Origin: an uncultured virus (IMG/VR IMGVR_UViG_3300042197_001981)
Taxonomy: Duplodnaviria; Heunggongvirae; Uroviricota; Caudoviricetes
Length of the DNA stretch: 64,000 nucleotides
Strand: one strand, 5' to 3'
Virus record (IMG/VR): IMGVR_UViG_3300042197_001981
The number at the start of each line of letters is the position of its first letter. Positions within the stretch are counted from its first letter, which is position 1. The position numbers and the translations under genes were made by a program. Shown piece by piece: positions 1 to 64,000 of this stretch. The notes beneath the pieces were generated by a model. That model made no database searches and was not told the origin of the DNA. It was given only the letters and a program-made list of their open reading frames with translations.

Positions 1-252
1 TGAAAAGAAAGCTGTGTAGTACTGGCGCGTACGGTTTCTGTTTTGTCTGTCACTGCCACTAACTGGCCGACACTTGTTTTTTCAAAAAATGGTATATTAC
101 CGTGAATTACAGGTTGTATGGCTAAATAGTCTGTAATAAGTTGTGAGTCAACATCATTACTTTTGCTTAGCGTTAATTCTCTTACAATGCCATCAAAAGA
201 AACAGAACTTCTATAAGACATTGTATATTTAGCCGTCGCTGATTTTTTTGAG
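1..252. repeat. Terminal direct repeat / circular assembly overlap with 63749-64000
   Basis: Positions 1-252 match 63749-64000 except T127 vs G63875. Confidence 0.95.
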
Positions 253-2471
253 CCTTGAAGAGTTACAACATGTGCTTTAGGTTTGAACGTGGGCCAGCGT
301 TTTACTTCCTGACCGGAAATAGTAGATAACCGATTTAGAAAATCGGTCTCAGTAATATGGCCATCGGTTGGTAAAGCCGCATAGAAAAACCAAGCCGTAG
401 CTGGTACTTCGGAACCCCATGGTCTTTCGATTTCTACAACAAGCTCTGGCCTAATACTGCAGCTGCCGGTAGATTCTAAACTTTCAGTAGGGCTTATGGA
501 GCCATACCCTGACCTAGACCAAAAAGAATCTGAAACAGCTTGACCGACACCATTATCAATGGACCATACAACAGTTACTGACTTTAGGACGTCTGGTAAC
601 TGCAAATTGACTTCGGTAGGGAAACCCAACTTATACGCTAAAACTTCTTGAGAAGACGGGCTTTCGACTGTTTTTACTACCCGATCTTTGTTCAGGGCAC
701 GGTAGCTAGTGTTCTTGGCTTTTAGATCAGTTTGGCTGGGCGGGGCGACAATTTGTTCTGTACGGACAACTTGTAGATTCAGCTCATTGTCCCAATCGCT
801 GCTAGTCAACACGGGCCAAGATTCTACCTCGACCTTGCGTTCGACATAACGACCGTCGCTTAGTTGCTCGTACTCGGCCTCAACAACATTCAGACCACTG
901 GCCACAGCCTCAGGCGGATCTTTGAGCAGTTTTTCAGTGACGTTGGCGACGGCGCCACCCTCAACGTAACTGCGTTGCCCGACAAGAGTGACCTCGTCTG
1001 GGTAGTTTCGGCTTACGATCTGCGTGCGCTTAGTCAGAGCGTTAACCTGTGCTTCGGATGCGCTGAGTTGTGACCCGGTTAATGTGCGCTGGGCGGCTTG
1101 CCCGGCAGCATTAATTTCTGTAGTAACTGAACTACCCGCCCCCTTGAATTTATCAGGAACTACGTCTGGTTTTTCAACGCTATATTCTGCCTGAGTAAAC
1201 AACTGTGGTACCTCCACAACCCGTTGCAAGCTAGTGCCGTCACCCAACGGTTCCACTGTTGCTTCTACCGTAGTTGCCGTCGGCTGCACTATAGTACCGT
1301 CTAGGACAATACTTTCGGTTACTGTGGCTAACTGAAGATTATTTGTAGTGGTTAGCCCATTCAGGACTTTACCACCGGCAGCCTCTCTAGTTTGCCGCTG
1401 TTCGCGGTACACAAACTCATTGACTTGTTCAACCGTAGCAGAAAACTCATTTGTAGCTAAAACTGGAGCGTTAGTGACGACGCCCTCCTTATCGGAACGG
1501 GTTACAAAAGTTTTTGTGTCGGCCCTGAATTTGGCCGGAAGCGGGTCTGGCCGTTCTGTTGTAAGCAACTTGCGCTCAAACAATGAATCTACAGTAGTTA
1601 CTTTTTGTAGACTTTGCCCGTTGCCTAGCGGCTCTACAACGGCCTCGATGGTCCGGGCACTTAGGGTTGGCTTAGTGGTTTCGGGTACGATGCTCTCGGT
1701 TACGGTGGCACCTTGGAGCTCATTAGTGGCAACAAAGCCACTCAGGGGGTCCGTAACGCCGGTGCTGTCGCGCCCGGAAACAATTACCCGTTTAAGGCCG
1801 TCATTGATTTGATCTTGTTTAGCTGAATACTCATCTGGTCCGAGCGTAGGCTGAGAAATTTTACCGGTGGCTAGGTACTCACTCCTGACGGTTTTGGTTT
1901 GTGTTTTGAACCTATCCGGTACCGGATCAGATTTTTCGGTGCCCAGCGTAGTAACATCAGACAAAACTATTTCGTCTAGGTAATTTTTAACTTCGGTGAC
2001 ATACAACGAATCGAGCTCTTTGGTATCCGTTTTCTGCAGCTCCTTGTCAAAGAACACGTATTGGACTCCGTCGAACGCCGGGTTGTCGTTCCCGGGCATA
2101 GGGTCCCCGAACGACTCAGAACTGGTTGTTTTGGCCTTGGACCTCGGGGTTACGTAGACCCTAGACACGCTACGGTAAAGTCGGCCGCCAAGTTCTCGCT
2201 GCCCAAAAACGTAATTGTATTCATCTTGGCTAGGGCGGTCAGCTGCGTAGAAAAAATCAAATACGCCCTCGCGGTCCGAGTTTTGTTGTTGCACATATAC
2301 CAGTTTGTGCTTGGGCCATTTGGTGGTATCCGGGTGGGGAGTACCGTAAGGAGGTATATCCGCCCGGGTGCAGTCCCGTGTTTCACTGAACAATACGTCA
2401 GTGACCAACGGCGTGACGTACGCCTTGGTGTCCTGCCTGTACGGGGCTACTTTTATTTTTGAGATGGCCAT
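1..2471 (-). CDS. Large virion/tail protein with internal repeats, N-terminal part (about 898 aa across the circular junction, ending at 63523)
   Basis: ATG at 2471 reads MAISKIKVAPYRQDTKAYVTPLVTDVLFSE. It is absent from the ORF track, consistent with the frame running off the window edge. The frame matches the 63523..63969 ORF through the terminal overlap. Confidence 0.8.
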   Translation of the reverse strand, partial: MAISKIKVAPYRQDTKAYVTPLVTDVLFSETRDCTRADIPPYGTPHPDTTKWPKHKLVYVQQQNSDREGVFDFFYAADRPSQDEYNYVFGQRELGGRLYRSVSRVYVTPRSKAKTTSSESFGDPMPGNDNPAFDGVQYVFFDKELQKTDTKELDSLYVTEVKNYLDEIVLSDVTTLGTEKSDPVPDRFKTQTKTVRSEYLATGKISQPTLGPDEYSAKQDQINDGLKRVIVSGRDSTGVTDPLSGFVATNELQGATVTESIVPETTKPTLSARTIEAVVEPLGNGQSLQKVTTVDSLFERKLLTTERPDPLPAKFRADTKTFVTRSDKEGVVTNAPVLATNEFSATVEQVNEFVYREQRQTREAAGGKVLNGLTTTNNLQLATVTESIVLDGTIVQPTATTVEATVEPLGDGTSLQRVVEVPQLFTQAEYSVEKPDVVPDKFKGAGSSVTTEINAAGQAAQRTLTGSQLSASEAQVNALTKRTQIVSRNYPDEVTLVGQRSYVEGGAVANVTEKLLKDPPEAVASGLNVVEAEYEQLSDGRYVERKVEVESWPVLTSSDWDNELNLQVVRTEQIVAPPSQTDLKAKNTSYRALNKDRVVKTVESPSSQEVLAYKLGFPTEVNLQLPDVLKSVTVVWSIDNGVGQAVSDSFWSRSGYGSISPTESLESTGSCSIRPELVVEIERPWGSEVPATAWFFYAALPTDGHITETDFLNRLSTISGQEVKRWPTFKPKAHVVTLQGSKKSATAKYTMSYRSSVSFDGIVRELTLSKSNDVDSQLITDYLAIQPVIHGNIPFFEKTSVGQLVAVTDKTETVRASTTQLSF

Positions 2472-2474
2472 GTT

Positions 2475-5400
2475 TTAACCAATAACTACTACATTCATAT
2501 TAACACATGACCCCCCGGCAGACCCAGAAGGTCCGGTCTGGGCAGCGGCACCGTGGGTGTGCCGCAACTGTAATGTTTGGCCATTGGATAAACTGGTTAT
2601 AATACTTGTAGACATACAGGTAGTAGTGTTTTCACCAGAACCAGTATTCGGCCCACCTCGTACTCTAGCAAATTGTTGATTGGTGCCACTTATAGCAAAA
2701 TCAAGGGCTACTAAATTATTAAGACTATGAGTTACATGAGCTGTAGCCTGAATAATAATTGTCCTCCCAGTACTGTTAGTTAACGTGTGGCCAGTGCTGT
2801 TCCATGTCAGTCCAGCTGAACTAATAGTGGTGTGTGATATAGCTGAACCTGTAGTGAAGGGAACTTCTGCGTCGGTAACAGCCGAAGTGCCAAAAAGATT
2901 ATAAAGGCCGCTGTATGAAGCTGCACGGTATGCGTACCCTAGAGTAGGCGTAGGTGTGGTCCACTCCACCCCGGTAGCTCCTGAATTAACCACTAAAGAT
3001 TTTCCAGCGTTGCTAGTGAGGCTTGGAAATGGAGAAGCCCATTCAATATTGTTTGCGCTCGTATTAACAGCTAAAAACTTACTAGCATTTCCAGTGTATG
3101 AAGGAAGTAAATTGGACCTTGCCTCAGAAAGTGTGCTACCTCCATGCCCTCCTTGAGCGATCGGGAGCTTGACACCTAGATTTAATCCTCCTGTTATGCC
3201 AACGTCGCCAACTACATCTAGCGCATAGGCCGGAGCGTTGGTGCCGATGCCGACATAGCCACCTGAGGTAATACGCATACGCTCCGTGATGGTAGGAGCA
3301 GCAGAAATGTTACCGGTTCCAGTTTCTGTTGCATCTGCTGCGGATTGATTATACCGTATAACGTTCGGCCCAAGAGAAGTTACAGTGAACGTACCGCTAA
3401 ATGAAGTATCTGTAGTCCCAGATACAGTAACTGATTGCCCAACCACTACCCTGTTATCCAGTGTGGTACTTGTAGTAACTGTTACCTGAGAACTTACTCT
3501 TTGTATAGAGCTTATGTTCCATAGCCCGCCGTTCGTAGTACTTACAATGATTCGGTCTGGCTGAGCACCCCCGATTGATGCACCTACTGTAGACCTGCTT
3601 ACGCGGTCTAGGGTCAATTTTTGAGCAGGTAACAAAATACCTGCGTTGGTGCCAGTCGCCGCCTCAATAGTTGCCCCGGAACCAGAAGCTGGGTTAATAG
3701 CTACTGTGGTCGGAGAAGGAACTGATGAAAGGGTTACAGAAGTCGATGGAGTTACCCACTCCACGTCAGTAGCTCCAGTATTTACGGCCAATACCTTGCC
3801 GCCGTTGCCTGCATAGCCCGGCAGCAAATTACCACGGGCTCCGGCTGCGTTAGAAGCGCCAGTGCCACCATCGGCTACGGCCAAATCAGTAATACCAGTG
3901 ATTGAACCGCCGGTGATGTTTACGGACCCTCTATTTTGTGCCGCCATTTCGCCTAGGGTCGGTTTATTAAGAATCTGAGAGTCCCCAGAACTAGAATTCC
4001 AGTCAGCATTTACGTTTACTTCGGCCCCGGCTTGAATTCCGTCGAGCTTTGTTTTGTCGGCGGCGGTTAACAAACCGGCTGCCGTGCTGGCAATAGCCGC
4101 AGGTAAAGTAAACCCGGTACCGTTGCTGTTGGTAATAGGTTGTGCGGTGGCGGTTGCCGTGCCCAAGGCTAAGTTAGTCACCCCAGCGGTGGTCCAAGTA
4201 AGACCGTCGGCGGTACCGTTCAAGGTCAAGACCTTGTTGGCGTTCGATGTGTAGCTAGGCAACAGAGCTTGAATTGCGCCCCCAGCTGTAGTTTGGCCAG
4301 TGCCCCCGTTAGCGATGGGCAATGTACCGGAAACGTGGGTCGAAAGTCCGATCTTGCCCCAGCTGGGGGCGGTCGAAGTACCACCAGAAATAAGCGCGTT
4401 ACCGGTGGCTACCCCTGCGAGCTTGCTGAGTGTCGTAGCCGCTGACGCGTACAGTAGATCCCCTACGGTGTAGGAAGTTTGGCCAGTGCCCCCAGACGCG
4501 GCACCAAGCGTGATCCCGGAAATTGAACCGCCAGTAATTGTAACGTTGTTTGAGGGTTGGGTGGCGATAGTATCCAAGCCGAGCTTGGTGCGAGTGTCGG
4601 CGGCAGAGGCCCATTCTACAGCAGTTGCGGTTGCGTTAACTGATAGCAGGCGATTTTCGTTGCCTGTCAAACTTGGTAGGCTAGCAGCAGCTGCGGCTTG
4701 CCACGTCGGGGCGGTCGTAGTACCCGTAGATGTTAACACGTACCCACTTGTGCCATTTGTAATCTCAGCAAGCTGTCCATCATCAAACCACAAGAGCCCG
4801 TCAACCGGATCACCAGAACTATCGGTGATGATAGGATCCTCAATGGTCTTGTTGGTAAGAGTTTCCGGGTCGTCAAGAGTTACGAAACCGTTACCGACAC
4901 TGGCAACGGTGCTCATAACTTTGCTGCCGCTGACCGTTTGCACCCTTAGGTAACCGTCGGCAAAGGTAGTCTGACCCGTGCCACCCTGTGAAATCGGAAT
5001 AGTCCCAACAGAAATGTTAGCCCACTCGGGGGCAAAACTAGGACCGTTGCTCTTGAGGTACTGCCCACTCGAACCGGGGCTGATTTGGCTCAGGGTCCCA
5101 GATGCGGACGCATACAGCATAGCGCCGACGGTCAAACTTTGCAGTCCGGTACCGCCCGACCCGACACCGATAGGGGTGCTGAGCCCGATGGCGGTGCGCA
5201 TGGCAGTTTGGTCTGCCGCCTGCAAAAATGTAAATACGTCAGCTGAACTGTTAAGGGCGGTTACGGCGCCAGCGACACTAGAGTTGCGTGCCAGCAAAGA
5301 GTACGCCGGCTGATGTCTAATTTTATCCAACGAAATGCCGGTCGTTGTGTTAGTGGCCGTCTGTAGTTCTGTAGACGTAATGGAGCCGGGGTTAATGCTG

Positions 5401-6149
5401 GCCTGAACGGTTTGTGAGGATGACCACTTTGGACCCAGCAAATCGTCATACGTAAGAACATACCCGTTTACGCCGCCAGTAACGAACGCGGTCTGGTTGG
5501 CAGCAGATTGGTAAGGCACTGCGTACGTTGACCCACCAGCCAAACTTGTGGCCCGTGCCGCAAGACCGGTGGTGTTTTTTGAGATCGTAGCCGGCAAATC
5601 TTCATCCAGTAAGGCCCTCCATGTTGGGGCTTGCGAAGCAGCACCGGTACCGGTCTGTGACAAAAACTTTCTAGTGGTCTCGGTGTTACCGCTAAGTTTG
5701 GTCAACGTGTCAGCAGCCGACGCATATAAAATGTCACCGACCGCGTAAGTTGAAATCCCAGTGCCACCTTGGGTGACGCCCAAAATAACTCCGGGGCTTA
5801 CCCCACCGCCGGAAGGAAAATCAGAAGTTGTCGCTAAGCTGGGTACGCCGTTGGTGAGCTTCAAGATACCGGTGCCCAAAGTAGCCAAGTTAGTATTATT
5901 AATACCGGTTACCGTAAGGGTAGTGCTGCCGGCTGCGTCGCCAGTATGTGTAGCGTTGCTGACGGTGTTGTTCAGGATCTGCAGCATAGCAGGGGTCATA
6001 AGCCCGCTGCGGGACGCTCCGGTACCGTCGTTCAAAGTTACAGCTGGGATCTGGTCGGTACCGCCAGTAACGTGAGTGCTAGCGTGGGCCCCCAAAGTTT
6101 GGGTACCAGAATCCGAAATAATCAGAGTATATGTGTCAGATGGGGGCAT
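2475..6149 (-). CDS. Tail fibre protein 1 (1224 aa)
   Basis: G/T/S/A-rich with repeated (L/I)PIxxGGTG, GD(I/L)LYAS and LPSYTGNAxKxLxVN..VEW motifs. Contains an ERMRITSGGYVGIGT fibre repeat and a C-terminal beta-rich domain. Confidence 0.85.
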   Translation of the reverse strand: MPPSDTYTLIISDSGTQTLGAHASTHVTGGTDQIPAVTLNDGTGASRSGLMTPAMLQILNNTVSNATHTGDAAGSTTLTVTGINNTNLATLGTGILKLTNGVPSLATTSDFPSGGGVSPGVILGVTQGGTGISTYAVGDILYASAADTLTKLSGNTETTRKFLSQTGTGAASQAPTWRALLDEDLPATISKNTTGLAARATSLAGGSTYAVPYQSAANQTAFVTGGVNGYVLTYDDLLGPKWSSSQTVQASINPGSITSTELQTATNTTTGISLDKIRHQPAYSLLARNSSVAGAVTALNSSADVFTFLQAADQTAMRTAIGLSTPIGVGSGGTGLQSLTVGAMLYASASGTLSQISPGSSGQYLKSNGPSFAPEWANISVGTIPISQGGTGQTTFADGYLRVQTVSGSKVMSTVASVGNGFVTLDDPETLTNKTIEDPIITDSSGDPVDGLLWFDDGQLAEITNGTSGYVLTSTGTTTAPTWQAAAAASLPSLTGNENRLLSVNATATAVEWASAADTRTKLGLDTIATQPSNNVTITGGSISGITLGAASGGTGQTSYTVGDLLYASAATTLSKLAGVATGNALISGGTSTAPSWGKIGLSTHVSGTLPIANGGTGQTTAGGAIQALLPSYTSNANKVLTLNGTADGLTWTTAGVTNLALGTATATAQPITNSNGTGFTLPAAIASTAAGLLTAADKTKLDGIQAGAEVNVNADWNSSSGDSQILNKPTLGEMAAQNRGSVNITGGSITGITDLAVADGGTGASNAAGARGNLLPGYAGNGGKVLAVNTGATDVEWVTPSTSVTLSSVPSPTTVAINPASGSGATIEAATGTNAGILLPAQKLTLDRVSRSTVGASIGGAQPDRIIVSTTNGGLWNISSIQRVSSQVTVTTSTTLDNRVVVGQSVTVSGTTDTSFSGTFTVTSLGPNVIRYNQSAADATETGTGNISAAPTITERMRITSGGYVGIGTNAPAYALDVVGDVGITGGLNLGVKLPIAQGGHGGSTLSEARSNLLPSYTGNASKFLAVNTSANNIEWASPFPSLTSNAGKSLVVNSGATGVEWTTPTPTLGYAYRAASYSGLYNLFGTSAVTDAEVPFTTGSAISHTTISSAGLTWNSTGHTLTNSTGRTIIIQATAHVTHSLNNLVALDFAISGTNQQFARVRGGPNTGSGENTTTCMSTSIITSLSNGQTLQLRHTHGAAAQTGPSGSAGGSCVNMNVVVIG

Positions 6150-6160
6150 AAGAAAAATTT

Positions 6161-6547
6161 TTAGGGTTGGGCTGGGTCTACGGGTGAACCTTTCGTTACA
6201 TTACTACGTACATTTACTTTGCCGTACAAAAGCCTTTCCATTTTGGTGTTTCTGTACATGAACAAATCGTACTCGTATGAACGCTTGGTATTGAATAACA
6301 AAGTCTGCTGTTCTGTCAATGTTAGTTTTATCTGTCCCAAGGTCCCCGGCTGGATAACCACACAATCAAAGGAAGTGACTTCTTTCTTTGTGTCGGCATC
6401 CCGTACATCAGCCCAGACCTTGTCGGGAGACCCGCCGCTAAGAACCGAAGAGAGGTCTACAGGGGACCCCGCTTGATTCTGGATCGTCAGCACGAACGTG
6501 TATTCGGCTGCACGATCTAAGGTGATGTCGTAGTTGGCGGCGAGCAT
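6161..6547 (-). CDS. Tail-fibre adaptor / baseplate upper-like Ig-fold protein (paralog of 10031-10405)
   Basis: AxYDxxxxRxAxYTFxL...GxIxxTLT...YxYDLF...RLLYGxVNV pattern, directly upstream of fibre 1. Confidence 0.65.
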   Translation of the reverse strand: MLAANYDITLDRAAEYTFVLTIQNQAGSPVDLSSVLSGGSPDKVWADVRDADTKKEVTSFDCVVIQPGTLGQIKLTLTEQQTLLFNTKRSYEYDLFMYRNTKMERLLYGKVNVRSNVTKGSPVDPAQP

Positions 6548-6807
6548 TACAGCGAAGGCTTGTACGATTTATAGGCGCGAACGGCTCCGGCGGACAATGT
6601 AAACGCCGTAAACTTGCCGCGCAACTGGGTTCCTGCGGGCCAAGAAGTTTCAGTAAGCTGGTCTCCGCTTGCGTTGACTTCGGTTAAAAGTGAGAAAGTA
6701 GTAGCGGTAAGACAGTCGATGACGTCAAACTCGCCGATAACAGCAGTGCCTCCGGTCACGTTAACGACTCCGGCTGCGCCGTAGTAGGATTTTTCAATAG
6801 GGCTCAT
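6547..6807 (-). CDS. Small virion protein (86 aa, MSPIEKSYYG...)
   Basis: Internal ATG at 6807 avoids overlap with the upstream gene; beta-rich composition. Confidence 0.55.
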   Translation of the reverse strand: MSPIEKSYYGAAGVVNVTGGTAVIGEFDVIDCLTATTFSLLTEVNASGDQLTETSWPAGTQLRGKFTAFTLSAGAVRAYKSYKPSL

Positions 6808-6814
6808 AAGGGGG

Positions 6815-7180
6815 TTATTCTGGTTGGGGTTCGGTTGGTTGTTCTTGGGCGGTACAAACAAAATTGCTACCATCAAAAACGATGTCTTTGCGTTTTGGCT
6901 CAACTGGTGCGCGATTGGCAAACTTTTCAAGTCCTACCGCATCAAGGGTTACGTTACAAGCAACCCCAAGTGCCGTATTTTGTGCGAAAGTTTCGAGTGT
7001 TGCGGACACATCGGCATTGAGTACAGCCAAAAGGCGATTTGTCGGCAAAGACCAGAACTCATTATTGCAGTTCTGCAATACAGTCGCCAAATTATGCGCA
7101 GCCTCGGCTGCTCGAATGACTAGTTCTTCTTTTTGCAGAAGATCAACCTCTAGTTGTGTACGTTGAGTGAGTATTGGCAT
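6815..7180 (-). CDS. Hypothetical protein, possible tail-fibre chaperone
   Basis: Immediately downstream of fibre 2 with tight gene packing. Confidence 0.5.
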   Translation of the reverse strand: MPILTQRTQLEVDLLQKEELVIRAAEAAHNLATVLQNCNNEFWSLPTNRLLAVLNADVSATLETFAQNTALGVACNVTLDAVGLEKFANRAPVEPKRKDIVFDGSNFVCTAQEQPTEPQPE

Positions 7181-7183
7181 TGG

Positions 7184-10030
7184 TTATAGTTCTATGAATT
7201 TTACATCTTTGAGCCAGCAACTTGCGAACAACCCGGGTGTTCCAGTTGCGCGAAACGTCATGCCGATAGATGTTGCACTTGTTACTCCTGATGCAACTCC
7301 AGTTAAAGTGCAAAGAGCTGACGTTGGTTTTGCTGGATAAGATGACGAAAGCGATCTTGGTGTCCAGTAAAGGTTCAAAGTTCCATTACCAACATTTTCC
7401 AACCACCAGTAATGTTCATGAGTTGGAGTGTTGCTAGAGGATGAAATGTTAGTCAGGGTGCCTGTGTCCGAATAAACAGCAGCGCCAGCATTGCATCTCC
7501 AAAGTCTGACTGTGGTATTGTTTTGGATTTGAATCCCGACATTTGTTCCAGAACTAGGAACTCCAGATGAACCCATTGTTCCCAATGCCGTTCCAATTCC
7601 GATCAACACTTCTGTATTTGATGGAATTGTGTGCAGTGTTCGGAAGTAAAGCGCCCAAGGCAAACGAAAATCAACTGTTCCGTTGGATGAAAACGTGTCA
7701 TTAAGTGTTCCAGAACAAAAAGTCCAAAGCACATAGCTTCCACTTCCTGCTGTGGTAGCAAGATCACCGTCCATTACTCCTGTTGCTGGAGTTGTTCTCC
7801 GTTGCGTTGCCCCAGTTCCAGATGCAGATGCTGAAACAACAGGAAATAAAGTGCGAACACGCATCAAATCTCGATCATCAAAAAGTTTTCTTGTTAGTGC
7901 GCTGGTGTCGTTTGTTGCAGCCTGCCCAGTCAATTCAAGTTGGCCGCTCAACGTCTTGTTTCCAGATGCGGTTTGGTTTCCGGTCAACATCAATGCTGTC
8001 GAATCGAGAGCCATTGTGCCAGATTCATTTGGCACGTTTATCTCTTGATTGACAGATGTACTGCCATTGTAGAGATCGGAATATGTAGAATTGCTTGAAT
8101 TGTGTATTCTTACATTGTAAGAATTTATTGAACCTGTGGAATCTCTCCTAACAATCCTGTTGGCTACTGCTTTAGTGGATACGTTATCCCCAATCTGTAT
8201 TAAAATTTTTCCTGTGGTTGTGCTTTTCTCAACAACGGTTGCGACTTCTTGAGTTAGGTAATCTGTTGCTGGTATTGTTGCTGTCAGCCCGCCACTTGAA
8301 GCAACATAGAGTTTGTCATTTACATTGTAGGAATTTGTATTGATGCCATCTAGCAAGCCAAGAACCGCAACCCTACCAACTTGATCCACATCAATCGCTT
8401 CTGCTGTTACACCAAAAACTGGAGTAACATTTGATTGAGAAGCCTGCGCTTTGGTGATTATTGGTTTACCAGCATCCGGCCCAGAAGCAACGACACCCGA
8501 TATGTATACCGGAACGCCTTTTGCTAAAGCAGGAACTGCAACAGCATCAATGGTAACTAGCCCACTTATTGTGCCAGAAATGTCTCCAGCACTAATCGTG
8601 TCTACGTTTATCGTGTCACAATTCAAAAGTTTAACCCAAGATTCGCCATTAGAATCTCTGGCGACAATTGTGTTTGGTCCGTAATCATTTAATTCCTCAC
8701 CGCTAGAAGCAGTTCCGTTAACTTTTACCACAATCGCGCCGTTATTCTGGTTAGCGCGCTCAACTCTGGCAACAGCTTGGGCGCGGCTACCCCAAGGTGG
8801 TATGTTTGTTAGACCGCCACTTGATCCTACATAGAGTGTGTCGTTGACTGCGTATGCGTCAGTATTAAATTGAGTCACTTGACCAGTTACAACCATGTGA
8901 CCAGTAGCGCTTTCGGATAAAGCTGCGTCCATAATGCCGATTGCTGGCATCTTGGCTGCATTACTGGCTTGGGCTTTACTGACTTCTGCGATCAATGTCG
9001 GACCACTGCCATGAAAACCGCTGACATAAACAGGATCACCCTTGTCGAGATTCTCGCCTGCGCGAACGTGGGCGTAGACTGCTCCTGCTAAACTGCCGTG
9101 GATATGGTTAGCTGTTAGCGTCCCACTGATCGTGCCGTTGGTTGACTCGATGTTGGACAGGCCAGTAATCGCGCCGCCTGTAATAGACACGTTATCCGAT
9201 GCCTGCGTAGCGATCGTACCTAAACCGAGAGTCAAGCGTTGCGCGGGAGCATCGGCATCGTCCAAGATCGCTCGTCCTGCGGCGGTGAGTCCGGTTTCAG
9301 CCCAAGTGTCTACTCCAGTCGTGTACGCCAATTTGTCGGCAGCAGTGCCTAGGGCTGACAACGATTGCAGCGTTGCGTCGTACGCTTGGACGTTGGTTCC
9401 GATTGCCAGACCGAGAGTCGTACGCTGGGCCGAAGCGTCAGCGTCGTCGAGCAAGGCTTTACCTGCTGTTGTGATGTCGCCGCCAAGTTTAGCTGTGCTA
9501 ACCACGCCGTTGTCGATCGTCCATGTAGCGCCTGAACTGGATACAGTGATGTCTCCTTTATCGCCATCAGAAACGCCCGCAGTTGACCATTCGACATCGG
9601 TTGCGCCTGTGTTTACAGCCAGAAACTTTCCTGCGTTGCCTGTATAGCTCGGCAACAAATTGGTGCGTGCTCCAGCTGCGGTAGAAGCGCCAGTACCGCC
9701 GTCAGCTACGGCTAAATCTGTAATGTCTGTCACGGAGCCACCGGTAATCGTGACGTTGCTCGAGTCTTGAGTAGCAATTGTGCCCAAGCCGAGATTTGTA
9801 CGCGCTCCTGAAGCGGTAGACGAACCAGTGCCGCCTTCGGCAATAGGCAACGGCTCCTCGAGATCCAACGAATTTATATGGAGATCGGCTGTGCCATCAG
9901 AGGCGGTCGAGCTTGTAACAACAAAGTCCTGCGGCGCTGACGGCGTAATTCCGGTAAGCGTGATGGTCTTACCGTCGACTACGGTGAGCTTGTACTTAGG
10001 TACTTCGGTAATGACAATGGTTTCGGCCAT
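7184..10030 (-). CDS. Tail fibre/spike protein 2 (948 aa)
   Basis: LPIAEGGTG, ARTNLGLGTIATQ and GRAILDDADAxAQR repeats; two tandem 'KGxPVYxSG...KAQAS...G' cement-like (DUF2190-like) domains; divergent C-terminal domain. Confidence 0.85.
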   Translation of the reverse strand: MAETIVITEVPKYKLTVVDGKTITLTGITPSAPQDFVVTSSTASDGTADLHINSLDLEEPLPIAEGGTGSSTASGARTNLGLGTIATQDSSNVTITGGSVTDITDLAVADGGTGASTAAGARTNLLPSYTGNAGKFLAVNTGATDVEWSTAGVSDGDKGDITVSSSGATWTIDNGVVSTAKLGGDITTAGKALLDDADASAQRTTLGLAIGTNVQAYDATLQSLSALGTAADKLAYTTGVDTWAETGLTAAGRAILDDADAPAQRLTLGLGTIATQASDNVSITGGAITGLSNIESTNGTISGTLTANHIHGSLAGAVYAHVRAGENLDKGDPVYVSGFHGSGPTLIAEVSKAQASNAAKMPAIGIMDAALSESATGHMVVTGQVTQFNTDAYAVNDTLYVGSSGGLTNIPPWGSRAQAVARVERANQNNGAIVVKVNGTASSGEELNDYGPNTIVARDSNGESWVKLLNCDTINVDTISAGDISGTISGLVTIDAVAVPALAKGVPVYISGVVASGPDAGKPIITKAQASQSNVTPVFGVTAEAIDVDQVGRVAVLGLLDGINTNSYNVNDKLYVASSGGLTATIPATDYLTQEVATVVEKSTTTGKILIQIGDNVSTKAVANRIVRRDSTGSINSYNVRIHNSSNSTYSDLYNGSTSVNQEINVPNESGTMALDSTALMLTGNQTASGNKTLSGQLELTGQAATNDTSALTRKLFDDRDLMRVRTLFPVVSASASGTGATQRRTTPATGVMDGDLATTAGSGSYVLWTFCSGTLNDTFSSNGTVDFRLPWALYFRTLHTIPSNTEVLIGIGTALGTMGSSGVPSSGTNVGIQIQNNTTVRLWRCNAGAAVYSDTGTLTNISSSSNTPTHEHYWWLENVGNGTLNLYWTPRSLSSSYPAKPTSALCTLTGVASGVTSATSIGMTFRATGTPGLFASCWLKDVKFIEL

Positions 10031-10405
10031 TTACAGATTGGTGATATTCGGTATTACGTTAACATCGCCGTAAAGCAGCCTGTCCACAAAGCCTGTCCGG
10101 TCGGTAAAGAAAAAGTCCCACTGGTATTTTTTATTGACGTCCAGTGACAACGTAGCCGTATCGGTTAAGGTAAACTGGATTTCTCCGGCGTCTAGGTTGG
10201 CATCAATAGTACTGGCGCCGGCCCCGCTTTCGGTGGTAATGGCAAAGGCCGCTGCCAACGGCTTGCGGTGCGCTTCGCGGATCTCGGCCTTAAAATCAGC
10301 GGAGGCGTCAAAAACAACCGGATCCTCGTTGATGTCCAGCAGTCGGAGCGTGAACGTGTAGTTCGCGCCTCTGGCAATATTCAGGTCGTACTTGGCGGCA
10401 CTCAC
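10031..10405 (-). CDS. Tail-fibre adaptor / baseplate upper-like protein (paralog of 6161-6547)
   Basis: Same motif set as 6161-6547. GTG at 10405 lies 7 nt after a -10 box. Confidence 0.65.
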   Translation of the reverse strand: MSAAKYDLNIARGANYTFTLRLLDINEDPVVFDASADFKAEIREAHRKPLAAAFAITTESGAGASTIDANLDAGEIQFTLTDTATLSLDVNKKYQWDFFFTDRTGFVDRLLYGDVNVIPNITNL

Positions 10406-10412
10406 GACCAAG

Positions 10413-10441
10413 AATGTAGGCTAATGCAAGCCTAAAGTCAA
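10413..10441 (-). promoter_or_regulatory. sigma70-type promoter TTGACT-N17-TACATT, probably leaderless
   Basis: Consensus match with a GTG start 7 nt downstream. Confidence 0.6.
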
Positions 10442-10722
10442 CGCTTTGCTAGGGCCTGCTCAATAGCTACAATGAACCCGCCGCCCCGTTTCGGGCAATC
10501 GGGGCACATGTGCTCGGGGCCTTTGCGGTACGAACCGCAGCAGCCGTCCTCCTCTTCTTCGACTTCGTCGTCGGATTCGGGTTCGGCCAAGGCGACGCCT
10601 CCGAGTTCGAGCGCCAACAGGCCCTCGGATGTGAGCAAAAACTTGCCGGTGAGTTCAAAAGGTTGTGACGCGGCGGTTTCAGGCAAAGCCAAGCCGCAGG
10701 GGGTCTCGAGTAGGTTTTTCAT
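10438..10722 (-). CDS. Small acidic protein with Cys cluster (paralog of 13285-13554)
   Basis: PxGLxxPE...F-x-L start, acidic linker and C-terminal FIVAIEQAL. Confidence 0.6.
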   Translation of the reverse strand: MKNLLETPCGLALPETAASQPFELTGKFLLTSEGLLALELGGVALAEPESDDEVEEEEDGCCGSYRKGPEHMCPDCPKRGGGFIVAIEQALAKR

Positions 10723-11270
10723 TAGCGTAGGAGTTTTTGAACAGCTGCGGTGTAGGTTGCGGCGATTTCGTTGACTTTACCGCTGTAGAAGTCTGTCTCG
10801 GCCCGGTTGGACCCGAAAAACGGTTCACAGATCACCGACACACACGGGGCTTCCTGCAGGAACCTAGCTCCGCGGCTACGGGCCCCGAGGGGTTTCACGC
10901 CGCGCCTGCGGGCGTCGGGGAACGCGGTACCGAACGTAGCATCCAAGTACTTAGCCAGCCGCAACCCGCCCGGGCTGTTGGCCCAGTACAACCACTCGTG
11001 GCCTTGGGCGGTCGGGCCGGCCGAGTTGAAGTGAAGTTCCAGCGCCGCGTTGGCGCCGATTTCTTTCAGGTGGCCGCCCAGCCACCGCATAGCAGCCGCA
11101 TAGGTAGCGCCCTCGTACCGGTCGATGATATGGACCGCATAGCCGGCCTTGCGAAGCCGGGCTCCGGTCGCAACGGCCAGCAGGCTGTTGAACTTGTGTT
11201 CGGAGACCCCGGCCGTGTTTATGGCGCCGCTATCGCCTTTCCGACTATGACCTACGCACAAGGCTACCAC
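10722..11270 (-). CDS. Endolysin, N-acetylmuramoyl-L-alanine amidase (Amidase_3)
   Basis: Zn-ligand motifs VGHS...GA...SE, LELHFNS, G(H)EWLY and ICEPFFGSN. Start uncertain (GTG 11270 or ATG 11396). Confidence 0.9.
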   Translation of the reverse strand: MVALCVGHSRKGDSGAINTAGVSEHKFNSLLAVATGARLRKAGYAVHIIDRYEGATYAAAMRWLGGHLKEIGANAALELHFNSAGPTAQGHEWLYWANSPGGLRLAKYLDATFGTAFPDARRRGVKPLGARSRGARFLQEAPCVSVICEPFFGSNRAETDFYSGKVNEIAATYTAAVQKLLR

Positions 11271-11760
11271 CGCCGGCGGCTTGGGTCTTCTGCCAGTACT
11301 TGCTAGCGGCTTGTCGGACTTCGGGGGTGGCGAGGTCGGGGTCAAGGTCACTAGCGATAACACGCGAGACCAGAGTTTCTCTAAATGCTTTATCATCGGT
11401 GTAGTAGGGTTCGTTTTTCTTGAATGTCTTTTCACGCCAAGCCTGCATGGCCGGAGTTATTTCAAACGCCGGCACCGGGTCGTCACGCATGTGGATGCGG
11501 GCGGCCTCGATCAACAGAACCCCGTCACGTTTAGCGGGGTCCTTCATAAGGGGGCTATGCGGGTTAATGGCGATGCTGTAGGGCTCGTCTGGCGGGCTCT
11601 CGTTGGCCCCGCGGCCCCACACCATGCCGGCCACGTGCCGGTTGGCTCGGAAGTACTTGTCCAACTCGGCGGGAATATCCTGCAACACCGGAAAACCGTA
11701 CGCGGTTTCGGGTGCCGGTTTCAGGCGGCGCTCTACGGCTTGCTGGAAGTTATCGGGCAT
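11245..11760 (-). CDS. Hypothetical protein (171 aa)
   Basis: Protein-like ORF coupled to its neighbours; N-terminal NFQQAVERRL motif. Confidence 0.65.
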   Translation of the reverse strand: MPDNFQQAVERRLKPAPETAYGFPVLQDIPAELDKYFRANRHVAGMVWGRGANESPPDEPYSIAINPHSPLMKDPAKRDGVLLIEAARIHMRDDPVPAFEITPAMQAWREKTFKKNEPYYTDDKAFRETLVSRVIASDLDPDLATPEVRQAASKYWQKTQAAGGGSLVRRS

Positions 11761-11986
11761 ACTTGGAAGTTTTCCGAGCGATAGCCTTAGGTTGCGGTAC
11801 GTGCTGCCGGCCCTTGGCCATACCGGCGCGTTTGGTGCGGGTGGTGGCCGCGTACTCGGCCGGGGTCAGCGCCTTGATAGCCGCGGCAGGCAGGTACCGT
11901 TCGCCAGTCTGGGAGGACGGCTTACCGCTCTTAGTGCGCCAGTCCTGCTCGGTCCAGTACTTCAGGGATTTTTGTGGCGCTTTCAT
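11750..11986 (-). CDS. Small basic protein, DUF5872-like (C-terminal half)
   Basis: QKSLKxWTEQDWRTKSGK...ERYLPxxAIKALTPAEYAAT motif. Confidence 0.7.
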   Translation of the reverse strand: MKAPQKSLKYWTEQDWRTKSGKPSSQTGERYLPAAAIKALTPAEYAATTRTKRAGMAKGRQHVPQPKAIARKTSKYAR

Positions 11987-12162
11987 CTGTAACCACCCCC
12001 TTGAGCTTTGTAGGTTTTAGCCAATAATTGACTTTTGCGGGCGGACCATTGTCCTGCCTTCGTGCCGTGGGTCTGCTGGGCTAGGATACGCTGAAACAGA
12101 CGTCTACGTAATTCCGGCTTAGTGTAGTTGCCAGCCTCGTTGACTCTGGATTCTTTCTTCAT
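11983..12162 (-). CDS. Small basic protein, DUF5872-like (N-terminal half)
   Basis: NYTKPELRxR...GQWSARKxQLLAxxYKAxGGGY motif; ATG at 12162. Confidence 0.7.
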   Translation of the reverse strand: MKKESRVNEAGNYTKPELRRRLFQRILAQQTHGTKAGQWSARKSQLLAKTYKAQGGGYR

Positions 12163-12341
12163 TGCTTGCGGAACAGGGAACGATACAACGTTACCGCCCC
12201 GACCGCAATACCAATGATTAAAGACAGGATCCGAAGGCTGTACTCCAGCTGCTCTTGCATGCTGGTCAATAGTCCCAGAAAACTGGCTGTAGATCCAGCA
12301 AAACCTTCCAACGTAGTTCTGTGTGAGTCGCTCAGCATCAT
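12159..12341 (-). CDS. Putative holin (membrane protein with basic C-terminus)
   Basis: Hydrophobic ILSLIIGIAVGAVTLY segment, dual Met start, located in the lysis cluster. Confidence 0.55.
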   Translation of the reverse strand: MMLSDSHRTTLEGFAGSTASFLGLLTSMQEQLEYSLRILSLIIGIAVGAVTLYRSLFRKQ

Positions 12342-12607
12342 TTCCCGATAATGATTGCGCGTTGGTAGCTATAGTCACTATGGAATTTCTGATTTCTGCC
12401 AGCTAAAGTACCTTCACGAAACTGGTAGACCTTATCCGGCAACAGGGTTATGGTCGGAGGATCGTACAGCGAGCTTTCGTTTACGGCGTTGCGCCAGCCG
12501 CTCGATGCGCAGCTTTGAAGCAGCGTCGCCAATAGCAGCAAGCCGGTCGATCTCGTCTTCCAGCTGGTCGACCTCCCGTTCCCGCTGCCACCGCACCCAT
12601 TCGACAT
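12338..12607 (-). CDS. Putative o-spanin lipoprotein (Rz1-like)
   Basis: LLLLATLLQSC lipobox; overlaps 12432-12647 in another frame. Confidence 0.6.
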   Translation of the reverse strand: MSNGCGGSGNGRSTSWKTRSTGLLLLATLLQSCASSGWRNAVNESSLYDPPTITLLPDKVYQFREGTLAGRNQKFHSDYSYQRAIIIGK

Positions 12608-12647
12608 AAGCTAAGAGTGCGGCAGTTAGCGCGGGTAAGGGGTTCAC
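12432..12647 (-). CDS. Putative i-spanin (Rz-like)
   Basis: N-terminal hydrophobic segment followed by a charged coiled coil; overlaps the lipoprotein ORF. Confidence 0.55.
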   Translation of the reverse strand: MNPLPALTAALLAYVEWVRWQREREVDQLEDEIDRLAAIGDAASKLRIERLAQRRKRKLAVRSSDHNPVAG

Positions 12648-12796
12648 GATGCGTCGGCGGCCTTAATGAGGCCGATCCCTGCGGTAATGGCCGAAACCGT
12701 GGCGGCGAAGTCCACGGCCTGTCCTTTGATGAGTGCGGCGGCGGCGTTAGCGACCGCGACAACGATAGTGAGGATTCCGAGTACGGTTGTTTTCAT
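12644..12796 (-). CDS. Small two-TM membrane protein, holin-like (50 aa, MKTTVLGILTIVVAVANAAAALIKG...)
   Basis: Translated by hand (below the ORF-track cutoff). Two hydrophobic helices; GTGA overlap with the next gene. Confidence 0.6.
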   Translation of the reverse strand: MKTTVLGILTIVVAVANAAAALIKGQAVDFAATVSAITAGIGLIKAADAS

Positions 12797-12802
12797 AGGG
12801 AT

Positions 12803-13282
12803 TTATTTCTTCGTTGGCTTGCGGCCCGTTTTGGAGCCGTAAGATTTTGATTTATACCACTGGAGCGCGATATCAGCGTCGTTCATGCCGGTCAGGTCTT
12901 GTCCTGCCGCACGAAGTTCGCCGATGACGCCGGTAATTTCTTCCATAGCCTTTTTATCCATGGAACTCTTGGGATCGAAAGCGGTGCCGGTAGCCTTTTG
13001 GAAAAGCTGGGCCATGCGATCAGGGTCTTCTTCGATGTTTACCGGTTGAGCTTTCGGGGGCTGTTCGTAGCCCATGCGCTCTGCCTCTGGGCCGACCTTG
13101 TTGGCGCGGGCCTGCATGAGTCGCGGTTGAATGGCGGTCTCGATTTGTTCGGCGGTATACCCCTCAGCCGGCATCTGTGCCCGTACATCTGGAGGGATGA
13201 GAAGCTCGGTGCCAACGGCTGCGGTCGCGCCGCGGCGGTTAGCCAAGCGTTTTTCAACAGCGGCGTAAAACGAGCTTTTCAT
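12803..13282 (-). CDS. Hypothetical head-region protein (159 aa)
   Basis: Packed ORF with N-terminal SFYAAVEKRL motif. Confidence 0.65.
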   Translation of the reverse strand: MKSSFYAAVEKRLANRRGATAAVGTELLIPPDVRAQMPAEGYTAEQIETAIQPRLMQARANKVGPEAERMGYEQPPKAQPVNIEEDPDRMAQLFQKATGTAFDPKSSMDKKAMEEITGVIGELRAAGQDLTGMNDADIALQWYKSKSYGSKTGRKPTKK

Positions 13283-13284
13283 AA

Positions 13285-13554
13285 TTACCGTGGTCGTTTC
13301 ATAGCAGCTTCGACGGCCGCCATGAAGTTGTTGGGGGTAGCGCCTTTACCGTAACCCATGGCAGCTTCTGCACCCATGTCGGTTTCGGTTTCGACTTCTT
13401 CGGGTTCTTCGGGTTCGAGGCCCGGGAACGGGATACCGTCCACGGCCACCGGGTAGAGCTGACCGTCCTGAACCACGTACGTGGTCACGAGGTCAAACTG
13501 CTCGGCGCCTTCTGGGATCTCAAGACCTTCTGGGATTGGTAGGAATGCTGGCAT
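13285..13554 (-). CDS. Small acidic head-region protein (paralog of 10438-10722)
   Basis: PEGLEIPE start, acidic linker and C-terminal NFMAAVEAAM. Confidence 0.65.
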   Translation of the reverse strand: MPAFLPIPEGLEIPEGAEQFDLVTTYVVQDGQLYPVAVDGIPFPGLEPEEPEEVETETDMGAEAAMGYGKGATPNNFMAAVEAAMKRPR

Positions 13555-13570
13555 AAGGTTAAAGAGGGGT

Positions 13571-13599
13571 GCAACTGTTAAGGGTTACTTAACAGTTGC
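13571..13599 (-). terminator. Perfect 12-bp hairpin (terminator or processing site) after the capsid-decoration gene
   Basis: gcaactgttaag-N5-cttaacagttgc, intergenic, with only a weak U tract. Confidence 0.5.
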
Positions 13600-13612
13600 T
13601 GGTTTGGGGGTT

Positions 13613-14038
13613 TTAGACGCGATACCAGTTGGTTCCGTCGCTAAGGAATCGAGCGACAGTATTAATCGCAATAACATTCGTGGCGGATGCGGAAGCAGAC
13701 CCGGATGCGTAGATGTTCGTAGACGGGCTAGTAACGGTCACAGCACCGGACGACGTATTGGCGTTCTGGATAATGAGTTCACGAAGCACACCGGACGCGG
13801 CAGGAATAGTTGCAGCGGTAGCAGCAGTCCGACCTGAGAATACAACAAGTCGGGTGTTAACTACGGCGGCATCACCAGCAGCAAGAACAACATCCGAAGT
13901 ACTAAGACCATTGATTTGATTCAGCGAAACCTTACGAACCTTTGACGAGCCATTGGCTGTCAGGTCGAAGACCGGAACCAGATCATCGCCTGTTGGCGTG
14001 ATGGCGGCGAGAGTTGGGAGATCGTCGAGAGTAGGCAT
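13613..14038 (-). CDS. Putative head decoration / minor capsid protein
   Basis: Directly after the major capsid gene; A/T/S-rich; ends with a FLSDGTNWY motif typical of virion beta domains. Confidence 0.6.
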   Translation of the reverse strand: MPTLDDLPTLAAITPTGDDLVPVFDLTANGSSKVRKVSLNQINGLSTSDVVLAAGDAAVVNTRLVVFSGRTAATAATIPAASGVLRELIIQNANTSSGAVTVTSPSTNIYASGSASASATNVIAINTVARFLSDGTNWYRV

Positions 14039-14061
14039 AGCGGTGTATTTGTTGGGGTTGT

Positions 14062-14099
14062 GCCGGCGAGCCCTACCTTTTACAGTAGAGCCCGCCAGC
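14062..14099 (-). other. 15-bp RNA hairpin just after the major capsid stop codon
   Basis: Pairs fully on the minus-strand RNA using G-U pairs; no U tract. Confidence 0.5.
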
Positions 14100-14107
14100 G
14101 ATTAACC

Positions 14108-15460
14108 TTATGCGGCCGGGGTCGCGCTGGTGCGCTTGAAGACGATCGCGTAACCAAAGTTGGTCTTGATCGGCTTGGTGGCGCTAGCGAGGATACCGCG
14201 GAAGAATCCGATGGTACCGTCCGGGTTTACGGTCGCGTCTGGGATGTTCGTCCACTTGAACTCACCGCGGTAGTTAACCGGGTTGAATTGCAGACCCTGA
14301 ACGCCGCTGATGGGCTCTGGGATAAGCGCTTCCTGAGCTTCTTCGTGGAGCACGTAGGCGACCTCGTAGGCAGCGGATTCGTAGTCGTCGGAAGGGACTA
14401 CCACGTCGCTGACAACTTTGTATGCAGGGACACGCTCGAACACACCATCGCCTTGAACGCTGTTCCAGTCGTTGGTGAATTTAAGGCGAGGCGCCATGTC
14501 GTCGATCAGGTGGTAGAAGCCGCGGAAGGACTTCTCAACGCCCAACGGAGCGATCAGGTCGCTGACCTTCGCGTTGTTGTAGCGAACGTCATCGCGGAAA
14601 CCAGCCTCGGTCATAAGCGCGTAGGACGCTTCTGAGCTGAGGACCAGACCAAACACCGGGCGACCGTTTTCGCGGCCGTAGGCGGCGGTACCGGCGCCTT
14701 GGCGAACCAAGCGGAAGTAGATGCTGTCGAGGATCTTGTTGCTGATGTTCACCAGATCCGTGTCGATCACGTCGTCGTTTGGACCGGTTACGTCGAGGTC
14801 GCCGAGCTTCGTGGTGGAGGGGAGGGCGGTCGCGGTTGCGGGCCAAGTGGTCTTGCCTTCGACGCCGGTCACGACGGCCGTGCCGGAAGCCTTACAGGCG
14901 ACCACGTTGTCACAAATACGGTCGTACTCGTCACGGTAGCGCTCTTCCCAGCTGAAGCGGGTCGACTCCTTGAGGAGGTCCATGATCGCACGAAGCTGCT
15001 CTTGGCGGTGAGCCGCGAAGCGAAGATCTTCGATGTTGATACGTGGCGACTCGATGACCGCGCGGCTCAGGCTGTAAGACTTGAGTTTGCGGGTGAAGTC
15101 AAGGAGCGACTTACCGGTTTGTGCACCGATCGTTTCCTTAACAGACGGGCTGGCAAGGAAGCCGGTACGGGGGCCAGTTTCGGCGTTACCGAGGGCGGTC
15201 CAGCCGAGACCGATAACGGATTCAGGCGTACCGTTGTTGTCAGCGTCGCGGAGCGGCAACGAGCGATCGTAAACGATCGTGTTGAGTTGATAGCCCATGT
15301 CGCTCGGGAAAGCCGACTTCTTGATGAGGTCGATCCAAGGAGACGTGTGGACAGTTTGTGAGTAGATGTCGGAACCGATGCGGTTAGCTTCTTCCGTCAG
15401 GATCGTGTTGATCGCAGCGGTTCCGCTAGTTTGTGGGTTGAATGAGCCGATTGCAGCCAT
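14108..15460 (-). CDS. Major capsid protein (450 aa)
   Basis: Size, position after the scaffold gene, strongly biased codon usage, and a dedicated promoter and long leader. Confidence 0.8.
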   Translation of the reverse strand: MAAIGSFNPQTSGTAAINTILTEEANRIGSDIYSQTVHTSPWIDLIKKSAFPSDMGYQLNTIVYDRSLPLRDADNNGTPESVIGLGWTALGNAETGPRTGFLASPSVKETIGAQTGKSLLDFTRKLKSYSLSRAVIESPRINIEDLRFAAHRQEQLRAIMDLLKESTRFSWEERYRDEYDRICDNVVACKASGTAVVTGVEGKTTWPATATALPSTTKLGDLDVTGPNDDVIDTDLVNISNKILDSIYFRLVRQGAGTAAYGRENGRPVFGLVLSSEASYALMTEAGFRDDVRYNNAKVSDLIAPLGVEKSFRGFYHLIDDMAPRLKFTNDWNSVQGDGVFERVPAYKVVSDVVVPSDDYESAAYEVAYVLHEEAQEALIPEPISGVQGLQFNPVNYRGEFKWTNIPDATVNPDGTIGFFRGILASATKPIKTNFGYAIVFKRTSATPAA

Positions 15461-15657
15461 GGGATTAAGGAGTTTGTGGTTGTTGGTTGGGGTTGGGTGG
15501 TAGCGCCAAGTTAGTGGGTCTTAGCCCGATATTGTATGTCGCTGCCGTGTTGCACTGCGTGCGACCCACAAACTCCCTTTCAGCTTAGCTCGGTGTTTTT
15601 AGACCCGCCGGCAGGTCAGACGCTTAGTTGGGTGGTTCGGTCTTGCGGTGCGGGGGC

Positions 15658-15687
15658 AATTTAATGCAAACTGCCTTCGCATGTCAA
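15658..15687 (-). promoter_or_regulatory. sigma70-type promoter TTGACA-N18-TAAATT for the capsid operon
   Basis: Consensus match about 190 nt upstream of the capsid ATG. Confidence 0.6.
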
Positions 15688-15700
15688 GCGTTCTGATTTA

Positions 15701-16822
15701 TCAGCTGCCCAAGGCCGCGTTAATGGCGTCTAGGAACGAACCGCTGGGCCGTGCAGCGGCCGCGCTAGCGGCGGCACCGGCGCCAGTTTTGGCGTCGACT
15801 TTCTTAAACGATTCGAGCTCGTCCAGAGCCTCTTCGAGTTCGCTGCGGAGCGCGACGTACTCGCGGGCCAAGGTCGGTAACAGGTCGCCGGCCATCTTGG
15901 CGTAGACTTTGTGGTGGGTGCCCAATACGTCGAAGTCAGTGTCTGCGGCGGCGGCGCTGAGGTTGTCGAGGTTCAGGTTTTCGAGCCCTGCCAAGAACGG
16001 GACCTTCTCCACCAACTTGCGTTGTACGTCCTTGGCGGCCGAGCGGCGTTCTTCGAGCCGCTGCGCTAGCGACTCTTGGTTGCGGCGGTTTTCGATTTCT
16101 GCGAGCTCATCCAGCGCAGCCTGAGCGTTAGCCTGAAGCTCGTCGCGGCGGGCGGCGATGTATGGAACCTGCTCAGCCAGCGCGTACACGGCGAGCTTGT
16201 CACGCTCTTTGACGCCCTGTAGCAAACGGTCTAGCGCGTCGTCCTGTTTTTCGCGGTCCGAGTAAGCTAGTACGTCGATGAGCTCGTCCGAGTCGATGCC
16301 GTATCTTTCGGCGATGACCTCGGCGGTTTGAACTAGCTCGAGCATGGGCTCTTCAACTTCGCGTTTGTACTGCGGGTGTGATTCGAGTTTCGCAACCGCC
16401 AACGCCTGTTCATATTCAGCGAGTTGTTGTTTGTAATCACCTTGGGTCTCGTTAGTGGCGCGGAGTTCCTGTAGCAAGGTCTCGCGTTCCTGCAGTTGGT
16501 GCTTCAGCAACTCGAGCTCGGTGTTGACTTGCTTGAGCTCGGTCTTGAGTTGTTTGAACCGGCGTCCAGCCTTACCACCCAACGCGTCGGATTCGGTTTC
16601 GGTGGTCGGTTGTTCGTCGACCGGCAGCACTGGCTCGGCTGCGGTCTCGGGGCTCGGTTCCGCTGGGGCGGGGTCTTCGGTGGCTACGGCTGCCGACGGG
16701 TCGATGTTCGCGGCCTCGAACGCGGCCTCGATCGAGTTAAAGAAATCACCGACCGGGCTTGCGGCGGTTTCGGTGGCGGGTGCGGATTCGGTCGGCGTTG
16801 GCGCTGGTGCTTCTGCTTGCAT
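15701..16822 (-). CDS. Capsid scaffolding protein
   Basis: Acidic, Pro-rich N-terminus and long coiled coil; located between portal and capsid; ATG at 16822. Confidence 0.75.
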   Translation of the reverse strand: MQAEAPAPTPTESAPATETAASPVGDFFNSIEAAFEAANIDPSAAVATEDPAPAEPSPETAAEPVLPVDEQPTTETESDALGGKAGRRFKQLKTELKQVNTELELLKHQLQERETLLQELRATNETQGDYKQQLAEYEQALAVAKLESHPQYKREVEEPMLELVQTAEVIAERYGIDSDELIDVLAYSDREKQDDALDRLLQGVKERDKLAVYALAEQVPYIAARRDELQANAQAALDELAEIENRRNQESLAQRLEERRSAAKDVQRKLVEKVPFLAGLENLNLDNLSAAAADTDFDVLGTHHKVYAKMAGDLLPTLAREYVALRSELEEALDELESFKKVDAKTGAGAAASAAAARPSGSFLDAINAALGS

Positions 16823-16836
16823 TGTGTTTGGTTTGG

Positions 16837-17151
16837 TTAGGAAACGTAATCCCACTCGGCGGCCTGCGGCGTATCGTTACGCATGACCGTCAGTAGGTGT
16901 AGGGTATCAACAAAATCACAGAAGCCGGCGTAGTATGCGTGCGCTACCGCCAGCTGGTTGGGGTCCTTGTTTTGCAGCGACGCCGCGTTCGGAGCGTAAG
17001 TAGCCCGGGCCGTGGCGACCGCCAGTTCAAACACCGGGTCGGTCAGCAAAGCACGTAGGTTCTCGACGTTGGCCGAGTTGCCGAACCAGTGCCGCAACGG
17101 CATTGGGGCTACGACCGCAGCCTTGGGGGCGCGTTTCTTTGTAGGGGGCAT
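16837..17151 (-). CDS. Small protein between portal and scaffold
   Basis: Conserved podovirus-type gene position; protein-like ORF. Confidence 0.6.
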   Translation of the reverse strand: MPPTKKRAPKAAVVAPMPLRHWFGNSANVENLRALLTDPVFELAVATARATYAPNAASLQNKDPNQLAVAHAYYAGFCDFVDTLHLLTVMRNDTPQAAEWDYVS

Positions 17152-17156
17152 GCAGT

Positions 17157-19400
17157 TTATCTTTGGAGCTCGGCCGCGATCTTAGCGTCAGCTAGGGCGC
17201 GTTCTTGTGCGGCCTTGGCGGCTCGCATTTCGAGCTCCAGTTCGCCTTTCTGGCGAATGAAGTCAAGTTTAATTTGATGTTCGAGCATTTTGAGTTGGGT
17301 CGGGTCGGCGGCCGGTTGGCCCTCGCCTTCCGGCTGCTGCTGCGCTTGGGCGTCTCGCTGTTGTTTCTGCGCTTGGCGGCTGGCGTTCAGAAGTTTTTGT
17401 CCGACCTGTTGCAAGACCTGCTTGGCTTCGTTCACAGTAGCTACCGCTGTCGGGTCTTCGGCCAGCGCCTGAAGGTGCTGGGCGCAGTGTTCGTTGAAGA
17501 CCTGCATGACCGGCGCCGTTTGCAAAAGATCGGCTTCGCCGCTGTCCACGGCGCTAGCCATTTCGACCAAGACCGGCAGGTGCGCCGCGAGGTGTGTCTC
17601 GTGGAGTTCGCCCGGCTGGACGCTGACCTGCTGGCCGGCCGAAAGTACACTGTTCTCAAGCTCTGCGATCTTGGCTTCGCCGGGCGGGCGCGGCTCTTCG
17701 GGCTGCTGGACGTAGCGTGCCGCGTTCTCGTAACCGACCCGGGCGGCGACCCGGTCGAAGACTACGTTGCGTTTGCCGAACTCGTCGAGCATAGGCATGA
17801 GCTGTTCGATGTCGGCCAGCGCGGCGGTACGGTTGGTGGCGTTGCCGAAACCAACCGCGCGGGTAGCTACGGTCTTGGCGTGGTCTAAACTACGTATGAT
17901 GTCGGCCGACACGCCGCGCTCCGCGCAGCGAGTGTAAAACTCGCGTACGGCGAAGTCTGATTTCGCGCCGCTGACGAGCCGCCGAACGCACTCGCGCAAC
18001 AGCCTGCGCCAGCTGGCGTAGAACTGGTTGAGCTGCGAACTGGTAAGGCGGGTAGCCTGCTCGAGCTCGGCCTGAACCTGCATCTTGCTGCGGTACGGGC
18101 TGCCCTGTAGGGCGGCGCCGCTGTTGTAGAAATCAAGATTGTCGTTGAGCTGGCGGGCGATGTTGTTCAGGGCCGGCTCGACCGACTGGGCCAAGTTGGG
18201 CACGCCCTTCTCGACGACCCGGAAGTTCGGCGGCAGGACCGAGTACGGGCCGTAGTAGGCCAGCGATAGGTCGTTCAAAGCCCGCGGGGTCTCGGGCATG
18301 AGCATGATGCTGCTGCTCATCATGGCGCTGTCGACCAGCTGGCACTGGAGCCGGTTGCTGGTCTGGACGTGGTTGTAGATCCGGTGCCCCAAGCCGCGCA
18401 CCGAATGGTAGGTGCCGTTGGTGCCGACACCGTAGCTGAACAGCAGGTACGCTTGTTCGGGGTCCGGGAAACGGCTTACACGTTGCAGCATGAACGATTT
18501 CGGGGTGTTCTCGCTGAACATGAAGTGCGAGACCGACCCGTCGAACTCGCGGACCCACATGTTCACGACCTGCACGATGTTGGCCCGGATGCCAGTATAG
18601 AGGTCGTTGTTTTTGAGTTCCCGTTGCAGGTCTTCCCAGTCGGTGTTTGTCCGGCCGCTGGCTTGGGTCGTAGCGGTACGAATGACCCTGCGAACCTCTT
18701 CGACGTCCCAGCCGCGCTGTGCAGCGAGGTCCGGGTTCTCGATGAACTTGTAGAGCTCGTGCACCATGTAGTTGCGGCGTGCGCACGCGACCTCGATGGA
18801 GTGCTCGCTGGCTTGCGTTTGCCGGGGAATCAGGAAGTCGCTGAGCCCGCAGGCCCTGAAGCGGAAGTCACGCTCGTCCTCGAAGTACGCGACACCGATG
18901 CCGTGCATTAGGAACTGGTTTACCAACCGCAAATAGGTGCCGTAGAACTCAGGCCAGTCGCGCAGGGCGCGGGTCAGTTCTTCGGCGACAATGGTGTCGT
19001 TGCGCATACGTGCGCCGGGTTCGCCGCTGCGGGTCTCGACCTGCACTAGCGTGTTGACCGAGTCGATGAGGTCGACGTAGCCGCTGGTAGCGAGATCCAA
19101 GAAACGTTGCGCTTCTCCGAAGTTCAGGTTGCACCGGCTGCTTTGGTTGGTGCTGCGCAAAACAGCTGGGTCGTACGGCGGTGCGCCGTCGAACATAGCC
19201 TGCACGCGGCTACGGTTCACGTTGCTGCTTTCGTCGGCACGTTGCAGCGAAGCGAAGATACCTTCGGCAGCGGCAACGCTGGACAGGCGTGAGCCTTTCG
19301 GCGGTGCGCCAACCGAGTCGAGGTTCAGCAACTCGAGCTCGCTTAGGCCGCGTGGCTGTTCGGGTGCTTGGCGCTTGAAGCGAGATTCTGCAACGGACAC
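17157..19400 (-). CDS. Portal (head-tail connector) protein
   Basis: About 750 aa with a Q-rich coiled-coil C-terminal barrel, upstream of scaffold and capsid. GTG start inferred from the promoter. Confidence 0.75.
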   Translation of the reverse strand: MSVAESRFKRQAPEQPRGLSELELLNLDSVGAPPKGSRLSSVAAAEGIFASLQRADESSNVNRSRVQAMFDGAPPYDPAVLRSTNQSSRCNLNFGEAQRFLDLATSGYVDLIDSVNTLVQVETRSGEPGARMRNDTIVAEELTRALRDWPEFYGTYLRLVNQFLMHGIGVAYFEDERDFRFRACGLSDFLIPRQTQASEHSIEVACARRNYMVHELYKFIENPDLAAQRGWDVEEVRRVIRTATTQASGRTNTDWEDLQRELKNNDLYTGIRANIVQVVNMWVREFDGSVSHFMFSENTPKSFMLQRVSRFPDPEQAYLLFSYGVGTNGTYHSVRGLGHRIYNHVQTSNRLQCQLVDSAMMSSSIMLMPETPRALNDLSLAYYGPYSVLPPNFRVVEKGVPNLAQSVEPALNNIARQLNDNLDFYNSGAALQGSPYRSKMQVQAELEQATRLTSSQLNQFYASWRRLLRECVRRLVSGAKSDFAVREFYTRCAERGVSADIIRSLDHAKTVATRAVGFGNATNRTAALADIEQLMPMLDEFGKRNVVFDRVAARVGYENAARYVQQPEEPRPPGEAKIAELENSVLSAGQQVSVQPGELHETHLAAHLPVLVEMASAVDSGEADLLQTAPVMQVFNEHCAQHLQALAEDPTAVATVNEAKQVLQQVGQKLLNASRQAQKQQRDAQAQQQPEGEGQPAADPTQLKMLEHQIKLDFIRQKGELELEMRAAKAAQERALADAKIAAELQR

Positions 19401-19406
19401 GAGAGA

Positions 19407-19436
19407 AAAATACGTGTGTTGAGTGATATGTGTCAA
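19407..19436 (-). promoter_or_regulatory. Promoter TTGACA-N18-TATTTT, probably leaderless portal mRNA
   Basis: Consensus match with a GTG 6 nt downstream. Confidence 0.55.
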
Positions 19437-19445
19437 GCTATTTGT

Positions 19446-19925
19446 TCACAACTTGCACATGTGCTGTGAGCGTAAGTCGAGTAACTGTTCCCGGCTTAGG
19501 GTTGCACGTTCGGTGTAGTACTCGCCGATGTGGATCGTTAGCCGGTAGCGTTCACGGTTCCAACGAAGGTCCGAAAGAATCGGCCTAAGGGCGCCACTAG
19601 CGCACAAGCGAAACGGTTGCCCGAGCGAGTTCACGAAGTAGCCGTCAAAGATTCCCGTGAGTGCCACCATATCGGCGTACTCGTCGAGGTTGGTAGAAGC
19701 GACCGCCCTACACAGGTTGCGCTGGCTCACGTTGACGTACTTGCCGTCGCGGTTCAACAGGCAATAGTGCAGGTGCCCTCGGTTCATAAACGGGTTCACT
19801 TCGGTCTTGCCGGCCGAACGACCCCGACGCGGGGGCTCCGCCCAAGTGGGGGTGCCGTCCAGAGCGAAGTGGTACCGGGGGAATACGTGGAGGTAGTAGT
19901 GGGTGGGTTCGGTGGATGGGTCCAT
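19446..19925 (-). CDS. Hypothetical protein with two NUMOD4-like internal repeats
   Basis: FPRYHFALDG / FDGYFVNSLG repeated pattern; ATG 7 nt after TTGACC-N16-TAGGTT (19933-19960). Confidence 0.5.
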   Translation of the reverse strand: MDPSTEPTHYYLHVFPRYHFALDGTPTWAEPPRRGRSAGKTEVNPFMNRGHLHYCLLNRDGKYVNVSQRNLCRAVASTNLDEYADMVALTGIFDGYFVNSLGQPFRLCASGALRPILSDLRWNRERYRLTIHIGEYYTERATLSREQLLDLRSQHMCKL

Positions 19926-20015
19926 GCGGATCAACCTAGCGTGCAGTTTTCGGAGGTCAAGAAATTATTTCTCGAATTGGCCCTATACTATATTCTTTTT
20001 TCATTAGACCTAGTT

Positions 20016-20090
20016 TTCTGTTGTTGTTGAGGAATTATTTTAGCCCTTTTTGGCCAAAAACACCCATTTAATTCCTCAACAACAACAGAA
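20016..20090. repeat. Perfect 22-bp inverted repeat enclosing a 14-bp palindrome
   Basis: ttctgttgttgttgaggaatta (20016-20037) pairs with taattcctcaacaacaacagaa (20069-20090); tttttggccaaaaa at 20047-20060. Confidence 0.9.
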
Positions 20091-20255
20091 TTTTTTTTCG
20101 TGGGATCTAAGGTAGATGAAATGAGCGATTCGAGGAATAATTTAGTTGAGGGTCAGTTTTGTAGTCTGTTTACCACAACATCGTAACCGGTACCGCTACG
20201 GTGGGACCCCACCCGTTAAACGCGAAAAAGGTGGGACTTTTCTGACAAAACCCCC

Positions 20256-20567
20256 TTATTTGATTTTCAGGGCGGCGCGGAGCTTCCGGTCGACCCGCTC
20301 CCACGCGGGCCAGAAAATGTTGTCGAGCGCACGGGCAACCGGCTCTTGGTCGTACTGTTCTTGCCAACCGGCACCGCCGATGAGCAACGCCGCTTCGACG
20401 ATCTCATGCCGGAGGGTCTCGTAAAATTCACGCGGTTTGCGGAGCAGATCCTTGTTGATCTTAATGGTCATGTCGTCGTAGTGGAACTGCCCATGGTCTT
20501 CGAGCTCGGCCTCGATACGGACTTTGATCTTACGGCCGCCGACTACAATGGATTTTGGAAGGTTCAT
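20256..20567 (-). CDS. Small zincin-like metallopeptidase-fold protein
   Basis: GQF...TIKIN...ETLRHEIVEA (HExxE variant of HExxH). Confidence 0.55.
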   Translation of the reverse strand: MNLPKSIVVGGRKIKVRIEAELEDHGQFHYDDMTIKINKDLLRKPREFYETLRHEIVEAALLIGGAGWQEQYDQEPVARALDNIFWPAWERVDRKLRAALKIK

Positions 20568-21166
20568 TTACGGAAGAACGCAATATCGCTTACTGCCGTC
20601 AGAAAGTCCAGCGTATCGAGCGGGCCCTTGCAGTAGTTGCAGGTTTTGCAGCACGGGACTACGTTGTCTTCGTGATAACCCAGCGTGTTGATCATCCGGT
20701 CGAGCCCCCAGCTATCGTTATCGGCCGGCTGCTTACCGCAGTAAAAGCAGTTTTGCCCGTACAATTCCCACGCTTCGTCCTCTGTCAAGCTAAATTCTAT
20801 GCCGCGTCGGGCACTCTGACTGCGGGTTTTTGCATACCATCGCTTGAACTTGCTGCGCGTATTGACCTTCGTGGCAGCCCGAAACTTGGCCAACGCTTGG
20901 TACGCTGGGTCGTTCATACTTGCTCGGTGCTCCTTGTCCTTGTCAAGCACTTTTTTCGGGCAAGCGTATACGCCACCCCTCGACTTGCGCCGGTAACCAT
21001 AGAACACGAGCCCGTCGGGCAGTACATCACCCTTCCTGAAACGTGCATCAGGATTCGCTAGTAACCAATCCTGAAGCATGGCCCACTGTTCGGGGTCCAG
21101 CCTCCGGCCCCCTACAAAATCGAAACCGGCCTTCCGGTGCGCGTCTACCTTCTGAAGCACGTCCAC
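20564..21166 (-). CDS. HNH endonuclease
   Basis: CFYCG...GLDR..N..GY...NVVPCCKTCNYCKG. Confidence 0.85.
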   Translation of the reverse strand: MDVLQKVDAHRKAGFDFVGGRRLDPEQWAMLQDWLLANPDARFRKGDVLPDGLVFYGYRRKSRGGVYACPKKVLDKDKEHRASMNDPAYQALAKFRAATKVNTRSKFKRWYAKTRSQSARRGIEFSLTEDEAWELYGQNCFYCGKQPADNDSWGLDRMINTLGYHEDNVVPCCKTCNYCKGPLDTLDFLTAVSDIAFFRK

Positions 21167-21810
21167 TTACGGGGCATAACGTGACCCGGCCCGTAAATCA
21201 AGAAAATTTTTTTACAGGGGTGTATATCTATACATACACATACATACAAAAAACACCACCACCCCCCAGTAGCCCCCATCATCGCGTGCGCGTGTGCGCG
21301 TGTCCGTTGGGCTGCGCGTGCGCGTGGGGAGTGGGCTGCGCGTGGGTGCGCGGGGGCGCGGGGCTGGTCGCGTGTTTATTTTTTATTTATTTTGTACTTA
21401 CTATGTGCTTACGTTGAACCCAGCAACCTGTACCCGGTTGCAAGATGCCTGTTTCGGGTTGCAGAAAACCCCAGCAATTACGGGGAAAATCCCCATTACT
21501 TGTGACAACAAACATAATCACGAGTGGCAACCAACGTGCAAATGCAAATGAGTTGCATCAAGGATTGGTGATGCCGGGCGTGGCCGGGCGATGGCCCCGG
21601 ATCCGGGCCGGGCCGGGCGTTCTGCTTGGTCGTCACCCGGTGCTATGTGGTGCTGTGTGCCGTCGTGCGTCGTCGTGTGCCGTCGTGTTCCATGCATCAG
21701 GCAACCTGCACCATGTACCCTGCAACCCGTACCCCGTACCCGGTGCGCTGGATCCGGTGTGCGGTGTACCCGGCGCCATGGATCCGGTTGCCCGTTGCGT
21801 GGTGCAAAAG

Positions 21811-21914
21811 CGGATGACAACTTAATTTGAGAAATTTGCAAAAAAGGTGTTGACCCCAACCAAACCCTATGTTTTAAGTGGCGCGGCGCAACGCCAACCC
21901 AACCCCAACCCAAC
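21811..21914 (+). promoter_or_regulatory. Early promoter/leader, copy 1
   Basis: A-tract plus TTGACC at 21850; near-identical block at 23761-23890. Confidence 0.7.
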
Positions 21915-22214
21915 ATGAAAACAATCACGATCCGAACCACCGAAATCTTCACCCCACGAGTTGACCCCTCCCTTGGTCGCCCATTCACGGGCAACCACCT
22001 CGGGTTCGCGTCGATCATCGAACGCCGCGGGGACTTGGTCACCGAGTCCCACTTGGGGCGGCAGGGATGGGCTAACCGCCCCCTGTTGCGGAAAACAACC
22101 CACTCCATCTCCAACCTCATCGCCGAGGCGGCATCGTTCGCCGCCGAGAACGGCTGGCAATGCGAGGTCATCGACGACCTCCCCGAGGGCGTATGGTACC
22201 CCTCCCCCGCATGA
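21915..22214 (+). CDS. First early protein, hypothetical (99 aa)
   Basis: ATG follows a C/A-rich leader; terminator downstream. Confidence 0.7.
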   Translation: MKTITIRTTEIFTPRVDPSLGRPFTGNHLGFASIIERRGDLVTESHLGRQGWANRPLLRKTTHSISNLIAEAASFAAENGWQCEVIDDLPEGVWYPSPA

Positions 22215-22220
22215 CAACCC

Positions 22221-22258
22221 GCCGGGTTGCGCCAACCGCGCAGCCCGGCTTTTCTTTT
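22221..22258 (+). terminator. Rho-independent terminator
   Basis: 12-bp stem gccgggttgcgc/gcgcagcccggc followed by ttttctttt. Confidence 0.75.
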
Positions 22259-22282
22259 GCCCAACCCCAACCCCAACCTACC

Positions 22283-22633
22283 ATGACCAACCCCACCACC
22301 GCGGTCGACTTGAATGTCGGCCTCGACATCCCCGCCGCCCTTGGTGGCGGCCAGCATCCGGTGGCGGTCGCCCTCGCGGCGGTCGCCGCTCACGTCGGCC
22401 CGGTGCAGTCGTACCGGGTCGCAACGTCCAACACCGAAGTCACGCTTGTGGCCCGGTGCGATGCACCCGGCACCCGCCGCGCCCAACGCCGGGCCGTCCA
22501 CAAGCTCGCCGCCGCCCTGCAGCAGGACTGCGTGGCCGCGGTGCCGGGCTGCGGTGCCGCCCCCTACCTCGCCGGGCCACGCGCCGCAGCATGGGGTAAA
22601 TTCGCGGCCCGGTTCTGGCTCTCTGTCTCCTAA
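22283..22633 (+). CDS. Putative S-adenosylmethionine lyase-like anti-restriction protein (116 aa)
   Basis: LNVGL...TEVTLV...LAAALQQDCVA...LAGPRAAAWGKF pattern; very early gene position. Confidence 0.55.
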   Translation: MTNPTTAVDLNVGLDIPAALGGGQHPVAVALAAVAAHVGPVQSYRVATSNTEVTLVARCDAPGTRRAQRRAVHKLAAALQQDCVAAVPGCGAAPYLAGPRAAAWGKFAARFWLSVS

Positions 22634-22662
22634 CCCCAACCCCAACCCCAAACCGTTAACCC

Positions 22663-23061
22663 ATGAACACGCCCACCCCGCACCGCCCATGCACCGCCCT
22701 CTGCTCTCGCGGGGGGCTGGTGCTTCACTCCGCCGCCCTACGCTCGACGTGCTACACCGGGCCGGAAATCTCGCCCTCCGCTTACCGGGCGGGATTGTAC
22801 TTTGCCGCCGCCCGCCGCGCCGGGGCCGCCGCCCGGGACGCGTGGGTTGAAACCCTCGTCGGCCGGGATGACCTCGAGGCCGCCAACTGCGCCGCGCTCG
22901 CGGCCCGGTTCGGTCGCCGCGGCTGGTCGTTCCGCTTCGATCCGCTGGCTGGATCGTACACCGCGGCCCGGACGTCCGGGCGGCTGACCCTGCGGGTCGC
23001 CGATACCGACCCCACCTTGCTGCACCGCCGCCTGTTGGCCGCGGACGCCGCCACCTGCTGA
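22663..23061 (+). CDS. Early hypothetical protein
   Basis: ATG follows a (CCCCAA)3 leader. Confidence 0.6.
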   Translation: MNTPTPHRPCTALCSRGGLVLHSAALRSTCYTGPEISPSAYRAGLYFAAARRAGAAARDAWVETLVGRDDLEAANCAALAARFGRRGWSFRFDPLAGSYTAARTSGRLTLRVADTDPTLLHRRLLAADAATC

Positions 23062-23089
23062 ACCCTGCAACACCCAACACCCAACACCC

Positions 23090-23758
23090 ATGAACAAGCA
23101 CATTGCAATCAAGACCCCCTCCGGCTGGCGTCAGACCCCGGCACGGCCCCTGTTGTGCGCCGGATCCGGCCCCGGCGTGTTCGCCCTACACCGCGCCCCG
23201 GCCACCCGTGGCTGGCGGGTCACCGCTATCGCTTGCGGCCTCAATGTCGGTCGCGGACGCACCCAAGCCCTCGCCGTGCTGGACGCGGAGCAACGGATCG
23301 CCGCCGCTGGTGGCCTCGCTGCGACCTTGGCAGCCGTGGCTGCGGAACCCACCGCGCCCCCGGCGGCCGGGTTGCCTTTCGCTAGCACCCACAAACCGCT
23401 GCGATCCCCGCAGGAGGGCATCGCCCCCGAAGCGGTGTTGGCCGGGGTGTTGGCCCAATGCCCCGACCTCGACCCGGCGGAGCAGTCCGCCGTGCTGCGT
23501 GCGCTGGCCGGGCAAGGCCGATTCCGCGGTCGCCTGCTGGCCAAGTGCCCAGCCTCCACCGGAGCCACCGCCGATCCGCTGGCCGCGGCCGCGTGGCTCG
23601 GGCTGCAACCCAACCCGTTCAAGGTTTCGGTTTGGCGGTACCTCATTGCCAGCACCGCTGCCAAGACGCTGACCGACAAGCTCACCCGCGCCCCTCGCGG
23701 CTGGCCCGTATGGCTCGACCGGGACGCTGACGCCCTATGCAAGCTCGGCGTATGGTGA
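23090..23758 (+). CDS. Early hypothetical protein (222 aa)
   Basis: ATG follows a CACCCAA repeat leader; ends just before promoter copy 2. Confidence 0.65.
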   Translation: MNKHIAIKTPSGWRQTPARPLLCAGSGPGVFALHRAPATRGWRVTAIACGLNVGRGRTQALAVLDAEQRIAAAGGLAATLAAVAAEPTAPPAAGLPFASTHKPLRSPQEGIAPEAVLAGVLAQCPDLDPAEQSAVLRALAGQGRFRGRLLAKCPASTGATADPLAAAAWLGLQPNPFKVSVWRYLIASTAAKTLTDKLTRAPRGWPVWLDRDADALCKLGVW

Positions 23759-23760
23759 CC

Positions 23761-23890
23761 CGGATGACAACCCAAATTGAAAAATTCCGAAAAAAGTATT
23801 GACCCAAACCAAACCCTATGTTTTAAGGGGCGCGGCGCGAGCCGCCCCCAACCCCAACCCCAACCCCAACCCCAACCCCACCCCACCAAC
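23761..23890 (+). promoter_or_regulatory. Early promoter/leader, copy 2, with (CCCCAA)5 tract
   Basis: Duplicate of 21811-21914; TTGACC at 23799. Confidence 0.7.
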
Positions 23891-24160
23891 ATGAAAATAC
23901 ACATCAGCAAGTACAACGCCGCCGACCGCTTGGTCGGGGTCGGTTTTAGCCCACCCGCCGCCCTTGCAATCGTCGAACACCTCGAACAGCTCGAAGAGTC
24001 GCTCGACTGCGACCTAGACTTCGACGCCGTGGCCATCAGTTGCGAGTGGAAAGAGTACCCCAGCATCGCCGCAGCCGAAGCTGCGGGCCACCGAAACCTT
24101 GAAGACTGGTACACGCTTGTCCTTGAGGACGGCGGCGTGGTAGTCCCTGCCCAAAGCTAA
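23891..24160 (+). CDS. Early acidic protein (MKIHISKY...)
   Basis: FS..A..AIVEHLEQLEE...DFDAVAISCEWKEY pattern resembling small phage early proteins. Confidence 0.65.
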   Translation: MKIHISKYNAADRLVGVGFSPPAALAIVEHLEQLEESLDCDLDFDAVAISCEWKEYPSIAAAEAAGHRNLEDWYTLVLEDGGVVVPAQS

Positions 24161-24180
24161 CCCCAACCCAACCCAACACC

Positions 24181-25221
24181 ATGACAACCACTTGGACTTA
24201 CGAATCGAACGCGGCCCCGTTGCCGCCCGAAGCCCGCCAACTCGTGCGGGCGTGGGCTAACCGCCGCCCCTACCCGATCTCGTGGCTAGTCGAAGGCACC
24301 CGCTTCGTGCGGGTGTCGCTCGAAGCCCCGACCACCCACGAACACAACCGCGCCGTTGGATCGCTTGGGCGGATCCTGACCCGCGCCGCCGACCGCAACT
24401 CCAACCTCCAACACCCATGACAACCGCCCAACTCCCAGACCTCGACTACACCCTCATCGAAGGCGCAGCATGGCTGACCGCTGGGCCTTTTTCGGTACGC
24501 GTCCAGATGCACCCCGCTGACGGGCTGTTGGTCAGCGTGTACCGGGACGGCTACGAGACCAGCCCCGAAATCGTGTCCGCCTTTGCCCCAAACCCCAACC
24601 CAACCCAACCATGACTCCATACGAAACCGCCCGCAGTTGCGCCGACCTTTCGGAGCTACTCGACCACGTCCGCAAAGCCCTTGAATTTGATGAGCCGGGG
24701 TTCGCCTCCGAACTCATCGACGCTTGGGCTTCGCTCCAAATCCCAAACCCAACCCCCAACCATGACCCCGCCGACCCTGCTTGAAATCGTTCAGTCCATC
24801 GGCTGGAGCGACCTGCCGTTCTTCATCGGCCTGTCCATTGCCGCCGTTGGAATCTATGCCACCCTCCGCCACTACGAACCATGAATCTGTACCAATTCGC
24901 CGCCGACCTGCAATGGATTGCAGCGCACGCCGCGCTGTGGGCCATCGGTGCGGCACTCACCCACGACCTACTGCAACGACCATGAAGAACCCCAAGCCCC
25001 TGCAAGACTGGATCGCCGCCAGCCCGAACCGAACCCCGGCCAATACGCTCATCCAAGGCGTGGTACGCCGGGCGGATGGATCCACGGCCTATTACACCTA
25101 CCGCTGGAACCTACGCCCCCGCGACCCGCGGGAGGCCGACATACTCCTCGACCCCGACGGCAACTTACTGACGCCCGCCGAGGCCCACGCTCTACTGCAA
25201 ACCACCAACCTGAACAACTAG
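24181..25221 (+). CDS. Run of small coupled early ORFs (24181-24420, 24417-24614, from 24611, 24762-24884 with a TM helix, from 24881, 24982-25221)
   Basis: Successive ATGA overlaps and C/A-rich leaders. Confidence 0.5.
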
Positions 25222-25234
25222 AAAAACAAAAACA

Positions 25235-25681
25235 ATGCCTAACTGGAACGTAAATAGACTGACTGTTGACCGCATCACTCCAGCCTTCAAAGAATGGCTG
25301 GCGCATGAGGGCGGCTTCTCATTTGAACGCATCGACCCGACACCGCCCGAAATGCTGGAGGACGACAGCTATGCAGATGGCTGGTACAACTGGCGCGTCG
25401 AGCAATGGGGCACGAAGTGGGATGTCGATAACCCACAATACATTGCGGACTCGTTGCTTGCCGGAAAGCAAGCGCACTTCGACACAGCATGGTCGCCGCC
25501 GATTGCTGCGATCGACAAGCTATCGAAGATGTTTCCAGACATCGAGTTCCGCCTCGACTACTACGAAGGCGGAAACTGGTTTGCTGGGTCGGCGATCTAC
25601 TTCGACGGACTCGTCGAGGATATGCAGCTAAACGACAACAACGTCAAGGCGTTCGCTCACGCCGTGTTCGGAGGAGTTTGA
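25235..25681 (+). CDS. YubB/DUF1281-type ferredoxin-like protein
   Basis: MPNW..N, WYNWRxxxWGTKWDV and FDTAWSPP motifs. Confidence 0.8.
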   Translation: MPNWNVNRLTVDRITPAFKEWLAHEGGFSFERIDPTPPEMLEDDSYADGWYNWRVEQWGTKWDVDNPQYIADSLLAGKQAHFDTAWSPPIAAIDKLSKMFPDIEFRLDYYEGGNWFAGSAIYFDGLVEDMQLNDNNVKAFAHAVFGGV

Positions 25682-25737
25682 CGCCGATGAGGAAGAGGAA
25701 ACTGAAGAAACCCGAAACCCCAAACCCCAATCACACC

Positions 25738-25956
25738 ATGAAAATCAACATCACAAACATCCATTGGGCCGACAACACCGACGGCCCGAGCAGCTATGAC
25801 CTCGACCTCGACCCCGACTACGTCGCGGTGCTACGCGAGGACAACCCCGACCTTGAGGAGGTCGAGGTCATCGAGCAGGTCATCTATGAAGACCTCCCGG
25901 TCTTGATCGATGCCCCCCACCACTCGCTGATCTCGTTCGACTTTGCGGTCGCCTGA
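25738..25956 (+). CDS. Very acidic small early protein
   Basis: ATG at 25738; D/E-rich. Confidence 0.6.
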   Translation: MKINITNIHWADNTDGPSSYDLDLDPDYVAVLREDNPDLEEVEVIEQVIYEDLPVLIDAPHHSLISFDFAVA

Positions 25957-26428
25957 AACCTGAAACCTGAAACCCGAAACCTGAAACCATGAAAACCATA
26001 TCACGTGAACAGTTCCACAACCTGCTGGCCGACGCTTACGCGGTCTCCGTGAACGACACACTCTACTTTGTCGGGTACGACAATGAGGATGTGCCGTACA
26101 TATCAGACTCCGATGGCGAAGGGTTCGTATCGTTCGGTAAAGTTGACAAAAACAAAATCTCGGTCACCGACCGCGGTCTGTTTTTCTACATCGACGACGA
26201 GCCGTACTTTGTGAAACTCCTGCAACTCCAACCCCTGAACCCTGAACCCTGAACCCTATGAACATACACGACCAAGTTATCCTGTCTGATGGCACTCTAG
26301 CCATCTTCCTCGGATACCAAGACGACAAGCAGCGTTTTGGATTCTTCCGTGAGGTATCCAACGCCGACACCTTCTTTGGGTGGCGGATGTCCGAAGTAAA
26401 GAAACACTGAAACCTGAAACCTGAAACT
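25954..26428 (+). repeat. Intergenic tandem heptamers TGAA(A/C)CC (5x at 25954-25988, 3x at 26236-26256, 3x at 26408-26428)
   Basis: Read directly. Each array includes the upstream gene's stop codon and ends 0-3 nt before the next ATG. Confidence 0.9.
25989..26252 (+). CDS. Early hypothetical protein
   Basis: ATG immediately after the heptamer array. Confidence 0.65.
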   Translation: MKTISREQFHNLLADAYAVSVNDTLYFVGYDNEDVPYISDSDGEGFVSFGKVDKNKISVTDRGLFFYIDDEPYFVKLLQLQPLNPEP

Positions 26429-26702
26429 ACTATGACAACCATCGAAGACAAAGCATACAAACTTGCGGCTGGCTTCTTCCTGTCGTCGAATCACGACGAC
26501 TGGTCAGGCGCACGAATCCGCGCCGCTGCGTTCGTGAACTTCGCCAACGAGAACCCACCAACGAAATGAAAACAGACCACGTCACTATTGGCCGAAATCC
26601 GGCATTGACCTACGCGGTGCTTTACGGCGTCGCCCTACGAAACCAAAAAGCGGCAAGGCCCGGCTGGCTGCGCCGTTTATTCAACCCCAAACGCAAAACC
26701 AA

Positions 26703-27127
26703 ATGAACGAACCCAAAGTGTACCTTGTGACCTGCACCCTGCAGCTCGAAGTCTGGATCGACGAACCCGAGACCACGCTGGAACATTTCCTCGACCAGCA
26801 GCTTGAACTAACAACCGACGGCCCGGGCTTCCAGATCCCGGAATACACCATCACCGAAGAAACCCACATCGAACTACCGCAATGATCCACACCTACCTAC
26901 AGGCCAAACACCTGCCACCCACCGACCGACTCCCCGCCCGGCTCAAGCTGCACGCCCCGCTGTTGGGGCTGCGGCTGACGCTGCCGTGGAACCACGAACT
27001 ACCGGGCGGATTACCCACCCAAGTCGCCGCGTGGGCCGCGGCTGCGGACATCCCCGTGGTAGCCACAGCCCCGGCCCCGTACGGGCTGGCGGCCATCGTC
27101 GACCAACTACCATCCCGAAACCCATGA
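26703..27127 (+). CDS. Two coupled small early ORFs (26703-26885, 26882-27127)
   Basis: ATGA overlap; protein-like composition. Confidence 0.55.
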
Positions 27128-27459
27128 GCCTCGACCTCCATGACTACTACCGAGACCAACTGCGACGCTACGCAGACCGCCCCGGGCTGGTCGCACATTA
27201 CCGCGCCCAACTCGCCCAACCTTTGCCCGCGCCCCGACGATACCGACGGCCCGACAACCCCGCCGCCCCATGGGCCGCGTTCGTTGCGGAGCCGGAGCCT
27301 CCCGTTCGTGGAGCGGCTAGTCGGTTGGAACCTGCTCGACGCTGCAATCGAACTCATTGAAACCGAACCGGGTGTCCGGTGGGCCGTCCATCAGAACGGC
27401 CAGCCGCTGCCCGACCACGTCGTGACCTACGACCCACAAACCACATACTACACCTACCA

Positions 27460-27984
27460 ATGGACAAAGAACTGATCGAAGATACCAGCAAACTGCTGCA
27501 GGTCGCCAAGCAAATCGGCGGCACCTACTCCGACGACGGCCCCGAGCCGACGCTCCGATTGCCTAGCGGCCGACCGCTGCGGTTCATCCGCGGCTACCGC
27601 AACCGGACAGTCTGGCTCGACTCGGTGTGGCCAGACAACCAGCCGACGCCCGGCCGATGGAGGCTAGTCGAACTCGACCTGCTGCTATCGGTGGAAGAAC
27701 TCACCGCCGTCGTTCAGAAGTACGTCGGTGAGTCCGCAGCCCACTACAACGAGGCGTTGCTAGCGTACCACGAACGGCTCGAACGTGCGTCGCGGGTGGC
27801 GTCTAGCAAACAGGTGCTGGTCGACGCCGGGTGCAAGCCGTGGATCGCCTCCGACCGACCCGGCCGGGTGGAGACCCCCGACGGCGACGGCTACATCGAG
27901 GTCAACGCCGACGAAACTTGTGATCTGGTGCTTTGGCACCTACCTATTGAGAAAGCTGTTGCATTGCTCCGCGCTCTGCAGTAA
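27460..27984 (+). CDS. Early hypothetical protein (MDKELIED...)
   Basis: Internal ATG of ORF 27379..27984. Confidence 0.6.
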   Translation: MDKELIEDTSKLLQVAKQIGGTYSDDGPEPTLRLPSGRPLRFIRGYRNRTVWLDSVWPDNQPTPGRWRLVELDLLLSVEELTAVVQKYVGESAAHYNEALLAYHERLERASRVASSKQVLVDAGCKPWIASDRPGRVETPDGDGYIEVNADETCDLVLWHLPIEKAVALLRALQ

Positions 27985-28048
27985 AATACCCGCCGCCCGG
28001 CCGGGTTTCTTCGCCGGGCAACCCCAAACCAACAACACCAACACAACC

Positions 28049-28273
28049 ATGTACTCACTAGGAGAAATCAGAAAGATGAATGCAATCGCCGAAGCCGATG
28101 CGGCCGCGGCCCGGGCTACAACCTTTTGCCGCCTGTCAAACGGCGGCGTGCTGATCCGGCACGACAACCGGGCGCACGTTCTGGAAGGCACCGAGGCCAC
28201 CGACTACCTCAAGCAGGTTCGCGGCATGACGAATACCAAGTTGAAAGCATACACCGCCAGCCTGCTGGCCTGA
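28049..28273 (+). CDS. Early hypothetical protein (MYSLGEIRKMN...)
   Basis: ATG follows a C/A leader. Confidence 0.6.
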   Translation: MYSLGEIRKMNAIAEADAAAARATTFCRLSNGGVLIRHDNRAHVLEGTEATDYLKQVRGMTNTKLKAYTASLLA

Positions 28274-28363
28274 TACCCCCATGCTTTTGATTTACGCCGC
28301 CTATGTGGTGGCCGCTGTAGGGACAGCAGCTACGCTGTTTCAGCTCGCGGCCAGTATTGTACC

Positions 28364-28654
28364 ATGAAACCCGAACCACTTACCCGGAAACCCCGTCCAG
28401 CCCTGCTCGAAGCTGTGGTCTGGGCGGGGGCCGAACGCCTCGCCGCGAGCCTTCACGCTTCGCCCGACGGGTTCCACTACATTTTTTACCGCAGCCGCGT
28501 CGGCACCCTTCGGTCAGGCCCGGCAGCGGTCGATCCCGAGGTCGCCGCCCGGATCCACGAATGGCTGGCCGACGAGTACGATAGCGACGAGGTTCTCGAC
28601 GCGCTCGACCGCTGGTACGTCAACGAAGTACAGCCGTTAGTCAACCGGGTTTAG
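28364..28654 (+). CDS. Last early hypothetical protein, convergent with the giant gene
   Basis: ORF track; 18-nt overlap of 3' ends. Confidence 0.55.
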   Translation: MKPEPLTRKPRPALLEAVVWAGAERLAASLHASPDGFHYIFYRSRVGTLRSGPAAVDPEVAARIHEWLADEYDSDEVLDALDRWYVNEVQPLVNRV

Positions 28655-31600
28655 CCGCCCGCGTTGCTCCAGCCATTCGCGGATGTATCGGATCCGCGGC
28701 TTCGCTTGTCCGCTCTCGCCCAAGTTCCGTTCGATGTCCGCGAACAATGCTTCGGGCGGAACGTAGCGTTCGTACTGGCCTCGCTTGTAAGCCAAGTTGA
28801 ACCTACGTTCGCTGATGCCTTTGTCGGTCGCGACCTTTTTGAGGTCACGCTCGGATACCCCGAGCTTCAGGAACCCGCGGCTGATGCTGCGCAGGTCGCG
28901 GGCGATCTTGCGGTTCTTGCGTTCGTGGTCATCCAAGATTTGAAACACGTCGGCCCGCGATAGGTTCTCACCGCTGCGGAGCTGCTTGGTCGTGTCTGCT
29001 TTCAGGTCGGTGTTGCGGATCCGCAGTTCACCAAATGCCCGGCCGGCCAGACGCGCCGGGTCGTAGGTGCGTTGCCGTACCGGCATGAACTCGGTCGCGA
29101 TGATTTTGAGTGGGGTTGCGACCTGCGCCTCTTCGTCGTAGATACCGCCGTCGAGATAACTGCTGACCGCTTGCCAAATTTTCTTGGGTGTCCGCGCGCC
29201 TAGCGCGGTGCTACCTATGTGCTTGGCCATCTTCATGGCCTTCTCACCCAAGTGGTCGTCCTGCAACCAGATTGGTTGCCCATACTCGTTCACGCCGTTG
29301 TACAGGCTGATCATGGCATCGGTCAGAATCTGCGGCGAGAGCAACGTGCTGCCGAACCCACGCATAGTCGCCAACACGGCCTGCTCATAACGCCCGGCCG
29401 CGATGTGGTTCATGGCCCGGGCCACCGGGTCAGTCCACATAGACAGCGGGTTCACGAACGTCAGATCCCACGAGTTGATGGTGCCATCGTCATCGCGTGT
29501 GAACAACAGGCTCGCATCCCGTGCGTACTCCGGCAGTCCGCGGCGGGCCGCTTCTTCTTCCTCGTCGTCGATCTCGAACATGAGCTTCAGTAGTTCTGGG
29601 ATCCCGTACCCGACCATGGCGGTCATGGTTCCAATACCTGCGAGTCGCTTCAGGCCGCGGTTGCGAAGCACCGCGTTGCCGCTGCGGGTTTCTTCCAACC
29701 CGCGGCCGATGATCTCGACAGGCATCCGAACCATTTCGCTGGTGAAACGGAAGAAGCTGTTGAATATCGTCCCCAACCCGCTGCGGGTGAACTCTTTGAC
29801 AATAGGCGGGTTCCGCTGCGATCCCTGCGAGGTGCGGTTTACTACCCGCGCCGCCATCTGTTCGATCTGTTCGCGGGTCGGCGGGTTCGGGTCGTTTCGG
29901 TAAGCGTTCTCCAACACCCGGATCTCGTGCGCCCAGTATGCAACCCGGTATTGCAAATCAATGGCCGCTGCGACCTCGGCTAGTTTCTTTGCGGGCGCAC
30001 TCAAAAAGTTTTCAGACTTGGCCAGCCAACCGCGGGGGCTGGCGAGTTCGTCGGTAGCCGACAACAGCCGCAGGGCTGCGTCTTCTGGGTTGTCCACGAC
30101 CCCGCGCAACACGTCACGCAGCAGGTTTTCACGCAGGTTCGTCTTGGCGATACCCAACGCAACGAGCTTGGCCCCGAACTGGTCGAGGTCGCCGCCGTAA
30201 ACTTCTTTGACACCATAATACGATTGTTTCAGATCGTCTAGGTTCGGCACGTATCCGTTCATCCACATGAAGAACCCGTTGCCGACCACGTTCCGCACGT
30301 AGAACCCTAGGCTGAGCAATGTCATGCTGGCCATACTCATACCGGTCACCCACGCCGCTGCCCGCTGCGCCCGCTGTATCGCAGTTTGCTGCGAGGCCGG
30401 GCTCGGGTTGAACATGGACTCGAACGCTTCGACGATCTCTGGTTCGGCGTAGAAGTTGCTGAGCGGGTTGCCGCCGCGGGTCTTGGTGGTCTTGGTCAGC
30501 GGCTCGTAGCTGAAGTACTTGTCAGGTTCCGCTGCGATCTGATCCGCGGTCACTAGCCACCCGCTCTTGACGCCGATGTCGGTGTACTGATTCAGGGCAC
30601 GCTGGGTACCCAAGAACCGAGCGAGTTCGGCGTAAGTGTTCAGGGCGTTCGTGACCGGGTTAACGTATTCACCCATGACCTCGCGCAGCTCGGCCGGAAC
30701 CTCTTGCTTCTGCATGAACCGGGTCAGGTTCGTACGTTCTGCTGCGGCCGCCGTCGGGTTCGGTTGCTTGCCGTGTTGGCTGACGTACTCGGCAAGTTTC
30801 TTGGTACCGATGTCAAGCGCGGCCGCCTCGGCCCGAACCAGCGACATGACCTCTGCGTCGCTGTACACGGCGTACTTGACGTCTTCGCGCCACAGCTCGT
30901 AGGTGTCCTTGATCCAAGACTTCTCGAAGAACTCGCGGCCTTTGTCCCGCAAGCCTGCCAGTTCGGGGTCCGACATGAGCCGGGCCGCGTACCCTTCTTC
31001 GTGGTGAAGCCGGTAGCGGCGCACCAAGTACACGCCCAAGTTCTGGTCGATGACCGCCCGTACCGGGTCGTCGATGGCCAGCTCGTCCCGGAGTTGGGCC
31101 GACAGTTCGTCGACCGCTCCGCGCAGGTCGGCTACTGCCTCGGCCACCGCCGGGGCGTTTGCCTGCAGCCTAGCCATGGCCCCGCGCATAGCAGCACGCA
31201 GCGGTACCAACGAAGCTGCCCGGGCGTCCCGGATAGCGGTCGCGTGGGCTTGGTCTGCGGCCGCGTACGCCACAGCCCGCATCCGTTTTTCTCGGCTGTT
31301 TTCCAAGACCTGCCGGGCCTGCTCGACGTTGCGTGTGTAGGCTGCTTTATCGCCGTCCACCCCGTATTGGGTCTTGGCGTCGTTCAGAAGTTCGCGGTAC
31401 CGTTTCATGGCCGGGGCTGCGGTGTACGCCTCGTCCGCCGCTGCGTAGGCCGCAGCCCGTGCGTCGTCCGCCGCCCGCCGGGCCGCGTCCGATACCGTAG
31501 GCTCGGTCGTACCCAACGCCAAGTTCAGATCGGCCGGGTCCACCGCGTTGCCTTCGGCTTTCATGGCGTCGTTCAGATTCCGGCTGAACTGCTTCATGCG

Positions 31601-34600
31601 CATCTGGGCAAGCTCCATGGCCTGCTGTTGGTAGTTGCGGATCTCGAACACCCGCGGGTCAACACGGCCGCCGGGCCTGAATGATCCGGCCCACCACGCG
31701 CCAGAGTCCCAGTCGCCGTCTTGGTTCACGAACAGGTCACCGACCCCGGCCGCAAATGCACCTTCGATGGACGGCGTGGTTCCGTACGTTGCACGGCTGC
31801 GGGTCACGTCGAGGTCCGCCGGGTCGTAGGTCCCGCGGTTCCCGGTGGCGGACTTGATCTGGGTCTGGTTACGCACCAAGTACACGTCGGTCGGTTTGGT
31901 GCCGTCGACCTCGACAATGTTTCTGAACAGTACGCCGTCGTACTCGTCTTGGGTCTGCAGCCACATCTCGATTTCGTCGGTGGACGTCAGTTGCTTCTTG
32001 GTCTCGAGATCCCAGAAGGCGCCGATCCCGACTTCCGGCGGCGTCGGAATCCTGTTCCACCGGGCTCCAGCAGCGTCGACGACCAACGGGTTTTGCAAGC
32101 TCAGGTAATACGCGCCAACAAACGGGGTCGCGCCGGAATCGTCGGGTCTTCCCGCGGCGAACTCGCTCGCAATCGCCGGATCAACTGCGAACCAGCGGCC
32201 GGTCCAGTCGGCGCCGAAGTCTCGGTCCGCACCGCGGAACACGCGCAGCGGTTGCCCGTCGCCGTCCACGACCTTGCTGTCGCCGAACCAGTTGTCGAAG
32301 TTCGGCCCGTACTGGGCGCGGCTGAACATAGGTTGCCCAAGTTTTTGAACACTGGTTCTCATTTCTGGAGAAATGCGCACTGCCCAAATTTCTTTTCCGT
32401 TCGGGAGTTGTGTTTTTTCAACCTTGCCACTCCACTGTTTGACGTACTTTCCAATCTCGTTGGGCAGCATGGTGTCGTAGAAGCCTTTCATTCCTTCGCC
32501 GCCAACTTTTAGGTCGAGGCCCCTATAACCACGCTGTCCGTTTTTGCCGCCAATGTCTTCTAGTGCTTTTTTTGCAAGGTCTTTGCCGACGTGATCCGCT
32601 AATTGACTTTCTGATAAGCCGTCTCGTTCAATATCGGGTTCAACGTCATCTTCTGCTGGAGGGTTTTTCCATGCGGCCATCCAGTAGCCTTTGTCGTTCT
32701 TTCCGATAACCACTCGATCAACCTGCTTGCTTAAATCAAACCTTTCAGCCTGCGTTTCACCAGTTGTCCAACCAATCCAGTCCTTGCCACCATCCACGGC
32801 ATCGCGCAGTGCGCGTTTGAAGAGTTGGATGGGCCAAGTGGTGCGGAAGGGTGCGTCTGCCACCTGCCCGTCAGAGGTCAGGGTGGCATATCTCTGCCTC
32901 GCTTGTTCGACGGCAGCTTTGAGTTCAGTCCTTACTGCATCAGCATCACGGATCGAGTCGTATTCTACTTTTCGTCCAGATGCGATGATTTCCTTTAGAG
33001 AGAGCGGGAAGCCATTCTCTTCACGGATTGCATATTCTCTAAGTTGTAACTTCTCTTCCGCGTCCTCCTTGACTTTCTTCGCTACTTCAATGTCTTCTGG
33101 AGAGGTGTCTTCCTTATATCCCTTCTTCCTGCCTGCCTGATGCCTATCAGACTGGAACTCCTCCACAAACAATCCCTGACTGCCATCGGTCAATGTGCGT
33201 TCGTTGACGCGCATGTGTGCGACGTAGTTGGGGATGTTTAAGAAGTGGGTGGAGGTGTATCGACCGCGAAAATCCCCTTTCCTAGAGTTCAGAACATCAA
33301 GTGCTTTCTGTTTTGCTTCTTCCTCTGTTTTGGAAAGTTCAATGAAATTACCCTCTGCGTCCCTAAGTCTAGAATTGAAACGCACTTGAATCGGGTAATA
33401 CCAAAGACCATCTTCTGATCTTTGTATTTTGTAATCGGAAGGTAGTTCTGTTAATGGTTTGGCAGGCATCGTCAGCACCACCTCACGGTAGTTATCGCCG
33501 CCGGGAAGTGTGTATTGGGCGAATTTTGGGTCACCTTTTCCTTTGGAGTATGCGTTAGCATACGCTCTCCAGTCGTACTCTTTCTGCAAAAGTTGAGCAA
33601 AAAACGCTTTGTCTTCCGGGTCTGTTGCACTTTCCCATTGTGCATATTGCTCTGGCATCGTCTCTTTCGCCCATTCAGAGACAGACATTTCACTCACCTT
33701 CCTAGGCTTGCTTAATGTCACTTCCTCAAGCCTAACAGCACCATCATCATTCAAGTACTGCAACAGCGCGTCCTTAGGAACCTTACCGTTGTTCTCCTTC
33801 GCCAGACGCTCGGCTTCCTGCATGACTCCAGTCCACTTCAACTCCTCGGCCTTGATACCGTATGCTGGGCTAAGTAGTGCCCGTATCTGTTCCAAGCTGG
33901 CTGAGCGCCCCTGAATTTTTTGGGCCACTACTTCTTGCGATTTAAGATAGAGGCCGCGGCTCCGGCGGATGTCGGGGCTGGTTTCTTGCGTGCGCCGCGG
34001 TGTAAAGACAATCTTGTCTTGGTCATTTATTAAAACAAACGGAGCATTTCTCATTTCTTCTGTAATGCCCCTAGCACGCATTCCTTTTTTAGGAAAGATA
34101 GATACTGGAATTATTTCGTTTGGCGCTACTTCTTGAGCAGCGTCCGTACGGCTTCTACCCTCGTGTTCTTCTGGGTAAACTACCCATACTTTTTTATCTT
34201 CATTCCATTCCGCGCCGATAAATGGAGGAGCGATAGCCTCTCCGACTTGAATTTTATCTTTAATAAAATCTTTTGTTTCTTCGCTGGATACTCCCACCGG
34301 TACAAGTTTTCTAAACTCTGATGGAAGCATTGGCACAACGAACCCAAAATAATCTATGTCAACTTGATTTGGCACGGAACCAATACCATTGACATCCCAG
34401 TTAATAGTTTGTCGGCTCCGGCGGATGTCGGGGCTGGTAGTTTGGAAACGCTGCGACAACGGGATCACATTGCCTTGGTCGTCGCGAGTTACAGGGTCTG
34501 CGGATTTTATTTGATTGGGCTCAAACACTACACGGACTGTTGGTAACTCTACTCCGTCATTATCAGGGTTAGCTTTTCTAAACTTTTCGTAACCACCTGC

Positions 34601-37600
34601 TTTTCTTACAGCTTCATCAAGGGAAGATTTGTTGTTGAAAACAATAGGGTTTTTTAGTTTAAGGTATGCAGTAGTTACATTATCCCCATAGAGAATCTTG
34701 GCGGCTTCCTCAGCTTCAGTGAACCATATACCTACCGGTTCAGATGCTTTTTTATCATAATTATCTCTATTAAAGAGTCGATTAAATACTGTAATGTTTT
34801 TTGTCGGAGATCCATGATACCAAGGTTTTGTTGTATATCCAGCAGCCCTCGCAGCTTGATCGACCAGTTCTTGCAACCGTTCGCGGTTTGCTTCTGGGTT
34901 TTGCGCGAGGCTCAAATACTCGGCGTCGAGTGCGCGGCTCCGGCTGATTCCCGTATCTGCACCACGCACCATGCGTACTGTATCATTGTACACCTGCCGG
35001 GTAATGTCGTTGACCTTCTGGCTGTCGAACCAGCCGACCACGTCGGCCATGAGCTGCTGGATCTTGGCGTACGAACGGCTGCGCATCTCGGCCTCGGTCA
35101 CCGTGCCGTACAGCATCTTTTGCACGCCCATGCGCAGGAACTCGGCGCCGTAGTCGACGTCGTTGCGGGCGCTACGGTACACAGACTTGATAGTCTTGCG
35201 CTGTTCGGCGCTCAGGCTCTGGGCTAGCTCGGTGTAGAACTCGACCCACTCGACGCCTGCGGCTCGGAGCGCGGCGTGGCTGGCCGCGTGGATAAATTCT
35301 TCCCGCATGGCCGCTTCGAGTACCGCCACCGGTTCGCCGACGAAAGCCATGGGGTTGTATTCAACGTAGGCACGACCTTGACGACCCTCGACCACGTACC
35401 GTGCGTCGACGCCAGTAAAGTTCGGCACTACGTTGACCCGCAGTTTCGAGGCCAAGCTGCCGAACTTCGCGTCGACGTGGGCCCGGACCTCCATGGAGCT
35501 TTCGGCCGGGGCGGTCAGCACGCTGCGGCTCTGCATGACGGTGCTGGTGTCCACCGGGCGGCGGACCACATCTTGCCAAGCGAAGGTACCGATGCCGACG
35601 TTCTCTGCGTCGCTCGGGTTATCCAGCGCCATGGTAAGGTCACGACCCAGCGCCGTCGAAAAGATTTGTGAACGCGCTGTATTCGCGTCGATTTCCTCGG
35701 CCGCGTAGGCCCGCCACGTTTCTTCGATGGTCTTGAGTTTCTTGGCGTCGCGCTTGGACTCCGGCGAGAAGATCAAACGGATCACTTCCCACGTCACCGA
35801 CTGCACTTCACGCGGCAAGTATGGATTACCGGCGTCAGTCAACGCCTTCGCCAGCCTACGGTACGGTTCAGCAAACACCGGGTATAGGCCCGCGACCCCG
35901 AGGTTGGAATCCTTACTTGAGTTCCCACCGCTGCCAAAGTTCTGACTGACCTCGCGGCTGGTTCCGCTCAGGGCCCGCCACAGCAACGCGGCTATGGCGT
36001 GTGTGTCCGTGGTGACGTGACCTTCCGCGTTTTGCGGGTCCACGATATTGTTGTAGAAACTGCGGACCTTGTGGGCCCCGCCGAGTTCCTCGTCCACGAC
36101 CGCCATGAGGTCCGCGTCTGCAGCCTTCAGGATGTTCAAAGATTTGGTGATCGCACCGTACCCGCCCCACGCCAACTTGATCGGTATGCCGGTCTTGGGA
36201 TTTTTAGCCGCATTCAAGAACACGCCGTCTGGTCGCACCGCCGGGTATTGCCGGTTAGGGTACTTTGTTTCTTCGCGCATACGCACGAACCAAGCCTGCT
36301 GTTGGGGGTTGAGTTCGCGCAACGTCTTGCCACGCATTTCCTCGAGCCGCTGCTTGGCTTGTTCTAGCAGCTCGGCCTTCTTGGCGCTGCTGAGTTGTTC
36401 AAAGATGATCGACCCGTTTTCGTCTCGGGCCAGACCGTCGTCGGCCTCATCGTCGAGTCTCGGCTTGACGCCCTTGGGCCACTTGTAGCTGCCGTTTTCG
36501 TTAAGCTCCGGTTGCGGTTCCCCGCCGCGCAACAGCCACTGAGCAGACATAGCTTCGTCCCAAGCGTAGTCTTGGTCGTTGGTCCAAATCTCCACGGTCC
36601 GCTGGCCCATCGCCACGTTCTGGAACCAGTCTTTCTGCGGGCTGAACACGGCCAACACGGCTGAGGCCCGCTCGAGCCCGATGCCGTGTTGGGTATCCAT
36701 GCCCTGCGCAATGATGTTCGCACCGTCGTACCACAGTTTTGCGATCTCGCGCAGGTCTTCCGGCACCAGATCGAATAACGTCTTGAGGTTTTCGCTGGTC
36801 TGTGCGACCAGCGTCTCAATGATGTCGTCGGCTTGTTGCTCGAGCAGTTCGGCGATCCGCTTGTTGCTCGTCTTGTCAGAGTTTTCCGCGATCTCACTCA
36901 ACAGGTTGGAGTACGCTCGGCTGCTCTTGGTGGTTAGATCCGACAACTCGTCGCTCTTGGCCATCATCCGTTCACGACGTTGGAGCCCGGCCCTGAACCG
37001 GGCCTGCAGCCCTTTACGCCGGACTACACCTTGGGCGTCCTTGGCGAAGTTTTCGCCGTCCGCCTGAATGTAGTCGTCGAACTCCGTGGCCGTAACCTTG
37101 CTTGGGTTGAACTGGCCTTTGTTTTTTCCTTTGTCGTAGCGTCGACCGAGGTCCTGAGCGACCATGGTTTTCAGGCTAACATTAAGCCGCTTGAGGTTGC
37201 TGCCGTTGGCTTCAGACTCCTTGATATTCTTTTGATGTTTAGCCCGTTCGTCGGCCACAAACTTTGCTAGCTCCGGGTAATCTCTGGCTACCAACGGAAG
37301 CTCGAGTAGTATGAGGGCCATGCGCCGGTACAGAACCGGGTTCCGCTCACGGATGACCGAGAGTTCGATCCGGTTGTTGGGGTCGACGCCTTCTTCGGTA
37401 CGTTTCTTCCCGGTCGGCTTACGGGTACCGACGGTACGGCCCGGCTTGGTGCGGCCTTTGACCTCGGCCGGATCTACCGCGTACACGACCCGCGACATCG
37501 AAATGATCGGCTGCGGGTTGACGAACTGATCCGCTACCTGCCCCGCGTTAGCCATCGGGTCGTTCGGATCCACGGCAGTAGCCGTGACCGGCGCCACGCC

Positions 37601-40600
37601 CTTCGCTGTGATCTGTCGGCCCAGCTCCGCCACGCGGTTCACCGCTTCTGAGATCCGTGCATTGTTGCCGCCCGGGTTGCGGTTGCTGAGTTCGTGGAAC
37701 GTACGCAACACAAAGCCCAAACCGTTGGGGTTGGCTACTAGGTCTTGGATCTGCTCGGAGCCGAGTTGGTCTTGGGCCATGGCCTCGACCAGCTGCTCGG
37801 GCGTGAACCCAAGGTCTTGGGCTACGCTTCCCGCTTCGGCTTCGGCACCCTGTGCGGCGAACGCCACCGCCAAGTCAAACTGTTGGGCAGCCAACGCGGC
37901 GTCCGGGTCGAGCTGGCCGTAGGCTTCGGCCGCCGCTTGCGGGTTGACGTGTACGTTCACACCGTCGAACACAACCGCTCGGCTGTAGTCGGTAGTTTCA
38001 AAGGTCGGGTACTCGGACTGTAGTGCGCCGAACTGTTGACCTTCGGCGGTCGTCAACGGCGGCGCTTCCGGGGTGGGCTGGACAAGGATGTCAAAGTCGT
38101 AGTCGACCCGGATCGGGACCACGTTCCCGTTTTCGTCCAAGGTCGCGCTGAAGTAGTCGTCGTCCTGCGAGACCGGCTTCTGAAGGTCTTCGCCGGTCCG
38201 CGGGCGGTAGCTGCCGTCTTGGTAAACCAACCCGGTGTCGGTAGCGGTAGACTCTTGTTCAAAATCTACAGCGAAGTCGATAGCGTCTTGGGTAGTCAGG
38301 CCCGGCACCAAGAAACTGTTTTCGCCCTTCGCGTCGTATCGGCCCACGATCCGCACGAAGTCGTACCCGCGGGACCTCAACCATTCTTCGGCCCGGGCGT
38401 TGTGCCCGACGTTCTCTTCTTCGGTCGCTACGGTATTGTTCGGGTTCTCCCCGGTCATCATGCCGAACGCTTGGTTCTGGATGATGTCTTGAATGTCCGC
38501 AGTCGAAATCGGCTGGTATCGGAGCGACTTGATCTGATGGTCCACCCAAGCGAAATCGGTGCGCTCGTTCGGGTTGGTCTGACCGAACAGCGGCCCGACC
38601 TTTTGGCCTTGCAGGTTCGCCGCCCGGCTGGCGCTGATCTGGCCGACGGTCCGCCCGTACGGCGCGGTTGCGTTGGCTTCGCGGATCGCCTGCTCGAGGT
38701 TGCCCAACGACTCTGCAATCTTGCGGATGGTCGGGGACGGGTTGGCTCCGCCGAATAGTCTGGCGATGAGGTCGATGAACTTCTGCACGAATGAACGTTC
38801 GCCGGTCTGGTCGAGCCCGGCCAGCTGCTTGTGGAACTTTTCGGAAGCCTTGAAGTGGGCAAGCATCTCGCGCACGGCCCGGATTTCGTCAAACGGTTCG
38901 GCCTCGTTGACCCGGCCCTCGAGCGCGTACCGCAGGTCGGCAGGCATCCGGTTGCCGTGGACCTGCTGTGCGCGGGTCCAAAGTTCTTCACGCAACCTGA
39001 ATAGCTCGTCACGAACCCGGGCCATGTTTTCGTTGGCTGGGTTGACGACCGCCTCGTCCAGCTTGGCGTGGCCCGCCAGCTCATGCAGCAGCGCGTCGAC
39101 CGGACCTCCGCCGTTGTCGGCCATGAGGTTCACAATGATGGCGTTGCTGTTGGGCAAATACGCGGCCGCGGTCTCGAGGTTGTTCGGCAAGTAAACAAAG
39201 AACACCCGGGTGTTCGGGATTCCTGTTTCCAGAAGCAGCTTGGCTGTTGCACGGTGCAGCTGGCTTTTGGCGCTGCGCGCCACCGACCCAATGATGTCCC
39301 GCAGGTCGGTCTCGTTGTTCAGGCTATGCCGCTTGATTTGTTCGGCGTGCTTGGCCCGTAACTTGGCTACCGCGGTGACCTTGCCCGGGCTCAGGCTAGT
39401 CAGGTGCGAGTCCAGCATGAACTCCAGCAAGTTGGTCGGGAGCTGTCCGTCCAGTACTCTTGTGACCGCTAGTTCCAGCGGGGTGCTGGGGGCCGTGAGC
39501 TGTCCAGCCTGCGCCCGTTGCAACACCTCTGCGATATCTTGGTCGGTCGCGAGGTCCGACATATCCAGACCGGCTGCAACCTCGCCGCCGATGAGCTGCA
39601 GTAGTTCGGCCGAATCGGTCACGACGTCCGGGTCGATGCCCAAGGTCGTGGCCGCGTTGCGCAACTCGCTGTTCAGTTCGGCTGGCACCTTGCCGCTGAC
39701 AAAGTTTTCCAACCGAAAGTCCCGGTTCTCATCGACGACCCGTTGCGTTCTGGAAGTGAGCGGCGGCCCGCTGAATTGTTGTTGACGTTGCTTGCGACGT
39801 TGGGTGCGTTGCTTTTGACGGTTGCGGTTAGCCGCTTCGTTTCGGCTGATGTCGGTACGGACCGCGGTTTCGATGGCGTTTGAAATGTTGATGTTCGAGT
39901 TACCATACGCCTGCACCAAACGTGCGGCGCTTTCGTCCGCCACGAACACCCAGCTGGCATCGCCGTTGGGTGCGAACACCCGGACGTGCATAGACTCGAC
40001 GTCGCCTGCGTCGTCGAGCCGGACGTTTGCAAACAGCGGCTCGGTCGGAAGCGAGTAGTCGGTGTTGCCGTAACGCATGACGCCGTTGTCCAGCACCGTG
40101 GCGACTTCGGTTTCTTGACCAGCTTGGCCTACGAACCTGCGAGGCGCACGGCGCGGGCTGACCCGGGCCGGTTCGTCCACGACCGAGTTGAAGCCCTCGA
40201 ACTCGCCACTAACCATGTCCGGGTTCGGGGTGATCTCGAGCGGCGGGTTTCCGTCTTCACGGTCCAGCAATACGCCGGACTCTTCACTAATGCGGACCCG
40301 ACCACGCTCGTTGTTCAGCACTACGACCCGACCTTCGAGTTCTCGGAACGTACGCTCGTAGGCTGGTACGACCGGTTCCTGCTGCACTTCCGGTGCTGGC
40401 GGCGGGGTCGACTCGACCTTGCGTTGGTAGTGGTTGCGTACGTCGTTAGGGGTGATCTGCGGCCGGCCGTTCTTTTCACCGCTCGGCGCAATGGTCAGAA
40501 GTTCTGCCATGTCGATGCCCAACCGATCCGCCAGCTTACGGGCCAACTGGGTCGGCACCGCGTTCGGCGTCCGGGCTGCGGTGGGTGCGACCGGTGTAAC

Positions 40601-43297
40601 TATGCGGGCTGGGGTGTCTTGTTCTTCGACGCCGTTCAGGGCCTGCACCACCGAGTCACGAACGTCTCTGGGGGTAATGAGTTCATCGACCGGGCGGAAA
40701 CTACGCTGGGCCCGGCGGGTCAGGTCTTTCAACACAGCAAGTGTTTGTGGTGAATTGCCGGTCTCTTCGAGCTGTTTGATGGTCTGACCCAACACATCGA
40801 GCTGCAGCTGTTGCGCGGTACCGGTACGGAAATCTTGCTCGACCTCTGCGGTCAGATCTTTACGGAACGCCTTCAGCGGGTTCAAGGGCACCGCGCCGCT
40901 GCTGACTGCCGTGACGGCACTACCAATGAAGCCGCCCAACACGAAAGCCTTCAGACCGTTTTCGAGGGCTTCACCGAGTTTGAGTTCCCGGTTGTTGTAC
41001 ATGTCCAGCACAACCGACTGGGTAAACTCGTCCACAAACTCTTCCGCCCCTTCAGCAAAAGCCTGCTTGGGGATATTCTTGTAGGCCGACTTCAGCACGT
41101 CGTCCGAAATAGCACGCACCGTGTTGTACAGTTCATCACCCCCGAGGCCGGTACGTCTGAAAGCCGACGCAACTTGGCTGGTGTACCGCCTGAGCTGACC
41201 GATGTTGTACCTTTCAAAGGTCGTAACTTCGGCACCCGGCCCAAGGAACCGGTGCATGGCGCCCATGGTTGCGACCGTAATAAGCCCCGAAATCATGCCG
41301 TCCGACACCGCCATCTGACGAGCTTCGTCGTCGGTGTATTTACGGCTTCCGTCTTCGTTGGTTTCATTCCGTGCGTTAATGAAAGAGTTCGCGTAGGAAC
41401 TGTGTGCGCTACGGGTGAACGCGGTACCGTATTGAGATGCGGTGGCGCCCGCGTACGCAGCGGTTCGGGGAGCGTCCGCAATGATGTCACGACGCATGGC
41501 CCTAAAAATCTTTTTGGGGTTTGCTTCGGCACCAGCCGCCGTGTACTTGCCGACGCGGCCCTTCAGGAAGTTGCCAACCAAACCTTTGGTTTCGCCACTG
41601 AGCACGTTGTCGATTTGCCGGATACCCCAATCGCGGATGAATGTGTTCGCGTTGCGGAGCGCTTCTGGGGCCAGCTTAGTGGTTGTCCGGGCCGCCGCAC
41701 CCAGTGTTGCTTTGGCCGCCAAACCAGCACCTCGGGCAATAACGATGTCGGCTACGACCGGCACCAGCGTCCGCAGTCCCTCATACACCAACCCCGGCTG
41801 GTCGCCCATGTAACCCAGAACCATGTTGCGGTCACGTTCGCGCTGCACGTCGGCTATCATCCGGTCCTCGAACATGTTGTAGGCCGAGTCCCAACCGACT
41901 AGGCCGGTCAGGCCCATGCCGACGCCTTGTAAAATAGTGGACCCCGCGTCAGGAATCGACCGCAGCACGCCCTTGGTTTTGAGCCACGTAGAACCAGAAG
42001 TTTCTGGGTCCATTTGGTCAATGTACGACTCGACCATCTTGGCTTGGTTGTCAAACTTGTCAGCATTGTCAACCACCCAATCAGCATACCGTTCATCAAA
42101 TTCATGCAGCGCATTATTTATCTGCTTGTAGTTGCCGGCGATGGCCTGCGTGCGTAGAGACTTGGCGAAATTGAGTTCCCGTTCGTCGAGTCCTGCTGCC
42201 CGGGCGCCTTTATCAAAGATATCCTTCGGCAGCATGGTTGCGCTGGGGAGCGGCACCGTGGCTCCGCTTCCCGGCAGCGTTACGAAATTGTTCTCGGGAG
42301 CTTCAAAGTCAGCATCCGTTTCGAGCCGCTGCAAAACCGTGTCGGCCATAGCCTTCGTAAACTCTTCGCGAGTGTATTCTTCCTTGATTGGGTCCTTGGT
42401 CGGCAGCTTGTCGTACAAAGAACCGGCAAGTTTTTCTGTCGAAACATATTTATTTTTTACTACCCCACCAACTTCTGCTGCTTCTTCTGGTTTAACAGTT
42501 TTTTTAAGAGCGCCCGGTGAAGCATAAGGTATGTACGCGTCACCAATTTTTTTTCTTTCTACGGCAGTTTGCGCGGCCTCTTGCATTTCCTCGAGGTCGA
42601 CTGTGCTGCCGAACCGTTGTTCAGCCAGACGAGCCAACTCGCCCATGCGTTCTGCCTGCCAGCCAGTCATGCCGTTCTTGCCCGGCCGGTTCAGTTGCTC
42701 GGCTACGTCTGCGTACCGCGGGTCTACCAGACCGGCGTTACGTTGCGCGTCGCCGTAGAAAGTAGCACGGTCCTTGACGACCTTTTCGTCAGGGTTAACC
42801 CACACCCGTCGCTTGTCGTCGGATGTCGGGTAGTCAATGAACGAAAGATTATTGTCCCGGGCGTAGTTGATCCGGGCCGCTTGGATATTCGATGCAGTGG
42901 CTAAGGTGGTCTTTACTTCGTCAAGTTCGGCTTGGTCAGCCGATCCAGCACGCAGTGATTCGGCTAAGCTGCGGAGCCTAGTGGCATCTTCGATACGTTC
43001 TTGCCCCTCGAAGTCGTTGGCTAGCAGTTCAAAGTCTTTGGTTGGGTCAGCCAACGGCAACTGCGTAAACGACTCAAACTCTTGCTGGGCGGCAGCTTGG
43101 TCTTTGCCAGTGAACAGTCCGCGCTTGCGGCCCAATTTGTACATGCTCTGGTATAGCTCCCCGTAAACTTCATCGGGGTTATGACCTTCGGCAACCAAGG
43201 CCGGGGCAGCGTAACCAACATACTCAACTAGGTCTGCCGCACTCGTAACAGACTTCTGACGTTCAGTTTCCCAATCAGCGAATTTTTTGACCGACAT
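28637..43297 (-). CDS. Giant polyvalent (probably virion-ejected) protein, 4886 aa
   Basis: Uninterrupted 14.6-kb ORF containing zincin HExxGH, two ART-PolyVal-like domains, and ParB-like, HhH-glycosylase-like and DUF3293/SAM-lyase-like modules. Confidence 0.9.
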   Translation of the reverse strand: MSVKKFADWETERQKSVTSAADLVEYVGYAAPALVAEGHNPDEVYGELYQSMYKLGRKRGLFTGKDQAAAQQEFESFTQLPLADPTKDFELLANDFEGQERIEDATRLRSLAESLRAGSADQAELDEVKTTLATASNIQAARINYARDNNLSFIDYPTSDDKRRVWVNPDEKVVKDRATFYGDAQRNAGLVDPRYADVAEQLNRPGKNGMTGWQAERMGELARLAEQRFGSTVDLEEMQEAAQTAVERKKIGDAYIPYASPGALKKTVKPEEAAEVGGVVKNKYVSTEKLAGSLYDKLPTKDPIKEEYTREEFTKAMADTVLQRLETDADFEAPENNFVTLPGSGATVPLPSATMLPKDIFDKGARAAGLDERELNFAKSLRTQAIAGNYKQINNALHEFDERYADWVVDNADKFDNQAKMVESYIDQMDPETSGSTWLKTKGVLRSIPDAGSTILQGVGMGLTGLVGWDSAYNMFEDRMIADVQRERDRNMVLGYMGDQPGLVYEGLRTLVPVVADIVIARGAGLAAKATLGAAARTTTKLAPEALRNANTFIRDWGIRQIDNVLSGETKGLVGNFLKGRVGKYTAAGAEANPKKIFRAMRRDIIADAPRTAAYAGATASQYGTAFTRSAHSSYANSFINARNETNEDGSRKYTDDEARQMAVSDGMISGLITVATMGAMHRFLGPGAEVTTFERYNIGQLRRYTSQVASAFRRTGLGGDELYNTVRAISDDVLKSAYKNIPKQAFAEGAEEFVDEFTQSVVLDMYNNRELKLGEALENGLKAFVLGGFIGSAVTAVSSGAVPLNPLKAFRKDLTAEVEQDFRTGTAQQLQLDVLGQTIKQLEETGNSPQTLAVLKDLTRRAQRSFRPVDELITPRDVRDSVVQALNGVEEQDTPARIVTPVAPTAARTPNAVPTQLARKLADRLGIDMAELLTIAPSGEKNGRPQITPNDVRNHYQRKVESTPPPAPEVQQEPVVPAYERTFRELEGRVVVLNNERGRVRISEESGVLLDREDGNPPLEITPNPDMVSGEFEGFNSVVDEPARVSPRRAPRRFVGQAGQETEVATVLDNGVMRYGNTDYSLPTEPLFANVRLDDAGDVESMHVRVFAPNGDASWVFVADESAARLVQAYGNSNINISNAIETAVRTDISRNEAANRNRQKQRTQRRKQRQQQFSGPPLTSRTQRVVDENRDFRLENFVSGKVPAELNSELRNAATTLGIDPDVVTDSAELLQLIGGEVAAGLDMSDLATDQDIAEVLQRAQAGQLTAPSTPLELAVTRVLDGQLPTNLLEFMLDSHLTSLSPGKVTAVAKLRAKHAEQIKRHSLNNETDLRDIIGSVARSAKSQLHRATAKLLLETGIPNTRVFFVYLPNNLETAAAYLPNSNAIIVNLMADNGGGPVDALLHELAGHAKLDEAVVNPANENMARVRDELFRLREELWTRAQQVHGNRMPADLRYALEGRVNEAEPFDEIRAVREMLAHFKASEKFHKQLAGLDQTGERSFVQKFIDLIARLFGGANPSPTIRKIAESLGNLEQAIREANATAPYGRTVGQISASRAANLQGQKVGPLFGQTNPNERTDFAWVDHQIKSLRYQPISTADIQDIIQNQAFGMMTGENPNNTVATEEENVGHNARAEEWLRSRGYDFVRIVGRYDAKGENSFLVPGLTTQDAIDFAVDFEQESTATDTGLVYQDGSYRPRTGEDLQKPVSQDDDYFSATLDENGNVVPIRVDYDFDILVQPTPEAPPLTTAEGQQFGALQSEYPTFETTDYSRAVVFDGVNVHVNPQAAAEAYGQLDPDAALAAQQFDLAVAFAAQGAEAEAGSVAQDLGFTPEQLVEAMAQDQLGSEQIQDLVANPNGLGFVLRTFHELSNRNPGGNNARISEAVNRVAELGRQITAKGVAPVTATAVDPNDPMANAGQVADQFVNPQPIISMSRVVYAVDPAEVKGRTKPGRTVGTRKPTGKKRTEEGVDPNNRIELSVIRERNPVLYRRMALILLELPLVARDYPELAKFVADERAKHQKNIKESEANGSNLKRLNVSLKTMVAQDLGRRYDKGKNKGQFNPSKVTATEFDDYIQADGENFAKDAQGVVRRKGLQARFRAGLQRRERMMAKSDELSDLTTKSSRAYSNLLSEIAENSDKTSNKRIAELLEQQADDIIETLVAQTSENLKTLFDLVPEDLREIAKLWYDGANIIAQGMDTQHGIGLERASAVLAVFSPQKDWFQNVAMGQRTVEIWTNDQDYAWDEAMSAQWLLRGGEPQPELNENGSYKWPKGVKPRLDDEADDGLARDENGSIIFEQLSSAKKAELLEQAKQRLEEMRGKTLRELNPQQQAWFVRMREETKYPNRQYPAVRPDGVFLNAAKNPKTGIPIKLAWGGYGAITKSLNILKAADADLMAVVDEELGGAHKVRSFYNNIVDPQNAEGHVTTDTHAIAALLWRALSGTSREVSQNFGSGGNSSKDSNLGVAGLYPVFAEPYRRLAKALTDAGNPYLPREVQSVTWEVIRLIFSPESKRDAKKLKTIEETWRAYAAEEIDANTARSQIFSTALGRDLTMALDNPSDAENVGIGTFAWQDVVRRPVDTSTVMQSRSVLTAPAESSMEVRAHVDAKFGSLASKLRVNVVPNFTGVDARYVVEGRQGRAYVEYNPMAFVGEPVAVLEAAMREEFIHAASHAALRAAGVEWVEFYTELAQSLSAEQRKTIKSVYRSARNDVDYGAEFLRMGVQKMLYGTVTEAEMRSRSYAKIQQLMADVVGWFDSQKVNDITRQVYNDTVRMVRGADTGISRSRALDAEYLSLAQNPEANRERLQELVDQAARAAGYTTKPWYHGSPTKNITVFNRLFNRDNYDKKASEPVGIWFTEAEEAAKILYGDNVTTAYLKLKNPIVFNNKSSLDEAVRKAGGYEKFRKANPDNDGVELPTVRVVFEPNQIKSADPVTRDDQGNVIPLSQRFQTTSPDIRRSRQTINWDVNGIGSVPNQVDIDYFGFVVPMLPSEFRKLVPVGVSSEETKDFIKDKIQVGEAIAPPFIGAEWNEDKKVWVVYPEEHEGRSRTDAAQEVAPNEIIPVSIFPKKGMRARGITEEMRNAPFVLINDQDKIVFTPRRTQETSPDIRRSRGLYLKSQEVVAQKIQGRSASLEQIRALLSPAYGIKAEELKWTGVMQEAERLAKENNGKVPKDALLQYLNDDGAVRLEEVTLSKPRKVSEMSVSEWAKETMPEQYAQWESATDPEDKAFFAQLLQKEYDWRAYANAYSKGKGDPKFAQYTLPGGDNYREVVLTMPAKPLTELPSDYKIQRSEDGLWYYPIQVRFNSRLRDAEGNFIELSKTEEEAKQKALDVLNSRKGDFRGRYTSTHFLNIPNYVAHMRVNERTLTDGSQGLFVEEFQSDRHQAGRKKGYKEDTSPEDIEVAKKVKEDAEEKLQLREYAIREENGFPLSLKEIIASGRKVEYDSIRDADAVRTELKAAVEQARQRYATLTSDGQVADAPFRTTWPIQLFKRALRDAVDGGKDWIGWTTGETQAERFDLSKQVDRVVIGKNDKGYWMAAWKNPPAEDDVEPDIERDGLSESQLADHVGKDLAKKALEDIGGKNGQRGYRGLDLKVGGEGMKGFYDTMLPNEIGKYVKQWSGKVEKTQLPNGKEIWAVRISPEMRTSVQKLGQPMFSRAQYGPNFDNWFGDSKVVDGDGQPLRVFRGADRDFGADWTGRWFAVDPAIASEFAAGRPDDSGATPFVGAYYLSLQNPLVVDAAGARWNRIPTPPEVGIGAFWDLETKKQLTSTDEIEMWLQTQDEYDGVLFRNIVEVDGTKPTDVYLVRNQTQIKSATGNRGTYDPADLDVTRSRATYGTTPSIEGAFAAGVGDLFVNQDGDWDSGAWWAGSFRPGGRVDPRVFEIRNYQQQAMELAQMRMKQFSRNLNDAMKAEGNAVDPADLNLALGTTEPTVSDAARRAADDARAAAYAAADEAYTAAPAMKRYRELLNDAKTQYGVDGDKAAYTRNVEQARQVLENSREKRMRAVAYAAADQAHATAIRDARAASLVPLRAAMRGAMARLQANAPAVAEAVADLRGAVDELSAQLRDELAIDDPVRAVIDQNLGVYLVRRYRLHHEEGYAARLMSDPELAGLRDKGREFFEKSWIKDTYELWREDVKYAVYSDAEVMSLVRAEAAALDIGTKKLAEYVSQHGKQPNPTAAAAERTNLTRFMQKQEVPAELREVMGEYVNPVTNALNTYAELARFLGTQRALNQYTDIGVKSGWLVTADQIAAEPDKYFSYEPLTKTTKTRGGNPLSNFYAEPEIVEAFESMFNPSPASQQTAIQRAQRAAAWVTGMSMASMTLLSLGFYVRNVVGNGFFMWMNGYVPNLDDLKQSYYGVKEVYGGDLDQFGAKLVALGIAKTNLRENLLRDVLRGVVDNPEDAALRLLSATDELASPRGWLAKSENFLSAPAKKLAEVAAAIDLQYRVAYWAHEIRVLENAYRNDPNPPTREQIEQMAARVVNRTSQGSQRNPPIVKEFTRSGLGTIFNSFFRFTSEMVRMPVEIIGRGLEETRSGNAVLRNRGLKRLAGIGTMTAMVGYGIPELLKLMFEIDDEEEEAARRGLPEYARDASLLFTRDDDGTINSWDLTFVNPLSMWTDPVARAMNHIAAGRYEQAVLATMRGFGSTLLSPQILTDAMISLYNGVNEYGQPIWLQDDHLGEKAMKMAKHIGSTALGARTPKKIWQAVSSYLDGGIYDEEAQVATPLKIIATEFMPVRQRTYDPARLAGRAFGELRIRNTDLKADTTKQLRSGENLSRADVFQILDDHERKNRKIARDLRSISRGFLKLGVSERDLKKVATDKGISERRFNLAYKRGQYERYVPPEALFADIERNLGESGQAKPRIRYIREWLEQRGRLNPVD
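33957..34438. repeat. Exact 26-bp direct repeat flanking an AT-rich domain cassette
   Basis: cggctccggcggatgtcggggctggt at 33957-33982 and 34413-34438; encodes TSPDIRRSR on the minus strand. Confidence 0.95.
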
Positions 43298-43311
43298 AGC
43301 GTTCGCCAGAG

Positions 43312-43341
43312 ACTTTACGGCGACAACCTGCTAGTAGTCAA
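43312..43341 (-). promoter_or_regulatory. Promoter TTGACT-N18-TAAAGT for the giant gene
   Basis: Consensus match 14 nt upstream of the ATG. Confidence 0.55.
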
Positions 43342-43346
43342 GTCAA

Positions 43347-44192
43347 TTATTCTTCAGTCAATCCCGCGACCCGTCCTTTAGTGTCGGGACCGGATTCTAC
43401 GGCGGTGTCTGTTGTCAACCTTTGCGTTTTATTTGTTTTGAATACGGCCTTCCCGACTATGGTGTTCAGGATTTTCGATCTTGTGCTAGTAGACGACTTC
43501 CAGTCAGCTTTGGAACCCCAATTTTCTGCCTCTGTCGGGGTAGCCAACGCGGAGATGCCAGCTTCTTTGTACAGTTTTTCTTTGTCGGCTGGGTCAATCA
43601 GCCCCAGCTGATCTAGCGCCTGCAGCCCCGCGTCCACGAACCCGCTATCTACGTCCGTTCCCTCTTTTTCCGCGCCTTTCAAGTGGGATTGCAACGCACT
43701 AACTGCGGCTTCTGCTTCTCGGTTTCTAGGAGGGGTTTTTGGTTTGGTTGCTGCTGCGGCTCTGCCAAACTGGTATTTCAGAGCTGAGTTGCCGCCAATG
43801 ATATCACCGTACTGGGCCCCGAAATCCAGCACCCGCTGGTGCTTCTCATCGGGGGTAAGGGTGGTGTCGTTCCTGATGTTGTCGAGCTCGGTGCGCACCT
43901 GCCCGTAAACCTTGGCGTCTTCCTGTTGCTGCGCTTGTCTGCGGCGTGCATCTTCGAGCTGCATGCGGTTGGTCTCGACGATCATGCGTTTGTTTTCAAA
44001 GTCCAAACGATCCTCTTCGCGGGCCCGTTGAGCGTCGCGTACCGCTTGGACTGAACCAAAAGTTTCATTAATAAGTTTATAAGCCCGTTCTCTATTTTCA
44101 GGTCGGACATTCGTATTAGCGTATTCAAAATACCGAGCCCGCAAAGGTTCGATATCTTCGTCTACCGACAGATATGGTTGTTTCTGAGCCAT
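43347..44192 (-). CDS. Putative internal virion / ejection protein
   Basis: Helical and charged; upstream of the giant gene; ATG at 44192 avoids overlap. Confidence 0.55.
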   Translation of the reverse strand: MAQKQPYLSVDEDIEPLRARYFEYANTNVRPENRERAYKLINETFGSVQAVRDAQRAREEDRLDFENKRMIVETNRMQLEDARRRQAQQQEDAKVYGQVRTELDNIRNDTTLTPDEKHQRVLDFGAQYGDIIGGNSALKYQFGRAAAATKPKTPPRNREAEAAVSALQSHLKGAEKEGTDVDSGFVDAGLQALDQLGLIDPADKEKLYKEAGISALATPTEAENWGSKADWKSSTSTRSKILNTIVGKAVFKTNKTQRLTTDTAVESGPDTKGRVAGLTEE

Positions 44193-44203
44193 GTGTTGGC
44201 GTG

Positions 44204-45439
44204 TTACCTGCCTTGACGCATGCGGCGGAGCAAACGAGCTGCTGTAGCTTTGGCTTTTGGTGGCGTAGTTTTCTCTGGCTTTTCTACCGCTTCCCAAGAC
44301 CCAGCTGCTTCCGGTCTGTATGTGACCCCGAGCCGTTCTACGGCTTTTTTGAATGCGCCCGGTTTGCCCGCCCGCACCTCTTCACCCAAGGCCATGGCTT
44401 CTTCGGTATCCCGTAGGTTCTTCAAAGCCTTGGCGTCGGCCGCCCGAATAGCCCGCCAGTTAGCATCATGCTGCGCCTGATAAAATGCCTGCCTTTCTTT
44501 TTGGGCCCGTTGCTCATATTCAGGTGTGCCGATAGTGCGTTCACGACTATCAGCAACTGCTTTGTCAGCGATAGGGCGCATACGTTCTTGGTACCGCCTT
44601 TGAATTTCTTTTTTATCAGGAATATCAAAACGTAACATTGCAGCGTCTTCATCAGCACTTGTGCCCTGAGACGGTTTTTGTGTTTCTGTTTGGTAGACTT
44701 CACCCACCGGCGCGTACATCTTCTGGTTGCCCTTGACACCAATTAGCTCATATCTATCTGGGTCCGGCGCGGAGCCACCTTTTGGCACTAGCATGTAGCC
44801 GGACTTTTGTTCTTCCCCAGTTAGTTCTTTTGGTGCCTCTGGTTTTCTGACGTCATTAGCAGCCATAGACCCAATAGCGCTACCAAACATTTTCTTTAGG
44901 GGGCTTTCCTCTTCTTCTAGTTGTTGGGCACTGCTAAATAAACTCGGTGCCGCTGGCTCACCAGTAACATCGGCCCGCTGAGTGGTGGTGGTGGTGGCGG
45001 TGGTTTTTGAAGAAACTGTCGGGGTTTGTTGGGTTTTCTGTGCTTCTTGCTTTTTAAGATTAGCAGAAGTTTTCTCTAATACTTGGAGGCCGGGGTCATT
45101 GGCTAGATTTTTTTCTTGTAGTTTTTTCTCGGACCCTTGTTCAAACAACGCACTGGCTGTTCTCCCAAAACCCTTCCTAAGGGCGCGGCGGGACTCCCGT
45201 AAAAGGTCTTTCGAGGACCCTGCAAACTCGAGTCCTCTATCGGCGGTATCAGCCGCGACGGCCCCTGCTTCGAGCTTAGCCAACCCGGGATCTTTTTGCC
45301 CGGCCTTGAGACTTAGTTTTTCAGCAACACCTTTACTGTAAAGTTCATCGGCGACGCCTTGCAACCCTTGTCTCTCGGCTCGACGCGCCTGTCTAAGGGT
45401 GTCCAAATATGCTGGCCCAAGTCTAGTTCCGTTTCCCAT
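44204..45439 (-). CDS. Putative internal virion / ejection protein (411 aa)
   Basis: Low-complexity helical protein with an N-terminal duplicated LRxxRRAxRxG..A..LxxxGxxxKL...DPGL unit; promoter TTGACT-N17-TACTTT at 45450-45478. Confidence 0.55.
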   Translation of the reverse strand: MGNGTRLGPAYLDTLRQARRAERQGLQGVADELYSKGVAEKLSLKAGQKDPGLAKLEAGAVAADTADRGLEFAGSSKDLLRESRRALRKGFGRTASALFEQGSEKKLQEKNLANDPGLQVLEKTSANLKKQEAQKTQQTPTVSSKTTATTTTTQRADVTGEPAAPSLFSSAQQLEEEESPLKKMFGSAIGSMAANDVRKPEAPKELTGEEQKSGYMLVPKGGSAPDPDRYELIGVKGNQKMYAPVGEVYQTETQKPSQGTSADEDAAMLRFDIPDKKEIQRRYQERMRPIADKAVADSRERTIGTPEYEQRAQKERQAFYQAQHDANWRAIRAADAKALKNLRDTEEAMALGEEVRAGKPGAFKKAVERLGVTYRPEAAGSWEAVEKPEKTTPPKAKATAARLLRRMRQGR

Positions 45440-45474
45440 AGCGGGCTTAAAAGTAATGGTTACTGGGCCCTAAG

Positions 45475-47256
45475 TCAAGCCTGTGGTAGCAGTTCCGAGT
45501 GCGCCGTCCGCGCTTGCACCTGTAGGTCTTGCCATCGTATTTGCGATCGCTGGGGACCCGAACCATTTTGCTCGGATTCCGGCAAATCGAAAGCAATAAG
45601 CCCATGTCGGTTTCGAGCTAGATCAATCAGCAAAAACGCAGCGTCCGCCAAGTCGGGCGAATACCCGGCCCGCTTCTTGTAGTCCAACTTGCTCTCGACC
45701 CGCATCCGCAGCCCTTCGCCTCCTTTCACGGTGTCGTACTGTCTGGCACACATTTCCTTGGCAAGCTCTTGGTCAACCCCCTTGAGTTGCCCACACCGGA
45801 TCAGGTCTTTCCCAGCAAACCAAATTTCGGTGACCCGGTTAGCGTACAGGTCGTGGCACGGGGTCGGGTTGCTCATGCTGACCCTGCGGTCGGTAGCCTT
45901 ACCGGCGAAGGTCACCCGCTGGATGCTCGGGCTCCATTCGGCCGCCACTACGTCGCAGAACGGGGAACCGGCGCCGGTGGCGTCGATGGCTACGTCTTCC
46001 GGCTTTACACCCCGTTTCTGGCATTCTTGCTTGAGCTGTTTGACGATCTGGTACGTGCGAGGCACCGCCTTCTGAGTCTCGTCCTCGAACAGCAGCACGG
46101 TCTCCCCAAGCTGCAAAGTGTACTGCCCGTTGGGCGCGTACCCCAAGACCCCGAACCGCAACGAGGTCCGGTCTCCGCCGTTGGTGAACGCCGGGTCCAA
46201 GGCCGCCACCGGCACCGCGTCTCGGAGTTCGGCCTGCTGCATGGCCCCGCCCCGCATGAGTTCGGACTCGGTATAAACGCCATCAGCCTCGTCGTTGTCG
46301 AAGAACACCGCCCGGTACATTCGCAAGAACGCCCGGCTGTTCTCGCCCAAGTTTCGTTTGGCTTCCGCAATCCGCCCTTCGGTCGGTAGCCACGGGTAAA
46401 TCTCAGAACCGGCTTCGATGTTTGGGCTGCGCTCTGCGTCGAACCGTACATACAGGCCGCCGTACTTGGTCCGCCAACTGTAGTCGGCCTCGTTGACCAC
46501 GCTGTCCCAACCATTTTTGGGCTCAGCCCAGTCACCAAAAGCATCAAACCTACTGGCCGGGTTGCTCATGGCCACGACCCGCAGGTTTCGGTTGGTGGAC
46601 AAGTTGCTCAGCGCCGTCTGGGTAATGCTGTGGCTGAGCTCGCTAAGCTCGTCCGCGACCAGCATCATGTATTCGTTCTTGATACCGATGAGCTTGGCCG
46701 TGGCTTCGCGGGTCTTGGACTTTTCAGCAGCCACCAGCGTGAGTCCGGCGTCGTTGTGCAGCACCCCGTTCGGGTCGACATAGTTGGCTTCCCCGATCGA
46801 GTCCCGAATCCTGATGGGTAAACCCGGAACCGCGGTTAATAGGTTAATGATGGCGCCCCAGATCCGTTTGCGGGCTTCACGCAACGTGGTACTGGTCACC
46901 AGCACCAAGGTCCGGTCCGGGGCGGCCAACCAGTTCACAATAGCCCAACCGGCCATGGTGTACGACTTACCGCTGCTTCCGGCGCCGCCGATGGCAAGGT
47001 ACTTTTCCTTGGCTGCGGCCGAGATCATTTGCTCGGCCCACGGGTGTCGTTGGAATAGCGGCTCGTGCCGCTCCGGGCCGTTCCACAGAATGTCTGCGAT
47101 CTGCCAAAAGATTGCGACCCGCGCGGTTCCGAGCGTGTGCCGGTTGAATGCTACCAGCAGCGCACTGAGCTCGTTACATGGCGGGACTGTGATACCGCCG
47201 ACGTTCCAGCTGCCGTCGGTTTGGAGGATGGGGGTGTAGGTGTTGGCCTTGGGCAC
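45475..47256 (-). CDS. terL: Terminase large subunit
   Basis: Walker A GAGSSGKS, Walker B LVADE, coupling motif MSNP, nuclease LDPAFT.GGD, IDATGAG and SPDLADA. Confidence 0.9.
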   Translation of the reverse strand: MPKANTYTPILQTDGSWNVGGITVPPCNELSALLVAFNRHTLGTARVAIFWQIADILWNGPERHEPLFQRHPWAEQMISAAAKEKYLAIGGAGSSGKSYTMAGWAIVNWLAAPDRTLVLVTSTTLREARKRIWGAIINLLTAVPGLPIRIRDSIGEANYVDPNGVLHNDAGLTLVAAEKSKTREATAKLIGIKNEYMMLVADELSELSHSITQTALSNLSTNRNLRVVAMSNPASRFDAFGDWAEPKNGWDSVVNEADYSWRTKYGGLYVRFDAERSPNIEAGSEIYPWLPTEGRIAEAKRNLGENSRAFLRMYRAVFFDNDEADGVYTESELMRGGAMQQAELRDAVPVAALDPAFTNGGDRTSLRFGVLGYAPNGQYTLQLGETVLLFEDETQKAVPRTYQIVKQLKQECQKRGVKPEDVAIDATGAGSPFCDVVAAEWSPSIQRVTFAGKATDRRVSMSNPTPCHDLYANRVTEIWFAGKDLIRCGQLKGVDQELAKEMCARQYDTVKGGEGLRMRVESKLDYKKRAGYSPDLADAAFLLIDLARNRHGLIAFDLPESEQNGSGPQRSQIRWQDLQVQARTAHSELLPQA

Positions 47257-47279
47257 GCACCAAACAAAACACTTAATAC

Positions 47280-47921
47280 TTGCAAATGCAACCTAATTGC
47301 GTTTCTAATACGGGCGTGTCCACAGTAGTTAGCCAGAACACAGACCAAGCCAGCTGCGGCCGGATCCAACCAGAGGCGGTCCGGGAGCGAGCGGTCCAGA
47401 TGTACGCGCACGGCCACGCGACCCCCGACATTGCACGGGCTATTGGTGTGAACCCAAGCACCGTCCGCAGATGGGTCCGGGCCAAGGGCGTAAAGTACGG
47501 GTCGGCTTTGAGCGTGGCCCCGCCCCCAGAGTCACTGGAAGAAATCAAGAACCCCAGCAAGCCAGCCCCGACCCAGACCCAAGTGTTGGACTCGGCCATG
47601 AACACCCCGACCCAGCGGCTGCTGAATGCCGAACAGATCATGGCAGCTATCGGCGAAGCATTGGAGCGGCCCGGTGACGCAGCGAACCGGTATCAGGCGG
47701 TCATGGTAGCGTTGGGGTTGAACATGCTCAAGACTAGCGCGGCCATGCCACCGGCCGTGAAGACCATCAAGGACCTATCGACCCTGAACGACATCATCCG
47801 CACCAACTTGGGCCTGAACGCCAAAGGCGGGTCCGGCGGGCTATCCATTAACCTAAACGTACTGACCAAGGAAGGCAAGGGCCAGACCACCGACGTAGTC
47901 GTAGAAGCTGAAACCGTATGA
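47280..47921 (+). CDS. HTH protein, possible terminase small subunit
   Basis: DIARAIGVNPSTVRRWV helix-turn-helix and C-terminal SINLNVL strand; start uncertain. Confidence 0.6.
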   Translation: MQMQPNCVSNTGVSTVVSQNTDQASCGRIQPEAVRERAVQMYAHGHATPDIARAIGVNPSTVRRWVRAKGVKYGSALSVAPPPESLEEIKNPSKPAPTQTQVLDSAMNTPTQRLLNAEQIMAAIGEALERPGDAANRYQAVMVALGLNMLKTSAAMPPAVKTIKDLSTLNDIIRTNLGLNAKGGSGGLSINLNVLTKEGKGQTTDVVVEAETV

Positions 47922-48175
47922 AGGCCGATTTACCCTGCAACAAACCACGCCGTACCCCGGACCACAAGACCAAAAGCCACGTTGTCAAGGCGTGCGCTGG
48001 CGGCAAAGAGAAACTCATTCGGTTTGGCCAGCAGGGCGTGTCCGGGAGCCCGTACCGCAAAGGGGAAGCCAAGGCCGACACCAAGCGTCGGGCTTCGTTC
48101 TTGGCCCGCCACGCCAAAAATATCGCCAAAGGTAAAATGTCCGCGGGGTACTGGGCAGCCAAAGTGAAATGGTGA
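47918..48175 (+). CDS. Small basic conserved phage protein (DUF6321-like)
   Basis: KLIRFGQQG...RRASFLARH...KMSAGYWA..VKW. Confidence 0.7.
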   Translation: MKADLPCNKPRRTPDHKTKSHVVKACAGGKEKLIRFGQQGVSGSPYRKGEAKADTKRRASFLARHAKNIAKGKMSAGYWAAKVKW

Positions 48176-48636
48176 TCGGTGTAGATAACGGGCTGAGTGG
48201 TGCGTGGTGCGTGTTGCAACACGACGGCAGCATCGTCGAGTACGACACCATGCCCTTGACCAAGTTCGGCGGCAAAAGCGAAATCGACCCCGAGGCGTTG
48301 CTGGCGACATTTCGGCGGTTTGAAGGCGCGTCGGTAGCGGTCGAGGAACCGTTGCGGTTTGCGCCTACGCTGCAGGCCATGCGGTCCATGAGCATTTCGT
48401 TCGGAAAGATTCTGGGGCTGTGCTCGGCCGCCGAAATCCCGCTTCAGCGGGTTCAGGTTCGTGACTGGCAGAACGCCAAGCTGGGCAAGTTCGCCAAGGG
48501 CAAGAGCAAGGTCGCGGCGCTGAAAGCGGCCAAGAAAATTTGGCCCGGTGAAAAATTCAAGGTTGGAAAAATGTCGGAGCCCCACGACGGAATAGTTGAC
48601 GCGGCCCTAATCGGGCTCTACGCTCTGGGCCTATGA
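48169..48636 (+). CDS. RuvC-like Holliday junction resolvase
   Basis: IGVDNGLSGA, VAVEE, SFG, W and HDGIVDAALI motifs. Confidence 0.85.
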   Translation: MVIGVDNGLSGAWCVLQHDGSIVEYDTMPLTKFGGKSEIDPEALLATFRRFEGASVAVEEPLRFAPTLQAMRSMSISFGKILGLCSAAEIPLQRVQVRDWQNAKLGKFAKGKSKVAALKAAKKIWPGEKFKVGKMSEPHDGIVDAALIGLYALGL

Positions 48637-48992
48637 GCAAGACACTACTTACGCTCCTGTTCGCTGCCGGCGTCGCCGCGGCGGCCCCGCAACACGGAAC
48701 CGCTAGCTGGTATTCAGTGCACAGCAACGGCGGGGCCCACACCGCTAGCGGCCGCAAGCTGGTGAACACCGCCGCTACTGCGGCCCACCGTACGCTACCT
48801 TTCGGCACCAAGGTACGGGTCACCAACAAGGTCAACGGTAAGTCGGAGATCGTAACCATTACCGATCGGGGGCCTTACATCAAAGGGCGCGTCATTGACG
48901 TCACGGTCGGGGTGGCCACCCGGTTAGGGTTCAAAAGCCGGGGCTTGGTCCCGGTTAAGGTTGAGGTAGTTAAAAAAAGTGCCAAACCGTAA
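48633..48992 (+). CDS. rlpA: RlpA-family lytic transglycosylase (DPBB) with signal peptide
   Basis: GTASWY, TASG, TAAHRTLPFGTKVRVTN and DRGPYIKGRVID. Confidence 0.9.
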   Translation: MSKTLLTLLFAAGVAAAAPQHGTASWYSVHSNGGAHTASGRKLVNTAATAAHRTLPFGTKVRVTNKVNGKSEIVTITDRGPYIKGRVIDVTVGVATRLGFKSRGLVPVKVEVVKKSAKP

Positions 48993-49215
48993 GTACATCG
49001 TCGCGGCCTTGGAGGCTATCATGGAAGACGTCACCGGGCTCAGCATGCGGGTCCCGGGGGAGCTCGAGTTTGACGCATTTTTCGACCAACCCCAACACGA
49101 CCAGTTCAAGAAACTGGTGCGTGTGGAGTTCAACCTCCCCGACGATACGCTGGTCGAATCCTGCGAGCGGTTCCGCGAGCTAATTATTTTGCTCGAGGAC
49201 GAACTTTTTTGTTGA
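48979..49215 (+). CDS. Small acidic protein, possibly acyl-carrier-protein-like
   Basis: 78 aa, acidic, with ACP-like hydrophobic spacing but no DSL serine. Confidence 0.45.
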   Translation: MPNRKYIVAALEAIMEDVTGLSMRVPGELEFDAFFDQPQHDQFKKLVRVEFNLPDDTLVESCERFRELIILLEDELFC

Positions 49216-49482
49216 CCTAGGCTCCGGCGGCGGTATTTGTGGGGCTCAACCCCAAACCACCGCATGAGCAATGGAGCAGGAAAAGGAGACAAACCCCGTC
49301 CCTACGACGGGCAAAAATACCGCGACGGGTACGACCGAATCTTCGGCGCCAAACGCGGTCATCGAAACCCTGAAGAAGGAGTACTTCAAAAAGATCCGAA
49401 GGGAGGATTACCCCAACACACCGGACATAACCAAACAGCTGGACCAGTTGGAACAAGCAATTAAACACTGGCAAGAACTACC

Positions 49483-50217
49483 ATGAAACTTATTGTCGGG
49501 ATTGCTACCACCCCTAAACGGGTCAGCTGTTTAGAGCCTACCATAAATAGTTTGGCTAGGCAATCCGTTGGTATTGATGAAGTGGTAGTGGTTTACCCCA
49601 GAACCTTTGCTAGGTTTGATTATTCAGCTGTGCCTGATAACGTAGTTTATTTCTTAAATCAAATGGGTGTCACTCTGTATCAGCCCGAAGGTGACCGTGG
49701 CCCAGCTTGGAAATTCTTGGGTGCCAAAGAATTTGCTTCACCAGAAGATGCAGTCATTTGGTGCGATGACGACGTAACATATCAGCGTACGTGGGCTGAA
49801 CATTTAGTAAGTGTTTATGACAAAAGATGGGCAGCTGGGCAATCTGGCTATAATATCGTTAATGATTACGATAAACCAGAGTACGAGTTGGTAGAAGGTA
49901 GAGGCGGAGTAATTTGTTGTGCATCGAACATACCGGACAAAGGTAACTGGCCAGAAATTTCTGACACCGCATACGACCAGCTCAGTGAGTTACAACAAGA
50001 TTATTTTCTGAGTGATGATCTTGTTGTATCACAACTACTTAGAAACTCTGGTACCCGAGTGGTGGCCTATCCGCCCACCAGATTAAACTTTAAGCACACC
50101 ATATCTCATAATCAAAATACAGCCATCCACAAAACAATCTCTTTAAGGAAGGCGTATACGAATTTGATAACAAACCAAAAATTATGGAAAACAAAAATTA
50201 CTACCGAGGAAGCCTAG
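49483..50217 (+). CDS. Glycosyltransferase (GT-A fold, family 2-like)
   Basis: TTPKR...TINSLxxQS, DRGPAWK, CDDD and SDDLVVS; AT-richer than flanks. Confidence 0.75.
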   Translation: MKLIVGIATTPKRVSCLEPTINSLARQSVGIDEVVVVYPRTFARFDYSAVPDNVVYFLNQMGVTLYQPEGDRGPAWKFLGAKEFASPEDAVIWCDDDVTYQRTWAEHLVSVYDKRWAAGQSGYNIVNDYDKPEYELVEGRGGVICCASNIPDKGNWPEISDTAYDQLSELQQDYFLSDDLVVSQLLRNSGTRVVAYPPTRLNFKHTISHNQNTAIHKTISLRKAYTNLITNQKLWKTKITTEEA

Positions 50218-50595
50218 ACCCGTTCGAGGATGTGGTCGACCTGTTGGAGAGCTTGAATGTGGCATTTTGCCTGATGATAGGCATGCACGGTCAAGCGGAT
50301 ACCCTGTGTTGGACTAATGTCGGACAGTGGGGCGCGGAAGCCGTGGAAAATTTTGACGAAGCATGGAAACAAACAAAAGAAGAACTGGACAATGACTAAC
50401 CGAATTACATTTACGCAACAACGCAGACTGGTATCTGAAAACCCAAGAATCGTTGAGTATCGTTTCAGTGACCGCCCTGATGAAGTCTTTAATAGTTTGG
50501 ACGATCTAAGGAAACATCGGGGGCTTACTGAAGAGCAGCTCAGACAAACCGTACAAACATTACCAGCAACACCAAATGAACTACCACCCCAATGA
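50184..50595 (+). CDS. Two small hypothetical ORFs (50184-50399; about 50392-50595)
   Basis: ORF track; overlapping starts and stops. Confidence 0.45.
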
Positions 50596-51019
50596 CCCCA
50601 AAAGAGAAGCAGGAAGCAAAAAATGCCCGCTCGGGCTCATCCCACCGTACGCCATGCAAGAGACCGCGTGGGTCCATAAGTTGGGTTCGGCCAAGTACGG
50701 GCCCTTTAACTGGCGCGATTCCGGCGTTTGTGCCAGCACCTACGTCCACGCGATCCTCCGACACCTGAACGCATGGCGTGACGGCGAGGACCTTGACCCC
50801 GAAAGTGGGCGTTCCCACATCGCACACGTGGCCTGTTGCTGTAACATTCTGCTGGACGCCGCGAACTGCGGTAAGCTAGTAGACGATCGTTCAATCCCAC
50901 CAGCCCCGGGCTGCGCTCGGTGTGGCGGACCCATCGAAGACAATTTCGTGTACGGGCCCGAGTGCCCAGTATGCGACAACGGACTAGACTACTACCATGA
51001 ACATCCAACATATTTGTGA
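50576..51019 (+). CDS. dATP/dGTP diphosphohydrolase N-terminal domain (DUF5664) protein with C-terminal Zn ribbon
   Basis: DPK...K.PLGLIP...GSAKYGPFNWR...RHL.AW.DGED.DPESG.SH.AH; CxxC...CxxC tail. Confidence 0.85.
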   Translation: MNYHPNDPKREAGSKKCPLGLIPPYAMQETAWVHKLGSAKYGPFNWRDSGVCASTYVHAILRHLNAWRDGEDLDPESGRSHIAHVACCCNILLDAANCGKLVDDRSIPPAPGCARCGGPIEDNFVYGPECPVCDNGLDYYHEHPTYL

Positions 51020-51097
51020 CCTGTTGCTTATGCTATCCGTTACGATAGCTGTCAGCTACATACTAATTCTGCTAAAAAACAACACCCCACAACCATA

Positions 51098-53330
51098 ATG
51101 TTCCCTACCTACACACCAGACGAAGCCGAAAGCCGGCAATACATTTCAATTACCCGACCCTACAACCTCAAGCTACCACACGAAGCCGAATGGTTTATTC
51201 GGGCTATTACTGACCTGCGCGAGGCTAACTGTTGTTTGGTTGAATATACCAACGGCGTAGAAATTTGGAGGCACCGCAGCAGTGTGCGCCTATGAACCCG
51301 ATCGACATTGACCAGTTTTGCCCTTTGCCTCCGGCCCGCAAACCGTGGGAAACCGACACGCCGACGCTGATCTCAGCGCTGTTCGTGCTGGCCGCGTCCA
51401 TTGAGAGCGAGGATGGCGTAGCCAATGGGTGTATCTACGAGGCAGCCCACAGGCTGGAAGAACTCTATAATAAAGTACATGAGCCTTAACGAATCACACA
51501 TCGTCGGGATTGTAACCGTGCTCTACGCTTGGGTCGGCGTTTCGTATGCCGCGAAAGGCGAGTTCCCGTGGGCGCTGACATGGCTGGCTTACTCGCTGGC
51601 CAACGTGGGACTTATTTGGGCGGCGAAAGAATAAACCAATGAAAGACAAAACTACCACAGAAAGATATCGTGAGCATTCAGAGATGCTCGGTCGTATTGG
51701 CTCATTGATTCCAGACGAGTTTTTTGCCACGGACGAATCAACGACCGAAGAAGCCGTAGGATTGTTGCTTGAAAGATATTATTCGGAAATGGCAACCAAG
51801 TTTTGGGGAAGGAACAACAAGCAATGAAACCATACTACTACGTTTATCGTTTTGGACACGGCATGCCGACCGTGCGCCACGAAACACTGAAAAAGGCGCA
51901 AGCTGAGGCCGAGCGTTTGGCCAAGAAACACCAAGGGTTCCAGTTTGAGATCCTTGAGTTCAAGGGTTTGTCCAGCCTCCATGACTCGATCACCTTTTGG
52001 GTGGACGGTGTTGACCCAGATGACAACGAGTACGTCAGCGACGGACACGGAAACGAGTGGGCCAAGTGCGGACCGGATTGCGACATGGAAGTGGTTCGTG
52101 TTGGGAAAGTGCAATGCTCATGTCGGGAGCAGCAGGTAAAGCCTGAGTTGACCAATGAACCGGAACCTAAACAAGTTTGGGAAAAATTCTGGGATCTCCT
52201 AAATAAACTGGAAAGCAAATAATGACTGATAAAACAGACATATGGGCCGTTAGTGACCGATTTATCGACACCGTGCTGGATTATTACCGCAGCTATACCG
52301 ACGACGAGCTGACGCAAGTTTTCGCCAGAGGCCCGTTCGCAGGTATGTCCGAGCGCGAACTTTACGAGCTTGTGAAACATTGGGACGACAACCGAAAAAT
52401 CGTGCGGTTGCAGCCGAACGCCGACAAACGAAACTTGCAGCCGAACGCCGACAAATGAACGCTGTGATGAGAACGAAAAAACAGGACGAAAAGTGTCCAT
52501 ATCCGCCGAGTTCAACACCGCTTACCGATGAGGCCCACGCCCGCTGGGCCCAAGGCAAGGTCAGCTGGATCGACGAGATGGCCAGACTAGAACTCGAATC
52601 ACTAGAGCAGGCGCGGCTATTAGGCATGTCCGCCGAACGTGAGTGCGACCTTCGCGGCGAGCTTGAGCGTTGGCGCAACTGCGCCCGAATGCTGGCCGGA
52701 TTAGGTATGCCCAAGAGCTGGCAAAATTCTGGCGAGTGGTACAAAGCAATGGAATTTTACCGAAAACTACAAGAACAATCCAATGAAACCAAAAACGTAC
52801 AAAATCCTGAATGACTGCGTCGGCAACGGCATCGAATATGGTTGGAACCGAGCGCATAAGCATACCGATCAGCCGACCCCAGAGGTCATCAAAGATTGTA
52901 TTGGGGAAGCCATCATGCTGGAAATATCCGAAGATTTTTCTTTTGAAGACGACGAATGACCGCTTGCAAAAACAAACAGGCTAGGGTACGTTGCTCGCCC
53001 ATGTCGACCAAAAAGAAAATCAAATTTCCACTGCGCGGCCGTTACGGCATTAGCGCTACCATAAGGCCACAAAAAGCGAACAAGTGGGTCCTAAGGTCAC
53101 AAACAGGATTCATACGGTTTGGTGGTACCGAAGGGGATGCCCACAAGGTCGGTTACGTCGACTTCGACGGAGGGCCGTTTGTGGCGCTGGGGGACAACAT
53201 CGGCAACCTGCACCCTTTGCTACCTGACGAAATTGTCACTCATATCGAGTTTATCAAAGGAACCGGACTGTGCGTATTCACCAAAAATAAACATGAAGAC
53301 ACTGTACCCACCTCAGCAGAAAGCACTTGA
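51098..53330 (+). CDS. Cluster of small hypothetical ORFs (51098-51295, about 51292-51489, about 51479-51634 with TM, 51639-51827, about 51824-52222, 52222-52458, about 52455-52814, about 53001-53330)
   Basis: Contiguous coupled plus-strand ORFs with no recognisable families. Confidence 0.5.
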
Positions 53331-55674
53331 ATTTTTCGTTGGCACTCATCAAGCCAACCGCAACACCTTAGACAGTAGCATGGTCGGCACCGGCAAGACG
53401 GTGGTCGGCTGCCACTTGGTACAGGCTCTGGATAGGCCGGTCGGGGTAGTGTGCCCGAAATCGGTCCTAGCGTCGTGGCGTCGGGAGCTGGAAGCCCATG
53501 GGGTGCAGCCGCTGTTCGTGTTGAACTACGAAAAGATTCGTAACGGGCGGACCCCTTGGCTGACCAAGACCGGTAAAAAGGCCATGCGTTGGCAGGTGCC
53601 CCCAGACACGCTTCTGATTTTTGACGAGGTCCACAAATGCCTACCAGAAGGAACAAAAGTAGCCGCACCTGATGGGGCCGTTGAAATCCAATCTCTCCGT
53701 ATTGGAGACTCAGTGGAAACCCCCATTGGACCTCGGCCGGTTACGGCAATTTGGGAAACTGGGTATAAAGACATTTTATCCTTTACAACTGAAAAAGGTG
53801 ATCTATTATCGAGCCATGACCACAAGATATTCACAGAAGAAGACGGCTGGATTCGTGCCGACGAAATCCGAGAAGGACACACTGTGTTCGTGCACCCGAT
53901 GTGGAACAAGGCTAAAAGATCAGTCGGGCAGGTCGAAGATGTGTCGACCATGTTTCTGGGAGTCAAGACGAGTAACAGAAACTCGGAAATGTGCGATTTG
54001 CGAGGCACCCATAACACGAGTACCGAGCAATTTTACTGTTCCAAAGTCAAAAACTACGTGCAGTCGAAAATGCTCGAGCCTGCTTATGTGGGTAAATACT
54101 CCACGGCTTCGAGAAAAAGCGGCACAAAATATGAAACGACTGCAGCAGGAAAACCCATTACCGTTCAAAAAACGATGGGAGGACATGAAATCATCCAACC
54201 CAATGGACAACTTATCAACCCGGAAAATAGCTTTGCAAAAAGCACATGCCACGAACTTAGCGAAAGGCAACTACGAAAAGAATTTAACTGGCGGAAATGG
54301 AAGAGGACTGACGGCTCCCCAACAAGCATTGTTGAGCGATCTATCAAACGGGTGGGTGGCCGAGCATGTAATATGGGCCGGGGAAAAAGGAAAAAAAACC
54401 GGATGGCCAATTATGATGGTGGATCTTGCCCTTGTAGAAAACAAATGGGCAGTAGAATTGGACGGCCCATCCCACAGGAGCTCAACAGCAAGAATCCGAG
54501 ACCAGAAAAAAGACAAGCTACTGACAGAGGCTGGATGGAAAGTTCTACGGTTGAAGAACGACGAAGCATCGGTCTCCCGCGTGCTAGAGTTCTTCGGGTC
54601 AGTAAAATGAGCCAGCAAAAATGTTGGGACATTGAAGTTGCTGATGCCTCATGTTTTTTTGCAGAAGGTGTACTGGTACATAACTGCAAAGGAGCCTTCA
54701 CCCAAAACGCGCAGCTGTTGATCGCAGCCAGATCACAGGGTATCCCGGTGCACATGCTGTCGGCGACCGCTTGTCAAGACCCCACAGAAATGAGGGCCTT
54801 GGGGTACGCGCTCGGACTGCACAGCCTCAATAGCCCCACTGACGGACTGTACTCGTGGCAGGGCTGGATGCGAAAGTTCGGCTGCGCCATGGACATTTGG
54901 AATAGTTGGTACCTGCGCGACAAAGAAAAACTGGTGGACCTGCACGGCGTCTTGTACGGCGCCGGAGGCGTGGCTAAGCGCCTGAGTGTGGCGGACTTCC
55001 CGACCAGCTTCCGGGAAAACAGAGTCCACCTACTGCCGCTCGAGTGTGCCGGCAGCGTTAACAACATTTTCAAAAACGCCGGGATCGGTCACCAGCAACT
55101 GGTCGACTACATTCTGGAATCAGAAACCCCAGATGAAGAAATTGAAAACCAAGAGCCGTTCATTGTGCGGCTGCTGCGGGCCCGGCAAGAGGCCGAGCTA
55201 ATTAAAATACCCGAAATGAGCACTTTAGCTGACGACTACTTGGACGACGGCATGGCGGTCATTTGCTTCGTGAACTTCCGGGAAACCGCGCACGCATTGG
55301 CCGAGCGGTTGGGGTGCGCTATTATTGAAGGCGGCCAGTCCGCCGACCAGCGTCAGAAGATCGTGGACGACTTCCAAGCAGGGCTGACCCACTCGCTGGT
55401 GGTGAACATCGAAGCCGGAGGCACCGGGCTGAGTCTGCACCACCAGAGCGCCTGCGCCCGTCCGCGGGTGTCGCTCATAAGCCCGACCTACAACGCCAAG
55501 ACGCACCTGCAGGTTCTGGGCCGGACCCACCGCAACGGTGCCCTGAGCGATTCTTTGCAGTTTGTAGTGTTGGCTGCGGACAGTGTCGAAGAAACTGTAG
55601 CCGCCGCCATCGACCGTAAATGTAAAATGCTTGCAACCCTGCACGGTATTGAATACCAACCCCTGAACCAATGA
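53293..55674 (+). CDS. SF2 (SNF2-like) helicase containing an intein
   Basis: Q motif LYPPQ, Walker A GTGKT, DEVH, SAT, AGGTGLSL and QVLGRTHR. Confidence 0.9.
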   Translation: MKTLYPPQQKALEFFVGTHQANRNTLDSSMVGTGKTVVGCHLVQALDRPVGVVCPKSVLASWRRELEAHGVQPLFVLNYEKIRNGRTPWLTKTGKKAMRWQVPPDTLLIFDEVHKCLPEGTKVAAPDGAVEIQSLRIGDSVETPIGPRPVTAIWETGYKDILSFTTEKGDLLSSHDHKIFTEEDGWIRADEIREGHTVFVHPMWNKAKRSVGQVEDVSTMFLGVKTSNRNSEMCDLRGTHNTSTEQFYCSKVKNYVQSKMLEPAYVGKYSTASRKSGTKYETTAAGKPITVQKTMGGHEIIQPNGQLINPENSFAKSTCHELSERQLRKEFNWRKWKRTDGSPTSIVERSIKRVGGRACNMGRGKRKKNRMANYDGGSCPCRKQMGSRIGRPIPQELNSKNPRPEKRQATDRGWMESSTVEERRSIGLPRARVLRVSKMSQQKCWDIEVADASCFFAEGVLVHNCKGAFTQNAQLLIAARSQGIPVHMLSATACQDPTEMRALGYALGLHSLNSPTDGLYSWQGWMRKFGCAMDIWNSWYLRDKEKLVDLHGVLYGAGGVAKRLSVADFPTSFRENRVHLLPLECAGSVNNIFKNAGIGHQQLVDYILESETPDEEIENQEPFIVRLLRARQEAELIKIPEMSTLADDYLDDGMAVICFVNFRETAHALAERLGCAIIEGGQSADQRQKIVDDFQAGLTHSLVVNIEAGGTGLSLHHQSACARPRVSLISPTYNAKTHLQVLGRTHRNGALSDSLQFVVLAADSVEETVAAAIDRKCKMLATLHGIEYQPLNQ
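53638..54684 (+). mobile_element. Intein (349 aa) inserted just after the DEVH box
   Basis: Block A CLPEGTKV, block B SHDHKIFT..GW, block F CWDIEV...FFAEG and block G VLVHN followed by extein Cys. Confidence 0.92.
53816..54610 (+). CDS. Zn-finger plus DUF559/Vsr-like homing endonuclease in the +1 frame inside the intein
   Basis: CxxC..CxxC, CxxC..CSRKC, NPM, GGNG..T..Q, VDLA...AVELDGPSH...RDQKKD..L...GWKVLR. Confidence 0.85.
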   Translation: MTTRYSQKKTAGFVPTKSEKDTLCSCTRCGTRLKDQSGRSKMCRPCFWESRRVTETRKCAICEAPITRVPSNFTVPKSKTTCSRKCSSLLMWVNTPRLREKAAQNMKRLQQENPLPFKKRWEDMKSSNPMDNLSTRKIALQKAHATNLAKGNYEKNLTGGNGRGLTAPQQALLSDLSNGWVAEHVIWAGEKGKKTGWPIMMVDLALVENKWAVELDGPSHRSSTARIRDQKKDKLLTEAGWKVLRLKNDEASVSRVLEFFGSVK

Positions 55675-56810
55675 GTACACAACCAAACCACACTGACAGA
55701 CCGCACGCCGAGTTCGGCCCCAGCAGCCTGAAACACGTACACAACTGCCCGGGCTGGGAAAGCCGCGGCGGCACAAACGAGGCCGCTGAAATGGGAACCC
55801 GGATTCACGAAGCCGTCGAGGTGCGTAGCCCAGACACGCTCCACAACGAAAAGGAAGTAGAGATCTACGAGCAGCTAATCCGGGACATGGACGCGGCCGT
55901 GGCTAACATCAAGGAATTATCGGGTGTCGAGCCAACGGTGCATCAAGAAATCAGGTTAGAAATCAAACTCAACGGGTGTGAAACCTTTGGCACCGCGGAC
56001 ATCGTAGCCGTGGCCGGGCCGTACGCCTGCCTGCACGACCACAAGACTGGTATCGGGAGCGTGGACTCTCCGCCCAAGAACTGGCAAAGTACCGCCTACG
56101 CGGTGGGCGTTTTCCAGAAGTTCCCCGAGGTCCAGACCATCTTTGCCTCGTTCAGCATACCTCAGCGTGGGGAGCTGCTCATCGGCGAGTACAGTCGCCA
56201 CCGGTTGGACGAGGACATCGAGCGTCTGAGCCAGACCATTCTGCGGGCCCAAAAGGTCAGGCCCATGTGGCGCGGCGGCGCCCCGGGCTGGGAGGAGCTC
56301 GAGATCAACAACAGCTGCCAGTACTGTAAGCACCAGAGCGTGTGCCCGGCCTTGGGCCATACCGCGGTCGAAATTGCCCGCAGGTACCAGTCGGACCTGT
56401 TGCCAGCCGACGGATTGATCGCGTCTAGCGACATTGACGATCCAGAGGTGCTGGCCCGGCTGTACACCGTCGCCACGATCGTAGAAAAGTGGGCCGACGG
56501 TATTCGCCACAAAACCCTGAGCCTCGCCAAGGAAGGGGTGGACATTCCGGGCTACCGTTTGAAAAGCATGGGCGCCAAGAAAAATGTCGTTGACAAGGCT
56601 AGCTTCCTCCAATACATCGAGTCGCTCGGCATCAACCAGCTAGAACTTCTGCAAAACGTTGAAATACCTGTGACCAAGATCCGCGACCTGTACGCGGGCA
56701 AGGCACCCAAGGGTAAGAAAACAGCGTGGGCCAGACAGTTCGAGGACGGTCTCGAGCAAGAAAGAATCACCGAGAAGGGCACCGAAAGGTTCACCCTTAC
56801 GCGGGACTGA
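55671..56810 (+). CDS. Cas4-like PD-(D/E)xK exonuclease (DUF2800 family)
   Basis: HAEFGPSS...CPG, GTRIHE, E.RL, FGTAD, DHKTG, Q...YA and CQYC....CP. Confidence 0.85.
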   Translation: MSTQPNHTDRPHAEFGPSSLKHVHNCPGWESRGGTNEAAEMGTRIHEAVEVRSPDTLHNEKEVEIYEQLIRDMDAAVANIKELSGVEPTVHQEIRLEIKLNGCETFGTADIVAVAGPYACLHDHKTGIGSVDSPPKNWQSTAYAVGVFQKFPEVQTIFASFSIPQRGELLIGEYSRHRLDEDIERLSQTILRAQKVRPMWRGGAPGWEELEINNSCQYCKHQSVCPALGHTAVEIARRYQSDLLPADGLIASSDIDDPEVLARLYTVATIVEKWADGIRHKTLSLAKEGVDIPGYRLKSMGAKKNVVDKASFLQYIESLGINQLELLQNVEIPVTKIRDLYAGKAPKGKKTAWARQFEDGLEQERITEKGTERFTLTRD

Positions 56811-56867
56811 CGGCCAGCGCACAGCCTGTTAAATAGTGCGACAAACAACAAAACACAAAAAATAGTA
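56811..56867 (+). promoter_or_regulatory. Putative H-type pseudoknot plus unstructured A/C tract before the SSB-like gene
   Basis: ggc/gcc and cgcac/gtgcg interleaved stems. Confidence 0.5.
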
Positions 56868-57548
56868 ATGTCTGAAGAAAATACATCAGTAATTGAGGCC
56901 CCGACCGGGCTCGCTGTTGCCGGCAGTTTCAATGCCGGTTTTAACGCCGAGGACTTCCGGGTGCCTTACCTCAACTGCATCCAGAAAATGAGTGGCATCG
57001 ACGGTAGACCCGGCGAGCTGGTCTTGGACCGCAGGGCAGTCGTGGTCGAGAACGGTAAGAAGTTGCCGGTCACGATCGTAGCTATCCAGAAGAGCTGGGT
57101 TGAAAAGGTGCCGTTCGATGAAGAAGTTGAAGCGCGTGTGGCCTACACCCGCGACCAGCTTGAACTCATCAAGCAGGACACTAAGTACAACATTATCCCG
57201 CGGGCAACCATTACCCTGTTGATCCCGCACTCGAAGGATACTTGCAACATCGACGACGAAGAGTCGGCCGAGCTGTTCCCGTTCTTGCTTGGCGGTACCC
57301 CGTACCAACTGGCCAAGATCATCACCCAACAGGTCGGTTACGACAACACGTTCAAGGTGGTGAACAGTTTCCACGTCGGTAATCCCGACCTCAAGCTGCA
57401 TGGCCAGCAGTGGAACCTCAGCACCATGTCCGTTGAGCGTGGTAAGTATAGCTGGTTCGTGCCAGTTCTGGGCCGCAGCAGCGTTGCTACCCCAGAGCCG
57501 GTGTTGGCGTTTATTAACCGCCTACTGCAGGAAGGAGGTGAACAATGA
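56868..57548 (+). CDS. Putative single-stranded DNA-binding protein
   Basis: Position between nuclease and polymerase; D.RVPYL..IQKMS, PGE and KYSWFVP motifs. Confidence 0.55.
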   Translation: MSEENTSVIEAPTGLAVAGSFNAGFNAEDFRVPYLNCIQKMSGIDGRPGELVLDRRAVVVENGKKLPVTIVAIQKSWVEKVPFDEEVEARVAYTRDQLELIKQDTKYNIIPRATITLLIPHSKDTCNIDDEESAELFPFLLGGTPYQLAKIITQQVGYDNTFKVVNSFHVGNPDLKLHGQQWNLSTMSVERGKYSWFVPVLGRSSVATPEPVLAFINRLLQEGGEQ

Positions 57549-57748
57549 GCTTAGCGATCGCACCACAAGACCCACGTCCGTATTTGACCAAGGAACGGGA
57601 TGCGCTGGCCACCGTTATGGGTGAGCTGGAGCAGAACATCGAGAAGTCGATTAACCAACTGCAGTCGTTGCGTGCCGTGTATGACGCGGTCAGCAACGAG
57701 TTGGAGAAACTTGGCCCGGGTGAGCAGCTTGAACTGCCGCTTGAGTAA
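57545..57748 (+). CDS. Small coiled-coil protein ending in QLELPL (beta-clamp-binding-like motif)
   Basis: ORF track; C-terminal QLxLPL. Confidence 0.55.
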   Translation: MSLAIAPQDPRPYLTKERDALATVMGELEQNIEKSINQLQSLRAVYDAVSNELEKLGPGEQLELPLE

Positions 57749-57756
57749 TTGATTCA

Positions 57757-57835
57757 CGCCCTGAGTACGGCTTCAAACTGCTCTTTTTCATATAACTACT
57801 GTTGTTGCGCCCTGAGCACGGCCCTAAAAGGCTCA
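57757..57835 (+). repeat. Tandem 27-nt imperfect repeat, putative twin pseudoknots, before the polymerase gene
   Basis: cgccctgagtacggcttcaaactgctc and cgccctgagcacggccctaaaaggctc. Confidence 0.65.
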
Positions 57836-57847
57836 CCAAATTTCACC

Positions 57848-59590
57848 ATGAAAACTTACGCCGTTGACTTTGAAACTTACTACGACAATGAATGCTCGGT
57901 CCGAAAGCTAGGCAACCGAGGTTACTTTAGCCACTACGACTTCGAGGCATACTTGGTCACGGTCGTTAGCCCCGATGGATTTAGCTTCGCAGGTGACCCA
58001 CGCGAATTTGACTGGTCTATGTTGACAGGCAACCGCGTACTGTCACACAACGCATCTTTCGACGAATCGCTGTACCTGTACGGTGTCGAACAAAACTGGT
58101 GGCCTGCTTGTAGCCCAGCAGAATGGCACTGCACCGCTGACCTAGCCGCCTATGCCGGATTGCCGCGAAACCTAAAGGGTGCGGCCCAAGAGGCCCTTGG
58201 AGTTGAGCTCAGCAAGGATACCCGGGACAAGATGAAAGGCAAACGGTGGGCCAGTATGGATCCAGAGTTCCAACAGGAAGTTCTGGCGTACGCTACCAAG
58301 GACGCCGAGCTGTGCCTTCAACTATGGGAGAAACTTAGCCCCGAGTGGCCGCAGGCGGAACGCGAGCATAGTGTTCTGACCCGAAAAATTTGCAGACACG
58401 GCATCCCGGTGGATGAGGGCCTAATCAAAACCAACGCCGAGAAACTTCGGGTCGCGCTTTGGGAAGCCGAGCAAAGCATCCCGTGGCGTGACACCGGTGC
58501 GCTGCTGAGCCGCAAGGAGTCCAACTTGGCCTGCAGGGCCGCAGGGATCCAACCACCCAAAAGTTGGGCCATGGGTGACCCAGAGTGCGAAGAGTGGCTG
58601 GACAAGTACGCGGAAAAGTTCCCGTGGGTCTATGCGGTACGCAACTGGCGGCGCATGAACAGCCTACTGAAAAAAGTCGAGGCGTTCGACGCGGGTACTG
58701 TGGACGGCCGCTACTACGGTGGTCTTATGTACTGGGGCGCCCACACCGGGCGCTGGTCCGGTAGCGGCGGCAACCTCAATTTGCAAAACCTTCCGCGGGG
58801 CGACATGTTCGGCGTGAACCTACGCGAGCAAATTCGGTGTGCGGACGATAAGCGGCTGGTCATCGTAGACCTTAGCCAGATCGAGGTCCGCACACTTTGT
58901 TGGCTGGCCGAGGACCACGAAACACTAGCCGAGATTGCGGCGTCAGACGACATCTACGAAGCGTTCGCCGTCCGATTCGAGCTGTGGTCCAAAGACCAAG
59001 GCAGTTTGAAAGCGAACGACGCCGCCCTGCGCCACAAGGTCAAGGGCATGGTATTGGGTTGCGGCTACGGCGCCTCAGCGAAAAAATACCAGCTCATCAT
59101 GGACGTACCGCAGGAAGAAGCCGAGGCGGCGGTCTCGCTGTACCAACAAAAGATGAGCAAGGTCCGCGCCCTGTGGCGCAAGTACAGGCGGCTTACAGAA
59201 ACGGCCAAGGAAGGTAATGACCTAAGTATTGACCTGCCGAGCGGGAACAAGATCACGTACCGAAACATTTGTAGGAACACCGAGGCCGTGAACTGCATGG
59301 TCGTCAAGAACGGAAAGAACATTTTGGTGCGCCCGTGGTACGGGATGATTACCGAAAACGTCAGTCAGAAGCTCGCCCGGGATATTTTTGCCCACCAGCT
59401 GAAAAAATTAGATGACGCCGGGCACAAAATTATTTTGCATGTCCACGACGAAGTGGTTATTGAAGCGCCTGCGGCGGACGCCGAAAGAACTTTGGCCGAC
59501 GCCTTGAAAATCATGTGCACCCCACCAGACTGGATTCCAGACATCCCGTTGTCAGCGGACGGACAAATCTCACAATACTACACAAAATGA
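57848..59590 (+). CDS. DNA polymerase family A with 3'-5' exonuclease
   Basis: DFETY, HNASFD, YA.KD, TGRWSG, NLQNLPR, DLSQIEVR, K.MVLGCGYG and HVHDE. Confidence 0.95.
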   Translation: MKTYAVDFETYYDNECSVRKLGNRGYFSHYDFEAYLVTVVSPDGFSFAGDPREFDWSMLTGNRVLSHNASFDESLYLYGVEQNWWPACSPAEWHCTADLAAYAGLPRNLKGAAQEALGVELSKDTRDKMKGKRWASMDPEFQQEVLAYATKDAELCLQLWEKLSPEWPQAEREHSVLTRKICRHGIPVDEGLIKTNAEKLRVALWEAEQSIPWRDTGALLSRKESNLACRAAGIQPPKSWAMGDPECEEWLDKYAEKFPWVYAVRNWRRMNSLLKKVEAFDAGTVDGRYYGGLMYWGAHTGRWSGSGGNLNLQNLPRGDMFGVNLREQIRCADDKRLVIVDLSQIEVRTLCWLAEDHETLAEIAASDDIYEAFAVRFELWSKDQGSLKANDAALRHKVKGMVLGCGYGASAKKYQLIMDVPQEEAEAAVSLYQQKMSKVRALWRKYRRLTETAKEGNDLSIDLPSGNKITYRNICRNTEAVNCMVVKNGKNILVRPWYGMITENVSQKLARDIFAHQLKKLDDAGHKIILHVHDEVVIEAPAADAERTLADALKIMCTPPDWIPDIPLSADGQISQYYTK

Positions 59591-61716
59591 AATACTCAGC
59601 CCTAAAGAACCTACGCGCAAAAGACACGTTTCCTTTTGACCCAGCCAACTGGGCTGGTATTTACCCAGCTACCGTCGACAGTAAATCCAAGATAAGAGCT
59701 TGGTCTCAAGAACTGTCAACCAACCACGCGTTTGTGAGCGGGGTCGAAGGAGCTAACGCCTCGCTGCGCATTAACGGCGACAACCCACCTCACAAGATCC
59801 ACGCGTTAGTGTTGGACTACGACACCCCAGTGGATTGGTCCACGCTCGAGCAGCATCTCGACAAACGATTGGCCGGGGCCCCAAAGCCGACTTGGGCAGC
59901 TGAAACTTGGAGCGGCAACTTGCGTATGATCTGGGAACTCGATAGCCCGCTGACGGTCACCGACCGCACCGCGGCTGGTGTTTTGGGTGAGTTGGCCAAA
60001 CTCGTGAACGCTCCAAAATTGCACCCCGGGCTAGACAGCACCAGCCTGAATCCAAGCCAATACTTCGACGCCGGCCGCGCATGGCGGCCCCTTGGTGGCT
60101 CGATTAAACTTGAACAGGGTGTCGAGGTCGCCTACAAGGTTGGCTCCGGGGCCGTGGCCGAAAGCGAATCCGATATTCCGTTTGAGGACATCGCCGCCGA
60201 AGTTGAGCGTAGGTGGCCCGGGCGGTGGGGTAAAGAGTTCGCCGTGGGCATCCGGGGCCCTCTTTTTTGGATCGACGATGGCATCGACCGGGAAGGGGCC
60301 GTCATTCGCGAAGAAGGCATGATCTGCTACAGTGACCGGGCTGGTGCGCCGTTCGTCAGCTGGGGTGAAATCTTAGGCTCTGATTTCGTCAAGAAGTACC
60401 AGACCAAGAAGATCGCCGACGGCGTCAAAGACATCTACTTTGACGGCCGCGACTTTTGGATTGTCAACCCGACAGGGAGCGTGCGCCACAACCGAGAAAA
60501 CATCATACTGCACCTGCGCATGTGCGGATTCGGCTCAGATCGCAAAAGGGGCGCTAAGGTTTCGGAGCTCGACGCAGCTATGCATTACATTGTAACTACA
60601 AACCGAGTTGATGGGTCTGGTCCGTATCTGTTCCGCAAAGAACTTATTGTCAACGACGGCGGCCTTCGTATGGTGAACACCAGCCGCTGTAAGGCCATGG
60701 ATCCCGCTGCAGATGGTGACCCGCAGCACTGGCCGTGGCTCAATAACTTCTTCAGCCAGTTGTTTGATCCTGTGGCTGATGAGCTGGGGTGTATGCCGCT
60801 TGACTTCTGGTACTCGTGGCTGGCTCGGGCCTACAAAGCCTCGTACTCCAAAGAAGAAAAGAGCGGTCAGGCGGTCATTATTGCCGGCCCGCAGGGGCGC
60901 GGCAAGACGCTGCTATCGCAGTTCATCGTCGGTAAACTGCTAGGCGGGGCGGCGGACGCCAGCGGGTTCTTGTGTGCAAAGACGCCGTTCAACAAGGCGC
61001 TCAGTGAGGTCCCCGTGTGGTCAGTGGACGACGCCGTGGCTAGCAGCAACTTTGCCGACCATCGAAAGTTCGTCGAGGTTCTGAAGAAGCTAGTGGCTAA
61101 CCCTAGGATTCAGGTCGAGGCCAAATTCCAAGACCGTACCGACATACCGTGGTTTGGCCGGGCGATCGTTACCCTGAACGAGGACTCGAACAGCATGAGC
61201 ATGATTCCTAGCCTAGAGTCTAGCAACCGGGACAAGCTCATGGCGTTCAAGATCAACGAAAACTCGTTTCAGAATTTCTTACCAAACGATCAGCAAGAAC
61301 GATTGATCCTGCGGGAACTCCCACATTTCGCTCGGTGGCTGCTGGAATACACACCGAACCCGGCAGTGGTTGGGTCGCCTCGGTACGGGGTGCGAAGTTA
61401 CTTCCACCCGATAGTTGAGAACAGCGCCCGCGATAGTAGCTCCAGACAAGGGGCGAGCGAACTGTTAGATATTTTCTTGCGGTACTACTCGAACACTAAC
61501 CCGAACGAAGAATTTTGGACCGGTACCACCACCCAGCTCATGGTCGAGATCCAGCGACTAGAAGAGCTCCGTGGGTTCGCAGTGCTCAAGGAGCCCATAA
61601 GGTTCCAGCGTGATCTAAGTAGCGCTGAGGAATACTACAAGGCGAACCCCGGGGCTCGTCGCATCACCAGCGAAAGCACAGGTCATGGAAGGATATGGAC
61701 AATCCAGATCAAATGA
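59587..61716 (+). CDS. Primase-helicase (PrimPol-like N-terminus plus SF3/DUF5906 ATPase)
   Basis: LVLDYD, ETWSGN.R, Walker A GPQGRGKT and WSVDD. Confidence 0.8.
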   Translation: MKYSALKNLRAKDTFPFDPANWAGIYPATVDSKSKIRAWSQELSTNHAFVSGVEGANASLRINGDNPPHKIHALVLDYDTPVDWSTLEQHLDKRLAGAPKPTWAAETWSGNLRMIWELDSPLTVTDRTAAGVLGELAKLVNAPKLHPGLDSTSLNPSQYFDAGRAWRPLGGSIKLEQGVEVAYKVGSGAVAESESDIPFEDIAAEVERRWPGRWGKEFAVGIRGPLFWIDDGIDREGAVIREEGMICYSDRAGAPFVSWGEILGSDFVKKYQTKKIADGVKDIYFDGRDFWIVNPTGSVRHNRENIILHLRMCGFGSDRKRGAKVSELDAAMHYIVTTNRVDGSGPYLFRKELIVNDGGLRMVNTSRCKAMDPAADGDPQHWPWLNNFFSQLFDPVADELGCMPLDFWYSWLARAYKASYSKEEKSGQAVIIAGPQGRGKTLLSQFIVGKLLGGAADASGFLCAKTPFNKALSEVPVWSVDDAVASSNFADHRKFVEVLKKLVANPRIQVEAKFQDRTDIPWFGRAIVTLNEDSNSMSMIPSLESSNRDKLMAFKINENSFQNFLPNDQQERLILRELPHFARWLLEYTPNPAVVGSPRYGVRSYFHPIVENSARDSSSRQGASELLDIFLRYYSNTNPNEEFWTGTTTQLMVEIQRLEELRGFAVLKEPIRFQRDLSSAEEYYKANPGARRITSESTGHGRIWTIQIK

Positions 61717-61949
61717 CCTTCGTGCTGGACGCTGGCCAGTTCCGGGCGGTGCTTACGGTGCCGGAACCCGGAGCGTTCGATTTGGACTTTTGGGGAGAAC
61801 CACTATCCATAGACCCCGGGGCGTACGCCGACTGGTGTGCTGACTCTGCGGCGCAACTGTACGCCGAAGATGACCACTGCATGTACGACCCGTATGAGTT
61901 GGTCGACGCACTGTTGGGCTACTTTTTCAAAGTAACCTCAGGTCAATAG
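61713..61949 (+). CDS. Small acidic hypothetical protein
   Basis: ATGA-coupled to the primase stop. Confidence 0.45.
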   Translation: MTFVLDAGQFRAVLTVPEPGAFDLDFWGEPLSIDPGAYADWCADSAAQLYAEDDHCMYDPYELVDALLGYFFKVTSGQ

Positions 61950-62878
61950 TGACCCCGTACAGGACGTACGCTGTCGCCGTACAGCTGCAGGTCCAGCGAC
62001 GGGCGGGCTGGGCCGCGGTACTGGTCGAGGTTCTCGTCCAACAACAACCGGCACTTGTCCCAGTGAATCTGGGCCCGCTCTAAGTCGGCGTTATCTTCAG
62101 CGAGCACCGCCAGCAAAGCGTGTTTCAGGGCGCCGGTGTGGCTGATGTACACCAAATCGTTGTCGCCAGCCACCGGCAAGAACCGGCGTTTGCACAGCAC
62201 ATGAGCGTAGGTGCCGGCCTGCGCCTTAGGCACGCGGTACCGGCGGAACCGTGCTACTCCGTTGCCGGGGCCAACGGTGGCCACGGTCGTTTCTGGGTCG
62301 GCGGCAGTCGTCCGCAGGTCGTAAACGCCCTGTAGCTGTTCAAACCTAATGGCGTCCACAACGTCGACCGCAGGAGAAAATTGTACCTCAGCGGTGCCGG
62401 GGCCGGTGTTAGCGGCTAGGTCGGAATAAACCTGCGATCCGTCGTTCGTCAAAACTTCGATCAGGGCACCGTCGTCGGGATCGAACGTCGCGCCGGTTGG
62501 GTAACCGGCCGCAGCTACCACATGCAGGGTAGCGGTGTTCTCTGGTATGTCCTGCAACACCGGACGGTACCCGTCGTCGATCAAGCCGTACTGAAGCAAA
62601 GCATCGGTGTCGAACCCGGTAGCCCGATAGTCGTGCCACAGCGAACGCACGGTAGCTGGTTGGTTATCAACCACTGCGTACAGCACCGTGTCGCCTTGTG
62701 GTGGGAGTGTAAAGTACCCATCGGCGCAGTTGAAGCTACCTTCAATGGTAAGGTCCCGCCATACCCCCATGCCGTAAATGGCCTCGAGGGCTTGGTTCAG
62801 GGCTGGGGCAAAAGACTGCCCGGGGGCAATGTATTGACCCAAAACCTGACTCAGTTGACCTAGGGTTGTAGCGTGCAT
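61943..62878 (-). CDS. Tail tubular / head-tail adaptor-like protein (311 aa)
   Basis: LNQALE.IY..G.W N-terminus and ALKHALLA..AEDN C-terminus; last gene of the structural operon. Confidence 0.6.
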   Translation of the reverse strand: MHATTLGQLSQVLGQYIAPGQSFAPALNQALEAIYGMGVWRDLTIEGSFNCADGYFTLPPQGDTVLYAVVDNQPATVRSLWHDYRATGFDTDALLQYGLIDDGYRPVLQDIPENTATLHVVAAAGYPTGATFDPDDGALIEVLTNDGSQVYSDLAANTGPGTAEVQFSPAVDVVDAIRFEQLQGVYDLRTTAADPETTVATVGPGNGVARFRRYRVPKAQAGTYAHVLCKRRFLPVAGDNDLVYISHTGALKHALLAVLAEDNADLERAQIHWDKCRLLLDENLDQYRGPARPSLDLQLYGDSVRPVRGHY

Positions 62879-63138
62879 TACATCAATTTATTTTTAAGTT
62901 CAGCCAACAAATTCTCGTAGTTTATTTTTTGAATACCTTCTTGAATGAGTTTATCGCAGATCATTTTTGGCCATTTTTCAAAGTTTTTCTTTTCTAGGCC
63001 AAGAAGATTTCCACTTTTAGACACGGCCAAATCGTAACCGTCTAAATCATTAGCAAGTTTGATTGTAACTTCTGCGGTGTATTGGATGCCCTTATACGAG
63101 AAATTGTACTCTAGCTCGGATTGTACTTGGAAGCTCAT
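62878..63138 (-). CDS. Hypothetical AT-rich protein (86 aa)
   Basis: ORF track; coupled to neighbours. Confidence 0.5.
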   Translation of the reverse strand: MSFQVQSELEYNFSYKGIQYTAEVTIKLANDLDGYDLAVSKSGNLLGLEKKNFEKWPKMICDKLIQEGIQKINYENLLAELKNKLM

Positions 63139-63263
63139 TATTTTTTAATGGTTACTTTTTTAGTGTGAAGCTCGCGTTTTAGTTTTTCTTGTTGGCTTGC
63201 CTTTAGCGGACTAACCTTGGACAAAAGATACGCAACTTGCTTTTTAGTTTTGGTCTGTGGCAT
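63138..63263 (-). CDS. Small basic protein (41 aa, MPQTKTKKQVAYLLSKVSPL...)
   Basis: Translated by hand; TAATG overlap with the next gene; TTGACA upstream. Confidence 0.55.
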   Translation of the reverse strand: MPQTKTKKQVAYLLSKVSPLKASQQEKLKRELHTKKVTIKK

Positions 63264-63295
63264 GAGATTATTCGTATGTTATTTTCGTACAGTTG

Positions 63296-63523
63296 TCAAG
63301 GTCCTAGGTAGCCTCCACTTTGTGGCTGCTCGATTGTAATTTCTGTAACATTGGTAGTTTTTTTGTATGCTGGATCATCTTTTAGGGTTCTTCGTTTTGT
63401 GACGTCAGAGTATTCCCTAGGGGCCGCCTCCGACGGTCTAGCAGACCCAGCTCTATCACCCAACACTTTTTCAGCAAAAGACGCTAAGTCTGCTTTCATC
63501 TGATCTATGGTCGACTGTTCCAT
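63296..63523 (-). CDS. Hypothetical protein (75 aa)
   Basis: ORF track; TAATG coupling. Confidence 0.55.
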   Translation of the reverse strand: MEQSTIDQMKADLASFAEKVLGDRAGSARPSEAAPREYSDVTKRRTLKDDPAYKKTTNVTEITIEQPQSGGYLGP

Positions 63524-64000
63524 TATGTTGAAAGATTGGCAGCATCAAAAACAACGGCAAAACATCTTACGTAACCCCACTTATAGGGCTCGACTCTGGA
63601 CTGCAACATGTAAAGTCCTTCGTTTGGTATTGCTGCAGGGGTAGTGGCAGATAGTGATTTAGGTTCTACAGTCCCAACTACAGGAGCCGATACATCATTG
63701 TATTTATATGCTGCTATAGCTGCATCCCATGTATTATTCGGTTCTGTCTGAAAAGAAAGCTGTGTAGTACTGGCGCGTACGGTTTCTGTTTTGTCTGTCA
63801 CTGCCACTAACTGGCCGACACTTGTTTTTTCAAAAAATGGTATATTACCGTGAATTACAGGTTGTATGGCTAAAGAGTCTGTAATAAGTTGTGAGTCAAC
63901 ATCATTACTTTTGCTTAGCGTTAATTCTCTTACAATGCCATCAAAAGAAACAGAACTTCTATAAGACATTGTATATTTAGCCGTCGCTGATTTTTTTGAG
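63523..64000 (-). CDS. C-terminal part of the protein starting at 2471
   Basis: Same frame through the terminal overlap. Confidence 0.75.
   Translation of the reverse strand, partial: SKKSATAKYTMSYRSSVSFDGIVRELTLSKSNDVDSQLITDSLAIQPVIHGNIPFFEKTSVGQLVAVTDKTETVRASTTQLSFQTEPNNTWDAAIAAYKYNDVSAPVVGTVEPKSLSATTPAAIPNEGLYMLQSRVEPYKWGYVRCFAVVFDAANLST

Follow-up and report, generated by a model that had tools for sequence, protein, structure and literature searches.

Introduction

Intein endonucleases that are encoded out of frame with, or antisense to, their inteins were described by Gorbalenya (1998), as cited in two preprints (bioRxiv 10.1101/2025.01.02.630785 and 10.64898/2026.09.14.751524). The first of these (Gosselin, Arsenault and Gogarten) reports non-canonical inteins of actinobacteriophages with the endonuclease in another frame or on the other strand; in the part of that account on which we draw, the authors propose that a free-standing endonuclease gene invaded the intein, and they give evidence of ongoing spread. 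The second (Phillips, DeSimone and Gogarten) reports a dnaX intein of cyanobacteria whose LAGLIDADG endonuclease is out of frame. In fractured genes, split inteins have a free-standing Vsr-like endonuclease gene between their halves (Dassa et al. 2009, PMC2677866). In the EDxHD family of homing endonucleases, the prototype is I-Bth0305I, whose gene lies in a group I intron and whose N-terminus carries NUMOD/HTH motifs (Taylor et al. 2011, PMC3239194). A hidden out-of-frame HNH endonuclease has also been found in an insertion of a phage methylase (Arsenault et al. 2025, PMC11855218).

Here we analysed a 64,000-nt stretch of DNA (the window) from an uncultured virus of the Caudoviricetes (IMG/VR IMGVR_UViG_3300042197_001981), in which an SF2 helicase gene is very probably interrupted in motif II by a non-canonical intein made of two same-strand genes, a precursor read in frame 0 and a homing endonuclease read in the +1 frame. 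The locus resembles the actinobacteriophage inteins in that the stretch between the splicing blocks is shared with an endonuclease ORF, and the intein frame there is open and apparently unstructured. It differs in orientation and host: as far as that report is cited here, Vsr-like endonucleases are described only in antisense and an endonuclease VII-like one in frame 3, in genes for DNA polymerase, minor capsid, terminase and thymidylate synthase, whereas here a Vsr-like endonuclease lies in the sense +1 frame of SF2 helicases (10.1101/2025.01.02.630785). With the dnaX intein, as described in the corresponding preprint, it shares a sense-strand overlapping ORF, frame-dependent selection, the coexistence of mini-intein and intein-free alleles and a Walker-B/DE motif site; the dnaX intein differs in its LAGLIDADG family, its +2 offset and its cellular host gene (10.64898/2026.09.14.751524).

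Fractured genes, in the account cited, likewise carry a nuclease of this family in phage genes of DNA metabolism, all on one strand, and its 3' end overlaps the C-terminal intein part. In them, the N-terminal intein half is followed by a stop, and the endonuclease gene starts after 27-51 nt of non-coding DNA, whereas the helicase locus has no stop in frame 0 and its precursor is contiguous (PMC2677866). By profile the nuclease shares the Vsr-like catalytic domain of I-Bth0305I, and it has the same two-part build, a DNA-binding region followed by the nuclease, but here paired Cys4-type ribbons are found instead of NUMOD/HTH, and the gene lies inside an intein (PMC3239194). The NUMOD/HTH that is absent here may be a trait of the prototype and not necessarily define the family. 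As in the methylase insertion, the host frame runs stop-free across an endonuclease gene read in another frame, but that insertion, as reported, is without a splicing domain and its nuclease belongs to the HNH family (PMC11855218).

An earlier, sequence-only reading of the locus had presented it as a newly recognised third arrangement. This did not stand, because out-of-frame and antisense intein endonucleases are already in print (Gorbalenya 1998; Gosselin et al. 2025; Phillips et al. 2026, to the extent that these reports are cited here), and the overlapping out-of-frame layout is already described as a kind. What is new is a Vsr-like endonuclease that lies at +1 on the sense strand within inteins of phage helicases.

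Results

A predicted intein in an SF2 helicase and a nuclease gene in its +1 frame

The features of the locus and its population variants are listed in Table 1. The precursor ORF matched Pfam Helicase_C at 2e-10 and, weakly, ResIII and SNF2, and no stop was found in its frame over 53293 to 55671. As the sequence-only reading had claimed, the helicase carries a complete intein with a stop-free middle that shows no domain. All 349 frame-0 intein codons (CLPEGT...SHDH...CWDIEV...VLVHN/C) are free of stops, and the third frame of 53638-54684 contains 28. Pfam Intein_splicing scored the excised 349 aa at 38.2 bits (cut-off 35.8) and the whole precursor at 34.9 bits, slightly below the cut-off, and no further Pfam domain was found in the middle, about 230 frame-0 codons long. 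The key residues are present, namely C1, S59-H-D-H62 in what we take to be block B, CWDIEV...VLVHN (H348-N349) in what we take to be block F/G, and the +1 Cys; C1, D61, H62, H348 and N349 are invariant columns in the intein alignment A3 of five sequences. The empty site DE[CV]HK^CK was found in 53 of 54 distinct homologous helicases, and the distribution of the intein among homologous helicases is sporadic; L128 is one of the relatives that lack it. Four further relatives (L001-L004) were set aside as insertion-site evidence, since only their C-terminal domain was matched and the site was uninformative. By profile, residues and insertion site, 53638-54684 is a class 1 intein for which splicing is predicted. 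The AF2 model of the frame-0 intein was poor throughout (mean pLDDT 34.5, modelled from five sequences; about 24 in the linker, which had no secondary structure), so that it gives at most a weak hint of a disordered linker.

Table 1 Features and population variants of the helicase locus (positions in the window; aa, amino acids; L046, an independent IMG/VR contig)
Feature	Position	Strand	Details
SF2 (SNF2/ResIII-like) helicase precursor ORF	53293..55674	+	793 aa plus stop, intein included
N-extein	53293..53637	+	115 aa; last residues at motif II, ...LIFDEVHK
Intein, frame 0 (predicted)	53638..54684	+	349 aa, class 1; +1 Cys at 54685
N-terminal splicing domain	53638..53898	+	about residues 1-87; aa identity to L046 79%
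Frame-0 linker	53899..54585	+	about 229 codons, stop-free, without domain
C-terminal splicing domain	54586..54684	+	RVLRVSK...CWDIEV...VLVHN; aa identity to L046 82%
C-extein	54685..55674	+	329 aa plus stop; opens with CKGAFTQ
Predicted homing-endonuclease ORF, +1 frame	53816..54610	+	264 aa plus TGA 54608-54610
Cys-rich Zn-ribbon region of nuclease	53885..54085	+	residues 24-90; CxxC...CxxC twice
DUF559/Vsr-like catalytic core	54416..54568	+	residues 201-251; D203, E214, D216, H220, D229, K232
576-nt deletion	53895..54470	+	contig of run X3 (another study); joint 53894 to 54471
Variant ATTA>GAAC	53805..53808	+	runs X3 and X6; frame 0 Leu to Asn

The +1 frame, open over 53663-54607, has ATGs at 53672 and 53816. 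As had been proposed, the nuclease is a separate and complete gene in this frame, with its own ATG and TGA. ATG 53816 straddles two codons of the presumed block B, taking its first two letters from CAT (His60) and its G from GAC (Asp61). The TGA sits within the strand that opens the C-terminal splicing domain and overlaps the last eight or so nuclease codons. Both expected profiles were found, each in its own frame: Intein_splicing in frame 0 and, in the +1 ORF, DUF559 at residues 201-251 with 37.6 bits (cut-off 20.6). The nuclease retains 17/17 invariant columns of alignment A1 (14 nuclease sequences), within which E214, D216, H220, D229 and D203 are invariant or nearly so, and its Zn-ribbon region is conserved with P0009, L048 and L005. 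No NUMOD match was found in the nuclease with Pfam; the N-terminus has CxxC pairs instead. Profile searches of the PDB matched 3hrl at 1.6e-10 and 3r3p (I-Bth0305I) at 1.9e-5. The AF2 model of the nuclease reached a pLDDT of at least 90 in the catalytic core. A Foldseek search with this model placed the mitoribosomal protein 6z1p_AS on top and 3r3p at rank 2 (probability 1.00, E 1e-2, TM(target) 0.58); the top 10 included 3r3p, 3hrl, 1cw0 and 1vsr, and every E-value was above 0.001. Judged from its sequence, the +1 ORF is a Zn-ribbon plus DUF559/Vsr-like (EDxHD-type) nuclease with predicted cleavage activity.

The intein middle is maintained as double-coding DNA

Stops are avoided in frame 0 far beyond chance. 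None was found across the nuclease ORF, against 8.0 +/- 2.2 expected when its own synonymous codons were shuffled and 11.6 +/- 3.0 expected from the codon usage of the window, and 0/20,000 shuffles in either test were free of frame-0 stops. Any stop that the nuclease could create in frame 0 consists of NNT followed by AA, AG or GA, and a silent T-to-C change at the third nuclease codon position abolishes each of them. T-ending codons preceded AA, AG or GA codons in 0/52 cases, compared with 35/143 elsewhere in the ORF (Fisher 9e-6); their share in the other genes of the window is 21.6%. The +1 frame likewise had 0 stops when 3.4 were expected from shuffling the frame-0 synonymous codons, and 0.7% of 5,000 shuffles hit 0. 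These results showed that the double coding of the intein middle is real and maintained by selection. The silent removal of any host-frame stop may explain why +1 is the offset seen, and a +1 overprint might be a stable solution and not a rare accident.

The window was then compared with its nearest relative, L046, in helicase-frame codons whose position 1 is position 3 of the nuclease. Differences per site at positions 1/2/3 were 0.18/0.10/0.53 in the N-terminal splicing domain, 0.04/0.12/0.48 in the C-terminal splicing domain and 0.40/0.32/0.67 in the C-extein, but 0.43/0.24/0.21 in the linker. Substitutions thus concentrate at helicase position 3 in the exteins and splicing domains, and at nuclease position 3 in the middle. 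From the same DNA, amino acid identity was 45% for the frame-0 linker and 65% for the nuclease, and the linker codon differences were 19 synonymous and 128 non-synonymous in frame 0 versus 63 and 80 in +1. These counts bear out the earlier suggestion that the intein frame stays open solely as a linker: in the overlap, purifying selection acts on the endonuclease frame and is relaxed on the intein frame, and apart from being stop-free the linker has no function at the level of its sequence.

The same layout recurs among related phage loci

A blastn search of the locus against 50,697 phage records gave no match, and neither did a scan of viral contigs with the nuclease as a single protein. Because alignment A1 was too diverse for pattern scans, the five-sequence alignment A2 was used instead, and the 123 related loci obtained were reduced to 93 distinct ones by removal of 9 short matches and 21 duplicates. 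In 87/93 distinct loci the nuclease lay at +1 relative to a host frame that is open (390-1833 aa), a proportion that describes this subfamily and not all DUF559 endonucleases, since the loci were fetched by patterns of the closest nucleases. None lay at +2, one was in frame, and five had no other frame open across the nuclease.

Among 28 stretches scanned, 27 gave host-frame ORFs of the +1 layout, and the one left over was L102, a UvrD locus with the nuclease in frame. SF2 helicases with an Intein_splicing match spanning the nuclease made up most of the 27, and two were without any match (L047 and L005). The host of L090 reads like DnaX, its translation being judged by eye. The loci with the +1 layout include two cultured phages, Pseudomonas phage MR14 and Vibrio phage K391, in which it lies inside the annotated helicase CDS and the nuclease is unannotated. 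Vibrio phage 1.194.O is another cultured carrier.

The nuclease family occurs in other states as well. Next to helicases that lack an intein it was found as a free-standing gene (L085, L115). In L103 and L007 it lies between the halves of a split intein, again at the +1 offset, and from their layout we class these two as the fractured-gene kind. UvrD inteins contain it in frame (L102, P0040 and others). This range supports the earlier idea that the overprinted form is an intermediate between contiguous and split inteins. Vsr-like nucleases, which the earlier reading described as free genes between split halves, are not limited to that state: DUF559 lay in frame within Intein_splicing in 9/10 long matches checked. 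In P0043 and P0125 the in-frame order was helicase N-extein, Hint, DUF559 and stop. Database homologues of 130-330 aa (P0006, P0007, P0009 and others) had also been considered as free-standing genes, and this reading was dropped because gene callers list overprinted ORFs as separate proteins too. The ATGA overlap of the nuclease stop and a frame-0 Met (54596-54610) was considered as a split-intein start and rejected, as it is not conserved in L046.

Discussion

In the two-gene reading of the locus, ribosomes in frame 0 would make the precursor, from which the intein would excise itself to leave a helicase of about 444 aa, and ribosomes starting independently at ATG 53816 would make the 264-aa nuclease. 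In a co-infected cell, the nuclease would cleave DE[CV]HK^CK in alleles without the intein, whose repair would then copy intein and nuclease in together (homing).

It is possible, and we propose it tentatively, that phage inteins at the Walker-B/DExH motif of SF2 helicases, and of a DnaX-like host, form a large family that annotation has missed, in which the sense +1 EDxHD/Vsr-like overprint is the dominant and stable state. If true, one nuclease family would show in living sequences every step of a proposed route from free-standing gene to fractured gene with split intein, overprinted contiguous intein, in-frame intein and mini-intein. The case shows that intein middles of phage helicases that look decayed or domain-less often hold a hidden, intact homing-endonuclease gene, which annotation pipelines overlook, as in MR14 and K391. 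With free-standing, split-intein, overprinted, in-frame and deleted states in one family, the origins, long debated, of the partnership of inteins and endonucleases and of split inteins become open to comparison and bench tests. The linkers, for their part, reveal what length of unstructured insert these inteins tolerate, which would be useful for intein engineering.

In-frame DUF559 inteins do occur in UvrD helicases, and two compensating indels from sequencing or assembly could in principle have displaced a nuclease domain that is truly in frame. Such an artefact has next to no chance of being the explanation and is already contradicted by the data. Neither frame boundary showed an inserted or deleted letter in Logan contigs of four runs from three studies; the nuclease middle (53927-54440) was covered by run X2 only, from the same sample as the probable source, with no contig of X4 and X6 there. 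L046 aligned with 0 gap columns across the whole intein, the same +1 offset was seen in 87 distinct loci and two cultured phage genomes, and a frame displaced by error would hold about eight stops. It is also very improbable that the +1 ORF is an inactive remnant, with the region open only for helicase translation and the intein persisting without homing. Loss of the nuclease is tolerated, since an allele deleted for most of it circulates in another metagenome: the 576-nt deletion preserves both reading frames, takes out nuclease residues from about 27 to 219 and shortens the intein to a 157-aa mini-intein, as seen in one contig of depth 5 with a shorter side of 148 nt and microhomology of 3 nt. 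In the contigs of the four runs, no junction was found that bypasses the intein entirely. Against a relic, however, the ORF is full length compared with its homologues, the invariant columns it keeps include D203, E214, H220 and D229, the substitutions between the window and L046 gather at the third nuclease codon position, and stops are lacking in +1 where shuffling predicts them.

The nuclease could instead be reached by a programmed +1 frameshift near the end of the N-terminal splicing domain, giving an N-extein-IntN-nuclease fusion that ends at TGA 54608. P0043 and P0125 show such a fusion architecture in frame, the +1 frame of the window is already open from 53663, and a core Shine-Dalgarno motif is absent at -18..-5 of ATG 53816, where only AAGGTGAT was seen, 14 nt upstream. 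We nevertheless consider a frameshift quite unlikely, because in most relatives a +1 stop stands a few codons upstream of the conserved ATG (median 4 codons to the first ATG in 86 loci; 3 in L048 and L049/50), and because the ATTA>GAAC variant of this phage creates, by codon reading from the translation, a +1-frame TGA 3 codons before ATG 53816. Furthermore, GGAG, GAGG or AGGA was found at -18..-5 of the first ATG in 36/80 loci, compared with 106/1201 control +1-phase ATGs, a count to which one clade of relatives (the 'VRLSDGT' group) contributes heavily, so that the loci are not independent. The 'MTT' start of the nuclease aligns in L046, L047, L048 and L049/L050, and the first ATG lies ahead of the first CxxC in 80/86 loci. 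From these features we infer that the nuclease is translated by an independent start at ATG 53816. RNA folding of 53760-53860 gave a structure that was not unusual (z 0.97). A TTTACA-16-TATTAT match would have transcription begin with the A of ATG 53816, and the nuclease message in this phage might be leaderless.

Organisation of the intein and the nuclease ORF

From its most plausible start, the long ORF encodes a predicted 793-aa precursor of an SF2 helicase, with a Pfam match to Helicase_C (2e-10) and weak matches to ResIII and SNF2. The intein lies in the same frame (frame 0), begins with CLPEGT, carries S-H-D-H in block B and ends with CWDIEV...VLVHN followed by Cys. Intein_splicing scored 38.2 bits (cut-off 35.8) over intein residues 26-349, leaving a large middle unmatched. 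In the +1 frame of the same strand, DUF559 was matched at residues 201-251 of the nuclease ORF (37.6 bits, cut-off 20.6), and the third frame contained 28 stops. The sequence-only reading had described a frame-0 intein with a Zn-finger/DUF559 nuclease ORF in +1; its description and coordinates were correct, and the profiles of both frames scored over their cut-offs.

Features of the helicase-intein locus and of the window
Feature	Position	Strand	Remark
Long ORF	53119-55674	+	start most plausibly ATG 53293
Intein, frame 0	53638-54684	+	precursor residues 116-464
N-terminal splicing domain (IntN)	53638-53898	+
Linker, frame 0	53899-54585	+	about 229 codons
C-terminal splicing domain (IntC)	54586-54684	+
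+1 open frame	53663 to TGA 54608-54610	+
Nuclease ORF	ATG 53816 to TGA 54608-54610	+	264 aa
Sigma-70-like match	53782-53809	+	TTTACA-16-TATTAT, 10/12, consensus match only
Frame-0 ATG overlapping nuclease stop	54596-54610	+	AAAATGA
Single large ORF	28637-43297	-	4886 aa

The frame-0 ATG overlapping the nuclease stop is reminiscent of fractured genes, whose C-terminal halves have similar start-stop overlaps. As a split-intein-like start it was rejected, since L046, the nearest relative used for comparison, is without that Met. Elsewhere, this phage-like window holds the single 4886-aa ORF and genes of DUF2800/PD-(D/E)XK, family A DNA polymerase and DUF5906 primase-like types, and ten other large ORFs scanned gave no Pfam match at 0.001 or better.

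To check the assembly, Logan contigs of four sequencing runs were compared over 53300-55000: X2 shares its sample with the probable source, a second study supplied X3 and X4, and a third supplied X6. Where these contigs covered the region, they showed no letters inserted or deleted. The 5' frame boundary was covered by X2 (from 53866), X3 (53747-53894) and X6 (53492-53859), the 3' boundary by all four runs, and the middle of the nuclease by X2 alone. L046, an independent IMG/VR contig, aligned over the full length of the intein without a single gap column.

The linker is selected in the nuclease frame and avoids stops

Differences per site between the window and L046 were counted by helicase-frame codon position.

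Divergence between the window and L046
Region	Position 1	Position 2	Position 3	Amino acid identity
N-extein	0.35	0.26	0.57
IntN	0.18	0.10	0.53	79%
Linker, frame 0	0.43	0.24	0.21	45%
Nuclease				65%
IntC	0.04	0.12	0.48	82%
C-extein	0.40	0.32	0.67

Helicase-frame position 1 is nuclease position 3, and therefore the excess in the linker falls on the silent position of the nuclease. The same switch was found when the window was compared with L048 and L049. Synonymous to non-synonymous codon differences from L046 in the linker were 19:128 in frame 0 versus 63:80 in +1, and the splicing domains had 29 synonymous and 17 non-synonymous in frame 0. The structure model of the frame-0 intein was poor overall (mean pLDDT 34.5), with the linker at about 24 and secondary structure absent there, weakly suggesting that the linker may be unstructured.

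Stop avoidance was examined by holding the nuclease protein fixed and permuting its own synonymous codons in 20,000 shuffles. Across the nuclease ORF the observed number of frame-0 stops was 0, against 8.0 ± 2.2 in these shuffles and 11.6 ± 3.0 expected with codons drawn from the usage of the window; in either test, 0 of 20,000 shuffles reached 0. A frame-0 stop can arise only where a T-ending nuclease codon precedes one starting AA, AG or GA. T-ending codons occupied 0 of 52 such stop-prone sites versus 35 of 143 sites elsewhere in the ORF (Fisher 9e-6), and stop-prone sites in other window genes had 21.6%. In the reverse test, shuffling frame-0 synonymous codons produced 3.4 ± 1.25 stops in +1, with 0.7% of 5,000 shuffles reaching 0.

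The +1 layout recurs in phage helicases

Patterns from a 5-sequence alignment retrieved 41 metagenome and 80 viral loci, and two cultured phages were added. A tblastn search with the nuclease matched 123 loci, of which nine (match < 90 aa) were left unclassed and 21 duplicated others, giving 93 distinct loci. The nuclease lay at +1 within a stop-free host frame (390-1833 aa, median 800) in 87/93, at +2 in 0/93, in frame in one (L102, a UvrD helicase) and without any other open frame across it in five; as the patterns came from the closest nucleases, these proportions describe that subfamily only.

Pfam was run on 28 stretches, namely 27 host-frame ORFs of the overlapping layout and the in-frame locus L102. 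Most of the 27 were SF2 helicases (ResIII, SNF2 or DEAD plus Helicase_C) with an Intein_splicing match spanning the nuclease; two (L047, L005) had no match at all and several others none to Intein_splicing. Among 50,697 phage records, 34 matched the nuclease by tblastn (33 Vibrio, 1 Pseudomonas), all under a single CDS annotated as helicase, P-loop NTPase, coil-containing protein or hypothetical. Two were retrieved, those of Pseudomonas phage MR14 and Vibrio phage K391; in both, the annotated helicase CDS has the match in its +1 frame, and no nuclease is annotated. Phage helicases commonly carry the overprinted layout, which annotation routinely misses.

At +1, every potential host-frame stop is NNT followed by AA, AG or GA, which a silent T-to-C change abolishes. 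At +2, Met followed by Ile, Met, Thr, Asn or Lys creates an unavoidable TGA, and the window nuclease has four such pairs (residues 1, 106, 124 and 200). We infer that the genetic code may favour the +1 offset, its stops being silently removable; common descent of the whole element would explain the constant offset equally well.

Some hosts were more complex. Four of 1247-1645 aa (L118:427-5361, L117:1513-5406, L121:295-5154, L112:427-4167) carry two or three inteins each, one with a +1 Vsr-like gene and the others with in-frame LAGLIDADG or Hom_end domains. In two (L064:1807-5052, L086:614-4393), an N6/N4 DNA methylase domain is fused to the helicase-like part that bears the intein, and L086 has an additional Hint_2 match near residue 989.

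The nuclease is probably translated from its own ATG

In the window, L046/L047, L048 and L049/L050, the aligned 'MTT' start is formed by CAT-GAC, the block B codons for His-Asp; in L005 it is formed by CAT-GAA. The first ATG precedes the first CxxC in 80/86 layout loci. Programmed frameshifting could also make the nuclease, but it is disfavoured by +1 stops just upstream of the nuclease ATGs (median 4 codons to the first ATG, at most 12 in 61/86 loci). The variant ATTA>GAAC at 53805-53808, found in X3 and X6, replaces Leu by Asn in frame 0 and creates a +1 TGA three codons upstream of ATG 53816. Conservation of the +1 open frame therefore does not extend to 53663-53815, which makes 53816 the likely start.

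GGAG, GAGG or AGGA occurred at -18 to -5 of the ATG in 36/80 loci versus 106/1201 control +1-phase ATGs of the same host ORFs (Fisher 8e-16, not to be read as a probability since the loci are related). ATG 53816 has just AAGGTGAT, ending 14 nt upstream. In the largest subgroup, 'VR[LMT]xDGT' (L008, L009, L057-L060, L075 and others), GAGG lies 7 nt before the nuclease ATG and arises from intein-frame codons AAA GTG AGG TTG TCC GAT GG, so that the intein Arg AGG codon appears to serve as the nuclease ribosome-binding site. The sigma-70-like match in the window would start a transcript on the A of ATG 53816, a hint that the nuclease message may be leaderless; shuffles gave 1.0 ± 0.9 such matches against 3 in the region, and the -10 hexamer is lost in the X3/X6 variant.

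Relation to known inteins and other arrangements of the nuclease

Vsr-like endonucleases are known as free genes between split-intein halves, with a stop after IntN and 27-51 nt of non-coding DNA before the endonuclease gene, in gp41 helicase, IMPDH, DnaE, NrdA, NrdJ, ligase and terminase (Dassa et al. 2009, PMC2677866). Contiguous actinophage inteins carry antisense LAGLIDADG, antisense Vsr-like or frame-3 endonuclease VII-like ORFs (Gosselin et al. 2025, bioRxiv 10.1101/2025.01.02.630785, who credit the first non-canonical cases to Gorbalenya 1998). A cyanobacterial dnaX intein has a +2 LAGLIDADG ORF under frame-dependent selection (Phillips et al. 2026, bioRxiv 10.64898/2026.09.14.751524), and a methylase insertion hides an HNH gene (Arsenault et al. 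2025, PMC11855218). The proposal of a new third arrangement thus did not hold, as out-of-frame and antisense intein endonucleases had been described in these preprints. In the literature searched on inteins with Vsr, DUF559, out-of-frame or non-canonical endonucleases, no helicase intein was described with a Vsr-like endonuclease at +1 on the sense strand, although supplements of the Gosselin and Phillips preprints may list some. The observation itself was confirmed, and comparative evidence gives good support to an endonuclease that is encoded separately and overprinted on an intein linker kept free of stops.

L090:1942-3435 has the +1 layout in a host resembling, by eye only, a DnaX/clamp-loader ATPase (...IIVDE/C...VHN/CHTLSKQAWQALLKVLEEPP). 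On that reading of the host, the insertion site in dnaX discussed by Phillips et al. would be linked with the inteins of phage helicases.

Exceptions to the +1 layout complete, at the sequence level, a series of nuclease arrangements. L103 encodes a helicase N-extein and N-intein ending in a stop, the nuclease at +1, then C-intein and C-extein back in the first frame, and from this order is a Dassa-type fractured gene; L007 is the 3' half of a similar one. In L085 and L115 an intein-less helicase is directly preceded by the nuclease as a free gene, and in L027 the nuclease is free-standing. DUF559 lay in frame inside Intein_splicing in 9/10 long proteins picked from the best 150 phmmer matches, all nine UvrD helicases (P0040, P0058, P0060, P0072, P0075, P0076, P0095, P0098, P0107), as in L102:1355-3856. 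P0107 (1995 aa) also carries LAGLIDADG in a second intein. P0043 (316 aa) and P0125 (559 aa) join helicase N-extein, Hint start, DUF559 nuclease and stop in one frame, the C-terminal intein part missing; they could be split-intein N-halves fused to nuclease, or contig ends.

Mobility and nuclease family

A C-extein scan gave 64 helicase loci at 40-45% identity, 54 of them distinct. In 53/54 the site was empty, DE[CV]HK being followed directly by CK; the other, L129 (on a contig shared with L049), held an intein of 1029 nt that includes the nuclease. Within this helicase family the intein thus occurs sporadically and its empty site is conserved, as a homing element requires. One X3 contig (depth 5) joined 53894 to 54471, skipping 576 nt (192 codons) in frame for both ORFs; this deletion allele would leave a 157-aa mini-intein (...FVH/PQELN...) and remove nuclease residues ~27-219.

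Searching 1.84 billion representative sequences with phmmer gave 1,233 matches at E ≤ 0.001 and 330 at ≤ 1e-10, mostly of 130-330 aa. In a 14-sequence alignment the window nuclease retained 17/17 invariant columns, including G159-G-N-G162, D203, E214, G217, H220, D229 and K232. The profile matched two PDB entries, 3hrl (endonuclease-like protein, 1.6e-10) and 3r3p (1.9e-5), the latter being the catalytic domain of I-Bth0305I, the EDxHD homing endonuclease prototype (Taylor et al. 2011, PMC3239194). The AlphaFold2 model had a mean pLDDT of 76.8 with a C-terminal core at 90 or above, and its top ten Foldseek matches, every E above 0.001, included 3r3p, 3hrl, 1cw0 and 1vsr. CxxC pairs in the N-terminal 90 residues were kept in relatives.
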